Below, piece after piece: positions 1 through 58,789 of a stretch of 58,789 nt of DNA. The stretch spans positions 1 to 58,789 of the forward strand of contig CALRCM010000003.1 of NCBI GenBank assembly GCA_943354555.1, in the 5' to 3' direction. The stretch comes from Candidatus Peribacteria bacterium (GTDB taxonomy: Bacteria > Patescibacteriota > Gracilibacteria > Peribacterales > Peribacteraceae). How positions within the stretch are numbered: position 1 is the first letter of the stretch; each line of letters opens with the position of its first letter. The notes below the pieces were generated by a model that was not told the origin of the DNA, did no database searches, and was given only the letters and a program-made list of their open reading frames with translations. Position numbers and translations under genes: made by a program.

Positions 1-91
1 GTTCACCGGCAATGTCGTGATGGGAATATTCCTTCTTTAGAAGGATGCTGATCTCCAGCCTTTCGGCAGAGGTGAAGTGATGATGGGCCAT
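1..91 (-). mobile_element. IS30-family transposase, N-terminal fragment (runs off window edge)
   Basis: Reverse strand from ATG at 91 reads MAHHHFTSAERLEISILLKKEYSHHDIAGE, resembling the N-terminal HTH of IS30 transposases. The element end probably lies near 117-147 but is not resolved. Confidence 0.7.
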
Positions 92-345
92 AGGGAGTGA
101 GGGTAGAACCTCACCCCAAGTGATGCATTTCAAAGGTCAGCGGCGGTTCGCTCGTTTACAGGATTGGCAGTTTCTTGATGCAGGCGAGGTATGTACACCC
201 GTACATAGCTCGCCTGCATCATTGTCTGGTGCAGCACTCGAGTGCCAAGGTCCTCTGCAGATGGACCGAGGCGGTACCGCCTGTGCGCATCATCGCGTCA
301 GGCTTTTGATTCCGTGTCTTTGACCCAAAGCTTAGGAGAGCTCAG

Positions 346-843
346 ATGTCCATGTACGTTGGAGAAGCCTTGTGCGGCGAAGGGAACGAAGTCGCACACA
401 TCGATCTGTTGATCGGTGACAAAGAAGGCCCCGTTGGGGTCGCGTTCGCGAATGCGTTGAGTCGGCAAAGTGCCGGCCACAGCAATCTCTTGGCTGTGCT
501 AACGGCGAACCTCGCCGTCAAGCCATCCACGGTCTTGATCACTAAGGTCACGATCAAGGGAGCGAAGCAAGCAGTGCAAATGTTCGGCCCGGCGCAGTAC
601 GCCGTCGCTAAGGCTGTCGCCGACAGCGTCGAAAAAGGCGTGATCCCCAAGGACCAAGCCGAGAAGCTCGTCATCGTGTGTGGAGTCTTCATTCATTGGC
701 AGGCAGCCGATGACAAGAAGATCTACGCTTACAACTACGAAGCGACGATGCTGGCCATCGCTCGTGCGATGAAAGACGAGCCCTCGGTTGACGAGATGCT
801 CGCCCAAAAAGACACGGCCAAGCACCCGTTCTTCGCCGGCTAG
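346..843 (+). CDS. fae: Formaldehyde-activating enzyme (H4MPT-linked)
   Basis: Full-length Fae motifs GEALxGxGNEVAHIDLLIG, QAVQMFGPAQxAVAKAVAD, VFIHW, YNYEAT, HPF; SD AGGAG upstream. Confidence 0.93.
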   Translation: MSMYVGEALCGEGNEVAHIDLLIGDKEGPVGVAFANALSRQSAGHSNLLAVLTANLAVKPSTVLITKVTIKGAKQAVQMFGPAQYAVAKAVADSVEKGVIPKDQAEKLVIVCGVFIHWQAADDKKIYAYNYEATMLAIARAMKDEPSVDEMLAQKDTAKHPFFAG

Positions 844-869
844 TCTGCCGCAATCCTGCTACAACGAGT

Positions 870-900
870 GAAAGGCCGGCGCACAGTGCGCCGGTCTTTC
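870..900 (+). terminator. Hairpin/terminator after fae
   Basis: GAAAGGCCGGCGCAC-A-GTGCGCCGGTCTTTC inverted repeat. Confidence 0.65.
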
Positions 901-942
901 CTATGCTTTTGCATATCCAGAAATGGGGATTACCATTGAGCT

Positions 943-1365
943 ATGCACGTCCCGCATCTCAGAAAAAAATTGAAGACCCTCAGCGTGATCATCCTGCTGA
1001 TGCTCGGTGTGGGAATCTTTTCTGGGATCAAGAGGCAATCATCCGATGAACCTCACATCGAGTACTTCGATGTAGACAGTGCAACCTTCGTGTCGCAAAC
1101 AAAATACATCAAGCGCATGGAGGTCTGGATGGTGCCCACAAACGCAAAGCAGGAGAGTGACTGGAAAACCATCGGAATCATGCAGAGGTCTTCGCACTGG
1201 TTTCGTTCCGCTACGTGGATATTGCCGATCCCCGAAAAGCCCGTCGCTGCGACGCAAATCATGGTGCGCGGGTACGATGAAGCGGGCATAGAAGCGGACA
1301 GGGTTTCGCTGCCGTGGATTGGGGAGAAGACATTGAAGAAGAAGATATGGAAAATTGAGAATTGA
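943..1365 (+). CDS. Hypothetical protein with N-terminal membrane anchor
   Basis: Basic N-terminus plus hydrophobic helix (LSVIILLMLGVGIF); TACCAT 6 nt before ATG. Confidence 0.7.
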   Translation: MHVPHLRKKLKTLSVIILLMLGVGIFSGIKRQSSDEPHIEYFDVDSATFVSQTKYIKRMEVWMVPTNAKQESDWKTIGIMQRSSHWFRSATWILPIPEKPVAATQIMVRGYDEAGIEADRVSLPWIGEKTLKKKIWKIEN

Positions 1366-1386
1366 GAATGGAGAATGGAGAATTGG
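1347..1386 (+). repeat. Heptamer tandem array (ATTGAGA/ATGGAGA), left arm
   Basis: atggaaa attgaga attgaga atggaga atggaga attgg; inverted relative to 1798-1834. Confidence 0.9.
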
Positions 1387-1436
1387 GTGTACGATTGTAC
1401 ACTTGTATTTCTGGATACAGCATAGATATTTGATCT

Positions 1437-1799
1437 ATGCAGAAGCCAAATGTCATACGTGATAAATCCTTCCGCTTTGCGGTTCTCGCAGTAAAACTTG
1501 CGCAAGGGATTGTAGACCAGCAGCGTGAGTACGTTCTGAGCAAACAATTCATAGCATCTGCCACAAGTATTGGTGCAAATGTTGAAGAAGGACTGCAGGG
1601 ACAAAGTCGAAAAGACTTTATTTCCAAGATGTCGATTGCACTCAAAGAGGCTTATGAAACTCGTTACTGGCTTCGCTTAATGTTCGAAACAAATCTAGGT
1701 AACCGACAACGCGTCATTGAACTTGGACACGATGTATCGGAGCTAATTTTAATCCTTGCAAGCATTGTCAAAACTTCGAGAACAGGAAAACGAAAATAA
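1437..1799 (+). CDS. Four helix bundle protein (23S rRNA IVP / bAvd-like family)
   Basis: KSFRFA...EYVLSKQFIASATSIGANVEEG...SRKDFISKMSIALKEAYETRYWL signature. Confidence 0.92.
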   Translation: MQKPNVIRDKSFRFAVLAVKLAQGIVDQQREYVLSKQFIASATSIGANVEEGLQGQSRKDFISKMSIALKEAYETRYWLRLMFETNLGNRQRVIELGHDVSELILILASIVKTSRTGKRK

Positions 1800-1834
1800 T
1801 TCTCCATTCTCAATTCTCCATTCTCAATTCCTCC
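1798..1834 (-). repeat. Heptamer tandem array, right arm (inverted copy)
   Basis: aattctcc attctca attctcc attctca attc is the reverse complement of the left-arm units. Confidence 0.9.
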
Positions 1835-3396
1835 AGCGCCCTCTTCGCATCCTCCTCAAGAGGACTTGAAGCAACAGCTCTCTCATACGCCTGCATCGCC
1901 AACTCTCTCTTCCCCTGCGCGCGCAATATCTGCCCCACGTTGTACCACGTCGTCGCATCATCGCGAATCTGCAGGGCTTTACTGTATGCCTGCAATCCCT
2001 CATGTAATCTTCCTCTGCGTACTTCCTCTGTGCCGATGTTACTCCATGCAACGTACGCTCTCGGTTGCGCCTCACTCACATGCGTGAATAGTGTCAGCGT
2101 ATTTTTCCAGACAAGAGATTGTTTATAGGAAAGGACTGAGAAGACGAAGAGGACGAAAAAGACGGTGCTACTGGTAAGAACTGGGAGCTTACGGAACACA
2201 TAAAAGATCAGAAATACAACGACGATCAATAGTCCTATAGAAGGGAGATACGCATACCGGTCCGTCGTTATGTAGATATCGAGCAACTCATTATGCCCCT
2301 TCGTAATATTGGAAAACGATGGAGCGAGGAGCAGCAGGAACCATCCCCACGCGAAGAGCGGCAAACGTACTCCCCTCCTTGCTGCACACGAGAGAACAAC
2401 AACAGAGACGAAGAGGGCGAAAAGGACGGAAAGGAAAAGCTCTGGAGTGAAGAGAGAAACGGGCTTAGTAAATGGATACAGCGCGGAAAGGCCCGAAGGC
2501 CAGAAGAATTTTTGCAGCAGCAGAGTGATCGCGCGGCAACCCATCAGAAATTTTTCGTAGAGGAAGCCCGTATTCGCGATTTTCCCGCCAAGCGCGATGA
2601 TGCCGAAGATCAGAGAAAGAATAGCAAACGGCAGAGCGCGCTTAACGCTATCAGCCGCAGGCGTCCCCACCTTAGGCACAGGCGCTATATACCAATCCAT
2701 AAGCACCATCAGCACCGGCCATGTGATGACAGAAACCTTGGAGAGAAGTGCAAGGAGAAACATCAATACACTCAACCAATACATACCATTCCAAATCTGT
2801 GTCACGCTGAGTAGCGCCGCCGGCCCTGGTTCGATACGTCCTTCGCCAAGCTCAGGACTACTCACCATGACACTGCGGCGCGTATCGAAGCGCGATCGCA
2901 AATAACAGAGCACCGTCAGCAAAAAGAAAAATGCACTCAGCACATCCTTTCGCGCAGCGGCCCAGACGACGGCTTCGGTATGGAGGGGGTGGACGGCGAA
3001 AAGCAATCCGGCGATTATTGAAAATTGAAAATTGAAAATTGAAAATAATTTTCCATTTTCAATTTTCAATTTTCCATTCGGCAATCTGCCAATAATCATT
3101 GCAACCAAAACCGCATTGGATATGTGTAGCAGTAGGTTGCCGAGGTGGTACCCAAACGGCTGCAGCCCCCCGATCATGTAGTTGATCTGATAACTAAGGA
3201 ACGTCAGTGGGATATACAGCTCCGGATCGTACGACGTAAAGGCAAGCCATAGATTGTGAAATGACAGACCTCTGATGATCGGGTTTTCTGTAATAAGCAG
3301 TCCGTCATCCCATGTGACAAAGCCATTGCCTAGTGATTGTCCGTATACAATAAAAGTCAGAACAATAATGCCAAGAATAAGATTAGGGCGAACCAT
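1810..3396 (-). CDS. TMTC-like multi-pass membrane glycosyltransferase with C-terminal TPR
   Basis: N-terminal TM then F-x-x-WDD, YxPLT, HP-x-x-x-E-A-V-x-W, LLSK, DRYAYLP, then TPRs. Start placed at MVRPNL (3396; TAGAGT 7 nt upstream) rather than 3591. Paralog at 42560. Confidence 0.8.
   Translation of the reverse strand: MVRPNLILGIIVLTFIVYGQSLGNGFVTWDDGLLITENPIIRGLSFHNLWLAFTSYDPELYIPLTFLSYQINYMIGGLQPFGYHLGNLLLHISNAVLVAMIIGRLPNGKLKIENGKLFSIFNFQFSIIAGLLFAVHPLHTEAVVWAAARKDVLSAFFFLLTVLCYLRSRFDTRRSVMVSSPELGEGRIEPGPAALLSVTQIWNGMYWLSVLMFLLALLSKVSVITWPVLMVLMDWYIAPVPKVGTPAADSVKRALPFAILSLIFGIIALGGKIANTGFLYEKFLMGCRAITLLLQKFFWPSGLSALYPFTKPVSLFTPELFLSVLFALFVSVVVLSCAARRGVRLPLFAWGWFLLLLAPSFSNITKGHNELLDIYITTDRYAYLPSIGLLIVVVFLIFYVFRKLPVLTSSTVFFVLFVFSVLSYKQSLVWKNTLTLFTHVSEAQPRAYVAWSNIGTEEVRRGRLHEGLQAYSKALQIRDDATTWYNVGQILRAQGKRELAMQAYERAVASSPLEEDAKRALEELRMEN
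2800..2895. repeat. Nested REP-like palindromic element inserted in frame
   Basis: Outer GTCACGCTGAGTAG-CGCCGC...GCGGCG-CGTATCGAAGCG encloses an inverted TGTCATGGTGAGTAG-TCCTGAGCTTGGCGAAGGA-CGTATCGAACCA. Confidence 0.8.
3017..3079. repeat. Inverted heptamer array (ATTGAAA x4 / TTTTCAA-TTTTCCA x4) inside CDS
   Basis: Directly visible; encodes NGKLKIENGKLFSIFNFQFSI. Confidence 0.9.
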
Positions 3397-3414
3397 CTTC
3401 AATACTCTAACAGG

Positions 3415-3601
3415 TGGCGGGGCCCCGCGCGCTACGGGGGGTGAAGGGGAAGGCCCTGCTCTGCGCCGCAGCGCTGTCGAGATGGAAACGCCGAATCCTT
3501 GTAGGCGTTTCCAGCGAGACGCAGGGCCGAGCGGAGGAGAGTTGGCGCGCGGAGAGTTTTTCTTTCCCCCTTTCTTTTGTCTGGCTGACAAAAGAAAGGG
3601 G
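3415..3601. repeat. GC-rich structured intergenic element ending in a perfect hairpin
   Basis: CCGCGCGC...GCGCGCGG and GGAAACGCC...GGCGTTTCC stems, then CCCCTTTCTTTTGTC-TGGCT-GACAAAAGAAAGGGG (3567-3601). Confidence 0.5.
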
Positions 3602-3633
3602 ATATTGAAAGCATAGCCAAATATGCTTCACTC

Positions 3634-3661
3634 TTGACGATACAAATTAGCACTCTATAAT
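3634..3661 (+). promoter_or_regulatory. Sigma-70 promoter of groES-groEL
   Basis: TTGACG (3634-39), 16 nt spacer, TATAAT (3656-61). Confidence 0.8.
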
Positions 3662-3673
3662 TCCGACTGCTAA
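3647..3673 (+). promoter_or_regulatory. CIRCE element (HrcA operator)
   Basis: TTAGCACTC-N9-GACTGCTAA, one mismatch to consensus TTAGCACTC-N9-GAGTGCTAA, upstream of groES. Confidence 0.9.
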
Positions 3674-3740
3674 CGGAGCATTTTGTTCTCCGTTCCGGCC
3701 ATTTCTTCAGCACTTCTTTACCCTTTTCTCCTTAAGCTCT

Positions 3741-4073
3741 ATGGCAAAAGACGATGTCCAACTCGCGACGAACCTTCACCCGATCGGTGACCGCGTGGTT
3801 GTGAGACCACTCGAAAAAGAACAGGTCACTGCCTCCGGCATTGTGATTCCGGACACTGCAAACGGCGAAAAGCCACAGGAAGGTGTTGTCGTTGCTCTCG
3901 GTAAAGGAGGTGTGGGAAAAGACTGTAGTAACCCCACGGACTTCCTCAAAGTTGGCGATAAAGTCCTCTTCGGCAAGTACGCCGGTGACGACGTGAAGCT
4001 CAAGGACAAATCCGGAAAGGACGTTGAAGTGAAGATCCTTCACCTCGACTCCGTCCTCGCCATCGTAAAATAA
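3741..4073 (+). CDS. groES: Co-chaperonin GroES
   Basis: LHPIGDRVVV, TASGIVIPDTA-EKPQEGVVVALG, KVGDKVLFGKYAG. Confidence 0.97.
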   Translation: MAKDDVQLATNLHPIGDRVVVRPLEKEQVTASGIVIPDTANGEKPQEGVVVALGKGGVGKDCSNPTDFLKVGDKVLFGKYAGDDVKLKDKSGKDVEVKILHLDSVLAIVK

Positions 4074-4080
4074 TTTCGAA

Positions 4081-4125
4081 TCCTTTCTGCCTTTCCTGCC
4101 TTACTTTTCTACCTTTCTAACCTCT
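4081..4125 (+). repeat. Degenerate pyrimidine-rich ~9-mer array between groES and groEL
   Basis: cctttctg cctttcctg ccttacttt ttctacctt tctaacctc. Confidence 0.4.
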
Positions 4126-4132
4126 CGTCATT

Positions 4133-5767
4133 ATGGCCAAGCAACTCATCTTCGGAAATGAAGCCCGTCAGAAAATCTTCGCAGGAGTCTCTCAGCTCGC
4201 AGCAGCAGTGCGCGCAACGATGGGCCCCAAGGGCCGCAACGTCGTCATCGAAAAGAAATACGGTGGACCGACCGTCACGAAAGATGGTGTCACCGTCGCT
4301 AAGGAAATCGAGCTCGAAAACCCGTGGGAGAACATGGGCGCTCAGCTCGTGAAGGAAGCAGCAACCAAAACCAATGATGCCGCTGGTGACGGAACGACAA
4401 CGGCTACCGTCCTCGCACATGCCATCATGGAGGAGGGCCTCAAGCACTTGAGTGCAGGCTCCAATGCTATCTCCATCAAGCGCGGTATCGACAAAGCGGT
4501 GAAGGCCGTCAGCGATCATCTGGAGAAGATCAAAAAGAATGTTTCCAAGAAAGAAGAGTACGCAGCGGTTGCAACGATCTCCGCACAAGATGAAGAGATC
4601 GGCGAAGTGATCTCGGAAGTCTTTGCCAAGTTCGGAAGCGGCGGAGTATTTACCGTGGAGGCCGGCCAGACACTCGGCATCGAAAAGGAATTTGTCGAAG
4701 GAATGCAGTTCGATCAGGGATTTATCTCTCCGTACTTCGTCACGGATACTGCGAAGATGGAAGCGTCATTTGAAAACCCATACATCCTTATTACGGATAA
4801 GAAAATCAGCTCCATTCAGGAGATTCTTCCCGTACTCGAGGCACTCGCCCAGCGCGGACGGAAAGAGCTTGTGATCATCGCGGAAAGCGTCGATGGCGAA
4901 GCGCTGGCAACACTGGTCGTGAATAAACTCCGCGGTACATTCACCACCCTTGCCATCAAGGCTCCTGCCTTCGGTGACCGCCGCAAAGAGATCCTCAAAG
5001 ATATCGCGATCCTTACAGGAGGCCGCGTGATCTCTGAGGAAGTCGGTTTGAAGCTCGAAAATGCGACCATCGATGATCTCGGAAAGTCCCGCCGCGTCAT
5101 CGCAGACAAAGACAATTGCACGGTGATCGGCGGAGCCGGAAAGAAGAAGGACATCGAGGACCGCGTAAACGAGATCAAAGTCCAGATCGAAAACACGAAA
5201 AGTGACTTCGATAAAGACAAACTCATGGAACGCCTCGCGAAGCTCTCCGGAGGTGTCGCCGTCATCAAAGTCGGTGCCGCTACGGAAGTGGAGCAGAAGG
5301 AGAAGCAGCACCGTGTGGAAGATGCGCTTGCAGCGACCCGCGCGGCCTCCGAAGAAGGCATCGTCGCCGGAGGAGGCACAGCCTACATACGGTCACTGCC
5401 AATGCTTGAAAAGCTTCACAAGGATACGAAGGACAAAGACGAGAAGCTTGGCATCGAGATCATCATGAATGCGCTCATCGCCCCCACCCACCACATCGCC
5501 CAAAACGGTGGTGTAAGCGGTGAAGTCGTCGTCACCAAGGTCAAAGACCTTACGGGAGACAACGGCTACAACGCGCTCACGGACAAGTACGAGGACCTCG
5601 TCAAAGGCATGGTCATCGACCCGAAGAAAGTCACGCGCTGCGCTCTCGAAAACGCCGCGTCAGTCGCTTCCATGTTCCTCACGCTTGAAGTCGGCATTAC
5701 GGATATCCCGAAGCCCGAACCTGCAATGCCCCAGATGCCAGGAGGCGGAATGGGCGGTGATTTCTAA
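4133..5767 (+). CDS. groEL: Chaperonin GroEL
   Basis: [34 protein letters not shown]-type tail. Confidence 0.99.
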
Positions 5768-5785
5768 GCCAAAAATGATCATAGG

Positions 5786-5813
5786 AAACAGGGGCAAAAT
5801 GCCCCTGTTTTTT
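5786..5813 (+). terminator. Intrinsic terminator of groESL
   Basis: AAACAGGGGCA-AAA-TGCCCCTGTTT followed by a T run. Confidence 0.85.
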
Positions 5814-5862
5814 GTTAGGTTTAATTGATTATAGTGAAACAAAATAGTATTTTGTCACGCTT

Positions 5863-8800
5863 ATGCCTCGGGATTTACTCAGCTACAGATGGCAGGAAGA
5901 ATATGTATCCCATCCTCCAGAAGGAGAAAGATACGATGTCTGGCATTATCGGAGTCTTATACAACAAGCATGCAATCTGCCAAACAAGCCTCCTCACGAT
6001 TTGACTCCGGAAATTGCAGATGAGATCCGCTTTGTCCGCAATGACATTGCCATTGCACTACCAGAGAATTTCTCACGTCGTGATGCGTTCTCTCTTTTTC
6101 TGACACACGAAAATCCGATGGGAACGTACTACATGCTCGATGACTTGGGAGATATCGCCTATGATCAAGAAAAAGAATTAGCGGCGATCCAATCGAGTTC
6201 ATACTTGCCCGGATATTGGGACCTTGAACCCAAGGAATTGATGGACTCTTACCACCGGTCACTTGACCCTCAAAAGAAAAAACGCGAGGGATCCGTCGAC
6301 TTCCCGACAAATGACAGGGTGAGCATCCGCCTCGGTATCCGCCGAACGCAGAAGCCTGCACCTAAGCAGGTTGTCGAAGGACTCTTTTATGAGCAATTTT
6401 TTTCCGATGAATGGAATTGGGAGTACGGAGCGCCGCAGCTCTTTGCCGCAATTGAAAAAAATCTCGAGAGCAGAACAGTGACAGACGACCCGTTTGAATG
6501 GGTACAGGAACGGATTTCCATCGCTGCAGGGTACTCCATTCTCGGAGGCGGAAAAGAATGCTCACCCCCCTTCCTTGCGCAGGCCTACGAGCGCATGGCA
6601 TCAACGGTATGCAATGGCATACCAGTGGGACATGAGGAGTTTAGAGAATATGAGATCGGTGAAGAGGAGCAAAATCTTCTGATTGAATTGTATGGTCGCT
6701 ATGCATCTTCACTATCACCCGAGATGGTTGAATTCGTTATGGCGCACGCCGTCGTCCTTACACCACAAATCCTGCGTGAGAGCGAGCACATCAAAAAATT
6801 TCTGACACACCTTCCCGAAATGCTTAGTAACGGTCTGAACATCGACAGGGTATTCGAGTATGCTATAGAACCCACAAAAGAAAGTGGGACCGGATTACAG
6901 CGACTGGAATCAGCCCTTCGCATGACCATGAGCATTTACCGCGGGGAAAAACCATGGTGGTTCAAAGAAGATTTCAGCATGAGCGAATGGCTACAGGAAG
7001 ACGACGGCCATGAAACAAACGGACGCCTGCGCCTGCACAATAACCAACTTGGCCGAGCAACGCTTGAGCGCATCGCTCAGAGGGCAGGTTTTGCTTTTAC
7101 CCACGTCCTGGAGCCCTACCACGCCGTAGGGTACCGCATGGGATCCCTACCACCGTTCACGGAAGAGGATGCGATTGATTTCACCGCATTTGTCACAGAA
7201 CACTATGGTATCGGCAACCGCAGGCGTTCCATCGAAGTGATTCGAAATTGCCTCTATATCCTGGAACAGGAAGCACTCCCACTCCGTCATGAGCGCCTCA
7301 AAAACCTGCGTGAGCACCTCGATGAAGTGAAGCCGCAGACACACACGATTGGCCGACTGGAAGCGCGCGATCCGGTCTTCGAAATGCCGGGCGTCCATGT
7401 GCTTACGGCGACGATGCTGCGGAGAAGCCTTGCGGAAAGCATGGAAGTCCATGATCTACGCATCGGTTTTGACATACTCGAGGCGATCGACGAGAAATTT
7501 CAGGAACCTCTTGAGGTTCGGGCACGGACGTACGCTCCGGCACTTCCATCTCATCTTGCTAACATGCAACGAAGAGGGCTTCTCATCAACCAGTCTCCGG
7601 AAGCGCGACTGGCGCTGCCGATTCCCGAAGGCCATCTCCTTGCAAATGTTGAACGCAGGAATCCGTCACTTGGGATTTTTGATTTTTACGCGCAACTCAA
7701 ACAGGAGTGTGGACAAGTCAACCGTGACGTCGCAAAAATCTATTTCCAGCATTGTGCTGCGCGGATGCCCGACCCCTGGCACCCTCCAAAAGGTTTTTTA
7801 CGCTTCCTTGAGCTTTTCGATTTCATCAACACGCCGGGATGGCGCTTCACCGCAATGGAGCATCCCCGGGACCGGCCCAAGGTCTCCGAACAAAATCAGC
7901 GCCGCGAAGTAGCAAAGCAGATGCTCGTCTCCAACATGCTGGATGCCTGGATCATGGGGCTTCTCACCAGTGAAGAACTGGAAGCGCTCTGCAGATGGAT
8001 AACAGCGGAACTAACCGACGAAGAACGCATCGAAATCGAGAAGGATGTGCTGTGGAGCCAAAACGATGATTTGGCGAAGCTCAATCTCCCTTTACCTCCA
8101 CCGGTGGCTGAGGATGAACCGGAGGACATAGAATTATTGACACACGGCAGGATCTCATCCTATATGCGCAGACAGCTTCGCCGTCCGCTTCCTCCAAAGC
8201 CCGTGCCTACGGAGGAGGAACGCGAACAAGAGGCGATGGAGCGGTTGGAAATGAATGTGCGGTCAGAGTGCCAACAGCGTGAGCAAAGGATCCGGTCACA
8301 GAGAATGGTGGCACTCCAGGAAACGTTCACCATGCTCAGCGTGCTCAACAGCATGGCAATTGCAGGATCCTTCAGCATCGCCGAATTGCGCTCTGTGCTC
8401 CGTGAAACTGTGCTCCCTGCCGCCATCAGAGGCGCAGACCAGGGCACGGGAGAAGTACACGCCATACAGCAAGGGGCAATGCTAACAAACCTCGTTCGAA
8501 TGCAGGAACTTGGGGGCATCGATCACCAGGGGTTCCGGTCAGCAATCGAAGGAAGCGCAAGCCCGGAGGAAGCACGGAAAACAGCTTACGACTTCATCCA
8601 ACAAGTGCTTCTGCGTTGCATGGAGGAATCCCTCAACGAAGCCCTGCCAAATGCCATCAATACAGTGACAAGTGTGATGAAAGCACATGCCGGCAAGCCG
8701 GATACAGCGGAAGGAGCACTTGCACGCGCGGTAGGCCAGGCCCGCAAAGATTTGGAAACAGAGCTGCGACGCATTTGGAATGATGCACCATTTGCCGCAC

Positions 8801-10182
8801 CAGACATTGTCGAAAGGCTATTGCGGGAATTCCGCGTTCCCGAATACGTCGAGCTTTTTGGGCCATTACAGGAATTCAATGCCCGGACCTTGCCCCGTCT
8901 TTTGCCGGAAGCTTCAAGAGACCCACGCCATCGTGACCTTCAGGATTCCAACGAACATTCGGCTCGCATGTTCTACTTCATCGGAAGCAGAATGCTTCAA
9001 GAACAACATCTTCGTGATGAAGATAATGCGCTCGACACCATGCGGGAGCGGTACGGCGAATCGTCTCATGTGAATATGACAGGCGGCACCTCGTTGATGA
9101 ATAATCTTTCCTCCGGAATCGAAGATGATGGGTCGCTGGATCGACGATCTCAGCTACGAGACTTTGGCAACCGGCTACCGGATTTTCAGCAACACGTTGA
9201 CCAGTGGCGCCTCGACGATGTTCCGCTGGGTCCAATCGGGGGCCGCTGGCACTTCGGAAATCCCGTGACCAACCGTCATTTAGAGCTCTTTACGCATCTC
9301 CTCTCTCTTGGACGCACACCTTTCCGCATGATCCATAGCAATGAGTCGCTAATCATCCCAGGATTTATGAGCAAGAACGAAATGCGCATGTTCATCTTGA
9401 TGCTTGCGATGGAAGGGCTTATTGATCCAAAGCAGCCGGAACTCCAGATCGGAATTACCGGACGTCTCGCGCCTGAGCTTTGTGCCTATTTTGGGAGCTC
9501 CTGCATGCTCGGGACGGCAGATTGCGCCGCCTTCAAGCTCGATTCCTTCGTTCCAGAGTCAAAGCCAAACCATGAGCTGACCGCTGCGCGCATCGTTGCG
9601 TACGATGCATATCCGGAATCAGAGGGGAAGCGACGCAACTTCGAACTCCCTTTTATGTTCCAGGGGTCTCCGGAAATGGGAAACGTACCGGGACGCACGG
9701 ACATCCTCGGACGGTGGAACGTACGATGGAATACTTCAACCAAACCCGATCTCTTTACGATGGATGACCTCGACATCACGCATATAGTTGGATCGGCGCT
9801 CCGTCACGTGCAACATGGAGGACCACTCAAAGAAGCAGGCTTGGCGTATATGGAGCGCCACCGGGAGATCCTGGAGCGCTACGGTATCACCGATACTTTG
9901 GATGCCCCCTGGGTCTATACCCGTGTCCACGAAGCCTACGAAGACTCTTCGAAGAACCCGGAGCACTTTAACCGATGCGTGAAAGCCTGTATGGATGTTC
10001 ACTTTGCCAGCGCAGAGAGCTTTTCTCATGGAACGGGAGCAGTCTTTGAAGTACGAAAAAACATTGACACACTTATGCGTCAAGCGGAGACTATAGGCAA
10101 AGAAGTCTTGAGGGATCCGCGCTATGAAAACGATGTCCGCGCACTCCTCCAGGCAAGGACCTACGAATCCCTCCATTCTTAA
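5863..10182 (+). CDS. Large hypothetical protein (1439 aa)
   Basis: Long uninterrupted ORF; no family recognised. Confidence 0.8.
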   Translation: MPRDLLSYRWQEEYVSHPPEGERYDVWHYRSLIQQACNLPNKPPHDLTPEIADEIRFVRNDIAIALPENFSRRDAFSLFLTHENPMGTYYMLDDLGDIAYDQEKELAAIQSSSYLPGYWDLEPKELMDSYHRSLDPQKKKREGSVDFPTNDRVSIRLGIRRTQKPAPKQVVEGLFYEQFFSDEWNWEYGAPQLFAAIEKNLESRTVTDDPFEWVQERISIAAGYSILGGGKECSPPFLAQAYERMASTVCNGIPVGHEEFREYEIGEEEQNLLIELYGRYASSLSPEMVEFVMAHAVVLTPQILRESEHIKKFLTHLPEMLSNGLNIDRVFEYAIEPTKESGTGLQRLESALRMTMSIYRGEKPWWFKEDFSMSEWLQEDDGHETNGRLRLHNNQLGRATLERIAQRAGFAFTHVLEPYHAVGYRMGSLPPFTEEDAIDFTAFVTEHYGIGNRRRSIEVIRNCLYILEQEALPLRHERLKNLREHLDEVKPQTHTIGRLEARDPVFEMPGVHVLTATMLRRSLAESMEVHDLRIGFDILEAIDEKFQEPLEVRARTYAPALPSHLANMQRRGLLINQSPEARLALPIPEGHLLANVERRNPSLGIFDFYAQLKQECGQVNRDVAKIYFQHCAARMPDPWHPPKGFLRFLELFDFINTPGWRFTAMEHPRDRPKVSEQNQRREVAKQMLVSNMLDAWIMGLLTSEELEALCRWITAELTDEERIEIEKDVLWSQNDDLAKLNLPLPPPVAEDEPEDIELLTHGRISSYMRRQLRRPLPPKPVPTEEEREQEAMERLEMNVRSECQQREQRIRSQRMVALQETFTMLSVLNSMAIAGSFSIAELRSVLRETVLPAAIRGADQGTGEVHAIQQGAMLTNLVRMQELGGIDHQGFRSAIEGSASPEEARKTAYDFIQQVLLRCMEESLNEALPNAINTVTSVMKAHAGKPDTAEGALARAVGQARKDLETELRRIWNDAPFAAPDIVERLLREFRVPEYVELFGPLQEFNARTLPRLLPEASRDPRHRDLQDSNEHSARMFYFIGSRMLQEQHLRDEDNALDTMRERYGESSHVNMTGGTSLMNNLSSGIEDDGSLDRRSQLRDFGNRLPDFQQHVDQWRLDDVPLGPIGGRWHFGNPVTNRHLELFTHLLSLGRTPFRMIHSNESLIIPGFMSKNEMRMFILMLAMEGLIDPKQPELQIGITGRLAPELCAYFGSSCMLGTADCAAFKLDSFVPESKPNHELTAARIVAYDAYPESEGKRRNFELPFMFQGSPEMGNVPGRTDILGRWNVRWNTSTKPDLFTMDDLDITHIVGSALRHVQHGGPLKEAGLAYMERHREILERYGITDTLDAPWVYTRVHEAYEDSSKNPEHFNRCVKACMDVHFASAESFSHGTGAVFEVRKNIDTLMRQAETIGKEVLRDPRYENDVRALLQARTYESLHS

Positions 10183-10191
10183 CTCTCTACT

Positions 10192-10914
10192 ATGGGTAGC
10201 GACCACCGAGGCGTAACAGAATCCACCGGCCGTGAACGCTCCAGCACTATTGATGTCCCTCATGCGCAAAAGCACATAGAGTCTTCCGGTTCTGCTCCAC
10301 GTATCGCAGATACCCGAGACGACACGATGCAGCATTCAAGAGAAGTTGTAACCGGAACGGACGCTCGTTCAAAACCCCATGCTCCACCCTCTGCACACGT
10401 TAAGGTAGGACCGAATGATCGAAGAGAGTCGAGCAGGATTGAGACACATCCCACCAAGCCAGCTCCTGCCAGGATCGAGCCCCCCAAACCCATCACTCCC
10501 ATAGCCAAGACAGAACCACCGAAGATTGCTCCACCTACTCCGGCTGTCACCGCAGAGTCCGCTCCGCAAAAACCCATTGCGCCTTACGTCGCCCCCGCCT
10601 CTCCAAAGGCTGCTGCTCCCGCTGCACCAATCACTGTTTCCCCTAAAGCTCCATCAGCAGAAAAGAAGGAGCTTGGTGCTCCGGAGATCCAGAAGATCAG
10701 ATCAGTAATCGAAACCGGACTCAGTAATTATCGTGGGATTGCAGCTTTCAAAACACAGAATCGCAAAAACGAGCGTGAAAGAACGCTCGATGCCGTCTTC
10801 AGAGCTGCAGGAGAAACGCCGCGTGCCGGAGACCGCTTTGCAGCAGCCAAACGTCTCGCAAGGCTCGCAGGAGCAGATTATCTGAATATGGTTGAAGATC
10901 TACATAGGAATTAG
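10192..10914 (+). CDS. Hypothetical protein with Pro/Ala-rich linker and small helical C-terminal domain
   Basis: ORF starts 9 nt after the previous gene; low-complexity P/A/K middle region. Confidence 0.7.
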   Translation: MGSDHRGVTESTGRERSSTIDVPHAQKHIESSGSAPRIADTRDDTMQHSREVVTGTDARSKPHAPPSAHVKVGPNDRRESSRIETHPTKPAPARIEPPKPITPIAKTEPPKIAPPTPAVTAESAPQKPIAPYVAPASPKAAAPAAPITVSPKAPSAEKKELGAPEIQKIRSVIETGLSNYRGIAAFKTQNRKNERERTLDAVFRAAGETPRAGDRFAAAKRLARLAGADYLNMVEDLHRN

Positions 10915-11046
10915 ACGTGTAAGAATCCCTCCTTCCGTTCGTCTACTACGTTACAGGTCCCCCCAACACTACTATTTTCAATAATAGTAAAGATGGGGGG
11001 CTTGCTACACTTCGGTGTCTGCTCTTATTTTCTTACGCTCACTTCT

Positions 11047-13755
11047 ATGGTTCGCGCTCCTGTAAGATTATCCTCCATTGTTGCCTTAGCTCTTAGCCTC
11101 GGCATCATCGCCCCGGCATTGGCGTTCTCCGATGTCTCATCGAAGACTCCCTATAACCGCGCGATCAATGCGCTGCAGGAACAGGGTGTAGTGGAAGGAT
11201 ATGGAGACGGATCATTTAAAGCAGCAGCCCGTATCAACCGTGCAGAGTTTTTGAAGATCGTCCTCGAAAGCCGTGGTGATATCGCAGATCTGAAGAATTG
11301 TTTTCCAGATGTGAAGGATCAGTGGTTTGCAAACTATGTCTGTAGCGCAAAATCAGAGGAGATCGTCGCGGGATACCCAGACGGGACATTTAAGCCGGAG
11401 CAGGAGATCAACTTTGTCGAAGCAAGCAAAATTCTCGCTCTCGCCTACGGTCAGACCATCGAAGCAAACTCTCCGGACTGGTACGAGCCCTATGCACGCG
11501 CATTGGAATCTTCCTCGGCAATCCCACCCTCTATCAATGGTCTTGATCAACGATTGAATCGTGGAGAAATGGCCGAGATGATGTGGAGACTGAGTAGCGA
11601 CATACAGGATCAGCCGACGAAGGGCTACATCAATGTGAAGTACCCCGAGGTGCAGGTAAATCTTGCGAGCTATGTTCCGCAAATGGCGAAGTCCTGTGTC
11701 GATCTGCGCGCATTCACGGAAGAGGCAGGTCGCAGTGCAGGAGGATACGGAACAGACATGATGATGCGCGAAGGCACAATGGCTCCGGCATCCGGCGCAC
11801 CCATGAACGACAGCGGCGAGTCCAACACGAAATCCGCGGATTACTCGGAAACAAACGTTCAGGTCGAAGGTGTCGATGAAGGAGATATCGTCAAGACTGA
11901 CGGCGAATATCTCTATATCGTCCGTAATCAGGAGATCCGCATCGTGGACGCGACGCCGGCAAGTAATCTGCGCAATGTCGCAACGATTGCCGTGGATGAT
12001 GCGTCATTCTCCCCGACCGATCTCTATGTCGAAGGCGATCGCCTCGTCGTCATCGGCACCACGTGGGAAAATGGCGGCGGCAAAGTACGGATCATGGAAG
12101 ATTTAGGAACGAGGAACCAAGAACTAGCTACGAAGATGGCCTCGATGATCTGGCCTGGGCCATGGTACAACCGCTCGTACACAACCGTAAAAATCTATGA
12201 TGTGAGTGACGCTGCGAATCCAAAGCTCTCCCGCACGGTCTCCTTCGAGGGATCTTCCGTAAGCACACGCCGCATAGGTGACAAGCTCTACGTCGTTGTA
12301 AACCAATCTCCCCGCTACTGGGGTGGATTCGACAGGCTCACCACAGGTGGCCCGATGCCGATGGGTACTGCGATAAAAGAAGCAGATCTTGTGCCGACCA
12401 TCAAAGATTCTGCAAAAGGCGATACCGCAATGCCTGCAGTCGGCTGCAACGACGTCATGATTCTTCCAAGAGTCCCCTCCCCGAGTTACCTCATTGTCGG
12501 TGTTGTTCCTTTGAACAACAGCACAGGAGAAGTACAACGGACAGCAATCCTCGGCAATGGAGAGAATGTCTACGCCTCACTGGAGAATCTCTACGTCGCT
12601 GCGACAGACTGGCAGTACGCATGGAACAATGCGGTAGAAAATGCATCGCAGCAGCGCACGCGTCTCTATCGTTTTGCCTTCACGAGCGATGGCGCCAAGT
12701 TCCAGGCACAAAGCCAGGTTCCTGGGCGTATTCTCAATCAATTCTCTATGGATGAGGCTTCGACAGGGCTCAGCCTGACACCCTACTTCCGCATCGCAAC
12801 GACCATCGACGAACAGTGGATGGCCAATAACACGTCACGCGCATCCAGCAACAATCTCTACGTGCTGAATCGTGACATGGAGACAGTGGGATCACTCGAA
12901 GACCTCGCTCCGGGTGAGAAGATCTACTCGACTCGGTTCCTCGGCGACCGCGCCTATATGGTCACGTTCCGTACGATCGATCCGCTATTTGTCATCGATA
13001 CGTCTGATCCAAGAAATCCCAAGATTCTCGGCAAGCTGAAGATCCCGGGATATAGCGATTATCTGCACCCGTACGATGAGAACCACATCATCGGATTTGG
13101 GAAAGACGCTGAAGCCTCTAAGGATGGAACGTTTGCGTGGTACTTGGGCATAAAAGTCGCGCTGTTTGATGTCACCGATGTGGCAAACCCGAAGGAGCTG
13201 CACAAGATCGCAATCGGCGACCGCGGGACGGAAAGTCCACTCCTCCACAATCACAAAGCACTGCTGTTTGACCGCGAAAGAGATCTCCTCGCGTTTCCAG
13301 TAAATATCCATAAGATCAGCGACGCCCAAAAGCAAACGGGCGAACAAGCAATGGCCTACGGCGAACCCGTTTTCCAAGGTGCACAGGTCTATACACTCAC
13401 TCTCAAAGACGGCTTCAAGCTCCGAGGACAGATCACACATTACTCAGACACCGATTGGCAGAAGGCAGGAAGCTATGTGTATGGCAAAGACATTGAACGA
13501 ATTATCCGCGTTGGCGACTCGCTCTACACCACTTCGCAATGGGGCGTAGTGAGCGCCACCGAAGACACGGTAAAGAAAGAGGGATCAGTACCCTTCGATA
13601 TCCCGTCGCCTGTCTCTGGCGGATCGTGCCCGGACGAATCTGATCCCAACGTACACTACGTAAGCAAGGATCCGGACGAATGCATGCGCGTGCGATTCTC
13701 ATGCATCCCCGGTACAGAAGGATTCAGTGATATGTGCGGGTGCGGGTGTAAGTAA
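11047..13755 (+). CDS. Secreted S-layer-homology (SLH) + beta-propeller domain protein
   Basis: Signal peptide (ALA-FSDV), SLH repeats (GVVEGYGDGSF..INRAEFLK; GYPDGTFKP), beta-propeller family motifs YSETNVQVEGVDEGDIVKTDG, NQFSMDE, YMVTFRTIDPLFVID, LKIPGYSDYLHPYDE; Cys-rich tail. Confidence 0.9.
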   Translation: MVRAPVRLSSIVALALSLGIIAPALAFSDVSSKTPYNRAINALQEQGVVEGYGDGSFKAAARINRAEFLKIVLESRGDIADLKNCFPDVKDQWFANYVCSAKSEEIVAGYPDGTFKPEQEINFVEASKILALAYGQTIEANSPDWYEPYARALESSSAIPPSINGLDQRLNRGEMAEMMWRLSSDIQDQPTKGYINVKYPEVQVNLASYVPQMAKSCVDLRAFTEEAGRSAGGYGTDMMMREGTMAPASGAPMNDSGESNTKSADYSETNVQVEGVDEGDIVKTDGEYLYIVRNQEIRIVDATPASNLRNVATIAVDDASFSPTDLYVEGDRLVVIGTTWENGGGKVRIMEDLGTRNQELATKMASMIWPGPWYNRSYTTVKIYDVSDAANPKLSRTVSFEGSSVSTRRIGDKLYVVVNQSPRYWGGFDRLTTGGPMPMGTAIKEADLVPTIKDSAKGDTAMPAVGCNDVMILPRVPSPSYLIVGVVPLNNSTGEVQRTAILGNGENVYASLENLYVAATDWQYAWNNAVENASQQRTRLYRFAFTSDGAKFQAQSQVPGRILNQFSMDEASTGLSLTPYFRIATTIDEQWMANNTSRASSNNLYVLNRDMETVGSLEDLAPGEKIYSTRFLGDRAYMVTFRTIDPLFVIDTSDPRNPKILGKLKIPGYSDYLHPYDENHIIGFGKDAEASKDGTFAWYLGIKVALFDVTDVANPKELHKIAIGDRGTESPLLHNHKALLFDRERDLLAFPVNIHKISDAQKQTGEQAMAYGEPVFQGAQVYTLTLKDGFKLRGQITHYSDTDWQKAGSYVYGKDIERIIRVGDSLYTTSQWGVVSATEDTVKKEGSVPFDIPSPVSGGSCPDESDPNVHYVSKDPDECMRVRFSCIPGTEGFSDMCGCGCK

Positions 13756-13764
13756 ACCTCCATG

Positions 13765-13836
13765 AACCGCAGGCAGAAAGCCTGCTCCCTATGTCCTGGA
13801 AACAGCATATCGGGAGCAGCTTTTCTAGCTGCGGTC
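13765..13836. repeat. 72-bp palindromic intergenic repeat, copy 1
   Basis: AACCGCAGGCAGAAAGCCTGCTCC-variable-ATCGGGAGCAGCTTTTCTAGCTGCGGTC; second copy at 23189-23260. Confidence 0.9.
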
Positions 13837-13871
13837 GTCATGCGGAATACAACCGCATTTAAAATTCCGAG

Positions 13872-16271
13872 TTAAAGCCCCAAATCCCCCCTCGTCACCT
13901 TGATGACATCCCCCCTCTTGGGCGGCTGTCTCAAAAACCGGTCCGCCAAGTGTGTCTCCAACGTGTCCTGCACTGCTCTGCGCATAGCGCGTGCACCAAA
14001 CTCCGCGCTGTAGCCTTTCTTTGCTATGGCCTCCACGGCATCAGCATCTATTTTAAGCATAATCCCCTTCTCCTTCTGCATCGCTGCAGCAAGTGTTCCG
14101 ATCATCTGCATCGCCACATGCACCGTATCGCTAAACGTAAGAGGACGGAAAACAACTACTTCATCGAAGCGGTTGAGAAATTCCGGTGAATAGGTTCCGG
14201 TTTCGATGATCGCGTCGATGAGCTGGGTATGGAATTCCTCAGCGGGCATCGCAGGATTTTTTTGCAGAATCTGATGGACAGCTTTTGATCCCGCATTGCT
14301 CGTTGCAATGATCACGGTCGAGCGGAAGTCGGTCTTTACGCCGTCACTATCGATAAGATGTCCTTCGTCGAGAATCTGCAGGAAGAGATTGAGCACGTGC
14401 GGATGTGCTTTCTCCAGCTCATCGAGAAGAACCAGTGACGCAGGTCTCTGTTGAACCTGCTTGGCCAGTACACCCTTGTCTCCGGCCCCTCCACCGATGA
14501 TTCGGTCCACCGACGTACTCTCGGAAAATTCATTCATGTCCAGTCGGATCATATTTTCGCTACCGTCGAAAAGAATGTCGCACAGCGCTTTCGCCGTTTC
14601 GGTCTTTCCCACGCCTGTAGGTCCAAGCAGTAGAAATGTTCCGATGGGACGATTGCGGCTGCCGATCTGCAGTTTCCCCCGCTTGAGGGCATTCGCGAGA
14701 GTTTTTACCGCATGATTCTGCCCGATAATCCTTTCCTGCAAACGCACTTCTGTCTCGAGGTACCGTAGCCTGTCATCCACATCAAGTGCGGAGACATCCT
14801 GATGTGCACGCACGGATATCGCCTGAAGGACCATTTCTTCGGTCACTGTAGCGAGCCGGAGGGAGTGGGCCTGCGTGACGACTTCCCGCAAAACCTCCAC
14901 CGATTTTCCGGGAAAGGCCTGCAACCCGACGTAGCGTCCTGTCGCTTCGATAATCTTACGTAAGAGCCGGTATGGGACAGTAATACGACCGGATTTCTGA
15001 AGCTGCGTACATTCCTCCATCAGGACCTCCATGGTCTGCGGTTCTTCTGGCTCCTCGATCGTTACGCGTTCAAAGAGCGCATCGACTCCTGCATACCTCA
15101 CAATCCCTGCGTGGTACTCCCCGGGATCGGCAATGGCGACCACACCGACATTGGGGCTTTCCAAAAGCTTCATCAGTACGCCCTGCAAGCGTGCATCACC
15201 GCCACTAAGTAAAAGCCCAAGATCACGAATAACAATGATGTGCCGTCCGCTGTCTCTGCCCTGAAGCGCCTTCAGAAGGTCGTGATCAGGGTGATCCGTT
15301 CCAGAGAGAAGACGTTGGGTTTTCAGGAGAAACACACGGGAGAGAGGCAGGCCCGCAGCGAGTTCTTTCATCCGCAGTGCTGCCGTGAAGTGCATCAGAA
15401 GTGTCCAGCGTCCAGAGCCTCTGCGGCCGAGAAGCAGTGCATTGTGATGGGAGCCACGCTGTAGAATTCCGGCGATCATTTGGCTCTCTTTGCTGTGCAG
15501 CAATGATCCCCTCCGTGCTGTCCGTAATGCTTCATGCGTAAGATCCTCCGTAAGCTCATCCAGAATCGTGTTGTAGCCCATCACCCAGCCTTGGCCGATG
15601 CCGCCGAAAGATGTGGCGATCGCTTGCGGTGACCATCCGGAAGTTTGTCGGGATTGCTGCAGCAGAGCATCCCATTGCACCACCGCATCGAGATCCGCTT
15701 CTGCGATATCCGCATGATTCATCGCATCATAAAAGGGACCATCCGCACTGCACAGGAGATATGCCAGAATATGCGGAGCGGCAATTCTCTTCGCCTGATA
15801 CTTGGGAAGTAGTGCGGATGCACCCTTGAGAATTCGCTGAGGATCCATCGCCTCCACTGCACTACTGCACGTGGTACAGAGATTCTTCGGATCTATACCG
15901 AGCTCCTGCAAGAGGAAAACACCACGAGGTGAGCGAAGCGATGCACGAAAAAGATGTACGGGAGAAACGCGGGCGGAGTTGCGTATTCCCCGCAGGACAT
16001 CCGCATCCACTAGCTCACGAATATCGGATGACACTTTCGTGTCTCTCTCTAACGCGTCCACAATGAACCGGTGTAGAACGACAAGCGTAAAAACGAAGAG
16101 AACTGCTCCCTCGACAAAAGCGATTTCATACTCTTCGGAGAGAATACCAAAAACAATTCCTGCAAAGAGAATTCCTTCAAGTATCAACGCAATCGGGCCA
16201 AAAAAACATCTGCGCAACGTCTCGATGCGATCCATACGCGTGCCAGCAAGGGAGAGAGATACCGGCTTCAT
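13872..16271 (-). CDS. Clp/Hsp100-like AAA+ ATPase with N-terminal TM helices
   Basis: NBD2 intact (GPTGVGKT, RLDMNEF, LLDELEKAH, PEFLNRFD, FGARAMRR); NBD1 degenerate (GRRGSGRW); two hydrophobic N-terminal helices. Confidence 0.88.
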   Translation of the reverse strand: MKPVSLSLAGTRMDRIETLRRCFFGPIALILEGILFAGIVFGILSEEYEIAFVEGAVLFVFTLVVLHRFIVDALERDTKVSSDIRELVDADVLRGIRNSARVSPVHLFRASLRSPRGVFLLQELGIDPKNLCTTCSSAVEAMDPQRILKGASALLPKYQAKRIAAPHILAYLLCSADGPFYDAMNHADIAEADLDAVVQWDALLQQSRQTSGWSPQAIATSFGGIGQGWVMGYNTILDELTEDLTHEALRTARRGSLLHSKESQMIAGILQRGSHHNALLLGRRGSGRWTLLMHFTAALRMKELAAGLPLSRVFLLKTQRLLSGTDHPDHDLLKALQGRDSGRHIIVIRDLGLLLSGGDARLQGVLMKLLESPNVGVVAIADPGEYHAGIVRYAGVDALFERVTIEEPEEPQTMEVLMEECTQLQKSGRITVPYRLLRKIIEATGRYVGLQAFPGKSVEVLREVVTQAHSLRLATVTEEMVLQAISVRAHQDVSALDVDDRLRYLETEVRLQERIIGQNHAVKTLANALKRGKLQIGSRNRPIGTFLLLGPTGVGKTETAKALCDILFDGSENMIRLDMNEFSESTSVDRIIGGGAGDKGVLAKQVQQRPASLVLLDELEKAHPHVLNLFLQILDEGHLIDSDGVKTDFRSTVIIATSNAGSKAVHQILQKNPAMPAEEFHTQLIDAIIETGTYSPEFLNRFDEVVVFRPLTFSDTVHVAMQMIGTLAAAMQKEKGIMLKIDADAVEAIAKKGYSAEFGARAMRRAVQDTLETHLADRFLRQPPKRGDVIKVTRGDLGL

Positions 16272-16678
16272 GCAAGGAGAACGACAGTGATGTGTGCGAT
16301 AGCGAAAAGTAGTGCAAGTGGATAGGCGATCCAGAGCAATAGATATCCAACGGTGAAGGCAAGAAGAGCGATCTGAACTACGATGGCAACAATGATCGCT
16401 CCAAGGCGGATCACCGCACCTATGCAGCGCGAAATACCGTTGAGCGCGAGCATCGGGCCGATAGTGTAGATATTCAGTTGCTTAGGCCTCTCAATTATAT
16501 TTTTCCACGGTGCAAAAATCGTACGTAGTAGAAACAGTATCGGAAGAATGGCGGTAAATGCTTTACTATAGGAGTAGCCGCGCCGCGGGATCCGAATCAT
16601 CTCTACGAGGTACCATCCGAGGAACTCCCGCATGAGGGGAATTGCGCTATCCGGACGTAGGAGACTCAGAGCACGCAT
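16268..16678 (-). CDS. Small membrane protein, translationally coupled to the Clp ATPase
   Basis: LLRTIFAPWK motif, hydrophobic C-terminal half; ATGA overlap with the ATPase start. Confidence 0.75.
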   Translation of the reverse strand: MRALSLLRPDSAIPLMREFLGWYLVEMIRIPRRGYSYSKAFTAILPILFLLRTIFAPWKNIIERPKQLNIYTIGPMLALNGISRCIGAVIRLGAIIVAIVVQIALLAFTVGYLLLWIAYPLALLFAIAHITVVLLA

Positions 16679-16743
16679 AATCTCATGATTATACCAGAAA
16701 TATGGTGTTTTGAGGAGACCCGTAAAAGCGCTATTCTCGTTCT

Positions 16744-17322
16744 ATGCCTCTCATCGTCCTTGAAGGTCCCGACGGCGCCGGTACCACCCGCCACAGCAAA
16801 CTTCTTGCTGAGCAACTGATCAAAGAAGGGCATGATGTGATACTCACAGCAGAACCGACAACGGGACCGATCGGTACGAAAATTCGTGCCATGCTTCAGG
16901 GCAAAGATGCACCCGATGCCATGACGATCCAGCTCCTTTTCTGCGCCGACCGCGCAGATCACACAGCTCAGATTATTCGACCTGCACTGGATGCGGGAAA
17001 AATCGTCATCACCGATCGCTATACACTTTCGACCATCGTCTACGGCGCGGCACAGGGGCTTGATGGTGCATGGCTCAGATCCATCAATGATGCGTTTCCA
17101 AAACCCGATCAGATATTTCTGTTGTTGCCACCGTACGAAGTGTGCGCCGAGCGCGTAGGAAGGCGTGCAACGAAGGATCAGTTCGAGGTCGATGTTTTTC
17201 AGAAAAAGGTTTACGGACTCTATGAAAAAGCATGCCAGCCGAACATCATCAAGATAGATACTTCAGGGAAGGCAGAAGAAGTGGCGGAGGAAATATTCCG
17301 CTGCTACAGAAACAGTATTTGA
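16744..17322 (+). CDS. tmk: Thymidylate kinase
   Basis: IVLEGPDGAGTT P-loop, EPT, LLFCADRADH, VITDRY. Confidence 0.95.
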   Translation: MPLIVLEGPDGAGTTRHSKLLAEQLIKEGHDVILTAEPTTGPIGTKIRAMLQGKDAPDAMTIQLLFCADRADHTAQIIRPALDAGKIVITDRYTLSTIVYGAAQGLDGAWLRSINDAFPKPDQIFLLLPPYEVCAERVGRRATKDQFEVDVFQKKVYGLYEKACQPNIIKIDTSGKAEEVAEEIFRCYRNSI

Positions 17323-17373
17323 CTAAACAATAAATCGGAGGACAATTTGCGGTAACTTTCTCCAAATTTTTCT

Positions 17374-18615
17374 ATGGGCAGGCTAATGACAGTATTTCTG
17401 ACATTTATGTTTATAGGCGTTGCGGGATTTTTTGCAACGCAGAAATATATTCTTGAGCCTCTGAATGGAAAAAATTTGCTTGGACAAACCCCCCCACCGG
17501 TTCCTGCCGCATGCCTTCCTCCGATTTCCAATGGCTGTGCATGCGCAACAAGCATTAACTGTGCAGTATCGGGAACCTGTCAAAGAGCATCATGCATGAA
17601 AGATTTTTACAATGGGGCTTGTGTCTATCCGACGACGCAGATCCCTTATATTGCCTGGTGTTATCACTCGATGACGCAGTGCAATAATACGGAGAAGGAC
17701 ACACAGTGTAACTGGAAAGCATGCAGGGCTCCGGCTCCAAGCAATACATGCAGCTGCGTGTTGGATTATCCGACCGGAGCAGCCTGCGCCGGAGGGGCAA
17801 CACTCGTTGGGGGAGGATTTCAGACAAAGGCTGCATGCAATACTTTTTGCTCCACGCTGCCTCCACCACCAGTGCAGTGCGGAGGAACGGGCACTTCATG
17901 CAATGGAGGATCATGCCCAATGGGTCAATCATGCAGCGGTGCTGCAGGGGTGGCTTGTGGATGTGTAAATAACACTCCGCCCCCTCCCCCACCACCAGTT
18001 TGCGGTGGACCCATTTCAGCATGCGGTGGAACATGTCCTGTCAGCGGAGAAACATGTAGGAATGTTAATGGAGCATGTGCCTGCGCAGCTCCACCAAATT
18101 GTAGAGCTGCAGGTCTTTCCTGTACCAATACAGGAGGAGCTTGCCCTCCAGGCACGAGCTGCAGAAGGCAAAGTGGCTCTTGTGGATGCCACCCGATTAC
18201 CCCTCCCCCACCGCCAGCATGCCCTGCACATACAAAAGCAGGCGAGCCCGTTGAAGTTTGTGGAGTTTCAGGGCCAGCTCTGGGCACTCCTGGCTGGAGA
18301 GTCAATAGCCCCCCTGTAGCAAACTTTATTGCAGGTTTAGTCAATGATGCTACTTCAGCTGCTGAAAGAAGATGTGAAACTGTACCTACAGCTGCATGCA
18401 ATGGGGGTTGTAAACCCGACACCGTGGGTCATCCGACGACAGGAAAAGTGCCGTCACTGTCTTCAAACGTAGGTCCATTCGACGTCAGAGACGATGGTAG
18501 TATTTTCTGCAATGGTGCCTGGATGAATGTAATGCCTGCAAAAACTAATTCTGCACAAAAAGCGAAGTATATTCGCGCAACCTGTAACGTAACCCTGTAC
18601 TGCATTCCGAACTAA
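17374..18615 (+). CDS. Membrane-anchored Cys-rich protein with 6-Cys repeats and poly-Pro spacers
   Basis: N-terminal TM; about 42 Cys by manual count. Confidence 0.8.
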   Translation: MGRLMTVFLTFMFIGVAGFFATQKYILEPLNGKNLLGQTPPPVPAACLPPISNGCACATSINCAVSGTCQRASCMKDFYNGACVYPTTQIPYIAWCYHSMTQCNNTEKDTQCNWKACRAPAPSNTCSCVLDYPTGAACAGGATLVGGGFQTKAACNTFCSTLPPPPVQCGGTGTSCNGGSCPMGQSCSGAAGVACGCVNNTPPPPPPPVCGGPISACGGTCPVSGETCRNVNGACACAAPPNCRAAGLSCTNTGGACPPGTSCRRQSGSCGCHPITPPPPPACPAHTKAGEPVEVCGVSGPALGTPGWRVNSPPVANFIAGLVNDATSAAERRCETVPTAACNGGCKPDTVGHPTTGKVPSLSSNVGPFDVRDDGSIFCNGAWMNVMPAKTNSAQKAKYIRATCNVTLYCIPN

Positions 18616-18723
18616 AGTTTTTTGTTAAAATACCGCTCGAAACTGAAAGGTGTCTGTCCGCCAGAACGCTGTCGGGCTGATGAATCGGCTGACGAGTAGG
18701 CGGAAAATCTATAAGCTATAAGC

Positions 18724-19587
18724 ATGTCCGCCCTCCTCCTCTCCGGCCGTGAAGCATCCGCAGCAATCCTCGCTGCACTCAAGCCGAAGATCGGGAAGCT
18801 CGATCCGAAGCTCGTCGTCGTACAGGTCGGCGATGATCCGGGAAGCAGCAGCTATATCAAACAAAAAATCAAAAGCGCGGCTGAAGTCGGCATGCGATCG
18901 GAGCACTGCCATCTGGCTTCTTCAATGTCTCTTGAAGAACTGCTCTCCAAAGTCGCTGAATTGAATGCCGATCCCGACGTCACGGGCTTCATCGTTCAGC
19001 TCCCTCTCCCCGATCATCTTCAGCCGCACGTTCCCGAAATCATCCGTGCGATTGATCCCAAAAAAGACGTCGACGGTTTTGGAGCGTATAACCTCGGCAA
19101 AGTTTTTCTTTCCAAAGAATTCGAACATCTTCCTCCAGCAACTCCTGCAGGGATCATCATGCTCCTCGAGTACTACAAGATTCCCGTCGCAGGAAAACAT
19201 GTCGTGATCGTCGGCCGCAGCAACATCGTTGGAAAGCCTCTCGCGGTGATGATGCTCAACCGCGACGCAACAGTAACCGTGTGCCACAGCAAGACGAAAA
19301 ATCTCTCCGCAATCACCAAGCAAGCAGACATTCTCGTCGCAGCAATCGGTAAACCGAAGTTCATCACCGGAGACATGGTGAAACCTGGAGCCATTGTCAT
19401 CGACGTCGGTACCAGTCGTGTCGATGGCAAACTCACAGGTGATGTGGACTTCGAAGTGGTTCAAGAAATTGCCTCGGCAATCACGCCGGTACCAGGAGGA
19501 GTAGGCCCGATGACTGTCTGCTCATTGATCAAAAATTGTGTTCAGGCTAAAGAGCGCCAGATGAAGGATATGCAGACAAATATCTAA
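18724..19587 (+). CDS. folD: Bifunctional methylene-THF dehydrogenase/cyclohydrolase
   Basis: VQLPLP, KDVDG, GRSNIVGKP, ITPVPGGVGPMT. Confidence 0.97.
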   Translation: MSALLLSGREASAAILAALKPKIGKLDPKLVVVQVGDDPGSSSYIKQKIKSAAEVGMRSEHCHLASSMSLEELLSKVAELNADPDVTGFIVQLPLPDHLQPHVPEIIRAIDPKKDVDGFGAYNLGKVFLSKEFEHLPPATPAGIIMLLEYYKIPVAGKHVVIVGRSNIVGKPLAVMMLNRDATVTVCHSKTKNLSAITKQADILVAAIGKPKFITGDMVKPGAIVIDVGTSRVDGKLTGDVDFEVVQEIASAITPVPGGVGPMTVCSLIKNCVQAKERQMKDMQTNI

Positions 19588-19673
19588 GGATTTATCATTC
19601 CCATATTCGAGCGAAATACGTACGATTATGACGTCTCTTTCTTGTCGCTAACCACCGGAAAGGAGGTGATGAC

Positions 19674-20006
19674 ATGTACGAACTCGACGGAGACACCCGA
19701 TCCTTTGCAGAACTGCCTCTACACACGATTCTCCAGATGGATATCGGTGAATTTTTCCAAAAGGCCTCTGATACAGAGATCCAGTTGGTTGAGCTCACCT
19801 CAGATGGGACCTTCGAGCCACGCACACCGCGCTTTGTGTGGGCCGATGTCTACACATGGGGCTTTCAGGTTCTTTCTGAAAGCGACCTAGAGCGATGTCG
19901 GGCTATCCAAAGTATGGATGCGAAGATTCCCTCTGCATGGACTTTGTGTGCCGTTGCGGCTGCTGTAGCTTTGATCGGACTACTGGTCTTTGCCTTAGGG
20001 CACTAG
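19674..20006 (+). CDS. Hypothetical protein with C-terminal TM helix
   Basis: Perfect SD AAGGAGGTGAT upstream; terminator directly after. Confidence 0.7.
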   Translation: MYELDGDTRSFAELPLHTILQMDIGEFFQKASDTEIQLVELTSDGTFEPRTPRFVWADVYTWGFQVLSESDLERCRAIQSMDAKIPSAWTLCAVAAAVALIGLLVFALGH

Positions 20007-20009
20007 ACT

Positions 20010-20042
20010 GGAGGATGCCTGACTCAACCCAGGCGTCCTTTT
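20010..20042 (+). terminator. Intrinsic terminator
   Basis: GGAGGATGCCTG-loop-CAGGCGTCCTTTT. Confidence 0.7.
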
Positions 20043-20172
20043 CATGTGCAAGCGAAGATGCATTCTCTTGCGATTCCACACATTTTCCGTAGAATCTCTT
20101 CATGGGAGCCCACTCCACTTCCCTTCAGACACTCACGAAAGTTTCGTGCGTGGTGTCTTTGAGTGTTCTTAT

Positions 20173-20199
20173 CCGTAACCCGTAACCCGTAACCAGCAA
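20173..20199 (+). repeat. Heptamer array (CCGTAAC x3 + CAGCAA) just upstream of purF
   Basis: Directly visible; unit is the reverse complement of the GGTTACG units in carB. Confidence 0.8.
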
Positions 20200-20205
20200 T
20201 TATTC

Positions 20206-21717
20206 ATGTGTGGAATTATCGCCGCCTCCGGCTTCCGTAACGTCATTCAGGATCTGTATGACGGTCTCATTGTGCTCCAGCACAGAGGGCAAGACGCCGC
20301 CGGCATCGTCACGTATAACGACCAGTTTCACCTGAAGAAAAGCAACGGCATGGTACGCGATGTGTTTCATGCCAAATCCCTCCAGCGCCTGCAGGGCCCC
20401 ATGGGCATCGGTCATGTACGCTATCCGACCGCAGGATGCAGCAGTGAATTCGAGGCCCAGCCGTTCTTCATCTCCACGCCTTTCGGTATCGCCCTCGCGC
20501 ATAACGGCAACCTCACGAATACTGCGGATTTGCGACGCAAACTGATGGAGAAGGAGTACCACCACCTCAATACCAATTCCGATTCCGAAGTCCTGCTGAA
20601 TATCTTTGCAGTTGCGCTACGCCACCAGCATCCAAAAAAACTCACCCCCGAGCATGTCTTCGGTGCTGTCAAAACACTGATGGGCAAATGCAAGGGGGCC
20701 TACTCCGCCGTTGCACTCATCGGCGGGCAGGGAATTCTGGGATTCCGTGACCCGCACGGTATCCGACCACTGCAGCTCGGGAAGAGGCGCTTCGGCATGA
20801 AAGAGGAATACATGATCACCTCGGAAAACACCGTTTTTCATGCGCTCGATTACGAATTCGTACGCGATATCCGGCCGGGGGAAGCCGTCTTCATCGACCG
20901 CAAAAATAGGCTGCATAGCAGGCAAGTGGTAAAAGGCCAGCTCAACCCCTGCATGTTTGAGTGGGTCTACCTCGCAGCTCCGGACTCTACGATCGACGGC
21001 GTAAACGTCTACAAGGCACGTATCCGCATGGGTGAAGCACTCGCAAAGCAGATCAAGAAAGCAGGGATCCATATCGACTCCGTTATCCCTATTCCGGATA
21101 CCGGTCGCCCCGCAGCTGCCGGCCTCGCAGACAAGCTCAAGATCCGCTACCGTGAGGGCTTTGTAAAAAACCGCTACATCGGGCGCACCTTCATCATGCC
21201 GGGCCAGTCCGTACGCAAGCGCTCACTGAAGTTCAAGCTGCACCCGATCGAACTGGAGTTCAGAAACCAGAATGTACTCCTCATTGATGATTCAATTGTC
21301 CGCGGAAATACCAGCAAAAAGATTGTGGAGATCGCACGTGAAGCAGGAGCGAAGAAAGTCTACTTTGCATCCGCCTCACCCCCGATCATCGGACCCGATC
21401 CCTACGGGATAGATCTGCCGACAACCAGCGAATTGATCGCCGCAAACATGAGCATAGAGCAGATCCGGAAATTTATCGGAGCGGACGGACTTTTCTATAA
21501 CACCATCGACGACATCCGCTCTGCCGTGCAATACGGTAACCGCAATATCAAGAAATTCTCCGAAGGGTGCTTTACGGGTAAGTACCCTACCCCTGAAGTG
21601 AATGCTAAATTCCTCAAATCGCTCGGACAAGGGCGCAATGAAACACGCGATGCGTATGATGCAGAACAGATAGCGGAGGATAATAGCGGGGATCAAAGGA
21701 TGATGGCGTTGGTGTAA
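20206..21717 (+). CDS. purF: Amidophosphoribosyltransferase
   Basis: N-terminal MCGI, LQHRGQDAAG, GHVRYPTAG, HNGNL, LIDDSIVRGNT. Confidence 0.98.
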   Translation: MCGIIAASGFRNVIQDLYDGLIVLQHRGQDAAGIVTYNDQFHLKKSNGMVRDVFHAKSLQRLQGPMGIGHVRYPTAGCSSEFEAQPFFISTPFGIALAHNGNLTNTADLRRKLMEKEYHHLNTNSDSEVLLNIFAVALRHQHPKKLTPEHVFGAVKTLMGKCKGAYSAVALIGGQGILGFRDPHGIRPLQLGKRRFGMKEEYMITSENTVFHALDYEFVRDIRPGEAVFIDRKNRLHSRQVVKGQLNPCMFEWVYLAAPDSTIDGVNVYKARIRMGEALAKQIKKAGIHIDSVIPIPDTGRPAAAGLADKLKIRYREGFVKNRYIGRTFIMPGQSVRKRSLKFKLHPIELEFRNQNVLLIDDSIVRGNTSKKIVEIAREAGAKKVYFASASPPIIGPDPYGIDLPTTSELIAANMSIEQIRKFIGADGLFYNTIDDIRSAVQYGNRNIKKFSEGCFTGKYPTPEVNAKFLKSLGQGRNETRDAYDAEQIAEDNSGDQRMMALV

Positions 21718-21752
21718 AGGCATGGCTGCTGTCGTATGGAATACATGCATCC

Positions 21753-21780
21753 GTAGAGACGGCACGCGTGCCGTCTCTAC
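21753..21780. repeat. GTAG-type REP-like perfect palindrome
   Basis: GTAGAGACGGCACGCGTGCCGTCTCTAC. Confidence 0.75.
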
Positions 21781-21843
21781 CGCAAGCGATATTGGAAATT
21801 TTTTTATGAAGAAAGCAAGAACCACCTGTTACAATGGACACAC

Positions 21844-23175
21844 ATGAAAATTCTTCTTGTTTCCTCCTCCGCCCGCGGACATGCCGTCGCCGAAGCACTT
21901 GCCCGTAGCAGACACAAACCCGAGATCATTGCCGTAAGTCCCAACGATAACATCGGGATTGCACGGATTGCCGATATTCACATGGCGATGGACATCATGG
22001 ACTTTCCGGCAATCGTGGAAATCACAAAGAAGCACAAGCCCGATTTTGCATTCATCGGTCCGGACGATCCGATTGGCGGAGGGCTTGCGGATGCACTCGA
22101 AGCAGTAGGCGTGCCATGCATTGCGCCGAAGAAATCCCTTGCACGCATCGAAAGCTCAAAAGCATTTGGACGCCAGCTGATGCAGAAGAATGCCATTAAT
22201 GAATTTCCTAGATTTATGGCTTTCCATAAGGCTGATCGTAAATTGATGAATACATTTATTACTCAAGAGTGTCATGACCAGTTCGTTGTAAAATATGATG
22301 CGCTCAAAGGAGGGAAAGGAGTAAAAGTCAGTGGTGAACACTTCAAGTCCACCACTGAGGGTATTGCTTATGCAGAAGAGTGCATACAAGAATGCGGGAC
22401 TGTGGTCATCGAGGAAAAACTGATTGGAGTGGAGTTTAGTTTGATGAGTTTTGTAACAGGCACTTCTGTCGTGGATATGCCTGCTGTGCAGGATCATAAA
22501 AGAGCATATGAAGGAGACAAAGGTCCCAATACAGGCGGAATGGGTACCTACTCCTGTCCAGATCATTCACTACCCTTCCTAGAGAAATCTGATCTTGAAC
22601 AAGCAAAGAAGATTAACAGACAGATAGCCGAAGCCCTGCTGAAGGAATGCGGGGAGCCCTACCAGGGAATCCTCTATGGAGGATTTATTGCCGTAAAAGA
22701 TGGCATTCGGGTTATTGAATATAACGCACGCTTCGGTGACCCTGAGGCACTGAATGTGCTGCCGATACTGGAATCCGACTTCGTCGATCTGTGTCTGGGA
22801 ATAATTGAGGGAAATATCACCGAGGAGATGGCACGATTTTCACCGAAAGCAACGGTCTGCAAATACATCACGCCAAAGAGTTACCCTGAAGCGAAAGAGG
22901 AAAATGGAGAGAGTGTCACTCTCCCGATACAGGGCGGCAGGAAAGATTCCCACATCTATATGGGGGATATTTCGAGGAATGCAAGAGGCGATTTCCTTCT
23001 CGGTGGATCGCGTTCATTAGGTATTGTTGGAATAGGTTCAACCCTAGAAGAAGCGGAAAATGTTGCACAAAAAATTTGTTCAGAAATTCAAGGACCTGTG
23101 CGGTTTCGTTCGGATATCGGAACAGAGGCATTAGTGCTAGAACGCGTAGAAATGATGAAGAAGTTGCGGAGCTAA
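21844..23175 (+). CDS. purD: Phosphoribosylamine-glycine ligase
   Basis: IESSKAF, GGKGV, QDHKRAYEGDKGPNTGGMG, IEYNARFGDPE, FRSDIG. Confidence 0.97.
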   Translation: MKILLVSSSARGHAVAEALARSRHKPEIIAVSPNDNIGIARIADIHMAMDIMDFPAIVEITKKHKPDFAFIGPDDPIGGGLADALEAVGVPCIAPKKSLARIESSKAFGRQLMQKNAINEFPRFMAFHKADRKLMNTFITQECHDQFVVKYDALKGGKGVKVSGEHFKSTTEGIAYAEECIQECGTVVIEEKLIGVEFSLMSFVTGTSVVDMPAVQDHKRAYEGDKGPNTGGMGTYSCPDHSLPFLEKSDLEQAKKINRQIAEALLKECGEPYQGILYGGFIAVKDGIRVIEYNARFGDPEALNVLPILESDFVDLCLGIIEGNITEEMARFSPKATVCKYITPKSYPEAKEENGESVTLPIQGGRKDSHIYMGDISRNARGDFLLGGSRSLGIVGIGSTLEEAENVAQKICSEIQGPVRFRSDIGTEALVLERVEMMKKLRS

Positions 23176-23188
23176 ATTATCATATTAA

Positions 23189-23260
23189 AACCGCAGGCAG
23201 AAAGCCTGCTCCGTATATGCTAATAACCGAAAATCGGGAGCAGCTTTTCTAGCTGCGGTC
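23189..23260. repeat. 72-bp palindromic intergenic repeat, copy 2
   Basis: Arms identical to 13765-13836, with a different centre of the same length. Confidence 0.9.
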
Positions 23261-23377
23261 CGATTGCCAGTCTTTCTTAACAAGAAAGGAATGGGTCAAA
23301 CCATGTAGGACAGGAAGGTTTCTGTCCTACAAGTTTTGACTGGCACAGAGCAGAAGAATCGTCCTACCATTGGGTAG

Positions 23378-24691
23378 ATGCGTCGCACCGACCTAACTAC
23401 ATTCCTGATTCCCTTCGTCTACTTCATCGCAGGAGCAAGCAGTCTTGCTGGAGTTGCAACAACGTTTTTCTACAAAGATGATCTCGGGCTCACACTGGAG
23501 CAGTTGGGAATACTTAGTTCCATCGCAATCATCCCGTGGAGCATCAAGCCGATGTACGGCATTCTCTCGGACCGCGTTCCGGTATGGGGCCTTCGCAGAA
23601 AACCCTATCTTATCCTGAGCGGATTCCTCTCAAGCATCGGCTATCTTTCGCTTGCAACGTGGGTAACGGATTTTTGGGGAGTGCTCTTCGCAGAAGTTGT
23701 TGCATCATTGGGATTCGCACTAGCAGATGTCATTGTCGATGGCATTGTTGCCGAACGCAGTAAGTCTCACAAAGCTGCAGGAAAACTTCAGAGTATTTGC
23801 AGAGCAGCCATCATGTTCGGCGCGCTGATCGTTGCCTATAGCTCCGGCATTCTTACGGAATCCATCGGAGCACGTCGCGTTTTTCTTCTGACAGCAACTT
23901 TGCCACTGCTGACGTCGCTCATTGCTGTATTCCTTAAAGAACTTCCTGCAGAAATCACCGTATGGAACTGGCGGAAAACATGGGCAAATTTTAAAAGCGC
24001 GCTTTCACCGGCAATTCTCTGGTCTGCCCTCTTTCTCTTTATCTGGAGAGCAACACCGAGCAGTGGCGGAGCCCTTGGGTACTACATGATCGATGAGCTG
24101 CACTTCGATCCGGAGTTCTTCGGCCGCCTGAGTGTCATCAGCCGCTTCATGAGCATCGTCGGCGTATTGATCTTCCGCAAATGGCTTATTGCAGTTCCCA
24201 TGAAAAAACTTCTCTGCGGCATTGTCTTTGCGAGTGTAATACTAAGTCTGCCCACTTTGGGACTCGTATACCGGTGGTATGAAATTCTCGGTATGAGTCC
24301 GAAGTTTTTCGCCATGGCCGATACGCTGATCTCCGGCCCACTTACAGAAATAGGATTCCTTCCCCTTCTCGTTCTTGTCGCAAGAGTATGCCCGAAAGGA
24401 GTGGAGGCAACGGTCTTTGCGGTGCTCGCAAGCATTATGAATATCGGCCTTGCCATCAGTGACATCGGCGGAGCGTCACTCGTGCATTTCTTCGATATTC
24501 ATCAGGCAACGGAAACTCTTGCAGCGAATTACACAAACCTCGACAAGGTTTTATGGATAGCGATCCTCAGTAGCTTTCTGCCCTTGCCGCTTCTGCCGTT
24601 TTTGCCTGAAACACGTACAGAGGAAGAGCTCGTATCCGATATTTCTCCTTCAGCTATTTCGAACCAAATCACTGGAAAGGAGATGGTTTAA
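23378..24691 (+). CDS. BT1-family folate/biopterin transporter (MFS)
   Basis: IPWSIKPMYGILSD, RRKPYL, ADVIVDG, CPKGVEATVFAVLASIMN; about 12 TM helices. Confidence 0.88.
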   Translation: MRRTDLTTFLIPFVYFIAGASSLAGVATTFFYKDDLGLTLEQLGILSSIAIIPWSIKPMYGILSDRVPVWGLRRKPYLILSGFLSSIGYLSLATWVTDFWGVLFAEVVASLGFALADVIVDGIVAERSKSHKAAGKLQSICRAAIMFGALIVAYSSGILTESIGARRVFLLTATLPLLTSLIAVFLKELPAEITVWNWRKTWANFKSALSPAILWSALFLFIWRATPSSGGALGYYMIDELHFDPEFFGRLSVISRFMSIVGVLIFRKWLIAVPMKKLLCGIVFASVILSLPTLGLVYRWYEILGMSPKFFAMADTLISGPLTEIGFLPLLVLVARVCPKGVEATVFAVLASIMNIGLAISDIGGASLVHFFDIHQATETLAANYTNLDKVLWIAILSSFLPLPLLPFLPETRTEEELVSDISPSAISNQITGKEMV

Positions 24692-24816
24692 GACTTGAAA
24701 AATACTTGCTTATATTTGGATTTATTTTATAATATATTTAGCCTGAGCCCATTGTGGCTTACTCACTTGAGCTGCGTTCCTCAGGCTAGGACGCGCTCTT
24801 TGCAAATCATGGGGTC

Positions 24817-25152
24817 ATGATGTCACACATTGAAATTCTGTCCGCTGTTTCTGCTGTCGTGCTGATCATTGCAACCGTCGTTGCATGGAACAGCAAAAAA
24901 ACTCTGGAGTACCTGGGTGCAATTGGACTGGTCACTGCACTCACGCTCTGGGGCTACTTCCTATGTGAAGGGTACGACTTGTACCTCAAACATAGCAATC
25001 AGTTGCTGGGAGCTTGTCTCCTGGGAAGTATCGTGTGCGCAATGGGAATCCATTTCGGCCCCAGCCGCACATGGAAGAGAATTGCGTGCGCGGGCGGAGC
25101 ATCATGCTTCATGGTTGTTGCCTTCGCTGTAGGCTGCAACTTCTCATGGTAA
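24817..25152 (+). CDS. Hypothetical 4-TM membrane protein
   Basis: Four hydrophobic segments; TATAAT at 24728 and a TAGCCTGAG/CTCAGGCTA leader hairpin upstream. Confidence 0.65.
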   Translation: MMSHIEILSAVSAVVLIIATVVAWNSKKTLEYLGAIGLVTALTLWGYFLCEGYDLYLKHSNQLLGACLLGSIVCAMGIHFGPSRTWKRIACAGGASCFMVVAFAVGCNFSW

Positions 25153-25172
25153 CGCATGAGCTCATCCATCAA

Positions 25173-25204
25173 GTCCCGGCACCTTAGCGTGCCGGGCAGT
25201 TTTT
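25173..25204. terminator. Hairpin between convergent genes
   Basis: GTCCCGGCAC-loop-GTGCCGGGC followed by AGTTTTT. Confidence 0.6.
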
Positions 25205-26261
25205 ATGTATGCATTTGTAATTTCTCCGCCGTATCGGCCTCTCGTAACGCCGCAACAATATCGCCCATGTCCCCTTCCATCACTGCAGGGATATTGCTGA
25301 AGTTCTGGTTAATACGATGATCGGTGATGCGGTCTTGGGGAAAGTTGTACGTGCGAATCTTCTCGCTTCGGTCACCTGTGCCGATCTGGTTACTGCGCAT
25401 GTCACCGCGCTCTTTGGCCTTGCGCTCCTGCTCAGCAGCGTAGAGACGGCTGCGCAAAAGAGACATCGCATTCATACGATTCTGCAGCTGTGAGCGTTCC
25501 GTCTGGCATGCAACAACAACGCCCGAAGGAAGATGCGTGATGCGGATTGCCGATTCCACTTTATTGACGTTTTGGCCTCCGGCTCCACCACTGCGGAACG
25601 TATCGATGCGCAGATCATTTGGGTTGATGACGATGTCTACTTCCTCGACTTCGGGAAGAATGGCAACGGTCACCGTGGACGTATGCACACGACCCTTCGC
25701 CTCTGTCTCGGGAATACGCTGGACGCGGTGCACACCGGACTCAAACTTGAGTGCACCGTATACACATTCTCCGGTAATGCGGGCAGTCGCGTTTTTTATA
25801 CCGCCTGCATCAGCATGGGAACTATCGACAAGTTCGGATTTCCAACCCTGATTCTCGCTGTAGCGCAGATACATCTTCAGGAGTTCCGCAGCAAAGAGTC
25901 CTGCTTCATCCCCCCCAGCTCCGGAACGCACTTCGAGAATGACGGAGCGATCATCGTCTGGGTCCTTGGGCACCATACGCTTGCGGATTTCCTCTTCAAG
26001 AACGGGTAGACGAGTCTGTGCCGCTATGGATTCTTCAAGAGCAATCGCCTTGAGCTCACTGTCACCTTCAAAATCCTCTGCAGATGCGATGGCCCGAAGA
26101 CATGCATCACGCTCGTCGAGAAGTGCCATAATCGGCAGTAAATCTTTTCTCCGCTTACTAAACGTCTTCACCTTCTGAATGTCGCCAAACACCGAAGGAT
26201 CTTCCAGTGAGCGATTCACTTCGGCAAATTCCCTGCGGAGAGCGGCAGCACGGTCGTCCAT
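25203..26261 (-). CDS. prfA: Peptide chain release factor 1
   Basis: GAGGQNVNK (GGQ), PET motif in [26 protein letters not shown]. Start placed at MDDRAA. Confidence 0.97.
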
Positions 26262-26306
26262 TGGGATAATCATAATGGGCAGCGGAGGAATGAGGAAGGA
26301 GAACGA

Positions 26307-26389
26307 AGAAAGAGAAGTAAGAGAAATAAGGGATGTACGGGAAAAAAGGGATATCCCTTTAATCCCTTATTTCCCTTATTTCTCTTCTT
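26307..26389. repeat. Inverted nonamer array (AAGAGAAAT/AAGGGA.. vs ..TCCCTTATT)
   Basis: Directly visible hairpin-forming array upstream of prfA. Confidence 0.75.
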
Positions 26390-26393
26390 GCCG

Positions 26394-27476
26394 TCACGGC
26401 AAATTCATCACCGCCGCATCAAACGTAAAGCAATGCTTGCCGGACGGATGATCCCAGAATGGGGCGTACTGCTCCCGATTTTCAAAGGAAAACACCGTAC
26501 AGACGGAGAAATGCGTGCGATCCACAACAGAATAGATGTACGGATTGCCTTCACCATCGATCACCGCAACCCTCTGACGCTCACTTTGTGCAGCTATTTC
26601 ATCCAGTGACTTTGGCAATGCCTTCAGAGGTCCAGAGGAAACAGGCTTGCTCCACCGATCGGGACCGTAGACGAGATCCAGTGTTGCTTCTGCAATCGTC
26701 CGGATGTCATTCACGCGTTGCGCATCGATCTTACGGAGACGCTCTGTTCCAGGGGATCCTGCGAGAATCAATCCATAGATAAACGAAGCGAGTACGGCAA
26801 CGGTAGCAACCGAACCGTATTTCTTATTGAGAACGCTGAGAGCTGCCGGCTCTATGCGCAGAGACTGGAAGTAGTAGAGGAATGTGGATCCGGTAACCAC
26901 AAAGACCACAAGAGCCTTCAGGAAGAATCGTAGGGTCATCTCACCATTGAGAAGCGAGAAGATCAGGGCGATAACGTCGCCCATAAGCACGGAAGCGGCT
27001 ATAAAGAGTGTGAGGTAGGTCAGCCACCTGCGCACTCCCCCACTCACTTTCTCGGGGTGTGTCTTCAGCTCAGCGAGCAAAATACGGGAGATCCAGATAA
27101 AGAGCGGATAGGCGACGATGATCGCCGAAAGCGACCAGCGGATAGAGGTGCGGAACCCTTCCTCGGTTGCGTAGGGTTCAAGCGCGACGTCCGGAAGCCA
27201 GCGATTGATATAGGCATAGGCGAGAACAAGGAAGCTGATGACAACGGTGTAGAGACCGGCAAATGTGAGCAGATGATAAAACGCATCACGAGCACCTCCA
27301 GCATCGGCAGGAATAGGAACAGGCATATCGAGGCCTTGCTCAGCTGTTGCTGCGGCAATGTCTCTCTCTTTCCATCCGGCGGAAAGTAGTAGCATACGGA
27401 TCGTCTGGTGATCCATGCCTTTGGTTCTTGCGTGGGCAATAAAAGATTCGAGCGAAGAGTGGGTGGATTTGGTCAT
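26394..27476 (-). CDS. DUF5671-like membrane protein
   Basis: ARDAFYHLL, IRWSLSAIIV, RRWLTYLTLFIAA, GEMTLRFFLK, GSP..R..D..RV.D; start placed at MTKSTH. Confidence 0.72.
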   Translation of the reverse strand: MTKSTHSSLESFIAHARTKGMDHQTIRMLLLSAGWKERDIAAATAEQGLDMPVPIPADAGGARDAFYHLLTFAGLYTVVISFLVLAYAYINRWLPDVALEPYATEEGFRTSIRWSLSAIIVAYPLFIWISRILLAELKTHPEKVSGGVRRWLTYLTLFIAASVLMGDVIALIFSLLNGEMTLRFFLKALVVFVVTGSTFLYYFQSLRIEPAALSVLNKKYGSVATVAVLASFIYGLILAGSPGTERLRKIDAQRVNDIRTIAEATLDLVYGPDRWSKPVSSGPLKALPKSLDEIAAQSERQRVAVIDGEGNPYIYSVVDRTHFSVCTVFSFENREQYAPFWDHPSGKHCFTFDAAVMNLP

Positions 27477-27582
27477 AGTATGGTGATTGTAGGGGGATTG
27501 GGGAAGATGTACATACGAATGCACTATAGGAATGTACTCCAAGTGCAACAAATATAGGACGTACATCCAGAGTGTATCTTAC

Positions 27583-27632
27583 AAAAAAACGTCCGAGAGA
27601 GTTTGTAAGTGCGCGTCGCACCTCTCTCGGAC
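27583..27632 (-). terminator. Intrinsic terminator (minus strand) downstream of mini-ORF
   Basis: GUCCGAGAGAG-GUGCG-ACG-CGCAC-bulge-CUCUCUCGGAC-GUUUUUUU. Confidence 0.75.
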
Positions 27633-27701
27633 TAAGCTCGTCATTAGGCTTTTTCAGGGTGGGTACACCCCACCTTTCGGGTTAGGTTCCGCCTCGACAC
27701 C

Positions 27702-27743
27702 TCAGACGAACTGATGACGCGCGATCCAAGTGGATCGGGACAT
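27702..27743 (-). CDS. Putative leader/mini peptide MSRSTWIARHQFV
   Basis: Perfect SD AAGGAGGTGAT immediately upstream; 14 codons including TGA. Confidence 0.45.
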   Translation of the reverse strand: MSRSTWIARHQFV

Positions 27744-27842
27744 ATACATCACCTCCTTCCTTCAATAGAGATTGTGATGCTATTTGATAGTAAGATGATT
27801 TTGGATAGTGTCAATTTGATTGGAATACTAATATTCATGCGA

Positions 27843-28985
27843 ATGAAAATTCTCGTTGCCCTCTCCGGCGGTATAGATAGCTCTGTCGTTGCACATCTGC
27901 TCAAGCATGCGGGGCATGAACTGATCGCTGTGCGATTCCTCCTCTGGACGGATCCGCTAGCCCCTGCGCTTGCGGAAATCCTCCCCAGTAAGTGCTGCAC
28001 GACACAGAACGCGATGCGCGCGCAGAAGGTCGCAGAAACTCTGGGAATCCCCTATCACATCGTTGATCTCAGTGAGGAATTCAAGCGAACGGTCGTGGAC
28101 CCGTATCTTGAAAGTCACCGTAAGGGTCTTACGCCCAATCCCTGCATTGGCTGTAACCGCACGATCAAGTTCGGAAAGCTGATCGATCTCATGAAGGAGT
28201 ACGGATGTGAAAAACTGGCAACGGGACATTATGCGAGGATTGGGAATGAACCGTTGCACGTTGCAGGTTACAAAGAAACTCTTTGCAACCTGCAACCTGC
28301 AACTTGCAACAAATCAAACCGTTATGCTCTTCTCGAGGCCACAGATAAATCCAAAGACCAAAGCTATTACCTCTATGGACTCACGCAGGATCAGTTATCG
28401 CATTGCCTCTTTCCCCTCGGAGCAATGCAAAAATCGGAAGTGTATGCCCTCGCAAAGGAATTCTCTGTGCCGTTCGACGACACTTCCTACCGCGAAAGTC
28501 AGGATCTGTGTTTCTTTCCGGAAAAGACTCCGGAAGCATTTCTCAAGAGGCATCTTCAGGACGCGCTACATCCTGGACCAATCATGAGAAGAGATGGATC
28601 CGTCGTCGGAGCGCATGAGGGACTACCACTCTATACCTTCGGTCAGAGACGCGGACTGAAGATCGGAGGACTCAAAATTCCCCTGGAAGTCGTAGCGAAA
28701 GACGCGAAAAGCAATGCTCTTGTGGTTGCAGATCGGGGTACGGAAGTACTCCATGAAGTAAAACTGAAAGATATTGTCTGGATCGGAGAAGGGCCTGCAG
28801 AGTCAGTGGACATCCCCCTTCAGTGCCGCACTCGATCCCTCTCAAGGAAGCTAGAAGGAACACTGCGCTATACGGGTAATTCAGGAATGTTTACGTTCGC
28901 AAATCCACAACCTCCGCAAAGCCCCGGTCAATCGCTTGTGTTCTACAAAAATGAGGAAATTGTGGGAGGCGGAATTATGCAGTAA
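27843..28985 (+). CDS. mnmA: tRNA-specific 2-thiouridylase
   Basis: SGGIDS PP-loop, TPNPCIGCN, ATGHYAR, KDQSYYL, ESQDLCF, GQRRGL, PGQSLVFY. Confidence 0.97.
   Translation: MKILVALSGGIDSSVVAHLLKHAGHELIAVRFLLWTDPLAPALAEILPSKCCTTQNAMRAQKVAETLGIPYHIVDLSEEFKRTVVDPYLESHRKGLTPNPCIGCNRTIKFGKLIDLMKEYGCEKLATGHYARIGNEPLHVAGYKETLCNLQPATCNKSNRYALLEATDKSKDQSYYLYGLTQDQLSHCLFPLGAMQKSEVYALAKEFSVPFDDTSYRESQDLCFFPEKTPEAFLKRHLQDALHPGPIMRRDGSVVGAHEGLPLYTFGQRRGLKIGGLKIPLEVVAKDAKSNALVVADRGTEVLHEVKLKDIVWIGEGPAESVDIPLQCRTRSLSRKLEGTLRYTGNSGMFTFANPQPPQSPGQSLVFYKNEEIVGGGIMQ
28253..28310. repeat. Inverted heptamer array (GTTGCAG/TGCAACC) inside mnmA
   Basis: gttgcac gttgcag gttacaaaga-aac-tctt tgcaacc tgcaacc tgcaact tgcaac. 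Confidence 0.9.
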
Positions 28986-29154
28986 ATACTGCGAAGATTG
29001 CATTTTGTCTCCGGTATTTCCCCGTTCTTACTTTATCGCATACACTAGTGCATCCTGAGGCTTTTTCCGCTATACTATCACGATACCACTCGACCCCCAC
29101 CAGCATCGCGCAGAAGTACTTCCGGACGGCAGCATCGTACTTCCGGATATAGAC

Positions 29155-30399
29155 ATGCCATGTACGGAGATAGATATATCGGAATCACCAGTGGAGGAGG
29201 CGCCTTTTATAGCTGCACCAGAAACATCTTCGGAAATGATCTGGGAGATTGTGCAGGAAGATGTTGCGGAGCAACATATATCTTCTCCCGAGAACATTCT
29301 GCCATCCGTAGAAGAACCACAGGATGATAGATGCACACAAGAACCTTGCCAAAATCGCATAGACATTGATCCCGCACATGCCATCGCACTTCTCAAGTCC
29401 GGACAGCTCGCTGCATATAGAGCAGCAATCGGCGTTCTTCAGGAAAGTGCGAACCAGTATCGCGTCAGTGCGAAGGATGTCCGCGGAGCACTCGGGCGCA
29501 GCAAAGCAGGGCTCTGCGATGCAGGAACGTCACTATGGGTTTTTCTCACGCAACCGGTATGGATCGTACGAAAGAATGCCGAGCCTCGTAAGTACAGCCG
29601 CGGTACGCTCTTTGTCCTCGACACGGTGCGCTTTGGCGGTACGTTTGCCGCACTTTTCACGGCTATTTTTCTCACGCTGAACTATCAGAGCTTCTGGGAA
29701 ATCGTGCGTAGCAATATCCGGCCTATCCACTCCGTGCAAAACGAGCAGATGCTCGTATCAACAGTCGATGAGGCTCTCCGCAACAAGCTGATGAAAAGTC
29801 CTGCTCTTGCAGTTGCCGGCCGGAGTGCCGGAGATCTTCTGAGCTTCCTCCCCGAAGTGGGACCGCCCGACAACCGCATCATCATCCCGAAGCTCAATAT
29901 CAATGTTCCACTCGTCACACCCTCCTACCAGAATCTCCTGCAGGAAAACTGGGCGGGAGTGGAGGAGGATATCCAGTCCTCACTCCAGCACGGCGTTGTC
30001 CACTACCCGGGTACCGCGCGTCCGGGGCAAGCGGGAAACTTCTTCGTCACGGGCCACAGCTCCTACTATCCGTGGGCACCGGGAAAATACAAGAATGTCT
30101 TTGCACGCCTTCACGAGATGGACGTCGGAGACGAGTACTGGGTCTACTATGGTGGCGACCGCCACCGCTACAGAGTGGTAGAAAAAAAGGAAGTCAGGCC
30201 GAGCGATGTTACCGTGCTCGACCAGCCCCTCAGTCATCGAACTGCAACCCTCATGACCTGCACTCCGGTCGGTACGACCTTACGCAGACTCATCGTCACA
30301 GCAGAGGAAATTGATCCCCTCACAGGAGTGGCTCTGGATGTAGGAGAACAGGGGGAGCGCCAAAAGCAAAAACTCAATGTGGAGCAGTTGCCGATATAG
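29155..30399 (+). CDS. Sortase with long N-terminal extension and TM anchor
   Basis: GVVHYPGTARPG..GNFFVTGHSS (His), TLMTCTP (Cys), RRLIV (Arg). May start at ATA 29083. Confidence 0.92.
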   Translation: MPCTEIDISESPVEEAPFIAAPETSSEMIWEIVQEDVAEQHISSPENILPSVEEPQDDRCTQEPCQNRIDIDPAHAIALLKSGQLAAYRAAIGVLQESANQYRVSAKDVRGALGRSKAGLCDAGTSLWVFLTQPVWIVRKNAEPRKYSRGTLFVLDTVRFGGTFAALFTAIFLTLNYQSFWEIVRSNIRPIHSVQNEQMLVSTVDEALRNKLMKSPALAVAGRSAGDLLSFLPEVGPPDNRIIIPKLNINVPLVTPSYQNLLQENWAGVEEDIQSSLQHGVVHYPGTARPGQAGNFFVTGHSSYYPWAPGKYKNVFARLHEMDVGDEYWVYYGGDRHRYRVVEKKEVRPSDVTVLDQPLSHRTATLMTCTPVGTTLRRLIVTAEEIDPLTGVALDVGEQGERQKQKLNVEQLPI

Positions 30400-30428
30400 C
30401 AGGCAACAATAGGCTACAATACTCACGT

Positions 30429-30518
30429 GCCGCCGTGGTGAAATGGTAAACACGGGGGACTTAAAATCCCCTGCCCTCTTATAGGGGCTTGCTGGTTCAA
30501 GTCCGGCCGGCGGCACCA
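30429..30518 (+). tRNA. tRNA-Leu (anticodon TAA)
   Basis: Acceptor GCCGCCG/CGGCGGC-A-CCA, anticodon arm GGGGA-CTTAAAA-TCCCC, long variable arm, GGTTCAAGTCC. Confidence 0.96.
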
Positions 30519-30663
30519 CGTAAAAACGCTCGCAGTGCGCTGCTCGCGTTCACGTGGCACCGCCACTAACTCTAAATACATATGAGCAAGCGAAAGCACG
30601 AGAAGCGTTTTTACGTGTCGCGTGGGACGTGGCGAACGTAGTGAGCTACGTCCTTTACGCGAC
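30517..30663. repeat. Two palindromes directly after tRNA-Leu
   Basis: CACGTAAAAACGCT...AGCGTTTTTACGTG, then GTCGCGT-GGGACGTGGC...GCTACGTCCT-TTACGCGAC. Confidence 0.75.
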
Positions 30664-30721
30664 TTATGCAGCCGCTTCTCACTATTTTCTCTAGAATAGA
30701 ATTCCAATACAATCCTCCGCT

Positions 30722-30982
30722 ATGCATCACGTTTACCTTATCCAAAGCAAACCAAAAGGCATTTGGTATATCGGGTATACCTCTGACCTGAAACGCAGAC
30801 TAACTGAACACAAAGGTCACAAAAATGTTTCCACCTCAAAAGAAGCATCTTGGAAACTCATTTACTGCGAAACATATGTAAACAAGATGGATGCCCTTGG
30901 ACGGGAACGATTTTTAAAGAGTGGATCGGGGAGAAAATTCCTCAAAAAACAGTTGTTGCATTTTATTGCAGAAGAAGTATAA
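30722..30982 (+). CDS. Small stand-alone GIY-YIG nuclease family protein
   Basis: HVYLIQS..WYIGYTSDLKRRLTEH..WKLIYCE..A..RERFLKSGSGR. Confidence 0.92.
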   Translation: MHHVYLIQSKPKGIWYIGYTSDLKRRLTEHKGHKNVSTSKEASWKLIYCETYVNKMDALGRERFLKSGSGRKFLKKQLLHFIAEEV

Positions 30983-30999
30983 AAAAATTCAAGATACTT

Positions 31000-31473
31000 T
31001 CACTCCACCATCCCAAGTCCATTCGGAAACATTTCAAGAAACTCATCACGAGCATCCTCATAACTCATATCCCCCAAATCCTCCGGAAAAAGAATAAGTT
31101 TGTCGGACAGCATCATTTCGCTATTGATCACTTCAATCTGTCCATCTGCTTTTACAAACGCAAAGCAGCCCAATGCATCGACCTCTGCACGGGTAAGCAA
31201 GACAGCCTGCGGAACCGTACCAGTATCAAGATCGACCCGCATAACCGGACACATCTGGTCACTAAAGAGATCATTAATATACGCAAACGGCAATGCATCC
31301 TGACTGATTTCACCGTGCTCCCTGCGCTCATGCAATCTTTGTTCGAGAGGATTGAGGGAAGTGAGCTCATGTATTTTTTCTCCGGTCGCAGCAGCGATCA
31401 ACTCTGTCTCATGAGCACCAGCAGGCACTGGTGGCACCTCTGACTGCTGCTGAACATCTAGAGAATCACCCAT
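31000..31473 (-). CDS. Acidic hypothetical protein
   Basis: ORF with TATAAT 6 nt before ATG. Confidence 0.65.
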   Translation of the reverse strand: MGDSLDVQQQSEVPPVPAGAHETELIAAATGEKIHELTSLNPLEQRLHERREHGEISQDALPFAYINDLFSDQMCPVMRVDLDTGTVPQAVLLTRAEVDALGCFAFVKADGQIEVINSEMMLSDKLILFPEDLGDMSYEDARDEFLEMFPNGLGMVE

Positions 31474-31528
31474 ATGATCATTATATCTTAATTTAACAAA
31501 TTATCAATATTATGCTATAATTATATAA

Positions 31529-32524
31529 ATGTCCACACAAACACTCAATATAGTAATCCCATGGTTCCGCACAAAAAAGAGGGGGGCATCACTCGGCTGG
31601 GGCGCTTTGGGAGTCGCTATCATTGCCAGTTCTACGTCGGTGACATTTGCCGCAGCACTTGCAGGAGCGCTGTCACCACTCTCCATGCTCTTCATCTCCG
31701 AAGCGCTTACAATGCTTTTCACCGTACTTTCCTTCGGACTGGTTCCGATTCTATCGAGGCTTGCACGCATCAAAAAGCAATTCTGGATGCCTCTGATCCT
31801 TATCGGCATAAGCAATAGCGTCATCGCGCCACTACTCGCATTTACAGGTATCCGGATGACAGGCCCCATCAATGCCGAGCTCTTTATCCGCGTCGAGGAT
31901 ATCGTCCTTCTTCTTCTTGCAATACTTGTACTCGGCGAGAAGATGAAACGGCAACACATCTTCGGAGCGGTATGCGTTCTCTTCGGCGTAACGATCGTCG
32001 TACTTCGCGGATTTTCGCAATCCATGTCGCTATCCGCAGGAGACGCCTACATCCTTATCGCAGCAGTCTTCTACGGCTGCGGAGGAATTCTCTACAAACG
32101 TTATCTTCATCATATTCCGCCAGAGATTGTCGTCTTTAGCAGGACATGCATAGGTCTATCAGCATTCTTCCTCGCATCACCCTTTCTCCACCATACACTC
32201 ATGCAGGAGCTCAAAGCATTTCCGATGGGACTCGTCGTCGCACTTGTTGGATACGGATTTGTCTCAAGATTTTTAAACCTCTTCTGCTTCTACGAAGCTA
32301 TGGACAGAATGCCCGTACGAACAGTCTCTCTCCTACTGAATCTTGGCATCATCGTTTCGATTGCCTTTGCCAATATCTACCTCGGTAGTCCCATTGAAGC
32401 ATTTCATATCGCCGGTGCAGGCTTTATTCTCATCGGATCCGTTCTTATGGAATTGGAATGTTTCTCCCGCCACAAAATCCACTTTGCGGCACACCTGAAG
32501 CATAAGCACAGGAGCCACGTGTAA
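31529..32524 (+). CDS. DMT/EamA family transporter
   Basis: About 10 TM helices in two repeats, LAILVLGEKM motif; His-rich tail. Confidence 0.85.
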   Translation: MSTQTLNIVIPWFRTKKRGASLGWGALGVAIIASSTSVTFAAALAGALSPLSMLFISEALTMLFTVLSFGLVPILSRLARIKKQFWMPLILIGISNSVIAPLLAFTGIRMTGPINAELFIRVEDIVLLLLAILVLGEKMKRQHIFGAVCVLFGVTIVVLRGFSQSMSLSAGDAYILIAAVFYGCGGILYKRYLHHIPPEIVVFSRTCIGLSAFFLASPFLHHTLMQELKAFPMGLVVALVGYGFVSRFLNLFCFYEAMDRMPVRTVSLLLNLGIIVSIAFANIYLGSPIEAFHIAGAGFILIGSVLMELECFSRHKIHFAAHLKHKHRSHV

Positions 32525-32525
32525 T

Positions 32526-32635
32526 GGGGTTGATTGGGCTCGTTGGGTTTATTGGGTTTATGGACAATATATTCAATGCATCTATTTCTTCGTAACCCAA
32601 AAAACCCAATAAACTTCATCAACACAACAAACCCA
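32526..32635. repeat. Inverted nonamer array (TTGGGTTTA / AAACCCAAT) between convergent genes
   Basis: Directly visible. Confidence 0.75.
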
Positions 32636-33478
32636 CTATTCTCCGTACACCTCCTCCGCAAGCACGATGATCTTTGCGATTTCTGCGCGATTGATAGAAT
32701 CGTTTGGACCGAATGCACCCGTAGCGCTGCCATTCGCATCGGTATAACCGCCGACAATGTGATCCTCGTGGGCGGTGATGATAGCAGAGCGAAACTCTGA
32801 AGAGCTGTCCACGTCGCTGAAGGGACTTGCATCGGAATCACGGAATGTCACTCCATAAGCCTGCAGGACAGTGACGACAACTTCGGCTCGATTTGCGGGA
32901 CGAGTAGGTTCAACCGATCCATCGGCAAATACCGTCCAGTGCAGCGTCTCTGCACAGCGCAAGTACTCCTCAGACCATGTCCCCTTCGCCGCTGTATTGA
33001 GAATAGTTTTTGCACATGCACTACGATCAATACCAGCGGCTACGCTCACAATCTTGGCAAGTTGTTCGATCGTAACAGAATCCGCAGGACCAAACAGTCC
33101 AAGTGGCCTGCCATCTTCACTGCGGTATCCGGAAATAATTCCGCTGTCTGCTGCGGCGCGCACGTATGGTGCAAACCAACCATCACGTGGTACATCCGAG
33201 AGATCGACGGAAACACCGTCAATACGAATTTGCACAAACGGCGAATCACCTACATCCCCTGAGGTACGGTCTACCTCTACGGTCGATGCATCAACGGGCA
33301 GAAGATCTGACGAGGAGAGATCTTTGCGATCGCCTGTATCCCAATCGGCCTGCTGATCCATACGGAGCAGATCCTCGTCGAAACGATCAATATCATCTAC
33401 AAGATACTCCAGAGAGTCAGCTGCAAAGGAAAACGTAGTCGGAATACATACCAATAGGGCAATTGCAAGGAGGCGCAT
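32636..33478 (-). CDS. Secreted SLH-domain protein
   Basis: Signal peptide MRLLAIALLV..SFA; SLH repeats DVPRDGWFAPYV..GIISGY and FGPNDSINRAEIAKI. Confidence 0.88.
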   Translation of the reverse strand: MRLLAIALLVCIPTTFSFAADSLEYLVDDIDRFDEDLLRMDQQADWDTGDRKDLSSSDLLPVDASTVEVDRTSGDVGDSPFVQIRIDGVSVDLSDVPRDGWFAPYVRAAADSGIISGYRSEDGRPLGLFGPADSVTIEQLAKIVSVAAGIDRSACAKTILNTAAKGTWSEEYLRCAETLHWTVFADGSVEPTRPANRAEVVVTVLQAYGVTFRDSDASPFSDVDSSSEFRSAIITAHEDHIVGGYTDANGSATGAFGPNDSINRAEIAKIIVLAEEVYGE

Positions 33479-33505
33479 ACAGAAGTGTATGCACGAACCG
33501 AGTAA

Positions 33506-33537
33506 ATTTTCCATTTTCTATTTTGCATTTTCCACTT
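33506..33537 (+). repeat. Single-arm heptamer array (ATTTTCC-like) in divergent promoter region
   Basis: attttcc attttct attttgc attttcc acttcc. Confidence 0.7.
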
Positions 33538-33559
33538 CCTACACTAGGCTTGGCCAGAC

Positions 33560-36500
33560 ATGATCGAGCAAAAGGACGCCGGCTCCCAGGGCGCCCGTCA
33601 GGGCGGGGGGAGAGCGTTTTCCCATATCCGGACAATTCTGCTTCTGGGATCCGGCGCTCTCAAGATCGGAGAGGCAGGAGAATTTGACTACTCCGGAAGC
33701 CAAGCGATCAAAGCATATAAAGAGGAGGGGCTCAGGGTTGTCCTCATCAATCCGAATATCGCCACAAATCAGACAAGCTGGGGACTTGCCGATCGCGTCT
33801 ATTTTGAGCCAGTGACGCCCGCTTTTGTTGAGCGGATTATCGCCATCGAAAAACCTGAAGCGATTGCACTCAGCTTTGGTGGGCAAACCGCTCTCAACTG
33901 CGGCGTCGCTCTCGATGCTCAGGGCACGCTACAAAAATACGGTGTAGAAGTACTGGGAACGTCTGTCGAAAGCATCCGAAAAACGGAAGACCGTGCACTC
34001 TTCAATGCTGAGCTCAAATCTATCGGCGTAGATGTTCCGCGATCATACGCCTGCACCACACTCGATGAAGCCATGCAGGCAGGAAGGACTATCGGATGTC
34101 CGGTTATCGTCCGGGCCGCATACGCACTAGGAGGCAAGGGCAGTGGCAGAGCCATGAACGAAGAAGAACTACGGGATCTCTGCAAAATCGCGTTTGTAGA
34201 GTCTCCACAAGTTCTCGTAGAGGAAGATCTCACAGGATGGAAAGAGATCGAGTACGAAGTTGTACGGGACTCTGCAGATAACTGCATCACCGTCTGCAAC
34301 ATGGAAAACGTCGACCCACTGGGAATCCACACCGGAGAATCCATCGTTGTAGCGCCCAGCCAGACACTCGATAACGAGGATTATCAGATGCTTAGGAGCA
34401 TCGCTCTCAAGGTCATCCGTCATCTCCGTATTGTCGGTGAATGTAATATTCAATACGCGCTCGATCCGAAATCGCGGACGTATCGCGTCATCGAAGTGAA
34501 TGCACGACTCAGTAGAAGTTCTGCTCTGGCATCAAAGGCTACCGGTTATCCGCTAGCATTCGTCGCAGCGAAGCTAGGAATTGGCTACCTGCTACCCGAG
34601 ATCCGCAATGCGATTACGAAGACAACGTGTGCGGACTTCGAACCATCTCTCGATTACGTTGCGGTAAAAATGCCGCGCTGGGATCTCCAGAAATTTCGTT
34701 TTGTGTCCGATCAGGTGACGAGTGAAATGAAATCCGTCGGTGAAGTCATGGCGATAGGACGATCCTTTGAAGAGGCACTGCAAAAAGCCATTCGGATGCT
34801 CAACATAGGTGCTGACGGACTTTTCCATACCAAATTTATCTTCAAGGATCTCACGGCGGAAGTGAAGCGCCCAACTCCACGACGCATCTTCGCTGTTGCA
34901 GAGGCGCTTAGCGGCGAGTGGAATCCAGAGGAGACATCCATCGCCACTGGTATCGACCGTTGGTTTTTAGAGCGCATACATGCATGTGCAAAGCATCTGA
35001 AGCAGATGACCAAAGCCGGTGAGTCGATACCTCCTGATATGTTGCGGAAAGCCAAAATGATGGGTTTTTCAGATCGATCCATTGCGAGTTGCACCGGCAT
35101 AGATCCCGAAGCACTACGGACCAAGCGCATTGGCCTTGGCATAACACCGGTTGTAAAACAAATCGATACACTTGCGGGAGAATTCCCGGCCCAAACGAAT
35201 TACCTGTACCTGACATACCATGGAACGGAGCATGATGTGTGTTTCGATACAGACCAGTTGCGGGTTACGAGTTGCGGGTTACGAGATAAACTAGCAACGA
35301 GCAACCAGCAACCCGAAACTGTCGTTGTTCTCGGCGGCGGTCCGTATTCCATCGGATCTTCGGTAGAATTCGACTGGTGTTGTGTGCAAGCGACTCATGA
35401 ACTTCAGCGGCAAGGAAAGTTCGTCGCGATGATCAACAGCAATCCTGAAACTGTCAGTACGGATTTTGATGAATGTGACATGCTCTTCTTCGATGAGCTC
35501 ACCGACGAGCGAGTGCGTGATATTGCAGATCTTCTGCACCCTGAAGGGGTTGTGGTCTCCATGGGCGGACAGATTCCAAACTCTCTGGCTCCGAAGCTTG
35601 CATCTGCGGGAATTCCCATCCTCGGAACAGCCCCGAAAGATATCGACCGTGCTGAAGATAGACATAAGTTCTCTACCCTCCTCGATGAACTGCAGATAGA
35701 CCAACCAGCTTGGCAGGAATTTTCCGACCTGCGCTCAGCAGTGGCATTCGCGCAAAGTGTGGGTTACCCCGTCATCGTCCGACCGAGCTACGTGCTTTCT
35801 GGTGCATCCATGGCAGTCGTACATACGGATGCCGACCTAGAGGAATACATCAGTCTGTCCGCATATGTAAATAAGGAAGCCCCAATCGTCGTCTCAAAGT
35901 TTGAAGTGGGAGCGAAAGAGATCGAGCTCGATGGAGTTGCACAGAATGGAAAACTCCTGATCTACGCAGTTGCCGAGCACGTCGAGAATGCCGGCGTGCA
36001 TTCGGGCGATGCAACTATCGTCCTCCCACCTCAACGGGTAAACCTTGAGACGTTGCGACAAATCAAAACGGTAGGAAAGAATATTGCTGCAGGACTTTGC
36101 ATCTCCGGACCCTTTAACATCCAGTTCCTTGCAGTGAATAATCGGATCAAGGTTATTGAGTGCAATCTACGGGCTAGCCGCAGTTTTCCATTCGCGAGCA
36201 AGGTCACCGGAGAGAACTTTGCATCTCTTGCGACACAAGCACTCCTCGGTAAGGCTCCGACCGACCGACGCTACCAGACGCTGGATCTCGACCACGTCGG
36301 AGTAAAAGCAGCGCAGTTCAGTTTCTCCAGACTACGTGGAGCCGACCCACGTCTTGGCGTAGAGATGGCAAGCACAGGGGAAGTCGCTTGTTTCGGTCGA
36401 AATGCAGAGCAAGCCCTACTCACAGCCCTTCTTGCTGTTGGATTTACCATACCGAAGAAAAATATCCTTGTTACGGTCGGGCGCCTCGAGGATAAAGTGG

Positions 36501-36871
36501 AAATCCTCCCTGCATTGCTGTCGCTTTCCGAGCGCGGCTTTTGCTTCTTTGCTACGGCACGCACCCATGAATTTCTGGAATCCAGAGGGGTGACATCTGC
36601 CCTCCTCAACAAAGTGAGCGAACCCCGATCCCCCAACATCCGGGAATATCTCGAGATGCGCCGCATTGACCTTGTTATCAATATTCCCACGCATTCTACA
36701 ACCACCGAGCGCACGGACGGCTACTTTATCCGCCGCATGGCGACGGACCACGGCATTCCGCTTATTACCAACGTCCAACTTCTTAAACGCTTCGTTGAAG
36801 CCCTCATGCGCGAAGATCCTGAAAATCTCCCTTTGCTTGCCTGGCCGGATCTGCTGCATAGTGAAAGCTGA
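33560..36871 (+). CDS. carB: Carbamoyl-phosphate synthase large subunit
   Basis: LGSGALKIGEAGEFDYSGSQA, two ATP-grasp halves, IGSSVEFDWC, C-terminal MGS-like domain. Confidence 0.98.
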   Translation: MIEQKDAGSQGARQGGGRAFSHIRTILLLGSGALKIGEAGEFDYSGSQAIKAYKEEGLRVVLINPNIATNQTSWGLADRVYFEPVTPAFVERIIAIEKPEAIALSFGGQTALNCGVALDAQGTLQKYGVEVLGTSVESIRKTEDRALFNAELKSIGVDVPRSYACTTLDEAMQAGRTIGCPVIVRAAYALGGKGSGRAMNEEELRDLCKIAFVESPQVLVEEDLTGWKEIEYEVVRDSADNCITVCNMENVDPLGIHTGESIVVAPSQTLDNEDYQMLRSIALKVIRHLRIVGECNIQYALDPKSRTYRVIEVNARLSRSSALASKATGYPLAFVAAKLGIGYLLPEIRNAITKTTCADFEPSLDYVAVKMPRWDLQKFRFVSDQVTSEMKSVGEVMAIGRSFEEALQKAIRMLNIGADGLFHTKFIFKDLTAEVKRPTPRRIFAVAEALSGEWNPEETSIATGIDRWFLERIHACAKHLKQMTKAGESIPPDMLRKAKMMGFSDRSIASCTGIDPEALRTKRIGLGITPVVKQIDTLAGEFPAQTNYLYLTYHGTEHDVCFDTDQLRVTSCGLRDKLATSNQQPETVVVLGGGPYSIGSSVEFDWCCVQATHELQRQGKFVAMINSNPETVSTDFDECDMLFFDELTDERVRDIADLLHPEGVVVSMGGQIPNSLAPKLASAGIPILGTAPKDIDRAEDRHKFSTLLDELQIDQPAWQEFSDLRSAVAFAQSVGYPVIVRPSYVLSGASMAVVHTDADLEEYISLSAYVNKEAPIVVSKFEVGAKEIELDGVAQNGKLLIYAVAEHVENAGVHSGDATIVLPPQRVNLETLRQIKTVGKNIAAGLCISGPFNIQFLAVNNRIKVIECNLRASRSFPFASKVTGENFASLATQALLGKAPTDRRYQTLDLDHVGVKAAQFSFSRLRGADPRLGVEMASTGEVACFGRNAEQALLTALLAVGFTIPKKNILVTVGRLEDKVEILPALLSLSERGFCFFATARTHEFLESRGVTSALLNKVSEPRSPNIREYLEMRRIDLVINIPTHSTTTERTDGYFIRRMATDHGIPLITNVQLLKRFVEALMREDPENLPLLAWPDLLHSES
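35255..35321. repeat. Inverted heptamer array inside carB
   Basis: agttgcg ggttacg agttgcg ggttacg ... agcaacg agcaacc agcaacc cgaaact. Confidence 0.88.
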
Positions 36872-36951
36872 AAGGGTACTGCTTTTACGACCAAACGGTT
36901 GCCTCGGTTAAAAACTCGCGTACAATCCCTCCGTTTTCTCCTTCTTTTTCC

Positions 36952-37554
36952 ATGCTCAACGACGACGATCTTCTCGATGATGAATCCCCTGCCCAGCAGG
37001 ACGAATCCTCTACATCCGATGGTGATGATGATATCCTCAGTGCCGGTGGAGCACCTGGAACGGCTCAGGGTGATGATGATCAGACACTCGTGACAAAGGA
37101 GGGCCTTAAGAAGCTCAAGGAAGAGCTCGACTATCTTAAAACAGTTCGTCGTGTAGAAGTATCTCAGCGCCTCAAGGAAGCAATCTCCTATGGAGATCTG
37201 TCGGAAAACTCCGAATATGAGGAAGCGAAGAACGAGCAGGCTTTTGTGGAAGGACGAGTCCTCGAGTTGGAGCTGAAAATCAAGAACGCCAAAATTATTA
37301 CAGAAAAGAAGCCTGACGCTAAACGCGGCAAGGAGATAGATATCGGCACCACCGTTACGGTCCGCAACCGCACCGATGGAGACGATCCCGAGACCTACAT
37401 CATCGTTGGCTCCACAGAGGCAGATCCTCTCGAGCACAAGATCAGCAACGAGTCTCCGATCGGTCGTGCACTTCTCGGAAAAGAGAAGGGTGATATCGTC
37501 GAAGTACCGACACCTGGGGGAAAGTTCCGCTATGAAGTACTGAAGGTCGCTTAA
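36952..37554 (+). CDS. greA: Transcription elongation factor GreA with acidic N-terminal extension
   Basis: TKEGLKKLKEELDYLK, GDLSENSEYEEAK, ISNESPIGRALLG. Confidence 0.96.
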   Translation: MLNDDDLLDDESPAQQDESSTSDGDDDILSAGGAPGTAQGDDDQTLVTKEGLKKLKEELDYLKTVRRVEVSQRLKEAISYGDLSENSEYEEAKNEQAFVEGRVLELELKIKNAKIITEKKPDAKRGKEIDIGTTVTVRNRTDGDDPETYIIVGSTEADPLEHKISNESPIGRALLGKEKGDIVEVPTPGGKFRYEVLKVA

Positions 37555-37624
37555 TAGAGAACAGAGAAAAGAGAACTGAACCATCTCTTTTCTCTTTTCT
37601 CTATTCTCTATTCTCTTTACTCTA
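37553..37624. repeat. Inverted heptamer array (AATAGAG/TCTCTAT) after greA
   Basis: aatagag aacagag aaaagag ... tctcttt tctcttt tctctat tctctat tctcttt. Confidence 0.85.
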
Positions 37625-37629
37625 ATGTC

Positions 37630-38031
37630 ATGAGCACACCGCCTTCCCCTCCTCAGGGAACCTCTGCAGCATTCGTCGTCCCTCCTGAAACCGAGCAGAA
37701 ATTCAGCGAGATTGTGTCGCTCATTCGAGCATCCGAGAGTATGAATGATGAAGAACGACAGTACTGGATAAACATCCTGCCAATCATGACTCCTGAACAG
37801 GTCGATAACCTGCGTAAGATTCTTACAACCGAGCGTGATCAGCTTTCCGCAATCGATCGCAAGTACAGCAAGGAAATCTCATCCCTCGGCCAGGAAGAAG
37901 TTCTGCGTCGTGCAGAAGAGCTGCGGAGGAGCAAGCGCAAAGAGCGCACCGAGCAAGAGCAAGCAAGTGAGGAGGCTGAAGATACAACCGCGGAGGATCT
38001 TCTCAGAAAGATCGAAGTGGAGGGAGCATGA
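37630..38031 (+). CDS. Hypothetical helical/coiled-coil protein
   Basis: SESMNDEERQYWINILPIMTPEQ motif followed by a charged coiled coil. Confidence 0.75.
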   Translation: MSTPPSPPQGTSAAFVVPPETEQKFSEIVSLIRASESMNDEERQYWINILPIMTPEQVDNLRKILTTERDQLSAIDRKYSKEISSLGQEEVLRRAEELRRSKRKERTEQEQASEEAEDTTAEDLLRKIEVEGA

Positions 38032-38054
38032 TGTACTTGCCTAAGGGGCAGACC

Positions 38055-39017
38055 TCAGACGCCGCAAAGTCTGGCTACGCAAAGATCAATGAGCGCCTCT
38101 TGCTCCTGCGGAGCATCTGCAGACATTCGTAGTGGGCCTGTCTTCAGATCTATATCCGCCTGCGCACACATCTCTACGAGCGCAAGGAGAGCTGAGCGGT
38201 CCATGCGCCTAGCTATGGGCAAGAGACTACGTACCGTGCCAAACTTTAGCCCACAGCGCTTCATGATCGCTTGTTCTGTTCTTGCACCATCATGAAATGC
38301 TGCTGCTACTTGCGTCAGCTGCGAGACTGCCCATAGCAGGGTAGGCCATAATCCTGCGGCAGATTCTCCACTGGCCAGATAGGTACGTACAAATTGCAGA
38401 GCAGCTGCGGAGTCGCCGCTGGAAAGAATATCGAGTACGTGCCAAACATTCTGCTCGGCAGAGGGAAGAACAAGGGACCTAACATCCGCTACCTCAATCG
38501 TCCGACCGTGAACGTAGATGGACAGTTTCAAAATTTCTGCGTCGAGCATTATCTGATCCTCACCGACGAGTGCATGAAGCAGGCACCGGGCCTGAGGTGT
38601 GATAGAGACCGAAAGCTGCTGACACCGCTGGGCCATCCATGCATCAAGTACTGCACCTGTAAGGGGCATAAAATTCTTCACTTCGGCAATCTCCAATAGT
38701 GCCTTCGTCCCGGATCGCCTTTTGTCCAGATCAGGACAAATGAAAAGCAAGATGACATCACTATGGGTATCCGCTGGCAAACGCATGATCTCCTCACGCT
38801 CAAAATTCGGCATGCCCTCAACAATGACAAGTCGCTTGGGCGCTGTAAACGGAAGAACGCTGACTTCATCAAGCAACCGGGAATAGGAAAGACCCGCCGC
38901 ATCAACTCTGCTAGAGTTTTCAGCACCATATTTCTCGGTAAATGATACAATCCATCTCCTCCGCTCCTCACGGAGAAGATAGGCATTGTCTCCCGTAAAT
39001 AGACAGATGGGTGCCAT
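38055..39017 (-). CDS. holA: DNA polymerase III delta subunit
   Basis: LFTGDNAYLL, LPFTAPKRLVIV, LDKRR, EILKL, ADIDLKTG; about 320 aa. Confidence 0.88.
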   Translation of the reverse strand: MAPICLFTGDNAYLLREERRRWIVSFTEKYGAENSSRVDAAGLSYSRLLDEVSVLPFTAPKRLVIVEGMPNFEREEIMRLPADTHSDVILLFICPDLDKRRSGTKALLEIAEVKNFMPLTGAVLDAWMAQRCQQLSVSITPQARCLLHALVGEDQIMLDAEILKLSIYVHGRTIEVADVRSLVLPSAEQNVWHVLDILSSGDSAAALQFVRTYLASGESAAGLWPTLLWAVSQLTQVAAAFHDGARTEQAIMKRCGLKFGTVRSLLPIARRMDRSALLALVEMCAQADIDLKTGPLRMSADAPQEQEALIDLCVARLCGV

Positions 39018-39192
39018 AGATATCCCGAATAGTATGGCACATGAATGCGCGTAGTATTGATATTGCAATAATGCAAATATAGTATATTTCGTAGTAAATG
39101 CTTTGTGCCGAAATGCTACAGAATACTACTATGAATATATTTCCACTCCTGGCCATGGAGAAGTTCTGCAAAATGCCCTATACTGACGGGAT

Positions 39193-39513
39193 ATGACAAA
39201 GAAGACATCTTCCGCGGCAGTGAACTTCAAGATCCTCATGTTGGGGTCTGCAACGGTAGCGAGTGCTTTTTTCGTCGGTATTCAAACGGCCGGAGATGTC
39301 CAACCCATCTCCCTGATCGAAGCAGGTGGTGCAATCACGGGTGATATAGACAATAGCGGCATGGTCGACGAAAACGATGCCATAGCCATTCTTGAAATGG
39401 TGCAAGGATATCGTGATATCACTCCGGACGCTTTGCACAGAGACCCCAACCACGATGGCATCTTCACCATAGATGATGCCATCCGCATCCTGACTATTAT
39501 CGGGGACCAATAA
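39193..39513 (+). CDS. Membrane-anchored dockerin-like protein
   Basis: TM helix then duplicated EF-hand-like loops GDIDNSGMVDENDAIAIL and DPNHDGIFTIDDAIRIL. Confidence 0.8.
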   Translation: MTKKTSSAAVNFKILMLGSATVASAFFVGIQTAGDVQPISLIEAGGAITGDIDNSGMVDENDAIAILEMVQGYRDITPDALHRDPNHDGIFTIDDAIRILTIIGDQ

Positions 39514-39518
39514 CACCT

Positions 39519-41135
39519 ATGAAATCACACACACAAACTACCATCGCTCTCCTCCTCGCCGGAATCATCCTGATAGGATCCCCGTCACAGGTATATGGGA
39601 TGGGAACGGAAACCAGCATCGTCCTTCGACCCCACTGTCTTATGGGATACACAGAAGATAATAGGATCTTGGATGAAGGAGGAGATGCAGAAGCAATCCA
39701 GTGCCCAAGCTTCTCCATCGAAGATCCTCAGACACTGAGAACACCTGAGCTCCGTGTGGGCGATATACTTGATATCGACATCGTCGTGGAGAACCCGAAC
39801 AAGGCAGAGATTACGCGCATACGTTCCTGGCTCTCCTACGATCCCGCAGTACTGAAGGGAGATGAAGTAACCATCAACGAAGCACTACCCATTGTCACCC
39901 CGGGTGAAGACGGATTTTCGGAAACAGAAGGGTACGTAAAGATCGAAGGATCTGCTGATGGTAGTGGTCCCAAGGATATTCAAGTTCTTGTTGCGCGTGT
40001 GCAGTTCACCGTGCTCAAGCCCATGCCTGCAGGAACAGTCATTACATTCTACGATGTCCAGAAAGATGGCCACACAACGGTCGTAACAGGAATAGGAGAG
40101 GAACAGGAGCACATCATCACCCGTGAACCAGGCGCACTGCACGTGATGCTCGCACAAAGTGAGACAGAGGAAGCACCTGACCCTTCGACTGCTGAGATAC
40201 CAACTGTTGAATCCAATCTCGAACCAGTCGCAGAGGATCCACCAGCCACACCCTCCTCTGCTGCAAGCTCTTCGTCGGAAGCTCCTGAAACGGTACTTCT
40301 CTCTGATGGTGAGGCCTGCATCACTAGTCCACAATGTCGATCCAGCCATTGCAATCAGGGTGTATGTCAGGCTGCAGGAGCTCTCATTCCCGATGGAGGT
40401 GCATGTGGGGAAAACACTCAATGCCATAGCGGACAATGCTTCAATAACACCTGCGTCGGCACTACGACCTCATCGTCATCCCCGCTTTCACCAATCGGCG
40501 GAGCCTGTCTCAGTAGCGCACAATGCCTCAGCGGACTGTGTGCCGATGGCTTCTGTATTCCTTCGCTGGATGCCCAGAGACAGCAGGGCCCATCTTCCGC
40601 CGCTGTCGCTTCTGCTCCAAGTGCTGCATTCGGGCTTCTCCAAGTACAGAATGTGCGAATTACAACAGAGGGAACATCCGTGTACCTCGGATGGGAGGCA
40701 CTGAAATCCTCACAACTCCAAGGATACAATATCTACTACGGAACAACGACAGGAAGATACATTCAGAGAAAAACGGTTAATGGCAATGTGCAGAGCCTTG
40801 CGATCCGGTCGCTCCCTGCAGGGACGACCTATTACTTCTCACTGCGGGCTGTGAGTCTTTCCGACCAAGAAAGTGCCTTTAGTGGAGAAGTCGCCGTGAC
40901 GGTGGGTGACCCGAAGACGGCAACTGCGCCACTGGCTGCAGGGTCGATCCCGAGTGATGACAGTCCCGGAAAAAATCCGGTGCTGGGGAGTGTCACGCAG
41001 GATGGCGGAACGGTTCCTGGTGAGACGGGCATCCCGTCTACACTCGCGCTTCTCGCACTCATCTGCGCAATGATCGGAACAGGATTTGCATCCCGTAGAC
41101 AAATGGTCGCGCTTACCACTGTTGATCAAGCATGA
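39519..41135 (+). CDS. Secreted cohesin-like + Cys-rich repeats + FN3 protein with sortase-type C-terminal signal
   Basis: Signal peptide; VGDILDIDIVV..LSYDPAVL..ARVQFTV (cohesin-like); three C-x5-C-x3-C-x4-C repeats; FN3 (LGWE..GYNIYYG..L.AGTTYYFSLRAV); VPGETG-hydrophobic-RR tail. Confidence 0.78.
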   Translation: MKSHTQTTIALLLAGIILIGSPSQVYGMGTETSIVLRPHCLMGYTEDNRILDEGGDAEAIQCPSFSIEDPQTLRTPELRVGDILDIDIVVENPNKAEITRIRSWLSYDPAVLKGDEVTINEALPIVTPGEDGFSETEGYVKIEGSADGSGPKDIQVLVARVQFTVLKPMPAGTVITFYDVQKDGHTTVVTGIGEEQEHIITREPGALHVMLAQSETEEAPDPSTAEIPTVESNLEPVAEDPPATPSSAASSSSEAPETVLLSDGEACITSPQCRSSHCNQGVCQAAGALIPDGGACGENTQCHSGQCFNNTCVGTTTSSSSPLSPIGGACLSSAQCLSGLCADGFCIPSLDAQRQQGPSSAAVASAPSAAFGLLQVQNVRITTEGTSVYLGWEALKSSQLQGYNIYYGTTTGRYIQRKTVNGNVQSLAIRSLPAGTTYYFSLRAVSLSDQESAFSGEVAVTVGDPKTATAPLAAGSIPSDDSPGKNPVLGSVTQDGGTVPGETGIPSTLALLALICAMIGTGFASRRQMVALTTVDQA

Positions 41136-41707
41136 GCACGATCCATCCCCACTGGCATTCAACGGATGACGCACCGGTACCGGTGCGAATCGTAAGCCCA
41201 AAAGCTCCCGATGCGGTGCACATCGGATCTGCACGTGTCTCCCGCAGTCCAGCAGCAATTCTCGGAATCATGCTTGCCGTAGCCATAGGTGCTGTTTCCT
41301 ACGGAACTCTCGATGACACGAAAAAAGAACTCACAGGAGACATTACAGGAAATGAAGTACCCACAAGCGCATTCGATATCCTTGCAAGACAAATCGCTGA
41401 GGAAGCACTGCAAGATTCAATAGCAAATGGTAATTCCGAAGCTGCCCCGTGGGCAGCAATGTCCAATACACAGAGTGTTCCCGAGCGTCCAGCAACGAAT
41501 AATGTTTCGGTACAATCTCCTAGTGCCATCATCCCGACCAATACCAATACCGCTGCACTCGGTGCGGAGTTCGGTAGCATACACAGCGCTGCACCCCGAC
41601 CATTTTCGCAGCCCGAGAGCGGTGCAGGAATGATCCTCGCTACTCTCACCGGAGCCTTTGCCATGCTGCTCGTCATCGCAAGAAACACACTCAAGATACA
41701 AGCGTAA
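41132..41707 (+). CDS. Membrane protein with possible sortase signal (QPESG)
   Basis: Internal TM, low-complexity stalk, QPESG-hydrophobic-R/K tail; ATGA overlap with the previous gene. Confidence 0.65.
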   Translation: MSTIHPHWHSTDDAPVPVRIVSPKAPDAVHIGSARVSRSPAAILGIMLAVAIGAVSYGTLDDTKKELTGDITGNEVPTSAFDILARQIAEEALQDSIANGNSEAAPWAAMSNTQSVPERPATNNVSVQSPSAIIPTNTNTAALGAEFGSIHSAAPRPFSQPESGAGMILATLTGAFAMLLVIARNTLKIQA

Positions 41708-41775
41708 CGATACACAGGAAATGTCATTGCCTCTTCGTCTCTAGGATTCTTTTGCTCTGTCGGTAGAATAGGTCC

Positions 41776-42525
41776 ATGGAAAGAACTCCGACATTCCTCA
41801 AGAACTACCGAAAGCACCGCCAATCGGAAATTCACGGTCACGCACTCGGCGATGTTATTCAGGATATCGTTTACGGAGGCAACGACGGCATTGTTACAAC
41901 ATTCGCGGTCGTGGCTGGTACGGTTGGCGCAGATCTCCCGCGCTATATCATCATCATCCTCGGACTTGGTAACCTCCTTGCAGACGGTATTTCCATGGCA
42001 ACAGGTGCGTATCTGAGTCTACGGTCCGAGCGTGACCAGTATCGCCGGATCCGTAAGGAGGAACTGGAGGAAATCAAAAGCCATCCGGAGTTTGAACGGG
42101 AAGAGATCCGTGAGTTTCTCGTAAAAATGGGATTTGCCAAGAAGGATCTCAAGCGAGCAACGGAGATCATCACCAGTGACAAAAGCGTATGGGCCGACAC
42201 GATGATGCATGCGGAGCACGGGCTCACAAAAAAGTCGACCGAGCGTCCACTCCTCCATGCATGGATGACCTTTATCAGCTTCCAAATCTTTGGAGTCATC
42301 CCTCTGCTCCCCTATCTCTTTACACTGACAGGCAGTCAACGATTTCCCGTTGCAATGGCATCGACAGCCTTGGCACTTATTTTGCTTGGACTTACTAAGA
42401 GCTGGGTAACACGGGAGGCGCTTTTCAGAGGACCGCTCGAAATCACCGGTGTAGGTGCAGCCGGAGCTTTTGTAGCCTATCTCATAGGCGTGCTACTAAA
42501 ATCGACAGTAGGAGTGGCTTTGTAA
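41776..42525 (+). CDS. VIT1/CCC1 family Fe/Mn transporter
   Basis: [39 protein letters not shown]. Confidence 0.93.
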
Positions 42526-42559
42526 TGAGAGAACGTTCTCCTTCCTCTATGCTCTGTGC

Positions 42560-44509
42560 ATGCATCTGCCCCGTCCTACGAAATGCCAAGGCATCACAGC
42601 AGGGGGAATTCTCTTGGCGTTGATCGTCATTGTGTATGGACGTGTCACCGAATATCCATTCGTCCGATGGGATGATGGAATGCTCATTTATGACAATCCG
42701 GCCATACGATCAATAAATCTCCAAACGCTCAAAACTATCTTCACGACCTATGATCCTGAGCTCTATGTGCCATTTACTTTGCTCAGTTACCAGATCGATT
42801 TTCTCATCGGGGGAATACGCCCGGCAATCTATCACTTTCAGAATATCCTTTGGCATCTCTCTAATGCAGTCCTCCTTACCTGGCTTCTCTTTTGGCTTTT
42901 TGTCGCCCGTAATACGATGGAGAAGTCTCAGGTGTCTATGGGGTGGATTGCTCTTATGCTGGGCTGTCTCTTCGCTGTACACCCGATCAATGTAGAAGCC
43001 GTCGCATGGGCAAGTGCAAGAAAAGATCTGCTTTCCACGTTCTTTGCATTAGCAGCAATGCTCGGCTATCTGCCGTGGATCAGTAGCGGAAAACGCTGGT
43101 GGTACTATGCATCCCTTATCCTTTTCACTGCGGGGCTACTGAGCAAGGTGACGATTATCACACTTCCGCTGATGCTCATGGTAATCGATCTCTGGTGTAA
43201 GCGACCATGGAGCAAGGAAGTATTTCTGGAAAAGATTCCTTTCTTCCTGCTGTCACTTGTCTTCGGCACCATAGCTATCTTTGGAAAATCGTCTCAGCTT
43301 CTGAGCGTTACTTCGTGGGAGACTGTCTTGGTTATCGGAAAAGCAATCATGTTCACCCTAGGTACATGGATGGTACCGCTCCACCTTTCCGTCCTCTATC
43401 CGTACAACGCTGCTATCACTCTAGCATCGCCCGCGTTCGCCCTGCCGATCATCGGCCTCCTTGGACTCTTCGCTCTCCTCAGTATCCTAGCATATAGGAA
43501 GCATACTTTTGCGCCTCTGCTCTGCATAATGCTCTTCCTCCTTCCCCTCCTTCCCAGTCTGCTAAATTTTTCCAAGGGAGGAACGATATATATTTCTTCG
43601 GACCGTTACGCCTATCTCCCCTCTCTAGGGATCCTGCTCGGCATCGGACTTTTTATGGAGAAATTTGTTCGTACGCACGTCAGAGCAGTCCTTGTTCTAG
43701 CAGGAATTTTGATAACTACTGCAACCGGGCTTGCCATACTCCAAACAAAAACGTGGGCGGGAAGTGAGCAACTTTTTTCCCATGTCCTGAAGAACTATCC
43801 AGATGCACACGTCGCTCACAACAACCTCGCAAATTATTTGAGCGAGCGTGCACGTACCGAGGGGAATATTGCTCTGGCCATTACGGAATACGAACATGCA
43901 CTTGCCATCAACAGCGCAATGCCTGAGAGCAAAGAACGAAATAATGCACGCAGCAAGATCCTCAGTAATATGGCGTCGGCGTACCGACAAAGCGGAGACA
44001 TATCATTGGCTCGGACGCAGTACCGCGAGGCTCTGCGATGGAGCCCGGTTAACCCCTATGCTCTAGTGGGTCTGGGAATCCTGGCAGGGCTCGAAGGTGA
44101 TCTCGGTGAATCCGAACGCCTGTACACTACGACACTCACTACGGCACCGCACTTCTCGCCTGCGTACCTGAATCTCGGAAGCCTGTATGCATCCGTAGGT
44201 AAATATCCGGAGGCACTTACTGCCTTCGATGAAGCCATCGACATCGATCCATTTTTGCCGCAGGCACACTACAACCGCGGCGTAATTTTGCAGAAGGTTG
44301 GGAAAGTATCTGAGGCGCGCATAGCCTATCGCAATGCCATCGATCTCGCCCCATCGTTCGTTGTGGCACGAATTAATCTCGGCATTCTGGAGGCAAGGCG
44401 TGGAAAGTACGCAGATGCTGCCGCACAATTCACAGAAGTCCTGCGTATTGATCCTGAGAATGCAAAAGCAAAAGAAGCCTTATGGGAGATACAATTAATG
44501 AACAAATAA
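42560..44509 (+). CDS. TMTC-like membrane glycosyltransferase with TPR repeats
   Basis: FVRWDD, YDPELYVP, HPINVEAVAWASARKD, DRYAYLP, about 7 TPRs; paralog of 1810-3396. Confidence 0.82.
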   Translation: MHLPRPTKCQGITAGGILLALIVIVYGRVTEYPFVRWDDGMLIYDNPAIRSINLQTLKTIFTTYDPELYVPFTLLSYQIDFLIGGIRPAIYHFQNILWHLSNAVLLTWLLFWLFVARNTMEKSQVSMGWIALMLGCLFAVHPINVEAVAWASARKDLLSTFFALAAMLGYLPWISSGKRWWYYASLILFTAGLLSKVTIITLPLMLMVIDLWCKRPWSKEVFLEKIPFFLLSLVFGTIAIFGKSSQLLSVTSWETVLVIGKAIMFTLGTWMVPLHLSVLYPYNAAITLASPAFALPIIGLLGLFALLSILAYRKHTFAPLLCIMLFLLPLLPSLLNFSKGGTIYISSDRYAYLPSLGILLGIGLFMEKFVRTHVRAVLVLAGILITTATGLAILQTKTWAGSEQLFSHVLKNYPDAHVAHNNLANYLSERARTEGNIALAITEYEHALAINSAMPESKERNNARSKILSNMASAYRQSGDISLARTQYREALRWSPVNPYALVGLGILAGLEGDLGESERLYTTTLTTAPHFSPAYLNLGSLYASVGKYPEALTAFDEAIDIDPFLPQAHYNRGVILQKVGKVSEARIAYRNAIDLAPSFVVARINLGILEARRGKYADAAAQFTEVLRIDPENAKAKEALWEIQLMNK

Positions 44510-44648
44510 TGTATTCATATTACTATGCAAAGCTTCCATTGATTGAGAAATGGTACAGACAGCTGAACATACAAAAATTCGTTTTCAAGAAACTAGCAAC
44601 AGAAGCTGCTTGCGGGCATATCGTTCGAAGGATAATGATACGTGCTAT

Positions 44649-45248
44649 ATGCAAACCTATCGCTCATACGTTGCCGAGCTTCTCGGCACCTTTCTCCTCA
44701 CGCTTGCTGTGAGTGTTTCTATAGTTATGCCTTCGGTGATTCCGACTCCGGCCATCGCCGGTCTTACACTCATGGTTATCGTATACATCCTCGGGCCGAT
44801 CAGCGGTGCGCACGTCAACCCCGCAGTAACCGTCGGTATGTGGTGCATCGGAAAGATCTCCACAGTAGATGCGCTTTGTTACATTCTCTCGCAGATAGGA
44901 GGAGCCAGCCTTGTTGCGCCATTCCTTGCTGTCATTCAGGTGATTGCCCCACAGGGAGGATCTCTTGGAGGACTCAGTGTAGGTATTGGTGAAGCACTGG
45001 GTGCAGGCATTCTTGTACTGGGTGTAAGTGCAGTCGCAAGTGGAAAGGCATCCGGAGGACCCTCCGGGGTAACGATCGGCGGATCGCTCTTTCTCGGAGC
45101 AACAGTGGCCTCGGTGATCAGTAGCGGCATTGTGAACCCTGCAGTTGCTCTAGGCATCGGCGTAGGTGGCCTTGCTAATCTCCTAGCTCCGCTCGTCGGT
45201 GGAGTCGCTGCAGCAGAAACCTACAGATGGATGGCGAAGATGAAATAA
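44649..45248 (+). CDS. Aquaporin/MIP family channel
   Basis: AELLGTF, ISGAHVNPAVT and second NPA (IVNPAVA). Confidence 0.93.
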   Translation: MQTYRSYVAELLGTFLLTLAVSVSIVMPSVIPTPAIAGLTLMVIVYILGPISGAHVNPAVTVGMWCIGKISTVDALCYILSQIGGASLVAPFLAVIQVIAPQGGSLGGLSVGIGEALGAGILVLGVSAVASGKASGGPSGVTIGGSLFLGATVASVISSGIVNPAVALGIGVGGLANLLAPLVGGVAAAETYRWMAKMK

Positions 45249-45259
45249 TTCTTGATACC

Positions 45260-45291
45260 AAACCCCCCTGTTGTTGGACAGGGGGGTTTTT
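45260..45291 (+). terminator. Intrinsic terminator
   Basis: AAACCCCCCTGT-loop-ACAGGGGGGTTTTT. Confidence 0.85.
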
Positions 45292-45351
45292 AAAGCTAGT
45301 GCTGCCAAATATATGGCATGAGGAAGGAGGGTGCCGTATAATGCTATTCGT

Positions 45352-45438
45352 GGGTCGGTACCGAAGTAGTCAAACGGGCCAGACTGTAAATCTGGTGGCT
45401 TTACGCCTTCGTGGGTGCAAGTCCCTCCCGGCCCACCA
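45352..45438 (+). tRNA. tRNA-Tyr (anticodon GTA)
   Basis: Acceptor GGGTCGG/CCGGCCC-A-CCA, CCAGA-CTGTAAA-TCTGG, long variable arm; TATAAT at 45337. Confidence 0.95.
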
Positions 45439-45548
45439 TTCGACTCGTCGTCGTTACTGCTGTAACGACTCCTCGCTCATGGTAAACCATTCTCCTCTAC
45501 AAGAGTCGAATGACTCTGAGTAAGACCCTCATGTCGCATCGAAGGACC
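45436..45548. repeat. tRNA-abutting palindromic element (TGAG...TCGAA family)
   Basis: CATTCGACTC...GAGTCGAATG enclosing CGCTCATGG, followed by TGAGTAAGAC-CCTCAT-GTCGCATCGAAG. Confidence 0.7.
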
Positions 45549-45575
45549 ATATGGAAGAATATTTGTATTTGCTCG

Positions 45576-47540
45576 TTATTTTCTTGAATCAGGAAATTTA
45601 TCGGGGCTTTGCAAACACTCAAGCATTCGCTCCTCCATCTCGACTTCAAGAGAAAGTTTGATCTGATCGATGGTCATAGTATCTGGATCAAATTTTTCAA
45701 TGAAGGATGTAAGCATACTATAGCCAATATTGCCGACTTGCCTTTCTGTAGCTGTAGATTTTCCTCTGTCATCACGAAAAAGATTCTCCGCAAGCTTATA
45801 CACCCAAATCATCTGGAACCTTCTCAGCCAATCAACAAAACCGCGGTAATCATATACATTCTGTCGTCCCTGTTCCTTTGCCCAATCGACACAGCGCTTT
45901 CTACGTAAAACTTCTTGAGCAGATTTCTCCGTAATCTTGGGTTTTGAAGCTTTGCCTTGGCTCGGAGTTTGGTGTGGAATGCCGAGAGCATTCATGACAG
46001 CTTCACGGATCTTCGGTTGCGCGTAGTCTCGTATAAGATGACCGTCTCTGGAGGACACATAGGTGGTAAATGTTTCTCTGAGCACAGATAAACCTGCATT
46101 ATAGGCATCCTGCCATTTTGGATGATCAGACCCTACATGGTTGTGGACCTCTTGGCGTACATGATTACTGAAATTCAGCTCAGCAAGCTCTAAAGCCCGC
46201 TTGTAGTTAGGAATGCTTGTACCCGTAGCAAGTGCTAGCCAGGCAATGAATTGTTTTGCCTGCTCTGCAGCGGAACTTTCTGGAGCTGGTTTTTGCGCGG
46301 CAGAAGCATCACTCACCAATGCAAAGAGAGCGGTACTCTGAGGATCTTCCGTAACCGGTGCAGCAACGGGCGAATCGCTAGACTGAGGAGATATTGTGAC
46401 ACTCTTATCCTCAGCAATCACCGTTTTAGGACTGGATGCCACTAAGGAGGGAGATGCTCCATGGCTACCTTGAAATTTTTTATACTGAGCCGGCAAAAGC
46501 AGATAGTGGCGACATGTTAGTGCGATGGAACGTTTTGGAGTTTCAAGAAGTCCCTCATCAACTCTTAGAAGAAACGTACGGATCATATTGTCGGTCCATT
46601 TTTTCCAGTTACCCTTCGGTTCCTCAATAGTGAATGTAGGTGATGCAGGGAGCATTTCATCAGGTTCGACAGCGGGAGAAATTGCCTCTGGAGCAGGAAT
46701 TTGCTTTTGAGGAATTGGTGGTTCGGAAGAAGGTTGCGACGAGGCTGCCATCTTCACTGGAGGTTGAGGCGAATGTCCTGCCGGAAGTTTTTCTGCATGT
46801 AGTTTTGCCGGCTGAAGAGAGGCAGCACCCACTACTCTAGCAGGCTCCGCCGTATGCGTTGGGACTGAGGGCTGAGAGGCAGGAGGCACTGGTGAAGATA
46901 TGCTTGTCGCTCTTGCCTGCAGACGTATGTACCGTGCGAATTTTCTTACAGCTTGAATCGCATCGTGGGAATGCCCCATGTCTACTGCCTTTTGATCAGA
47001 ATACTGATCAAGCACAACCAGAATTTTTTTTGCTCTTTCTGTAGTCAATTTCACTCCTCTTCCGCAAAGAGGACCCAACTGTTCTAAAGCTCGCTCAAGA
47101 CCACTAGCGGTTCTGAGCTCACTATCATTTGGCCCCTTTATTGCCTCATCCCAACCGTCACGCTGACGATCGGACTTGGGTGCATCTGCAAATCCATCCT
47201 CCTCCTCCAGTTCAATCTGCACGCCAAGTTCTCGCAGCTCAGCGACTTTCACATGGTTTTCAATCACATTGTCTCTGGTGACCGCTGCGACCTGACTCCG
47301 AAAATCCTCTACAAGCTGAATCACCTCCCGCCCATGCTCTGCTACAGCCGCTCTTGCATCTTTCTGCACCGCATGAAGAGCATCCAGAACTCTCGCAATC
47401 GGCATCTGGCCGATATGTGTACGCCGATCGGCCTCTGACTGAATATCCGCAAGAACACGCTCCAGATCGGACATATGAGGCCTTGGAGATGGATGATGAG
47501 ACATGGCCGAAAAGAATAGCGAAATGCCGCTGTAAAACAA
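45576..47540 (-). CDS. Hypothetical protein with two sigma-70 region-2-like modules
   Basis: QDAYNAGLSVLRETFTTYVSSRDGHLIRDYAQPKIREAV and RQVGNIGYSMLTSFIEKFDPD; Pro/Ser-rich linkers; true start probably downstream of 47540. Confidence 0.7.
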   Translation of the reverse strand: MFYSGISLFFSAMSHHPSPRPHMSDLERVLADIQSEADRRTHIGQMPIARVLDALHAVQKDARAAVAEHGREVIQLVEDFRSQVAAVTRDNVIENHVKVAELRELGVQIELEEEDGFADAPKSDRQRDGWDEAIKGPNDSELRTASGLERALEQLGPLCGRGVKLTTERAKKILVVLDQYSDQKAVDMGHSHDAIQAVRKFARYIRLQARATSISSPVPPASQPSVPTHTAEPARVVGAASLQPAKLHAEKLPAGHSPQPPVKMAASSQPSSEPPIPQKQIPAPEAISPAVEPDEMLPASPTFTIEEPKGNWKKWTDNMIRTFLLRVDEGLLETPKRSIALTCRHYLLLPAQYKKFQGSHGASPSLVASSPKTVIAEDKSVTISPQSSDSPVAAPVTEDPQSTALFALVSDASAAQKPAPESSAAEQAKQFIAWLALATGTSIPNYKRALELAELNFSNHVRQEVHNHVGSDHPKWQDAYNAGLSVLRETFTTYVSSRDGHLIRDYAQPKIREAVMNALGIPHQTPSQGKASKPKITEKSAQEVLRRKRCVDWAKEQGRQNVYDYRGFVDWLRRFQMIWVYKLAENLFRDDRGKSTATERQVGNIGYSMLTSFIEKFDPDTMTIDQIKLSLEVEMEERMLECLQSPDKFPDSRK

Positions 47541-47628
47541 TCATTCCAAGTTTATTTTCCTGTAGAGACGCACGCTTTGCAGATCGTATGATGCATTGCC
47601 GAGGTATGGTGAAAGCCACATCGGGCTT

Positions 47629-49053
47629 TTACTCTGTAACAAGCTCTTTCTCGAGCATGGCGTGCAAATGTGCACGGAATAGTTTCTTGGTGGAATTCGG
47701 CGGATTAAATGATTCGATTGCACGTTGCAGAATTGCATCGGAAACTTTCTGTAGAGCAGGGGTTTTCAGAGCTTTAATGCCCGCCTTACGAAGAATAGCC
47801 ACACTGTCAGACTTTGCGATATTCGCATAGGTGTTTCTCAGATGATCCTGAGCATCGGCAAACGTATGTACAAAGGAGCCGTCTTCCTGTTTTTTCACAT
47901 AATCAATGTATCTATCTTTTCTGATGCTCTCAGCCAAAGCTGCGGCATCGATTACTTCATCATCCCCATGCGTGGTAGTAGTAACTGAAGATGCTTCAGC
48001 AGAAGTCATTTCAGCAACAGTGCCCGAGGGGGATCTTCGCGTAGCAGCATCCAATATCCGCTGCCTCTTTCTTGATACTGTCTTGGGTGGAGGATCCACA
48101 GGAACACTATCCTGATGCTGTGCACTTTCCTGAACAGGAACTATAGGATCATCGCTGACCGATACAACATCACTCTCAGAAGATTGCTCTAGAGTGGGAA
48201 TGCTCTCTGGAACTGAAGATGCATCGACCTGTACAGAAGATGTATCCAACTTAGGGGTAGGGGAAAGTGCAGCCGTTTCTCCTTGGGTGGCAAACGGTTC
48301 TTCAGCAGCAAGACTGGCAACCTGAGCATCAGCAGCCACTGCCTGCACATCTAGCTGTTGCATAGCAATCCATTCCAGATCTATTGCCGCAAACACCAAT
48401 GGGTGAGCGTACTGGGTGAATATTTCACCATGCTTATCGGGGTCGAAAGCATCGATACAACTCCTGAGAGTTCGATATGCCACTTGCTTGAGTCTTTGAT
48501 ATTCAGCCTCAACATTGGTCTTATCATGTGCGTAACCGAAAACTACAGGAAAGCTTAATTTTGCCCTTCGCGCTTTATTGAGGGCAGAATGCATAGGTGG
48601 CCTCGATACATTTTCCACTGTAAAATCCGGTTCTTGTCCTAGACCTGAAACTCTGGGCCGTCCCAGTGGTTGGTACCGTGCCCACCCGCGTTCAATACCT
48701 TGTCTCACGCATGCATCCAAGTCTCCCAATGCAGGATCGTAAAACCAAATGGCACGCGCTGCATTATTGCGGGCATTATCTCTGTACCCCTGACGAACCC
48801 GATCTGGCTCCCCATGCACATGCTCTTCCGTAAGCTCATCTGCTAGAGAAAGATATGGAAGCAAAAGTGCGGCAACGGTCTCCTCATGAGAGGCGCAGTC
48901 TATGCCCTGTGCGAACGCCCACCGATGGAGTGTTTCGATGTTTTGCTCAGATGGCAGTGGATCGCCATCCGCAATGATTCTCGTTATGCTTGCTGCAGTG
49001 TGAGGAGTAAGAGGTTTGCGAAAATGGGAAGATAGGCGACCATCCACAGGCAC
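47629..49053 (-). CDS. Hypothetical protein with up to three sigma-70 region-2-like modules
   Basis: AARAIWFYDPALG, LKQVAYRTLRSCIDAFDPDKHGEIFTQYAHPLVFAAI, LQKVSDAILQRAIESFNP. Confidence 0.7.
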   Translation of the reverse strand: MPVDGRLSSHFRKPLTPHTAASITRIIADGDPLPSEQNIETLHRWAFAQGIDCASHEETVAALLLPYLSLADELTEEHVHGEPDRVRQGYRDNARNNAARAIWFYDPALGDLDACVRQGIERGWARYQPLGRPRVSGLGQEPDFTVENVSRPPMHSALNKARRAKLSFPVVFGYAHDKTNVEAEYQRLKQVAYRTLRSCIDAFDPDKHGEIFTQYAHPLVFAAIDLEWIAMQQLDVQAVAADAQVASLAAEEPFATQGETAALSPTPKLDTSSVQVDASSVPESIPTLEQSSESDVVSVSDDPIVPVQESAQHQDSVPVDPPPKTVSRKRQRILDAATRRSPSGTVAEMTSAEASSVTTTTHGDDEVIDAAALAESIRKDRYIDYVKKQEDGSFVHTFADAQDHLRNTYANIAKSDSVAILRKAGIKALKTPALQKVSDAILQRAIESFNPPNSTKKLFRAHLHAMLEKELVTE

Positions 49054-49264
49054 GCCACTGTTGCTATGAAGCTGCGTTACTTGGGTACGTAATTAATCGA
49101 TGAGATACGAAACGATTGGATGACCGGATCTAGTTTCAATCGATCGCAATGATCGATCTTCATCGAAAGATAAGCCGCTGGTTTCTCTGTCTCCAGCCAT
49201 GGCGCAAAAGCATAACAAGAATTGCAGTGACTACAAGACAATTGGCAATAATCTCGTCTCCCTG

Positions 49265-50479
49265 CTACTCATATCGTAGAGCCTCTATAGGGTCCAGCCG
49301 CGAAGCCTTTCGAGCGGGGTACACTCCGAAAACAAGACCCGTGACTACGGCCATCGCAAAAGCCGAAGCGATCGCCGAGAGTGAAAGCACAAAGTGAAAC
49401 TCCCCAAGCACACGATTGGCAATCTGCGAGAGCATCCAACCCGTACCGGCACCAAGAAGGATCCCGATTATCCCCCCCGTACAGGTGAGGGCGACACTTT
49501 CAGCGAGGAACTGCAGAAGGATATCTCTGGGTCTTGCACCTATTGCCTTACGAAGTCCAATCTCCCTCGTTCTCTCGGTAACAGTGACCAACATGATGTT
49601 CATGATGCCGATCCCTCCGACAAGGAGGGAAATGCACGCAATAAGAGCAAGAAAGACTGTGAGCCCCATGGTGACGGAAGAGACAATGGAGGTCACCTGC
49701 TCGGCGGAGCGTGCAATGAAATCGTCTTTATCGGGATCATTTTCAGGATTTTTGATCCTATGACGGTCACGGAGCAACTCGGTGATATCTCGCTTGGCAA
49801 TGTCCGGATCACCGACGGTTTTCAGTGTCATATAGGAAAGATGATCCTGTCCGGAAACAATGCGGGCAGTGGAAAAGGGAATGAAAACCGGCTTGTCCAT
49901 ATCGGAAAGGAGGAGAGATCCTACGCTTTGCAAAGTACCGACAACCGTAAAACTTTCCTCACCAATAGTAATCCTCTCTCCAAGTGGATTTCTGTTGCCG
50001 AAGAGATCAAGAGAAGTTTGGTAAGCAACCACTGCAGAGTGGAGGGCACCTTCTTCATCTGCACTGTCGAGAAGCCTGCCCTGATCAATCTCCAGTCCGT
50101 AGTTACCGAAGATGCTCTCGGTTGCGCCGAATACCATCGGGGTACGCTCCTCGCGTCCATAGCCCACTGGCTTACCAACGATAATGACAGGCACAACATG
50201 CTCAACAGTGGAAAGCCGCTTAACGCGCTCGTAGTCTTCAATTGTAAGACTCTCCAGATTGCCTCCAAATTTTTCAAAACCCGTCGGGATGATGTCCATC
50301 GTGTTTGTTCCAAAGGAGTCAATTTGCGAAAGAATGTACGACTCAAAACTGCGACCGATGCTGATCATAAGAACAACCGCAGCAACACCGATGATGATGC
50401 CGAGCATGGTCATGGCGGTGCGCTTCGTGTTTGTACGAATGCCGGAGAATGCCGCAGTAAGAAGATCTAGTGAATTCAT
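49265..50479 (-). CDS. ABC transporter permease (MacB-like)
   Basis: TMLGIIIGV, ISLLVGGIGIMNIMLVTVTERTREIGLRKAIGA, LDPIEALRYE. Confidence 0.95.
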   Translation of the reverse strand: MNSLDLLTAAFSGIRTNTKRTAMTMLGIIIGVAAVVLMISIGRSFESYILSQIDSFGTNTMDIIPTGFEKFGGNLESLTIEDYERVKRLSTVEHVVPVIIVGKPVGYGREERTPMVFGATESIFGNYGLEIDQGRLLDSADEEGALHSAVVAYQTSLDLFGNRNPLGERITIGEESFTVVGTLQSVGSLLLSDMDKPVFIPFSTARIVSGQDHLSYMTLKTVGDPDIAKRDITELLRDRHRIKNPENDPDKDDFIARSAEQVTSIVSSVTMGLTVFLALIACISLLVGGIGIMNIMLVTVTERTREIGLRKAIGARPRDILLQFLAESVALTCTGGIIGILLGAGTGWMLSQIANRVLGEFHFVLSLSAIASAFAMAVVTGLVFGVYPARKASRLDPIEALRYE

Positions 50480-50534
50480 AAATATGTAATTAAGTTTCAG
50501 CCCTTATTATAAAGTATAAGATCGAATACATAAT

Positions 50535-51764
50535 TTATTCATATCGAAGAGATTCTACAGGATCAAGGGAGGAAGCTTTTCGTGCAGGGCTGATACCGAA
50601 TATCACTCCGGTGAGAGCAGCCATAAGCACAGCGGCAATCATGCTTGGAAAGGAGATAGCAAACAGATAGGTGCTTAGAAATCCTTGAATGATTTGTGCA
50701 ATAATCCACGCAAGCCCCAAGCCAAAAATAAGACCGATCATCCCTCCGGTCACCGTCAGTGCAACACTCTCGGCAAGAAACTGCAAAAGGATATCACGAG
50801 GCCGTGCACCCAAAGCTTTGCGCAAACCGATCTCGCGTGTCCGCTCCGTGACAGTCACAAGCATGATATTCATAATGCCGATACCTCCGACGAGAAGGGA
50901 AATACCGGCAACTGTCGTTATGAAGAGGGTCAACCCCAAAGAGACAGAGCTAAGGATGGCATTCGCCTGCTCGGAGGAACGTACGATGAAATCGTCTTTT
51001 TCCGGATCATTCTTAGGGTTCTCGATCTTGTGACGATAGCGCAGAAGCCCTTCGACATGGGCAAAAGCTACGTCAAAGGAATCCGTCGCAAGCATGGTGA
51101 TGTAGCTGGCGTACTTCTGGCCCGTGACTTGCCTAGCTACTGAAAGCGAGATGTAGACACGATCATCCGCATTTTGAAAGAACTGTGATCCCAATGCTTT
51201 TGTGACACCGACCACGGTGTAGCTTCTGTCTCCGACTGTAATTTCCTTACCGAGAGGATCGGACTGCCCGAAGAGCTCCTCTTTCACATCGGGCCCGAGG
51301 AGGGCAAAGCGCGCAGCACGGTCATTGTCATGAGCATCAAGGAGGCGTCCCTGCGCAGCGGACATCTTCTGATTATGAAAGAAATTCGGATGCACGCCCA
51401 TGATCTGAGCTGAGGATTCCTCCCTGCCGCGCTTCGCAGGACCCGGCATGAAGACAATGGGAGCGATCGTATCGATGGTGGTGAGCTTTTCTAGGTGCTC
51501 GATATCTTCAAAGGTGAGGCTGTCGTGACCTGCAAAGACCTGACTTGCTCCACCTTCCTGATTGCTCCCTGGAAATATCACCATGCTTTTACTTCCAAGA
51601 GATGAAATCTGGCTGAGGATGACCTTCTCCATACTTGCCCCGACAGAGCTCATAAGAACAACCGAACCGACGCCGATGACGATACCGAGCATGGTGAGTG
51701 TCGACCTCCCGATATTGCGGCGAAGTGCGGTAAATGCCGACGTCAGAATATCGGAATACTTCAT
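50535..51764 (-). CDS. ABC transporter permease (MacB-like), paralog
   Basis: Same signature motifs as 49265-50479. Confidence 0.95.
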   Translation of the reverse strand: MKYSDILTSAFTALRRNIGRSTLTMLGIVIGVGSVVLMSSVGASMEKVILSQISSLGSKSMVIFPGSNQEGGASQVFAGHDSLTFEDIEHLEKLTTIDTIAPIVFMPGPAKRGREESSAQIMGVHPNFFHNQKMSAAQGRLLDAHDNDRAARFALLGPDVKEELFGQSDPLGKEITVGDRSYTVVGVTKALGSQFFQNADDRVYISLSVARQVTGQKYASYITMLATDSFDVAFAHVEGLLRYRHKIENPKNDPEKDDFIVRSSEQANAILSSVSLGLTLFITTVAGISLLVGGIGIMNIMLVTVTERTREIGLRKALGARPRDILLQFLAESVALTVTGGMIGLIFGLGLAWIIAQIIQGFLSTYLFAISFPSMIAAVLMAALTGVIFGISPARKASSLDPVESLRYE

Positions 51765-52486
51765 TTTAATTTCACATCGGCACCGGCCTTTCTCCGCTTG
51801 TGGCTGCTCGTATCGGATTCAATAAGGCCGTCTTTTATATGGACGATGCGATCGGCAAACTCCGCAGTAGTCCGCTCGTGCGTGACGAGGATGATGGTGT
51901 GACCTGCAGCATTCAGTTTTTCCAGAACTTCCATGACCTGAAGCCCTGAAGCGGAATCGAGGTTGCCCGTTGGCTCATCGGCAAAAATCAGTGCGGGCTC
52001 TGTCACAAGTGCACGGGCGATGGCTACACGCTGTTTCTGACCTCCGGAAAGCTGGCTACTGAGGAATCCAGCACGATCGGAAAGACCGACCGAAGCGATT
52101 GCCTTACGTGCATATTTCTCTCGGTCTATCGAGGCGATACCCGGATGATACAAAAGAGGCAAAAGAACATTCTCCAGTACCGTCGCTCTCGGCAGGAGGT
52201 GAAATGCCTGAAAAACAAAACTTACTTTCGTAGCGCGAATCGCGGCAAGATCATCGTCGTTTTTTCCTGCGGTATTCTCACCAAGAAATGTGTACGTTCC
52301 CGCTGTGGGGCGGTCCAGGAAACCGAGAATATGCATCAGAGTGGATTTGCCGGAGCCGGATGGCCCCATGATCGCGATGAATTCCCCTGTATCGATCTCC
52401 AGATCGATGCCGTGGAGCACAGCGGTTTCGACTTCATCGTTAAAATACGATTTATGCAGGCCGGAGAGGGAAATCAGAGATGGCAT
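51761..52486 (-). CDS. ABC transporter ATP-binding protein (LolD/MacB-type)
   Basis: [37 protein letters not shown]. Confidence 0.97.
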
Positions 52487-52504
52487 GTTCAAAGTGGGCA
52501 GTTC

Positions 52505-54295
52505 TCACTCTTTGATAAGAACAATGACAATATCGGCTTCGTCCACGCCCTCCACTTCGACTTCTCCGTCCGAGCCTTCCATTCCCATGGTGACGGACTT
52601 TTCAAGGACTTCACCATCAACAAGTAAACGGACAACAGTTTCACCTTCGGCATTTTCGATGACCGCACGACGCGGGACAGAAAGCACATCTGTGCGTCTT
52701 CCTGTAACGATTTCACAATCACCGGTCATTCCAACACGTAATTCTTCACGAGGAGATGCAAAGTCCAGTTTGACGCGGTACTTGGGCACACCATCGCGAT
52801 CCGTTGCGGCTTCATCTATTTCACTGACGCGTAGGGCGTCAAGGACACCGGGAAATGCATCGAGCTCTATCGATCCTGACTGACTTGTCTGGATCAGCGG
52901 GATGTCCACTTCAGCAACATACAGTTCGATGCGGTAGGGGGTTGTGCCGAGCATGGTGATTGCTGCACCCGTCGGAAGAATCTCGCCCTTCTTCAGATGC
53001 ACATTCGTAATCATGCCGTCGACAGGAGCGGTAAGAACGGTTTCGCCAAATGCAGCACGCGCACGCTGAAGGCGGGCGGCATTCTCCGCAACACGTGCGC
53101 GTGCGGCGAGAATCTCTTGGGGCCTTGTGCCGGCACGCTTAAGCTGCAATTGCGCTGCGGAAATATTCACTGATGCTTCATAGGTGGCGATATCCGCACT
53201 CGAGCGATCGACCTCTCCCTGTGCAGAGGCCAATATAGACTTTTCAGCAGCAATCTGAGTTTTGAAGGATGCGGAGGCATCACGAAGATTATTGAGCGCG
53301 GCATCGACACCGCTCAACGCCGACTGGATGCTGCTGCGCTCCGTTGCAAGCAGGTCGCTGTTTGTATCACGTACGGCATACGTAAAGCTGGAAGTAATCG
53401 GAAGACTCAAAAGAAAATCATTGGCAGAGCGCAGAAGTTCTGCGACTCCCGCAACGGCAGCGCGTGCAGTGGTTAGATCGGCCAGTGCCTCCTCAAAGTC
53501 CACCGCAGTTGCAACAACCGGAAGAGCGGCATCAAGATCGGAAGCTATGCGGCTCTGGCGACTTTTCATATCACTGTATTCGGAGAGGTTGAACTTTTGT
53601 ACGACATCCTGCACGGCTATTGCATCAAAGACATCATTCATTGTCTTGAGACCCGTTCGCGCATCCGCAAGATAGGCACTGGCGGTACTCCCGGCAGCAG
53701 CTACCGTACCTGCAAGAGAAATCTTTGTTTCGCTTTCAAGTGAACGCAGTTTTTCTTTAGACAATAACAATTTGGTTTCAGCCGTAGCCAGAGAGGTTTT
53801 TGCGGTCATCAAGGATGCTTGCTTACTCTGAAGTTCGGCTTCAGCAATGGCAATATCTTCGGGTCTTGTGCCCTCTAGGAGTCCATTTAAATCTGCTTGC
53901 GCGGACTGGAGCGCAGCTCCTGCAGACGCAACATCGGCAGAAAGTGTCCCTGCACGCAGCGCCGAAAGTTTCTGACCGGCTTTGACGATGTCACCTTCTT
54001 TCACAAACACATCACCAACGATGCCGCTTGTCGGAAACTGCAGGGAAAGATCGCGCTCGGAAATCACCGTACCAACGGCTTCAACAGTACGAATGACATC
54101 ACCACGCTTCACGGTATCGGTAATGTACTCAGGAGCTTTGGGGCGCGTCAGGCCGAATGCTGCAAGGACAACGAGAGCACTTCCTCCGACAATCACGGAG
54201 CTCCAGACAGGGTGACGGCGCATGACTGCCGGCCAAGGAAAACGGGCTACTGTGCGCTTGAGACTATTCCAGAAAATGGGAAGTGGATTACGCAT
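52505..54295 (-). CDS. Efflux adaptor (HlyD/MacA-like) with long coiled coil
   Basis: TM, SGIVGDVFVKEGDIVKAGQ lipoyl-like half, long helical hairpin, LTAPVDG, LRVGMTG, VLSVPRRAV. Confidence 0.9.
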   Translation of the reverse strand: MRNPLPIFWNSLKRTVARFPWPAVMRRHPVWSSVIVGGSALVVLAAFGLTRPKAPEYITDTVKRGDVIRTVEAVGTVISERDLSLQFPTSGIVGDVFVKEGDIVKAGQKLSALRAGTLSADVASAGAALQSAQADLNGLLEGTRPEDIAIAEAELQSKQASLMTAKTSLATAETKLLLSKEKLRSLESETKISLAGTVAAAGSTASAYLADARTGLKTMNDVFDAIAVQDVVQKFNLSEYSDMKSRQSRIASDLDAALPVVATAVDFEEALADLTTARAAVAGVAELLRSANDFLLSLPITSSFTYAVRDTNSDLLATERSSIQSALSGVDAALNNLRDASASFKTQIAAEKSILASAQGEVDRSSADIATYEASVNISAAQLQLKRAGTRPQEILAARARVAENAARLQRARAAFGETVLTAPVDGMITNVHLKKGEILPTGAAITMLGTTPYRIELYVAEVDIPLIQTSQSGSIELDAFPGVLDALRVSEIDEAATDRDGVPKYRVKLDFASPREELRVGMTGDCEIVTGRRTDVLSVPRRAVIENAEGETVVRLLVDGEVLEKSVTMGMEGSDGEVEVEGVDEADIVIVLIKE

Positions 54296-54740
54296 GGGGG
54301 GTTTGTGAGTGAAGACGAATAAGATGATCAAAAATATGAGCAAGCTGCTCCTGCTCTGAAACGGGAAGAATGCCGAAAAGGGCACGGAAAGATTCTTCAA
54401 AGTGCCTGAAGGCACGTGTGGCAAGCTGTGCCCCCTCCGGAGTCAGCGTGACACGGACAATCTTACGGTTGACGCGGTCATGGGTGCGCAGAAGTAATCC
54501 CTGCTCTTCCAGTCGCGCTATAAAGACTGTTGCCGAAGGAGAGGTGATGGAAAGCTGCTCTGCAAGCTCCTTCATCGTCATGCCCGGATGCTCACGAACA
54601 GCAAGCAATCCATGGAGCTGCAAGATACTCACACCAACACCCTTCATAGTCGCAGCGTTACGATGACGGAGAATCCTATGCACCTGCATCATCAGACTTG
54701 TGAGATCATCGAGAGCCGATACTGCAGAATCATCTTTCAT
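54288..54740 (-). CDS. MarR-family transcriptional regulator
   Basis: GMTMKELAEQLSITSPSAT..RLEEQGLL.R..D..NRK.V.V.LTPEG; first gene of the efflux operon. Confidence 0.92.
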   Translation of the reverse strand: MKDDSAVSALDDLTSLMMQVHRILRHRNAATMKGVGVSILQLHGLLAVREHPGMTMKELAEQLSITSPSATVFIARLEEQGLLLRTHDRVNRKIVRVTLTPEGAQLATRAFRHFEESFRALFGILPVSEQEQLAHIFDHLIRLHSQTPHA

Positions 54741-54782
54741 AATACTTAGAGAGATGAACAATACGTATGTCTAAATAATGAG

Positions 54783-55697
54783 TCAATCCTCTTTCCAAAG
54801 AAACGAGACTGTCATATAGACGATTGATTTTGTTATTTCTGTCCGGCAAGCACTACCCTTAGGAGAGGTAGCAGCCACAATCTCTCTGATGCGCTCCATA
54901 GCGGAGGGAAGGACGATTCCCTCTCTCAGAAGTTTTTCGGTGGAAAGTATGCAATTACTCCGCGCAGCTTTGGTCATGGACTCTGCAAGAGTCTGGGTCA
55001 GAAGCTCCGGATGCGGTCTGCCCTGCGCCTCCGCAAGCATGCATGCCACCTCGTAGAGCGAAACCGGTCCTGGGTTCACCATATTGAATATTCCCGTGGA
55101 TCTCCGCGCAATGAGCTCTGCGGCTGCATCGACACAATCCGGCACATACGTAATGGAATTGGGCACATCAATGACTTTTGTAAATTTCGCCACTTTACTC
55201 AGAAGATTTTTCGGATGATCCTCTGGCTCAAAAGGCATACGGATCCTGAGCATCAGGATTCCTCCCCGACCCTGAACCGGATCGGAAAACTCACGGAGCA
55301 TGGCTTCTGTCCATTGCTTGGTACGAGAATAGTAACTACCCTGAAAATTGGGTACATCCTCCTCAGAGAAGCCCTTTCCGCCGTTGTCACCGGAGTAGAT
55401 GCAGCCAGAACTGATGTGCACCATATATATCCCCCGCTTCCGGCATTCCTCAGCAAGAATCAGTGGCCCGAGAACATTGCTGCGAAAGGTCTCCTCTTTA
55501 TGATCCTCGCACCAGTCCACATTGGGCGTTCCGGTTTTGCCGACGGCATTGATAACTACATCCGGAACATTCGACTCCAATGCAGCAATAACAGCTGAAG
55601 CATCTGCAATATCGGCAGTGCTGGAAACGGCATCAGGAAACTTTCGGAGAAGATGCCCGCCGATATAGCCGCGTGGGCCAAAGAGGAGGATGCGCAC
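54783..55697 (-). CDS. NDP-4-keto-6-deoxy-sugar epimerase/reductase (RmlD/NRS-ER-like SDR)
   Basis: GPRGYIG, GKTGTPNVDWCE, SSGCIY, YSRTK (YxxxK), LRIRMP, RSNCIL. Confidence 0.88.
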   Translation of the reverse strand: MRILLFGPRGYIGGHLLRKFPDAVSSTADIADASAVIAALESNVPDVVINAVGKTGTPNVDWCEDHKEETFRSNVLGPLILAEECRKRGIYMVHISSGCIYSGDNGGKGFSEEDVPNFQGSYYSRTKQWTEAMLREFSDPVQGRGGILMLRIRMPFEPEDHPKNLLSKVAKFTKVIDVPNSITYVPDCVDAAAELIARRSTGIFNMVNPGPVSLYEVACMLAEAQGRPHPELLTQTLAESMTKAARSNCILSTEKLLREGIVLPSAMERIREIVAATSPKGSACRTEITKSIVYMTVSFLWKED

Positions 55698-55766
55698 GAT
55701 GCATAGTGTACGCGAGAGCGTAAAAAGGATCTAGCAGGAGCCTGAAGCCCCCTCTATACTGTTCCC

Positions 55767-58067
55767 ATGGCCCGAAAACGCAGAAAGCTCCGGCGCACGA
55801 CTGCTAGAAAAAGGAAAGCGACGAGCAAGGGTCTCGACCTTGATCCTTCGACAAGGCGTGGGATTAGCGGAGCCGTACAGATTGCTTCAGGTATTCTTCT
55901 CGTCTTGGTGCTCAACGGTGAAGCCGGCATCTTTGGTGATGCTCTCGGAAAAATTCTGACATTCTTCTTCGGAAGATATTCCGGAATCTTCTCAGGGTTC
56001 CTCATTGTCTCCGGCCTTCTGCACTGGCTTACAACCGCCGAACATTTTTCCGTAAAGCGGTCTGCAGGACTTACCCTCTGTCTCGTTGCCTTCCTCGGCA
56101 TGGCACATATGACCGCCCCCATGGAGGATCTTGCGGTACACCGTGATGAACTCGCCGGAGCGATCGGATTTATGGCGAGTTTCCCCTTTGTTATGTTTGC
56201 AACTCCCGCAGTCGGCTTCACCGTCCTCGGTGCGCTGTTTCTGGTTGGTCTCTTCGTCGCTTTCGAGCCCAATATCTCGGCGATCATCTCCTTCTTTATT
56301 GTCCGTAGTGCCGAGATGCGCAATCAGGTGACAGCAAAGCCCAAAGTAAGGATTGCCAAGGAGGCGAAAGATGAGGATGACAAAGAGGAATGGAATGCAG
56401 ATGACGAGGAGGCGAAAGATGATCTTGTCGAACAGGACAGAGAGCCGCCGGAACTCAATATCGTCCGGCCGAATTTCGTACAGGCCAATGTACAGAGCGC
56501 AAAGGACATCAAAAAGTCGATGAAGATCAAAGCTGTACAAAAAGACACGATTGAAATGACGGACAAGCGGTACGAGGAATGGACATTTCCTGCATTCGAT
56601 CTCCTCGACGACAAGCGCAGCGAGGTGACAGTCAACGACGAAGAGCTGAAGACGCAAGCAAGAGGCATCGAGGAGAAGCTCCGCGAGTTCGGCATCGAGG
56701 TGACAATGCGCGATGCTCACCCCGGACCGACGGTCACACAGTTCACACTGAAGCCATCCGAGGGCGTGAAGCTGTCGAGTATCGAAACACTGAAGAACGA
56801 TCTTGCGCTTGCACTTGCTGCAGAAAGTCTGCGCATCGAGGCGCCGATTCCGGGAAAGAGTCTTGTTGGCATCGAAATGCCTAACCGCATCCGCACGACG
56901 GTTCACCTTAAGGAGATCCTTGAAAGTCCGGAGTTCTCGCAGAGTGAATCCCCTCTCACACTCCCCCTCGGGCGTGATGTTTCCGGAAAAGCCGTTGTCG
57001 CCGCATTGGAGGATATGCCCCACTTGCTCATAGCCGGCGCAACAGGCTCTGGAAAATCCGTCTGTATGAACACGTTTCTGGTCTCACTCCTTTTCCAGAA
57101 TTCTCCGGACCAGCTGAAGTTCATCCTTGTCGACCCGAAGCGCGTGGAGCTCATGCCCTACGACGGCATTCCGCATCTTCTTACACCCGTGATCACCGAA
57201 GCGGAGAAGGCTCTACAAGCACTTCGCTGGGCGGTTGCCGAAATGGGCAGACGCCTCCACCGCTTCTCCGAAGTGGGGGCGAAGAATCTTGCGGAATTCA
57301 ACGAGAAGCAAGCCGAAGACAGCACGACGCTCCCGCGCATCATCATCGTTATCGATGAGCTTGCGGACCTCATGATGCGGCAGTACCGCAAAGACACGGA
57401 AATGATGATCGCGCGCATCGCACAGATGGCCAGAGCAACGGGAATGCACCTTGTGATAGCTACCCAGCGCCCGTCTGTGGATGTCATCACCGGTCTCATC
57501 AAGGCCAATATCCCAACCCGCATCGCCTTCCGTGTCGTGAGCGCTATCGACAGCCGTACGATCATCGATAGCATCGGTGCAGACGATCTCCTTGGAAAAG
57601 GCGACATGCTCCATATGACGGCAACGACGCAAAAGCCTGTGCGTATTCAGGGCATCTACATTTCTACAAAAGAAACGGAGCGTGTGATCAATGCTGTGAA
57701 GATCGCCGGCGGTGGAAAGATTACCGAGCAGATCGGACTCGTTGATGATGAAGAAGATGCATCAGGAGATGCAGAGGACTCGGAGGAACTCGGAGCGGGC
57801 CTCAGCCAACCTTCTCCAACTGGATGGACGCAGCAAATCGATCTCAATGCAGACGATGACGGCGGAGACAGCATGTTCTTCGATGCTGTTGCGGTCGTAC
57901 AGGAAACAGGAAAAGCCAGTGCCTCTCTGCTGCAGCGTCGCCTGAGCGTGGGCTACGCGCGGGCTGCCAAGCTTCTCGATATCATGGAGAAGAAGAGGCT
58001 TATCGGCCCTGTACGGGGTGCAAAAGCCCGCGAGGTATTTCTTGACAGGGCGATTGCAGGAAATTAA
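55767..58067 (+). CDS. ftsK: DNA translocase FtsK/SpoIIIE
   Basis: N-terminal TMs, RIEAPIPGKS, PHLLIAGATGSGKS, IDELADLM, ATQRPSVDV, gamma domain SASLLQRRLSVGYARAA. Confidence 0.98.
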   Translation: MARKRRKLRRTTARKRKATSKGLDLDPSTRRGISGAVQIASGILLVLVLNGEAGIFGDALGKILTFFFGRYSGIFSGFLIVSGLLHWLTTAEHFSVKRSAGLTLCLVAFLGMAHMTAPMEDLAVHRDELAGAIGFMASFPFVMFATPAVGFTVLGALFLVGLFVAFEPNISAIISFFIVRSAEMRNQVTAKPKVRIAKEAKDEDDKEEWNADDEEAKDDLVEQDREPPELNIVRPNFVQANVQSAKDIKKSMKIKAVQKDTIEMTDKRYEEWTFPAFDLLDDKRSEVTVNDEELKTQARGIEEKLREFGIEVTMRDAHPGPTVTQFTLKPSEGVKLSSIETLKNDLALALAAESLRIEAPIPGKSLVGIEMPNRIRTTVHLKEILESPEFSQSESPLTLPLGRDVSGKAVVAALEDMPHLLIAGATGSGKSVCMNTFLVSLLFQNSPDQLKFILVDPKRVELMPYDGIPHLLTPVITEAEKALQALRWAVAEMGRRLHRFSEVGAKNLAEFNEKQAEDSTTLPRIIIVIDELADLMMRQYRKDTEMMIARIAQMARATGMHLVIATQRPSVDVITGLIKANIPTRIAFRVVSAIDSRTIIDSIGADDLLGKGDMLHMTATTQKPVRIQGIYISTKETERVINAVKIAGGGKITEQIGLVDDEEDASGDAEDSEELGAGLSQPSPTGWTQQIDLNADDDGGDSMFFDAVAVVQETGKASASLLQRRLSVGYARAAKLLDIMEKKRLIGPVRGAKAREVFLDRAIAGN

Positions 58068-58103
58068 CCTTCGGGGCCTTTCGTATGCAAATCTTCGCCC
58101 CTT

Positions 58104-58469
58104 ATGAATCAGCCTGACAAAGCATGTGACGGCCTTATCGCAAGTCTTGATAGATACATTGCGGGCGACCGCGAATGGCTTAATGGAATTGTGCTTATTG
58201 GGCAGGTTTCAACGGAAATCCGTCCAAATCCCGATTACTATGAGGAAGTTGAAAAACGTTATATTCCCGTCATTCGCAGATATCTCCAGCGTCTTCTTCC
58301 GATTGCCAGAGGAGAAATACGGGACGGTAGTTATTACCCGAGTACTAGTGGTGCGATCAATCATCTGCAATCTGTTCTCGATACAGCGAGAGATGCGGGA
58401 GTTTCTGAACATGATGCTGCATATGTAAATATCGTAGACTGCATTTCACAACTACAGAAAATCAAATAG
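58104..58469 (+). CDS. Hypothetical protein
   Basis: ORF filling the gap between ftsK and rdgB. Confidence 0.55.
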   Translation: MNQPDKACDGLIASLDRYIAGDREWLNGIVLIGQVSTEIRPNPDYYEEVEKRYIPVIRRYLQRLLPIARGEIRDGSYYPSTSGAINHLQSVLDTARDAGVSEHDAAYVNIVDCISQLQKIK

Positions 58470-58490
58470 TGAAGCTGTTATAGTGGTTGC

Positions 58491-58789
58491 ATGGATCTTC
58501 TGATCGGAACGAAAAACAAAGGCAAGGTGATCGAGATTACGGAAGCACTTTCGGGAATAAATATCCGCTGTATCGGTGCGCACGATGCGGAAATCATGGA
58601 AGATCCCGTCGAGACGGGTTCGAGCTTTGAAGAAAATGCACTCCAGAAAGCCCGCTTCTATCATCAGCGTTCCGGACTCCCTACACTCGCCGACGACTCC
58701 GGCATCATCGTCGAAGCTCTACAAAGTGAACTGGGAATCCATACGCGACGGTGGGGAGCGGGAGCCGATGCGACTGACGAAGAATGGAT
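58491..58789 (+). CDS. rdgB: Non-canonical purine NTP pyrophosphatase (HAM1 family), 5' part
   Basis: Own translation: MDLLIGTKNKGKVIEI...ETGSSFEENALQKA...LADDSGI; truncated by the window end. Confidence 0.92.
   Translation, partial: MDLLIGTKNKGKVIEITEALSGINIRCIGAHDAEIMEDPVETGSSFEENALQKARFYHQRSGLPTLADDSGIIVEALQSELGIHTRRWGAGADATDEEW

What the first reader, a model, noticed from the sequence alone, without database searches (positions are those of the whole stretch)
1347..1834. Four-helix-bundle (IVP/bAvd-like) gene bracketed by inverted heptamer arrays that also supply both neighbours' stop codons
Seen: left arm (ATTGAGA/ATGGAGA)n and right arm (ATTCTCA/ATTCTCC)n are mutual reverse complements enclosing only this gene. 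Both convergent neighbours end inside the arrays (…WKIEN* and …ELRMEN*). Established: this family was first found in 23S rRNA intervening sequences and is related in fold to the DGR accessory protein Avd, which binds RNA. Inference: a compact cassette whose RNA forms a long stem around the ORF, and which may be the protein-coding member of a family whose ORF-less heptamer hairpins are scattered through this window (mnmA, carB, TMTC gene, after greA). This is a candidate unrecognised mobile or RNA-processing system.
Basis: partly seen in the sequence, partly recalled or inferred. Interest (0 to 1): 0.78.

Follow-up and report, generated by a model that had tools for sequence, protein, structure and literature searches.

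The report
Small gene inside a heptamer hairpin
A small four-helix-bundle gene sits in the loop of a long hairpin built from repeated 7-base units, the same build as the intervening sequences of ribosomal RNA genes, and this gene family turns out to keep company with such hairpins in many bacterial phyla.

Summary
Observation confirmed. A 120-aa PF05635/TIGR02436 gene (1437-1799) lies between inverted 7-mer arrays (1347-1385 / 1798-1835; 32 nt, 94% complementary). Both neighbours' stop codons lie inside the arrays. The genome's only other copy has the same build with 9-mer arms.

The layout is family-wide. Strong flanking inverted tandem arrays occur at 17/28 loci from related genomes and 39/63 loci from many phyla, against 1/182 shifted controls.

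Same-genus genomes show empty sites, an inverted copy, and a different gene between the same arms. ORF-less hairpins of the same build (51 here) were found in 4/4 sampled genomes that carry the gene and 0/4 that lack it.

The build matches the classic 23S-rRNA intervening sequence: an S23p ORF in a stem with heptamer repeats, cut by RNase III. Here it lies outside rRNA.

Best reading: a selfish IVS-type cassette. Its arms insulate it (inward stop codons, RNase III-type stem), recombine, and belong to a hairpin family that depends on the protein. A palindrome shared with lexA, recA and ssb precedes both copies.

The mobility mechanism and the protein's activity are inferred. No expression data could be obtained.

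The parts
1347..1385 (.). Left (5') arm: about 4.7 tandem heptamers (ATTGAGA/ATGGAGA). It is C-free and holds the TGA stop (1363-1365) of the left neighbour.
   Evidence: ORF end
1387..1402 (+). Palindrome GTGTACGATTGTACAC (GTGTAC-N4-GTACAC) 34 nt before the ATG. Putative LexA- or competence-type operator or promoter element.
   Evidence: the same motif (up to 1 mismatch) precedes lexA (2 sites), recA, ssb, yraN, comM, topA and the second PF05635 gene
1412..1448 (+). Small local hairpin (16-nt arms, 81% complementary) that covers the start codon.
   Evidence: pair I8; also paired in the fold
1437..1799 (+). 120-aa four-helix-bundle protein gene (PF05635 / TIGR02436; 23S rRNA IVP / S23p family).
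   Evidence: PDB 2rld E 2.3e-30. dN 0.24 against the G001 ortholog with dS saturated.
1798..1835 (.). Right (3') arm: about 5.1 tandem heptamers (ATTCTCC/ATTCTCA). It starts inside the gene's own stop codon and holds the stop (1810-1812, minus strand) of the right neighbour.
943..1365 (+). Left neighbour: 140-aa hypothetical protein whose last residues (KIEN*) are encoded by the arm.
   Evidence: no Pfam or NCBIfam family; orthologs in 6 same-genus genomes
1810..3591 (-).
3017..3078 (.). ORF-less hairpin of the same repeat family, (ATTGAAA)4(AATTTTC)4, read in frame inside the right neighbour.
   Evidence: orthologs carry unrelated inserts of similar length at the same loop

Best explanation
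This is an intervening-sequence (IVS)-type selfish cassette sitting between two protein genes instead of in rRNA. The unit is about 490 nt. It consists of a roughly 35-bp stem made of inverted tandem heptamers, an inner promoter/operator, and a PF05635 (S23p/IVP, Avd-like, pentamer-forming) gene in the loop.

Shown here:
- The same build holds at the genome's other copy and at most copies across many phyla.
- The arms differ from locus to locus but always pair.
- The 5' arm is G-rich and C-poor and carries inward-facing stop codons, so neighbouring genes often end in it.
- The site is polymorphic among congeners (empty, inverted, other cargo).
- The ORF is under purifying selection.
- ORF-less hairpins of the same build, polarity and unit families occur only in the sampled genomes that carry the gene.

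Inferred:
(a) On any transcript that crosses it, the arms form an RNase III-type stem that cuts the insert out or insulates it, as shown for the Coxiella rRNA IVS. The arms also stop incoming translation in any frame. Together these make insertion at gene ends harmless.
(b) The arms are recombinogenic. This explains inversion, loss and cargo swap.
(c) The protein, probably a ring that meets the 4-5 repeat units of an arm, acts in trans on the hairpin family (spread, maintenance or homogenisation). The relation would resemble that of a RAYT gene to its REPINs.
(d) Expression is tied to a DNA-damage or DNA-uptake regulon through the GTGTAC-N4-GTACAC operator.
For: Anatomy. Second copy in G000 (C16, between ftsZ and dut) has 9-mer arms, 38 nt, 84% complementary.

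Family-wide flanks. The best inverted match between the 450-nt flanks reaches 26 bits or more at 17/28 loci from 41 related genomes, against 0/28 and 0/28 shifted controls. It does so at 39/63 loci from many phyla against 1/63 and 0/63. These phyla include Bacteroidota, Planctomycetota, Acidobacteriota, Proteobacteria and Cyanobacteria. Among the 56 strong loci the arm period is 7 in 40, 8 in 8, 9 in 7 and 4 in 1. Median span is 461 nt. The right arm starts a median 10 nt after the stop.

Arm polarity and stops. On the inward strand C is 9.7% and G 36.5%. Stops occur in 2 or more frames in 68/112 arms read inward against 24/112 read outward. A long neighbouring ORF ends in an arm at 41/56 loci: left 33, right 22. 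Control windows give 5 and 6.

Polymorphism. Between G000 and G001 the unit changes from GAGAATK to GAAAATK in all units of one arm, with the complementary change in the other arm.

Selection: dN 0.13-0.24 with dS saturated.

Co-occurrence. Hairpins with a loop of 100 nt or less: G000 51 in 1165 kb, G015 16 in 183 kb, G016 16 in 400 kb, G010 19 in 400 kb. Genomes without PF05635: G007 0 in 400 kb, G021 0 in 201 kb, G027 0 in 342 kb, G013 0 in 400 kb. Shuffled G000 gives 0. A second criterion gives the same split: 98, 11, 15 and 20 paired arrays against 0/29, 0/21, 0/10 and 0/26. There are 6 ORF-less hairpins in 151 kb of flanks of the many-phyla loci.

Same polarity in ORF-less hairpins: 47/51, median 4.4 units and 32 nt per arm. 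Hairpins follow PF05635 rather than Y1 transposases: hairpin-free G013 and G021 have PF01797.

RNase III gene present. Operator shared with lexA, recA, ssb, yraN and comM.

Literature, passages read. The Coxiella IVS has an S23p ORF in the loop, a 28-bp terminal stem, tandem GACAGAT heptamers and mid-stem RNase III cuts (PMC4990558). PF05635 resembles Avd (PMC10053308). IVP genes occur between cas genes (PMC3936711) and in CPR 16S/23S insertions (10.1101/2024.02.27.582315).
Against: No enzyme for movement was identified, and the protein has no known catalytic motif.

The two copies in one genome have unrelated arms, and no target-site duplication is visible, so a classic transposition cycle is unlikely. 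How a new copy would acquire arms is unexplained.

At ftsZ|dut the empty sites carry unrelated terminators or hairpins, so a clean before/after junction could not be reconstructed.

11/28 and 24/63 loci fall below the 26-bit threshold.

Co-occurrence rests on 8 related genomes, 7 of them sampled only in part (183-400 kb). Relatives are not independent.

Loops of ORF-less hairpins show no remnant of the gene (best E 0.94), so derivation of hairpins from cassettes by deletion is not shown.

23/112 arms carry no inward stop.

The operator assignment rests on motif position alone. Three of the six same-genus copies whose flanks were read show the motif by eye.

No RNA or read data were available, so the stem, the cleavage and expression are all predictions.
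Confidence: 0.6

Rival explanations
1. Loop homing. The tandem-unit hairpins are made by the host or by another agent. Only the inner module (promoter plus ORF) is the mobile part, and it lands in hairpin loops, as it does at the tips of rRNA helices. The arms are the target, not part of the element.
For: At the hyp|TMTC spacer the arms persist in most congeners while the content changes: the gene forward, the gene inverted, a NYN gene with the same upstream motif and the same first five codons, small palindromic elements, or nothing. Arms differ between the two copies in one genome. Hairpin loops in G000 range from 0 to 83 nt of unique sequence. rRNA IVSs sit in helix 45 or helix 25 (PMC4990558).
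Against: Hairpins were found in none of the four sampled genomes that lack the gene, so they are not independent of it. At ftsZ|dut the closest relative lacks arms as well as the gene. The cassette including its arms is conserved between G000 and G006 at 76% nucleotide identity.
Confidence: 0.2
2. The hairpins are miniature elements moved by a Y1 (IS200/RAYT-like) transposase. The four-helix-bundle gene is only a frequent passenger between two of them.
For: G000 has 4 PF01797 matches, one behind the same palindrome. Over 41 genomes PF01797 and PF05635 mostly co-occur: 26 have both and 6 have neither. RAYT genes are known to be flanked by their REP repeats (PMC3116915, passage read).
Against: G013 and G021 have PF01797 but 0 hairpins in 400 and 201 kb. 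4 genomes have PF05635 without PF01797. Unit sequences are highly diverse within one genome, unlike REP families. The flanking arrays hold across phyla specifically around PF05635 genes.
Confidence: 0.08
3. Coincidence. This genome is full of intergenic heptamer hairpins or terminators, and the gene merely lies between two arrays at a convergent gene pair.
For: There are 245 period-7 arrays in 1.16 Mb. A few ordinary genes (rsmG-like, NUDIX-like, others) also lie between inverted arrays of the common AATTGAR family.
Against: 2 of 2 PF05635 genes in G000 are bracketed, with different units. The many-phyla association is 39/63 against 1/126. Hairpins are not terminator-like in placement: 21 tandem, 15 in-gene, 10 divergent, 3 convergent, 2 at contig edges.
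Confidence: 0.03
4. Avd-type accessory protein of a diversity-generating retroelement, with the arms playing the role of the target-site hairpin.
For: PF05635 resembles Avd (PMC10053308). That DGR targets need a downstream hairpin is recalled, not checked here.
Against: No reverse transcriptase (PF00078) was found in G000, which is 93% complete. There is no template/variable repeat pair, and the gene stands alone between unrelated genes.
Confidence: 0.02
5. Invertible switch (inverton). The arms are recombination sites for regulated flipping of an inner promoter.
For: The inner segment is inverted in G001 relative to G000, with the arms in place.
Against: Both neighbours converge on the cassette, so neither orientation can drive a downstream gene. 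No invertase gene is adjacent. The inversion is a between-species difference, not shown within a population.
Confidence: 0.05

Closest known systems
23S rRNA intervening sequences that carry an S23p/IVP ORF (Coxiella, Leptospira; PMC4990558, passages read)
   Same: Same protein family in the loop. Similar size: 428-444 nt there, against about 490 nt here and a 461-nt median over 56 loci. Terminal inverted repeats form a stem of about 28 bp or more, with tandem heptamers in the stem region whose copy number varies between strains. It is regarded as a selfish element of unknown origin.
   Different: Here the site is an intergenic spacer between protein genes, not helix 25 or 45 of 23S rRNA. The gene has its own upstream operator-like palindrome and is under purifying selection, whereas the Coxiella ORF is reported as decaying and probably untranslated. 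RNase III cleavage is shown there and only predicted here.
Heptamer tandem arrays in convergent inverted pairs in Xanthomonas (GGGAATC; PMC4692102, section read) and cyanobacterial heptamer repeats
   Same: Arrays of about 4 units of a 7-mer. Many occur as close inverted pairs (70-75 per genome), mostly intergenic and close to the 3' end of the upstream gene, with the G-rich strand facing inward.
   Different: That work reads them as G-quadruplex formers and makes no link to PF05635 (0 occurrences of '23S' in the text). Here the units are mostly not G4-capable, and the link to the gene family is the main point. Whether XCC0516 lies between such a pair was not checked.
RAYT genes and REP/REPIN repeats
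   Same: A low-copy protein gene flanked by inverted copies of a short hairpin-forming repeat that is dispersed in many ORF-less copies through the same genome. Repeats are present only where the gene is present.
   Different: RAYTs are Y1 transposases with known chemistry, and REPs are sequence-conserved within a genome. Here the protein is a four-helix bundle with no known catalysis. The repeats are tandem-unit arms of many unrelated sequences.
DGR accessory protein Avd
   Same: Related fold and family (cd16375 / PF05635-like): a pentameric four-helix-bundle ring that binds nucleic acid.
   Different: No reverse transcriptase was found and no TR/VR pair was seen (the latter not formally searched); the gene stands alone.
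MITEs / IS elements with terminal inverted repeats
   Same: A short insert bounded by inverted repeats, with presence/absence polymorphism between relatives and ORF-less relatives.
   Different: The arms are not conserved between copies. They are internally tandem-repetitive. No target-site duplication and no transposase were found.

Membership tests
PF05635 / TIGR02436 (23S rRNA IVP, S23p, four-helix-bundle protein) | Profile match above the curated cut-offs over the full domain | tested here: met
   PF05635 80.6 bits (cut-off 33.8), profile positions 5-104 of 106. TIGR02436 93.4 bits (cut-off 24). PDB 2rld E 2.3e-30 over residues 3-115.
PF05635 / TIGR02436 | Conserved motif GxxRxxxSxxxNxxE (as given in PMC3936711) | tested here: inconclusive
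   S44, N48 and E51 are present. The near-invariant Arg column (R40 in alignment A1) is Ala in this protein (read from the sequence) and Lys in the G001 ortholog.
S23p-bearing rRNA intervening sequence (IVS element) | IVP/S23p ORF enclosed by terminal inverted repeats that form a long stem | tested here: met
   32-nt arms, 94% complementary; outermost stem in the RNA fold, z -5.17
S23p-bearing rRNA intervening sequence (IVS element) | Tandem heptamers in the stem region | tested here: met
   4.7 and 5.1 copies of a 7-mer; compare the GACAGAT repeats in Coxiella (PMC4990558)
S23p-bearing rRNA intervening sequence (IVS element) | Inserted in helix 25 or 45 of 23S rRNA | tested here: not met
   It lies between two convergent protein genes. 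No Rfam family reached its gathering score in window 1-6000; the three sub-threshold hits all lie at 3000-3123.
S23p-bearing rRNA intervening sequence (IVS element) | Excision from the transcript by RNase III | not testable with these tools
   An RNase III gene is present at G000:C29:3286-3672. No read data could be obtained.
Diversity-generating retroelement (Avd role) | Adjacent reverse transcriptase and a TR/VR pair | tested here: not met
   0 PF00078 matches in G000, 93% complete. TR/VR pairs were not formally searched; none is evident in the repeats of 1200-2000.
REP/REPIN-RAYT system | Y1 transposase gene flanked by its own REP hairpins | tested here: not met
   The flanked gene is PF05635, not PF01797. 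Hairpin-free G013 and G021 carry PF01797.
MITE / IS with terminal inverted repeats | Termini conserved between copies in one genome, plus a target-site duplication | tested here: not met
   Copy 1 has GAGAATK 7-mers and copy 2 has AGGTTGCGA 9-mers. No direct repeat is evident outside the arms in the sequence.
Intrinsic terminator | Short GC-rich stem followed by a T-run; placed after genes | tested here: not met
   The stem is about 35 bp, AT-rich, with a 413-nt loop, and no T-run follows 1835. Genome-wide, hairpins also sit in divergent spacers (10) and inside genes (15). scan_promoters_terminators was not run.

The most novel reading that the evidence does not exclude
PF05635 proteins are the trans-acting partner of a pan-bacterial, so far unnamed class of miniature hairpin elements built from 4-5 tandem 7-9-mers with fixed polarity (G-rich 5' arm). 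The rRNA 'intervening sequence' would be just one landing place of this system. The pentameric ring would read the roughly five repeat units of an arm on single-stranded DNA or RNA. It would promote creation, copying or homogenisation of the hairpins when DNA is damaged or taken up (SOS/competence-type control). This would explain why heptamers are the over-represented long simple repeat in bacteria, and why IVP genes turn up inside operons, cas loci and rRNA genes.
Probability: 0.3. Interest if true: 0.9.

Novelty: new variant of a known kind. Interest (0 to 1): 0.78.

Why it matters
The S23p/IVP family is very widespread, multi-copy, and has had no assigned function since it was first found in rRNA intervening sequences. 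Heptamer arrays are a long-noted but unexplained excess among bacterial simple repeats.

Tying the two together gives both a testable context. The evidence is the gene sitting between inverted arrays across phyla, and hairpins being present only where the gene is.

It predicts a nucleic-acid substrate for the protein, namely 4-5 tandem units in a stem or single strand. It explains why neighbouring genes end in odd repeat-encoded tails. It suggests that reported 'associations' of IVP genes with cas loci or rRNA genes may reflect a cassette that can land harmlessly almost anywhere.

It also flags a source of annotation artefacts: repeat-encoded C-termini, and in-frame hairpins in conserved genes such as carB and mnmA.

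In the papers I could search, the general association was not described. Subscription journals are not covered.

Tried and rejected
- Remnants in loops. I looked for PF05635 remnants in the loops (25-300 nt) of inverted array pairs (24 pairs) using a profile from alignment A1. Nothing was found (best E 0.94). Power is low for 8-28-aa pieces.
- NYN as a second regular cargo. The NYN gene of G000 (C2, behind the same palindrome) has no flanking arrays, so the idea was dropped.
- Structure-only covariance model. I tried to prepare one to count hairpins in all 41 relatives. Only 3 hairpins in the held loci have 26 or more of 30 in-register pairs with short loops, because unit variants are shuffled between arms. 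The attempt was abandoned.
- More genomes for the co-occurrence test. Two more genomes were requested (G030, G039).
- The search for related loci. With the 23-sequence alignment it had no conserved stretch. A 9-sequence alignment of the canonical subfamily was used instead. The many-phyla sample is therefore drawn from that subfamily and not from the window protein's own subfamily.
- The look-up of sequencing runs could not be reached in four tries. Read laying was therefore not used, and there is no evidence on expression, cleavage or within-population variants.
- Rfam. Only sub-threshold chance hits were found at the 3017-3078 hairpin.
- The Patescibacteria SOS paper (Sanchez-Osuna et al. 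2017) was seen only in reference lists. Its LexA motif could not be compared with the palindrome found here.
- No structure prediction, complex prediction or large protein search was run. The Pfam, NCBIfam and PDB matches made them unnecessary.
Full report
**What is there.**
Window 1347-1835 holds two arrays of heptamers. On the left is (ATTGAGA/ATGGAGA), 4.7 copies, at 1347-1385. On the right is (ATTCTCC/ATTCTCA), 5.1 copies, at 1798-1835. The two are reverse complements over 32 nt at 94% (1353-1384 against 1798-1829). The unit pair GAGAATKGAGAAT occurs 8 times in the window against 0.18 expected, and 0 of 100 shuffles reach 8.

Between the arms lies one sensible ORF, 1437-1799(+), 120 aa. 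It matches PF05635 (E 1.2e-22, 80.6 bits, cut-off 33.8), TIGR02436 (E 9.1e-27) and the solved structure 2rld (E 2.3e-30, deposited with five chains).

The left neighbour (943-1365, +) ends ...WKIEN* and the right neighbour (1810-3591, -) ends ...ELRMEN*. Both stops lie inside the arrays.

As RNA, 1340-1840 folds with the arms as the outermost stem: -150.4 kcal/mol, z -5.17.

**The second copy.**
The genome (1.16 Mb, 70 contigs, 93% complete; small enough to suggest a Patescibacteria/CPR organism, which I did not test) has only one other PF05635 gene, on contig C16. That copy lies between ftsZ and a convergent dut. It is bracketed by inverted arrays of a 9-mer, (AGGTTGCGA)x4, 38 nt, 84% complementary. 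The ftsZ stop lies in the first unit. So 2 of 2 copies share the build, with unrelated arm sequences.

**The build is a property of the gene family, not of this genome.**
PF05635 matched in 30 of 41 related genomes, with up to 24 matches in one genome. The search returned 31 loci. I dropped the window's own locus and two with cut flanks, and scored the best inverted match between the 450-nt flanks at the remaining 28. It reached 26 bits or more at 17 of 28. With the same test shifted about 1 kb to the left or right within the same loci, the result was 0 of 28 and 0 of 28. By eye, most of the remainder also show short tandem-unit arms.

A scan of one genome per species across bacteria, using a 9-sequence alignment of the canonical subfamily, kept 80 loci. 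They come from Bacteroidota, Planctomycetota, Acidobacteriota, Proteobacteria, Cyanobacteria, Peribacteria and others. 63 of them had full flanks, and 39 of those reached 26 bits against 1 of 63 and 0 of 63 controls.

Over the 56 strong loci:
- The arm period is 7 in 40, 8 in 8, 9 in 7 and 4 in 1.
- The median span is 461 nt.
- The left arm ends a median 32 nt before the ATG.
- The right arm starts a median 10 nt after the stop.

**Polarity and stops.**
The strand that reads into the cassette is G-rich and C-poor (G 36.5%, C 9.7%). It carries stop codons in two or three frames in 68 of 112 arms, against 24 of 112 when read outward. With a 7-nt period, three successive units place the same triplet in all three frames. 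A long neighbouring ORF (80 codons or more) ends within an arm at 41 of 56 loci: left 33, right 22, both 14. Control windows 400 nt further out give 5 and 6.

**Comparison within the genus.**
At the hyp|TMTC-like spacer the arms mostly persist, because they encode the two C-termini. The content between them differs (NYN by Pfam):
- G000: the gene in forward orientation.
- G001: the same gene (67% amino-acid identity) inverted, with its upstream palindrome now next to the right arm.
- G003: a NYN-domain gene in the inverted orientation, behind the same palindrome and with the same first five codons (MQKPN).
- G002 and G006: small palindromic elements.
- G004: a 1.4-kb insert.
- G005: 23 nt.

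At ftsZ|dut the pattern is:
- G006 keeps the whole cassette including its arms (76% nucleotide identity).
- G002, the closest relative (ftsZ 99.8% identical in protein), has a 67-nt ordinary terminator with no arrays.
- G005 has a 79-nt ORF-less tandem-unit hairpin with other units.
- G003 and G004 have GC-rich hairpin elements.

Between G000 and G001 the unit changes from GAGAATK to GAAAATK in all units of one arm, with the complementary change throughout the other arm. This indicates concerted, compensatory evolution.

The ORF itself is constrained. dN is 0.13-0.24 while dS is saturated in two ortholog pairs.

**ORF-less hairpins.**
TRF finds 683 merged arrays in the genome: 245 of period 7, 81 of period 8 and 140 of period 9. 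A shuffled genome gives 143 arrays, 20 of period 7.

51 pairs form hairpins with loops of 100 nt or less, drawn from many unit families (AATTGAR, AGTATTA, AAGATAC, AGAGAAA, GTTGCAG, CTAGAATA, GAATACGS, GGGTTTAT and others). Their placement is not terminator-like. Against my own crude gene calls, 21 lie in tandem spacers, 15 inside genes, 10 in divergent spacers, 3 in convergent spacers and 2 at contig edges.

They share the cassette arms' features. The 5' arm has G>C and the 3' arm C>G in 47 of 51, and the median is 4.4 units and 32 nt per arm. They also share unit families. The arms of copy 1 belong to the commonest family, and in G016 both cassette arms and ORF-less hairpins show the same AGGGAAT units with an AGTMATT interruption.

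Inside the TMTC-like protein the hairpin occupies a loop where each ortholog carries a different insert of similar length.

**Co-occurrence.**
I sampled seven more genomes of the same family or class.

| Genome | PF05635 matches | Hairpins (loop 100 nt or less) | Sampled |
|---|---|---|---|
| G000 | 2 | 51 | 1165 kb |
| G015 | 24 | 16 | 183 kb |
| G016 | 8 | 16 | 400 kb |
| G010 | 10 | 19 | 400 kb |
| G007 | 0 | 0 | 400 kb |
| G021 | 0 | 0 | 201 kb |
| G027 | 0 | 0 | 342 kb |
| G013 | 0 | 0 | 400 kb |

A second criterion counts arrays that have a reverse-complement partner within 170 nt. It gives 98, 11, 15 and 20 for the four genomes with the gene, against 0 of 29, 0 of 21, 0 of 10 and 0 of 26 arrays for those without it.

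The 1.2-kb flanks of the many-phyla loci, with the cassette excluded, hold 6 such hairpins in 151 kb.

Y1 transposases (PF01797) do not explain the split, because hairpin-free G013 and G021 carry them. Over the 41 genomes the table is: both families 26, PF05635 only 4, PF01797 only 5, neither 6.

The sample is small, the genomes are related, and seven of the eight were read only in part.

**Regulation.**
A palindrome, GTGTACGATTGTACAC, lies 34 nt before the ATG. Its relatives (up to 1 mismatch to [GT]TGTACG[AT]T[TC]GTACAC) precede the second copy and several other genes: lexA (two sites), recA, ssb, yraN, comM, topA, a ComEC-like gene, a NYN gene and a Y1-type gene. Pfam confirmed LexA, SSB, UPF0102 and ChlI on the N-terminal fragments, and RecA weakly. 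The topA, ComEC-like and Y1-type assignments are my reading of the fragments: Pfam gave no match for the ComEC-like, NYN and Y1-type fragments, and topA was not submitted.

This looks like an SOS-type or competence-type operator. That reading is inference from position alone. The motif is seen by eye at three of the six same-genus copies whose flanks were read (G001, G005, G006).

**What it is not.**
No reverse transcriptase was found in the genome, so it is not a DGR accessory. The arms are not conserved between copies, and no target-site duplication or transposase is present, so it is not a classic IS or MITE.

**Comparison with what is known.**
The Coxiella 23S rRNA intervening sequence is a 428-444-nt element. 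It has an S23p (PF05635) ORF in its loop, terminal inverted repeats forming a 28-bp stem, and three tandem GACAGAT heptamers whose number varies between strains. RNase III cuts it in mid-stem in vitro (PMC4990558, passages read). This is the same anatomy as here, apart from the site and the apparent decay of the ORF there.

Other relevant reports:
- Xanthomonas has about 185 GGGAATC heptamer arrays, 70-75 of them as close convergent pairs. They are read as G-quadruplex formers, and no link to this gene family is made (PMC4692102, section 10 and passages read).
- IVP genes have been noted between cas genes (PMC3936711).
- They have been noted in a CRISPR-association screen (PMC10910872, figure legend only).
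- They have been noted in CPR 16S/23S insertions (10.1101/2024.02.27.582315).
- PF05635 is regarded as Avd-like (PMC10053308).

None of my eight searches found a statement that inverted tandem arrays are the general flank of PF05635 genes, or that dispersed heptamer hairpins co-occur with them. The library lacks most subscription journals.

**Most likely mechanism.**
The unit (arms, inner operator, gene) behaves as an IVS-type selfish cassette. Four steps are inferred:
- The arms form an RNase III substrate on any read-through transcript. An RNase III gene is present.
- The arms stop incoming ribosomes, which makes insertion at gene ends harmless.
- The arms recombine, giving inversion, loss and cargo swap.
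- The ring-shaped protein acts on arrays of 4-5 units, which would explain why the hairpin family is found only with the gene.

How new copies and new arm sequences arise is not explained. Deletion of the ORF from cassettes is not supported by any remnant.

**Limits.**
There are no expression or read data, because the run finder could not be reached.

**Verdict.**
This is a real, non-chance feature and a member of the IVS-type element kind in a new setting. It comes with a family-wide rule and a gene-hairpin co-occurrence that I could not find in print. Interest 0.78.

Noticed in passing
G000 genome-wide; in the window at 1387-1402: A palindrome GTGTAC-N4-GTACAC (up to 1 mismatch to [GT]TGTACG[AT]T[TC]GTACAC) sits upstream of lexA (two sites), recA, ssb, yraN, comM, topA, a ComEC-like gene, a NYN gene, a Y1-transposase-like gene and both PF05635 genes. 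It looks like this lineage's SOS or competence operator.
   Followed up: partly
window 3017-3078, 28284-28310, 35256-35313: Tandem-unit arrays or hairpins are read in frame inside a TPR membrane protein, mnmA and carB. In the first, each same-genus ortholog has a different insert of similar length at the same loop, and the array unit that would give an in-frame TGA is mutated.
   Followed up: partly
L048 (G003:C65) 2409-2921: At the orthologous spacer, G003 carries a NYN-domain gene (PF01936, E 1.1e-17) between heptamer arms, degenerate on one side. It has the same upstream palindrome and the same first five codons (MQKPN) as the four-helix-bundle gene. This suggests cargo replacement behind a retained 5' module.
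   Followed up: partly
window about 3413-3605: A GC-rich stretch of about 190 nt, just upstream of (or forming the dubious N-terminal extension of) the TPR gene, is a dispersed repeat. It has many copies at 77-96% identity in G000 (C38, C14, C57, C63, C1) and in all six same-genus genomes. There is no Rfam match.
   Followed up: no
window about 2793-2895 (inside ORF 1810-3591): A stretch of about 95 nt encoding ...SVMVSSPELGEGRIEPGPAAL... recurs at 82-91% identity elsewhere in G000 (C1 twice, C42 twice, C2) and in relatives. It appears to be another in-frame dispersed element.
   Followed up: no
L043 (G002:C4) and L049 (G004:C53) spacers; L035/L038 (G003, G004 ftsZ|dut spacers): Other small palindromic elements fill the same spacers in relatives. 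One has termini like GGTCGCATTGGAAAAGTGCC. Others are GC-rich CCCCTTCC...GGAAGGGG hairpins.
   Followed up: no
L034 (G006:C12) and L039 (G006:C14): G006 has two contig ends with an ftsZ 3' end. One is followed by the cassette and a convergent dut. The other is followed by a dut in the opposite orientation. This could be strain mixture or a duplicated locus in that bin.
   Followed up: no
window 346-843: A formaldehyde-activating enzyme (Fae, PF08714, E 3e-73) lies just upstream. This is unusual for so small a genome.
   Followed up: no
L204-L223 (G013 sample): G013, which lacks PF05635 and has no hairpins in 400 kb, still holds one solitary array of the AATTGAR family (GAATGGAGAATTGAGAATTGAAAATTGAGAATT). 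It may be a relic.
   Followed up: no

Follow-up and report, generated by a model that had tools for sequence, protein, structure and literature searches.

A cargo-free dockerin, a single cohesin and a tailed stalk protein kept together in Peribacteria: a possible membrane-to-wall clamp

The window, by which we mean the whole stretch of 58,789 nucleotides analyzed here, comes from a 1.16-Mb genome (51% G+C, 93% complete) of the Peribacteria of CPR and carries three closely packed genes on its forward strand. Gene 1 (39193..39513) encodes 106 amino acids with a hydrophobic helix and a stand-alone dockerin, and is without a cargo domain. Gene 2 (39519..41135) encodes 538 amino acids comprising a signal peptide, a cohesin, a linker, cysteine repeats, a fibronectin type III (FN3) domain and a sorting-type tail, and gene 3 (41132..41707) encodes 191 amino acids with an N-terminal HPxW segment, a first helix, a low-complexity stalk, a QPESG motif, a second helix and a basic tail. 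The layout reported in an earlier note on this DNA, with a 5-nt gap between genes 1 and 2 and an ATGA overlap between genes 2 and 3, all on the plus strand, was verified on the open reading frames. The family under comparison is the Peribacteria, represented by 37 genomes including that of the window, and the order of the trio is kept in every one of them: in 34 the three genes are adjacent and ordered on a single locus, while in G001, G002 and G011 gene 2 is interrupted by an assembly break, with its neighbors on the two resulting pieces. Agreement of this kind in 34 of 37 genomes is not chance. Gene 2 was detected in all 36 other family genomes and gene 1 likewise in 36/36, the exceptions in detail being a gene 1 split over two frames in G004, a gene 3 split over two frames in G011 and the loss of the first Ca loop of gene 1 in G012. 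The neighbors at the window locus are holA, greA and a VIT-family gene; among the 37 family loci as fetched, holA lies upstream and divergent in 26 and the VIT gene adjoins the trio in six. A TMTC-like gene (42560-44509) was considered as a further member and rejected, as it is linked only in the genus of the window and in G020 and is multi-copy, and a scan of the locus for promoters and terminators stayed at chance level.

The product of gene 1 consists of a hydrophobic segment (39232..39282, residues 14-30), in which F26 and G29 are invariant (36/36), followed by two repeats of a Ca loop and a helix (dockerin domain 39340..39501, loops 39343-39378 and 39442-39477), with no other domain. In the family alignment, 35 of 36 sequences have Asp at loop positions 1 and 12 of both repeats, and positions 3, 5 and 9 are D, N, S or T, that is, the dockerin ligand pattern at 1, 3, 5, 9 and 12. 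When Pfam was run on the 36 proteins of the window, gene 1 gave no match to Dockerin_1 and only a weak EF-hand hit, and 29 of 35 family members do match Dockerin_1 at E<=0.01. Searched against the PDB, the gene 1 profile found the dockerin 2y3n_B best (E 1.8e-7), with EF-hand proteins also among the matches. The model of the domain (pLDDT 90) has the three-helix dockerin fold (helices 17-28, 35-39 and 50-62); in fold comparisons, made for this domain and for the cohesin with VIA-align wide, its top 14 matches are all dockerins, the best with Z 10.4 and an rmsd of 1.6 over 60 residues, and unrelated rows reach Z 3.5 at most. Judged by its modeled fold, gene 1 is thus a dockerin, and because no orthologue has more than 14 residues beyond the dockerin domain, it is also free of cargo. 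The earlier description of a membrane-spanning dockerin lacking an enzyme domain therefore holds as to fold and content, although the standard profile does not recognize the window protein itself.

In gene 2, the N-terminal domain (39606..40157, residues 30-213) has two invariant cysteines flanking an N-terminal insertion and passes the Pfam Cohesin cut-off narrowly (24.3 against 24.1 bits); 30 of 36 family members match the same profile. Its model (pLDDT 94) finds cohesins in all of the top 18 fold matches, the best with Z 13.8 and an rmsd of 2.4 over 136 residues, so that the domain, on its predicted structure, is a cohesin fold, as the earlier note had surmised. The FN3 domain claimed in the same note (40629..40907) is likewise borne out (Pfam fn3, E 3.7e-8) and is the most conserved folded part of the protein, with 52% identity across genera. 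The three four-cysteine repeats lying between them (40317..40556) are present as described but are no constant of the family, being found in only 15 of 37 orthologues. Family profiles and Pfam together reveal a single dockerin and a single cohesin in this genome (93% complete), encoded 5 nt apart; this count leaves out a 1533-aa S-layer-like protein with a weak profile match (domain E 0.15). There is accordingly no scaffoldin with several cohesins in what is assembled, and no dockerin-bearing carbohydrate-active enzyme was found there, since the sole dockerin has no other domain, in agreement with the enzyme-free cassette proposed earlier. The trio is not a cellulosome.

Gene 3 is mostly disordered, and Pfam returns nothing of note for it; its model has a pTM of 0.19, and the best score of 0.79 in an Atlas search for it can serve as a lead only. 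What is conserved in the family is an N-terminal Trp (31/32), the membrane helix 1 near the N-terminus (41252-41302, gene 3 residues 41-57), Gly69 and Asn137, both without exception, and in most cases an H-x-G-A-P motif; the QPESG motif (41609-41623) precedes helix 2 and the basic tail. Neither the N-terminal membrane helix nor the conserved N-terminal HPxW segment figured in the earlier note. At least 16 of 32 orthologues have a cupredoxin-like domain inserted, which is absent from the genus of the window. The role of gene 3 is the weakest part of the model presented below.

Both tails named in the earlier note, VPGETG followed by a membrane helix and RR in gene 2 (tail 41016..41102, containing PGETG and ending RRQ) and QPESG followed by a helix and basic residues in gene 3, are present, and both have the motif, hydrophobic helix and basic end of a sorting signal. 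Counted in alignment columns anchored at T|G, the Gly that follows this junction is invariant in gene 2 (35/35), in gene 3 (32/32) and in sister-family tails (11/11), and the pair [TSAN]G stands directly ahead of the helix in the same three sets without exception. Gene 3 has Pro at the canonical site in 25 of 32 tails, preceded by Gln in 21. In gene 2 the canonical LPxTG Pro site is occupied by Gly in 34 of 35 tails, and the Pro of VPGETG, one position further toward the N-terminus, is retained in 18 of 35, so the conserved family motif is x-G-x-[TSA]-G, in short xGxTG, rather than one centered on that Pro. Neither tail matches the LPxTG models of Pfam or NCBIfam, and as far as their sequences tell, they are not a canonical LPxTG system. 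About ten other proteins of the genome have similar C-terminal ends, four of them large and with xGDTGP. Of 18 candidate exported proteins, 6 have the pattern [PGA]x[TS]G ahead of a C-terminal helix, where shuffled ones give 1.1 (in a set of 12, 3 against 0.8), a comparison to be read knowing that the pattern was picked after seeing the data, that two of the six matches are related giant-protein tails and that the shuffle maximum was 6.

The likely processing enzyme, which we place outside the gene set, is a sortase at 29155..30399 on the plus strand (PF04203, E 4e-23), about 10 kb upstream and with an intact His/Cys/Arg triad as the earlier note stated. The sortase is conserved class-wide, and its triad, H301, C369 and R378, is kept in 28 of 30 aligned sequences, the remaining two having gaps. 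Among NCBIfam models only the general TIGR01076 passes (60 vs 39.35 bits), and the models for classes C, D, E and F score 15-61 against cut-offs of 140-166. A sortase is present in 61/61 genomes, three in that of the window (the two besides this one do not figure in the earlier note), and this particular sortase has a match in 41/41. Its nearness reflects ordinary family synteny: in most genomes of the family gene 2 has greA within a few kb, mnmA is the direct neighbor of the sortase at 21 of 25 family loci, and ftsK frequently shares the contig at less than 35 kb. Since greA, mnmA and ftsK share this closeness, the 10-kb distance says nothing specific, and we rejected proximity as evidence for a dedicated enzyme; in sister families most sortases sit on a different contig or at a distance of 40-55 kb.

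Thirteen of the 18 sister-family genomes with a match to gene 2 were fetched, and a phylum sample added two more loci. Nine of the 13 encode a protein with cohesin, FN3 and tail, and four gave no cohesin match. Upstream, 9 of the 11 cohesin-bearing sister-family genomes encode a large protein whose C-terminal end carries one or two dockerin-type loops; these proteins have 493 to over 1700 residues, with Ig-like repeats where Pfam recognizes them (in G049 the loop was identified by eye, and the G048 protein reads through under translation table 25). The contig of G040 ends just upstream, and G053 has no linked dockerin within 1.2 kb. Seven of the 11 have a lipoprotein-type cohesin between the large protein and the cohesin-FN3-tail gene, and five have an additional upstream protein with a dockerin end. 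The cohesin profile matched 15 of 251 genomes of the phylum sample, and in three of seven loci from other classes (distant CPR) a dockerin-loop gene stands just upstream of the cohesin. Large dockerin proteins occupy the partner slot in the sister families only, not in the Peribacteria family, and because 9 of 11 sister-family genomes hold them, we read the trio as a reduced display operon: by gene content, it looks like a larger operon minus its cargo domains and its lipoprotein cohesin. In the presumed ancestral operon, big Ig-repeat proteins with dockerin ends would have been displayed by two cohesins, one of lipoprotein type and one with a tail. The change would presumably have run from larger to smaller.

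If the two domains are partners, their contact surfaces should be sought in conserved residues. On the dockerin, E68 (E or D in 31/36) and D94 (D or E in 28/36) fall at positions which we take to be the recognition sites. On the cohesin, R102 (35/37), W104 (37/37), K141 (28/37) and H185 (28/37) are kept in the family and largely so in sister-family and lipoprotein cohesins. Alignment with 1g1k and strand alternation would have these four residues face outward on the binding sheet, the 8-3-6-5 face described in parts of PMC5429695, which also indicate that the putative polarity here, an acidic dockerin and a basic cohesin, is the reverse of that in C. thermocellum. Conservation of the putative interface extends over 31 genera, with no diversification. 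Covariation between dockerin and cohesin, assessed in 31 pairs by MI-APC and by identity-matrix correlation, gave no signal above the dockerin-FN3 control (top z 4.9 in both; r 0.39 vs 0.45 in the control).

Across genera, the gene 1 helix is 35% identical, the gene 2 tail helix 43.5% and gene 3 helix 1 37%, compared with 24% for the gene 2 signal peptide and 25% for the last helix of gene 3, which served as controls, and about 20% for shuffled sequences. A candidate signal peptidase I site, which the earlier note did not mention, is predicted at I42-E43-A44 (39316..39324): Ala44 is kept in 35 of 36 sequences, with a small or aliphatic residue at -3 (I, T, L, S or A) and P or T at -7, and lies 15 residues past G29 in 30 of 36, while the stretch between it and the dockerin ranges from 7 to 18. 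The helix and the next 14 residues are 34-40% identical across genera, and the dockerin is 45% identical. Because the helix is conserved more than the control helices, retention is favored and would seem slightly ahead of cleavage at Ala44. A post-helix motif, [FLYTSMI]x[AG][DEQNS][VILT], was also tried as a lineage-specific cleavage signal and rejected, occurring in 21 of 161 sequences against 15.7 +/- 3.4 in shuffled ones.

We tentatively propose, at somewhat short of an even chance, that the trio is a core envelope module of the Peribacteria and acts as a calcium-dependent clamp between membrane and wall of the same cell, in which a cargo-free dockerin sits on a wall-linked cohesin; a membrane-to-wall tether was one of the two readings offered in the earlier note. 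The product of gene 2 would be exported by Sec, cut by sortase at xGxT|G and joined to peptidoglycan, such that its single cohesin on the FN3 stalk becomes the wall-linked part. The dockerin, held at the membrane by the retained helix of gene 1, would bind this cohesin in cis and in the presence of Ca, thereby clamping membrane to wall, and gene 3 would act as an accessory stalk held by its N-terminal helix and its QPxTG tail, with the HPxW segment in the cytoplasm. Consistent with this model are the two folds, the single pair in this genome, the fixed order, the conserved sheet residues and acids, the conservation of the gene 1 helix, the ubiquity of the sortase, the enrichment of the tail motif and the operons of the sister families. 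Several observations point the other way: covariation is at control level, cleavage at Ala44 would free the dockerin, the tails match no LPxTG model and the Pro site of gene 2 is taken by Gly, the gene 2 tail helix is the most conserved of the helices and fits a retained anchor equally well, and two genomes have an impaired gene 1 (two frames in G004, no first Ca loop in G012). A bolder version would make the trio a dedicated trans-envelope clamp derived from cellulosome-type display, with the helices of all three proteins packed together, the HPxW tail in the cytoplasm and the sortase reading a new motif, xGxTG, common to the giant cysteine-rich surface proteins of the family; as a whole, we regard it as possible but doubtful.

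Were gene 1 cut at Ala44 after all, the freed mini-dockerin could cap or stabilize the wall-anchored cohesin, a socket that would also take occasional dockerin-bearing surface proteins. We consider this, the main alternative, unlikely, but the near-invariant alanine with suitable residues at -3 and -7 and a spacing that is fixed upstream and variable downstream is what such a site would look like, several family genomes do have extra surface proteins with dockerin-type repeats elsewhere in the genome, and display of the large cargo proteins of the sister families would presumably require release. Conservation of the helix and the stretch behind it at nearly the level of the dockerin itself would, however, be unexpected in a discarded peptide, no second dockerin was found with family profiles and Pfam in the genome of the window, and the 15 residues from the end of the helix to Ala44 are a long spacing for signal peptidase I. 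The conserved helices of gene 1, the gene 2 tail and gene 3 (helix 1) might instead join the three products into an integral membrane complex without any sortase step, with the cohesin-dockerin contact locking its outer face. All three are indeed conserved well above the two control helices, the RRQ at the end of gene 2 is 84% identical and gene 2 lacks the canonical Pro; we nevertheless find this arrangement quite improbable, given the invariant [TSAN]G ahead of the helix, the recurrence of the same tail on other exported proteins of the genome and the conserved membrane helix of the sortase itself, which could read a substrate helix.

It is also conceivable that cohesin or dockerin meets its partner in trans, on a sibling or a host cell. 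Parts of the literature are compatible with this: Peribacteria have been predicted to be symbionts and possess large surface proteins (PMC4736985), non-cellulolytic archaea and bacteria carry cohesins and dockerins (PMC9012536), and a gene with a dockerin domain is reported essential in a host-dependent Saccharibacterium (PMC10633639). Both halves are co-encoded here, though, the putative interface is conserved across the 31 genera instead of diversifying, no host is known, and a dockerin about 20 residues from a retained helix would be unable to reach past the wall, so that binding in trans seems to us hardly probable; the cell-to-host tether entertained in the earlier note found no supporting result in our analysis. 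That the folds are real while the modules bind other things, or are structural only, would fit the control-level covariation and the net negative charge of both domains. It sits poorly with one-to-one occurrence, with adjacency in 37/37 family genomes and with the presence of dockerin-loop genes next to that of the cohesin in 9 of the 11 sister-family genomes and three of seven distant CPR loci, and we deem it very improbable indeed.

By analogy, the proposed clamp would work like a ScaE-type single-cohesin anchor together with its dockerin partner. ScaE of Ruminococcus flavefaciens, as described in parts of PMC12484212, likewise combines a cohesin (2zf9, Z 9.6 to that of gene 2) with a C-terminal sorting signal and serves as a wall socket for dockerin-bearing proteins. 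It takes scaffoldins and enzymes, whereas the partner candidate here is a bare 106-aa dockerin with its own hydrophobic helix, and the trio adds the xGxTG motif, the FN3 stalk and a third gene. Clostridium perfringens NagJ/NagH (2w1n, 2ozn) offers a non-cellulosomal pair with cohesin and then FN3 in one chain (2w1n, Z 12.4); there, however, both partners are glycoside hydrolases, while the trio is enzyme-free and its cohesin and FN3 are parted by a linker. An enzyme-free cohesin from a non-cellulolytic organism is known from Archaeoglobus fulgidus (2xdh, Z 12.2), where the cohesin and dockerin genes are presumably adjacent, but its archaeal envelope lacks a peptidoglycan sortase step. Archaeal cohesin-dockerin pairs are reported to bind specifically (PMC9012536, in part).

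Two further likenesses concern the dockerins. The group 2 single-repeat dockerins of R. flavefaciens, truncated and functional according to parts of PMC12270676, resemble the sister-family giants, which mostly have one Ca loop; the dockerin of the window differs in having both, and binding by the single-loop CPR forms is a prediction. SEML1_0315 of Southlakia epibionticum, a dockerin-domain protein of the CPR cell surface, is reported essential in PMC10633639, yet it belongs to another CPR class, the main text of that paper names no cohesin or sortase, and the likeness is one of description. The pieces consulted of PMC4736985 attribute peptidoglycan, S-layer genes, sortase and large Cys-rich exported proteins to Peribacteria and do not mention cohesin or dockerin; PMC6744442 reports sortase in over half of CPR, and its main text names neither domain. 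Term searches found no mention of Patescibacteria in the available text of PMC11557425, and neither cohesin nor dockerin turned up in the main text of the Pam pilus preprint. Our literature search, whose coverage mostly excludes subscription journals, found no published description of the trio. Enzyme-free cohesin-dockerin pairs and sortase-anchored single cohesins are already known, so the surprise is limited, as the parts and the general idea have precedents; new are a cargo-free dockerin kept throughout the family, what looks like the shrinkage of a larger display operon, the xGxTG sorting motif and the conservation of the helices.

To our knowledge, how the CPR envelope is constructed and held together is largely unexplained. 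The module lies in every family genome examined and its soluble domains are small, which makes it testable without culture. If the clamp model is correct, it would provide a dockerin that functions as the connection itself instead of as a carrier of cargo, and document a display operon shrinking to its joint. By the same token, xGxTG, missed by standard models, would allow surface proteins to be annotated in these bacteria, and the pairing of an acidic dockerin with a basic cohesin might serve as a new orthogonal tool for designer scaffolds.

Four large surface proteins encoded elsewhere in the genome to which the window belongs (808-2129 aa; C37:2966-9340, C13:18451-24840, C21:14639-18049 and C61:271-2697, where C-numbers denote places in that genome) end C-terminally in xGDTGP-helix-RR, a motif with Gly for Pro as in the cohesin-FN3 protein of the trio (gene 2). 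The four proteins are candidate substrates of one sortase. The sortase of the window itself (29155-30399) carries a long N-terminal extension, and its membrane helix region (residues 152-183) is strongly conserved, which is unusual for a plain anchor. A second sortase (C2:49893-51095) appears by eye to be fused to an N-terminal S-layer-homology-like region, and a third is encoded at C23:15186-15956. Shortly N-terminal of the sorting motif, most orthologues of the stalk gene, gene 3, carry an H-x-[GA]-A-P motif (41579-41596 in the window), which also occurs at this place in two further tailed proteins of this genome (C46:2897-5470 and C55:2423-2962).

Two SLH-domain proteins encoded in the window (10993-13755 and 32636-33514), one of them with a beta-propeller, fit an envelope that has an S-layer and a single membrane. 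The window also encodes two membrane-plus-TPR proteins (42560-44509 and 1810-3591), which resemble TMTC-type glycosyltransferases; the type has seven matches in this genome. At E 1e-25, 34 of 36 genomes of the family have a match and none of 24 from sister families does. No convincing Pfam family was found for the large ORFs at 5863-10182 (+, 1439 aa), 17374-18615 (+, 413 aa), 45576-47540 (-, 654 aa) and 47629-49053 (-, 474 aa).

Large surface proteins that contain dockerin-type domains arranged internally in tandem occur sporadically in some family genomes (loci L109, L110, L113 and L114); they are possibly extra cargo for the cohesin. The family genome G012 has an unlinked second copy of the dockerin gene, gene 1 (L115:343-708), that lacks the first Ca loop, as does its linked copy. 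In the sister-family genome G048 (L051), ORFs read through TGA under table 25, and with that code the expanded operon, which places a large dockerin-ended protein upstream of the cohesin gene, is intact.
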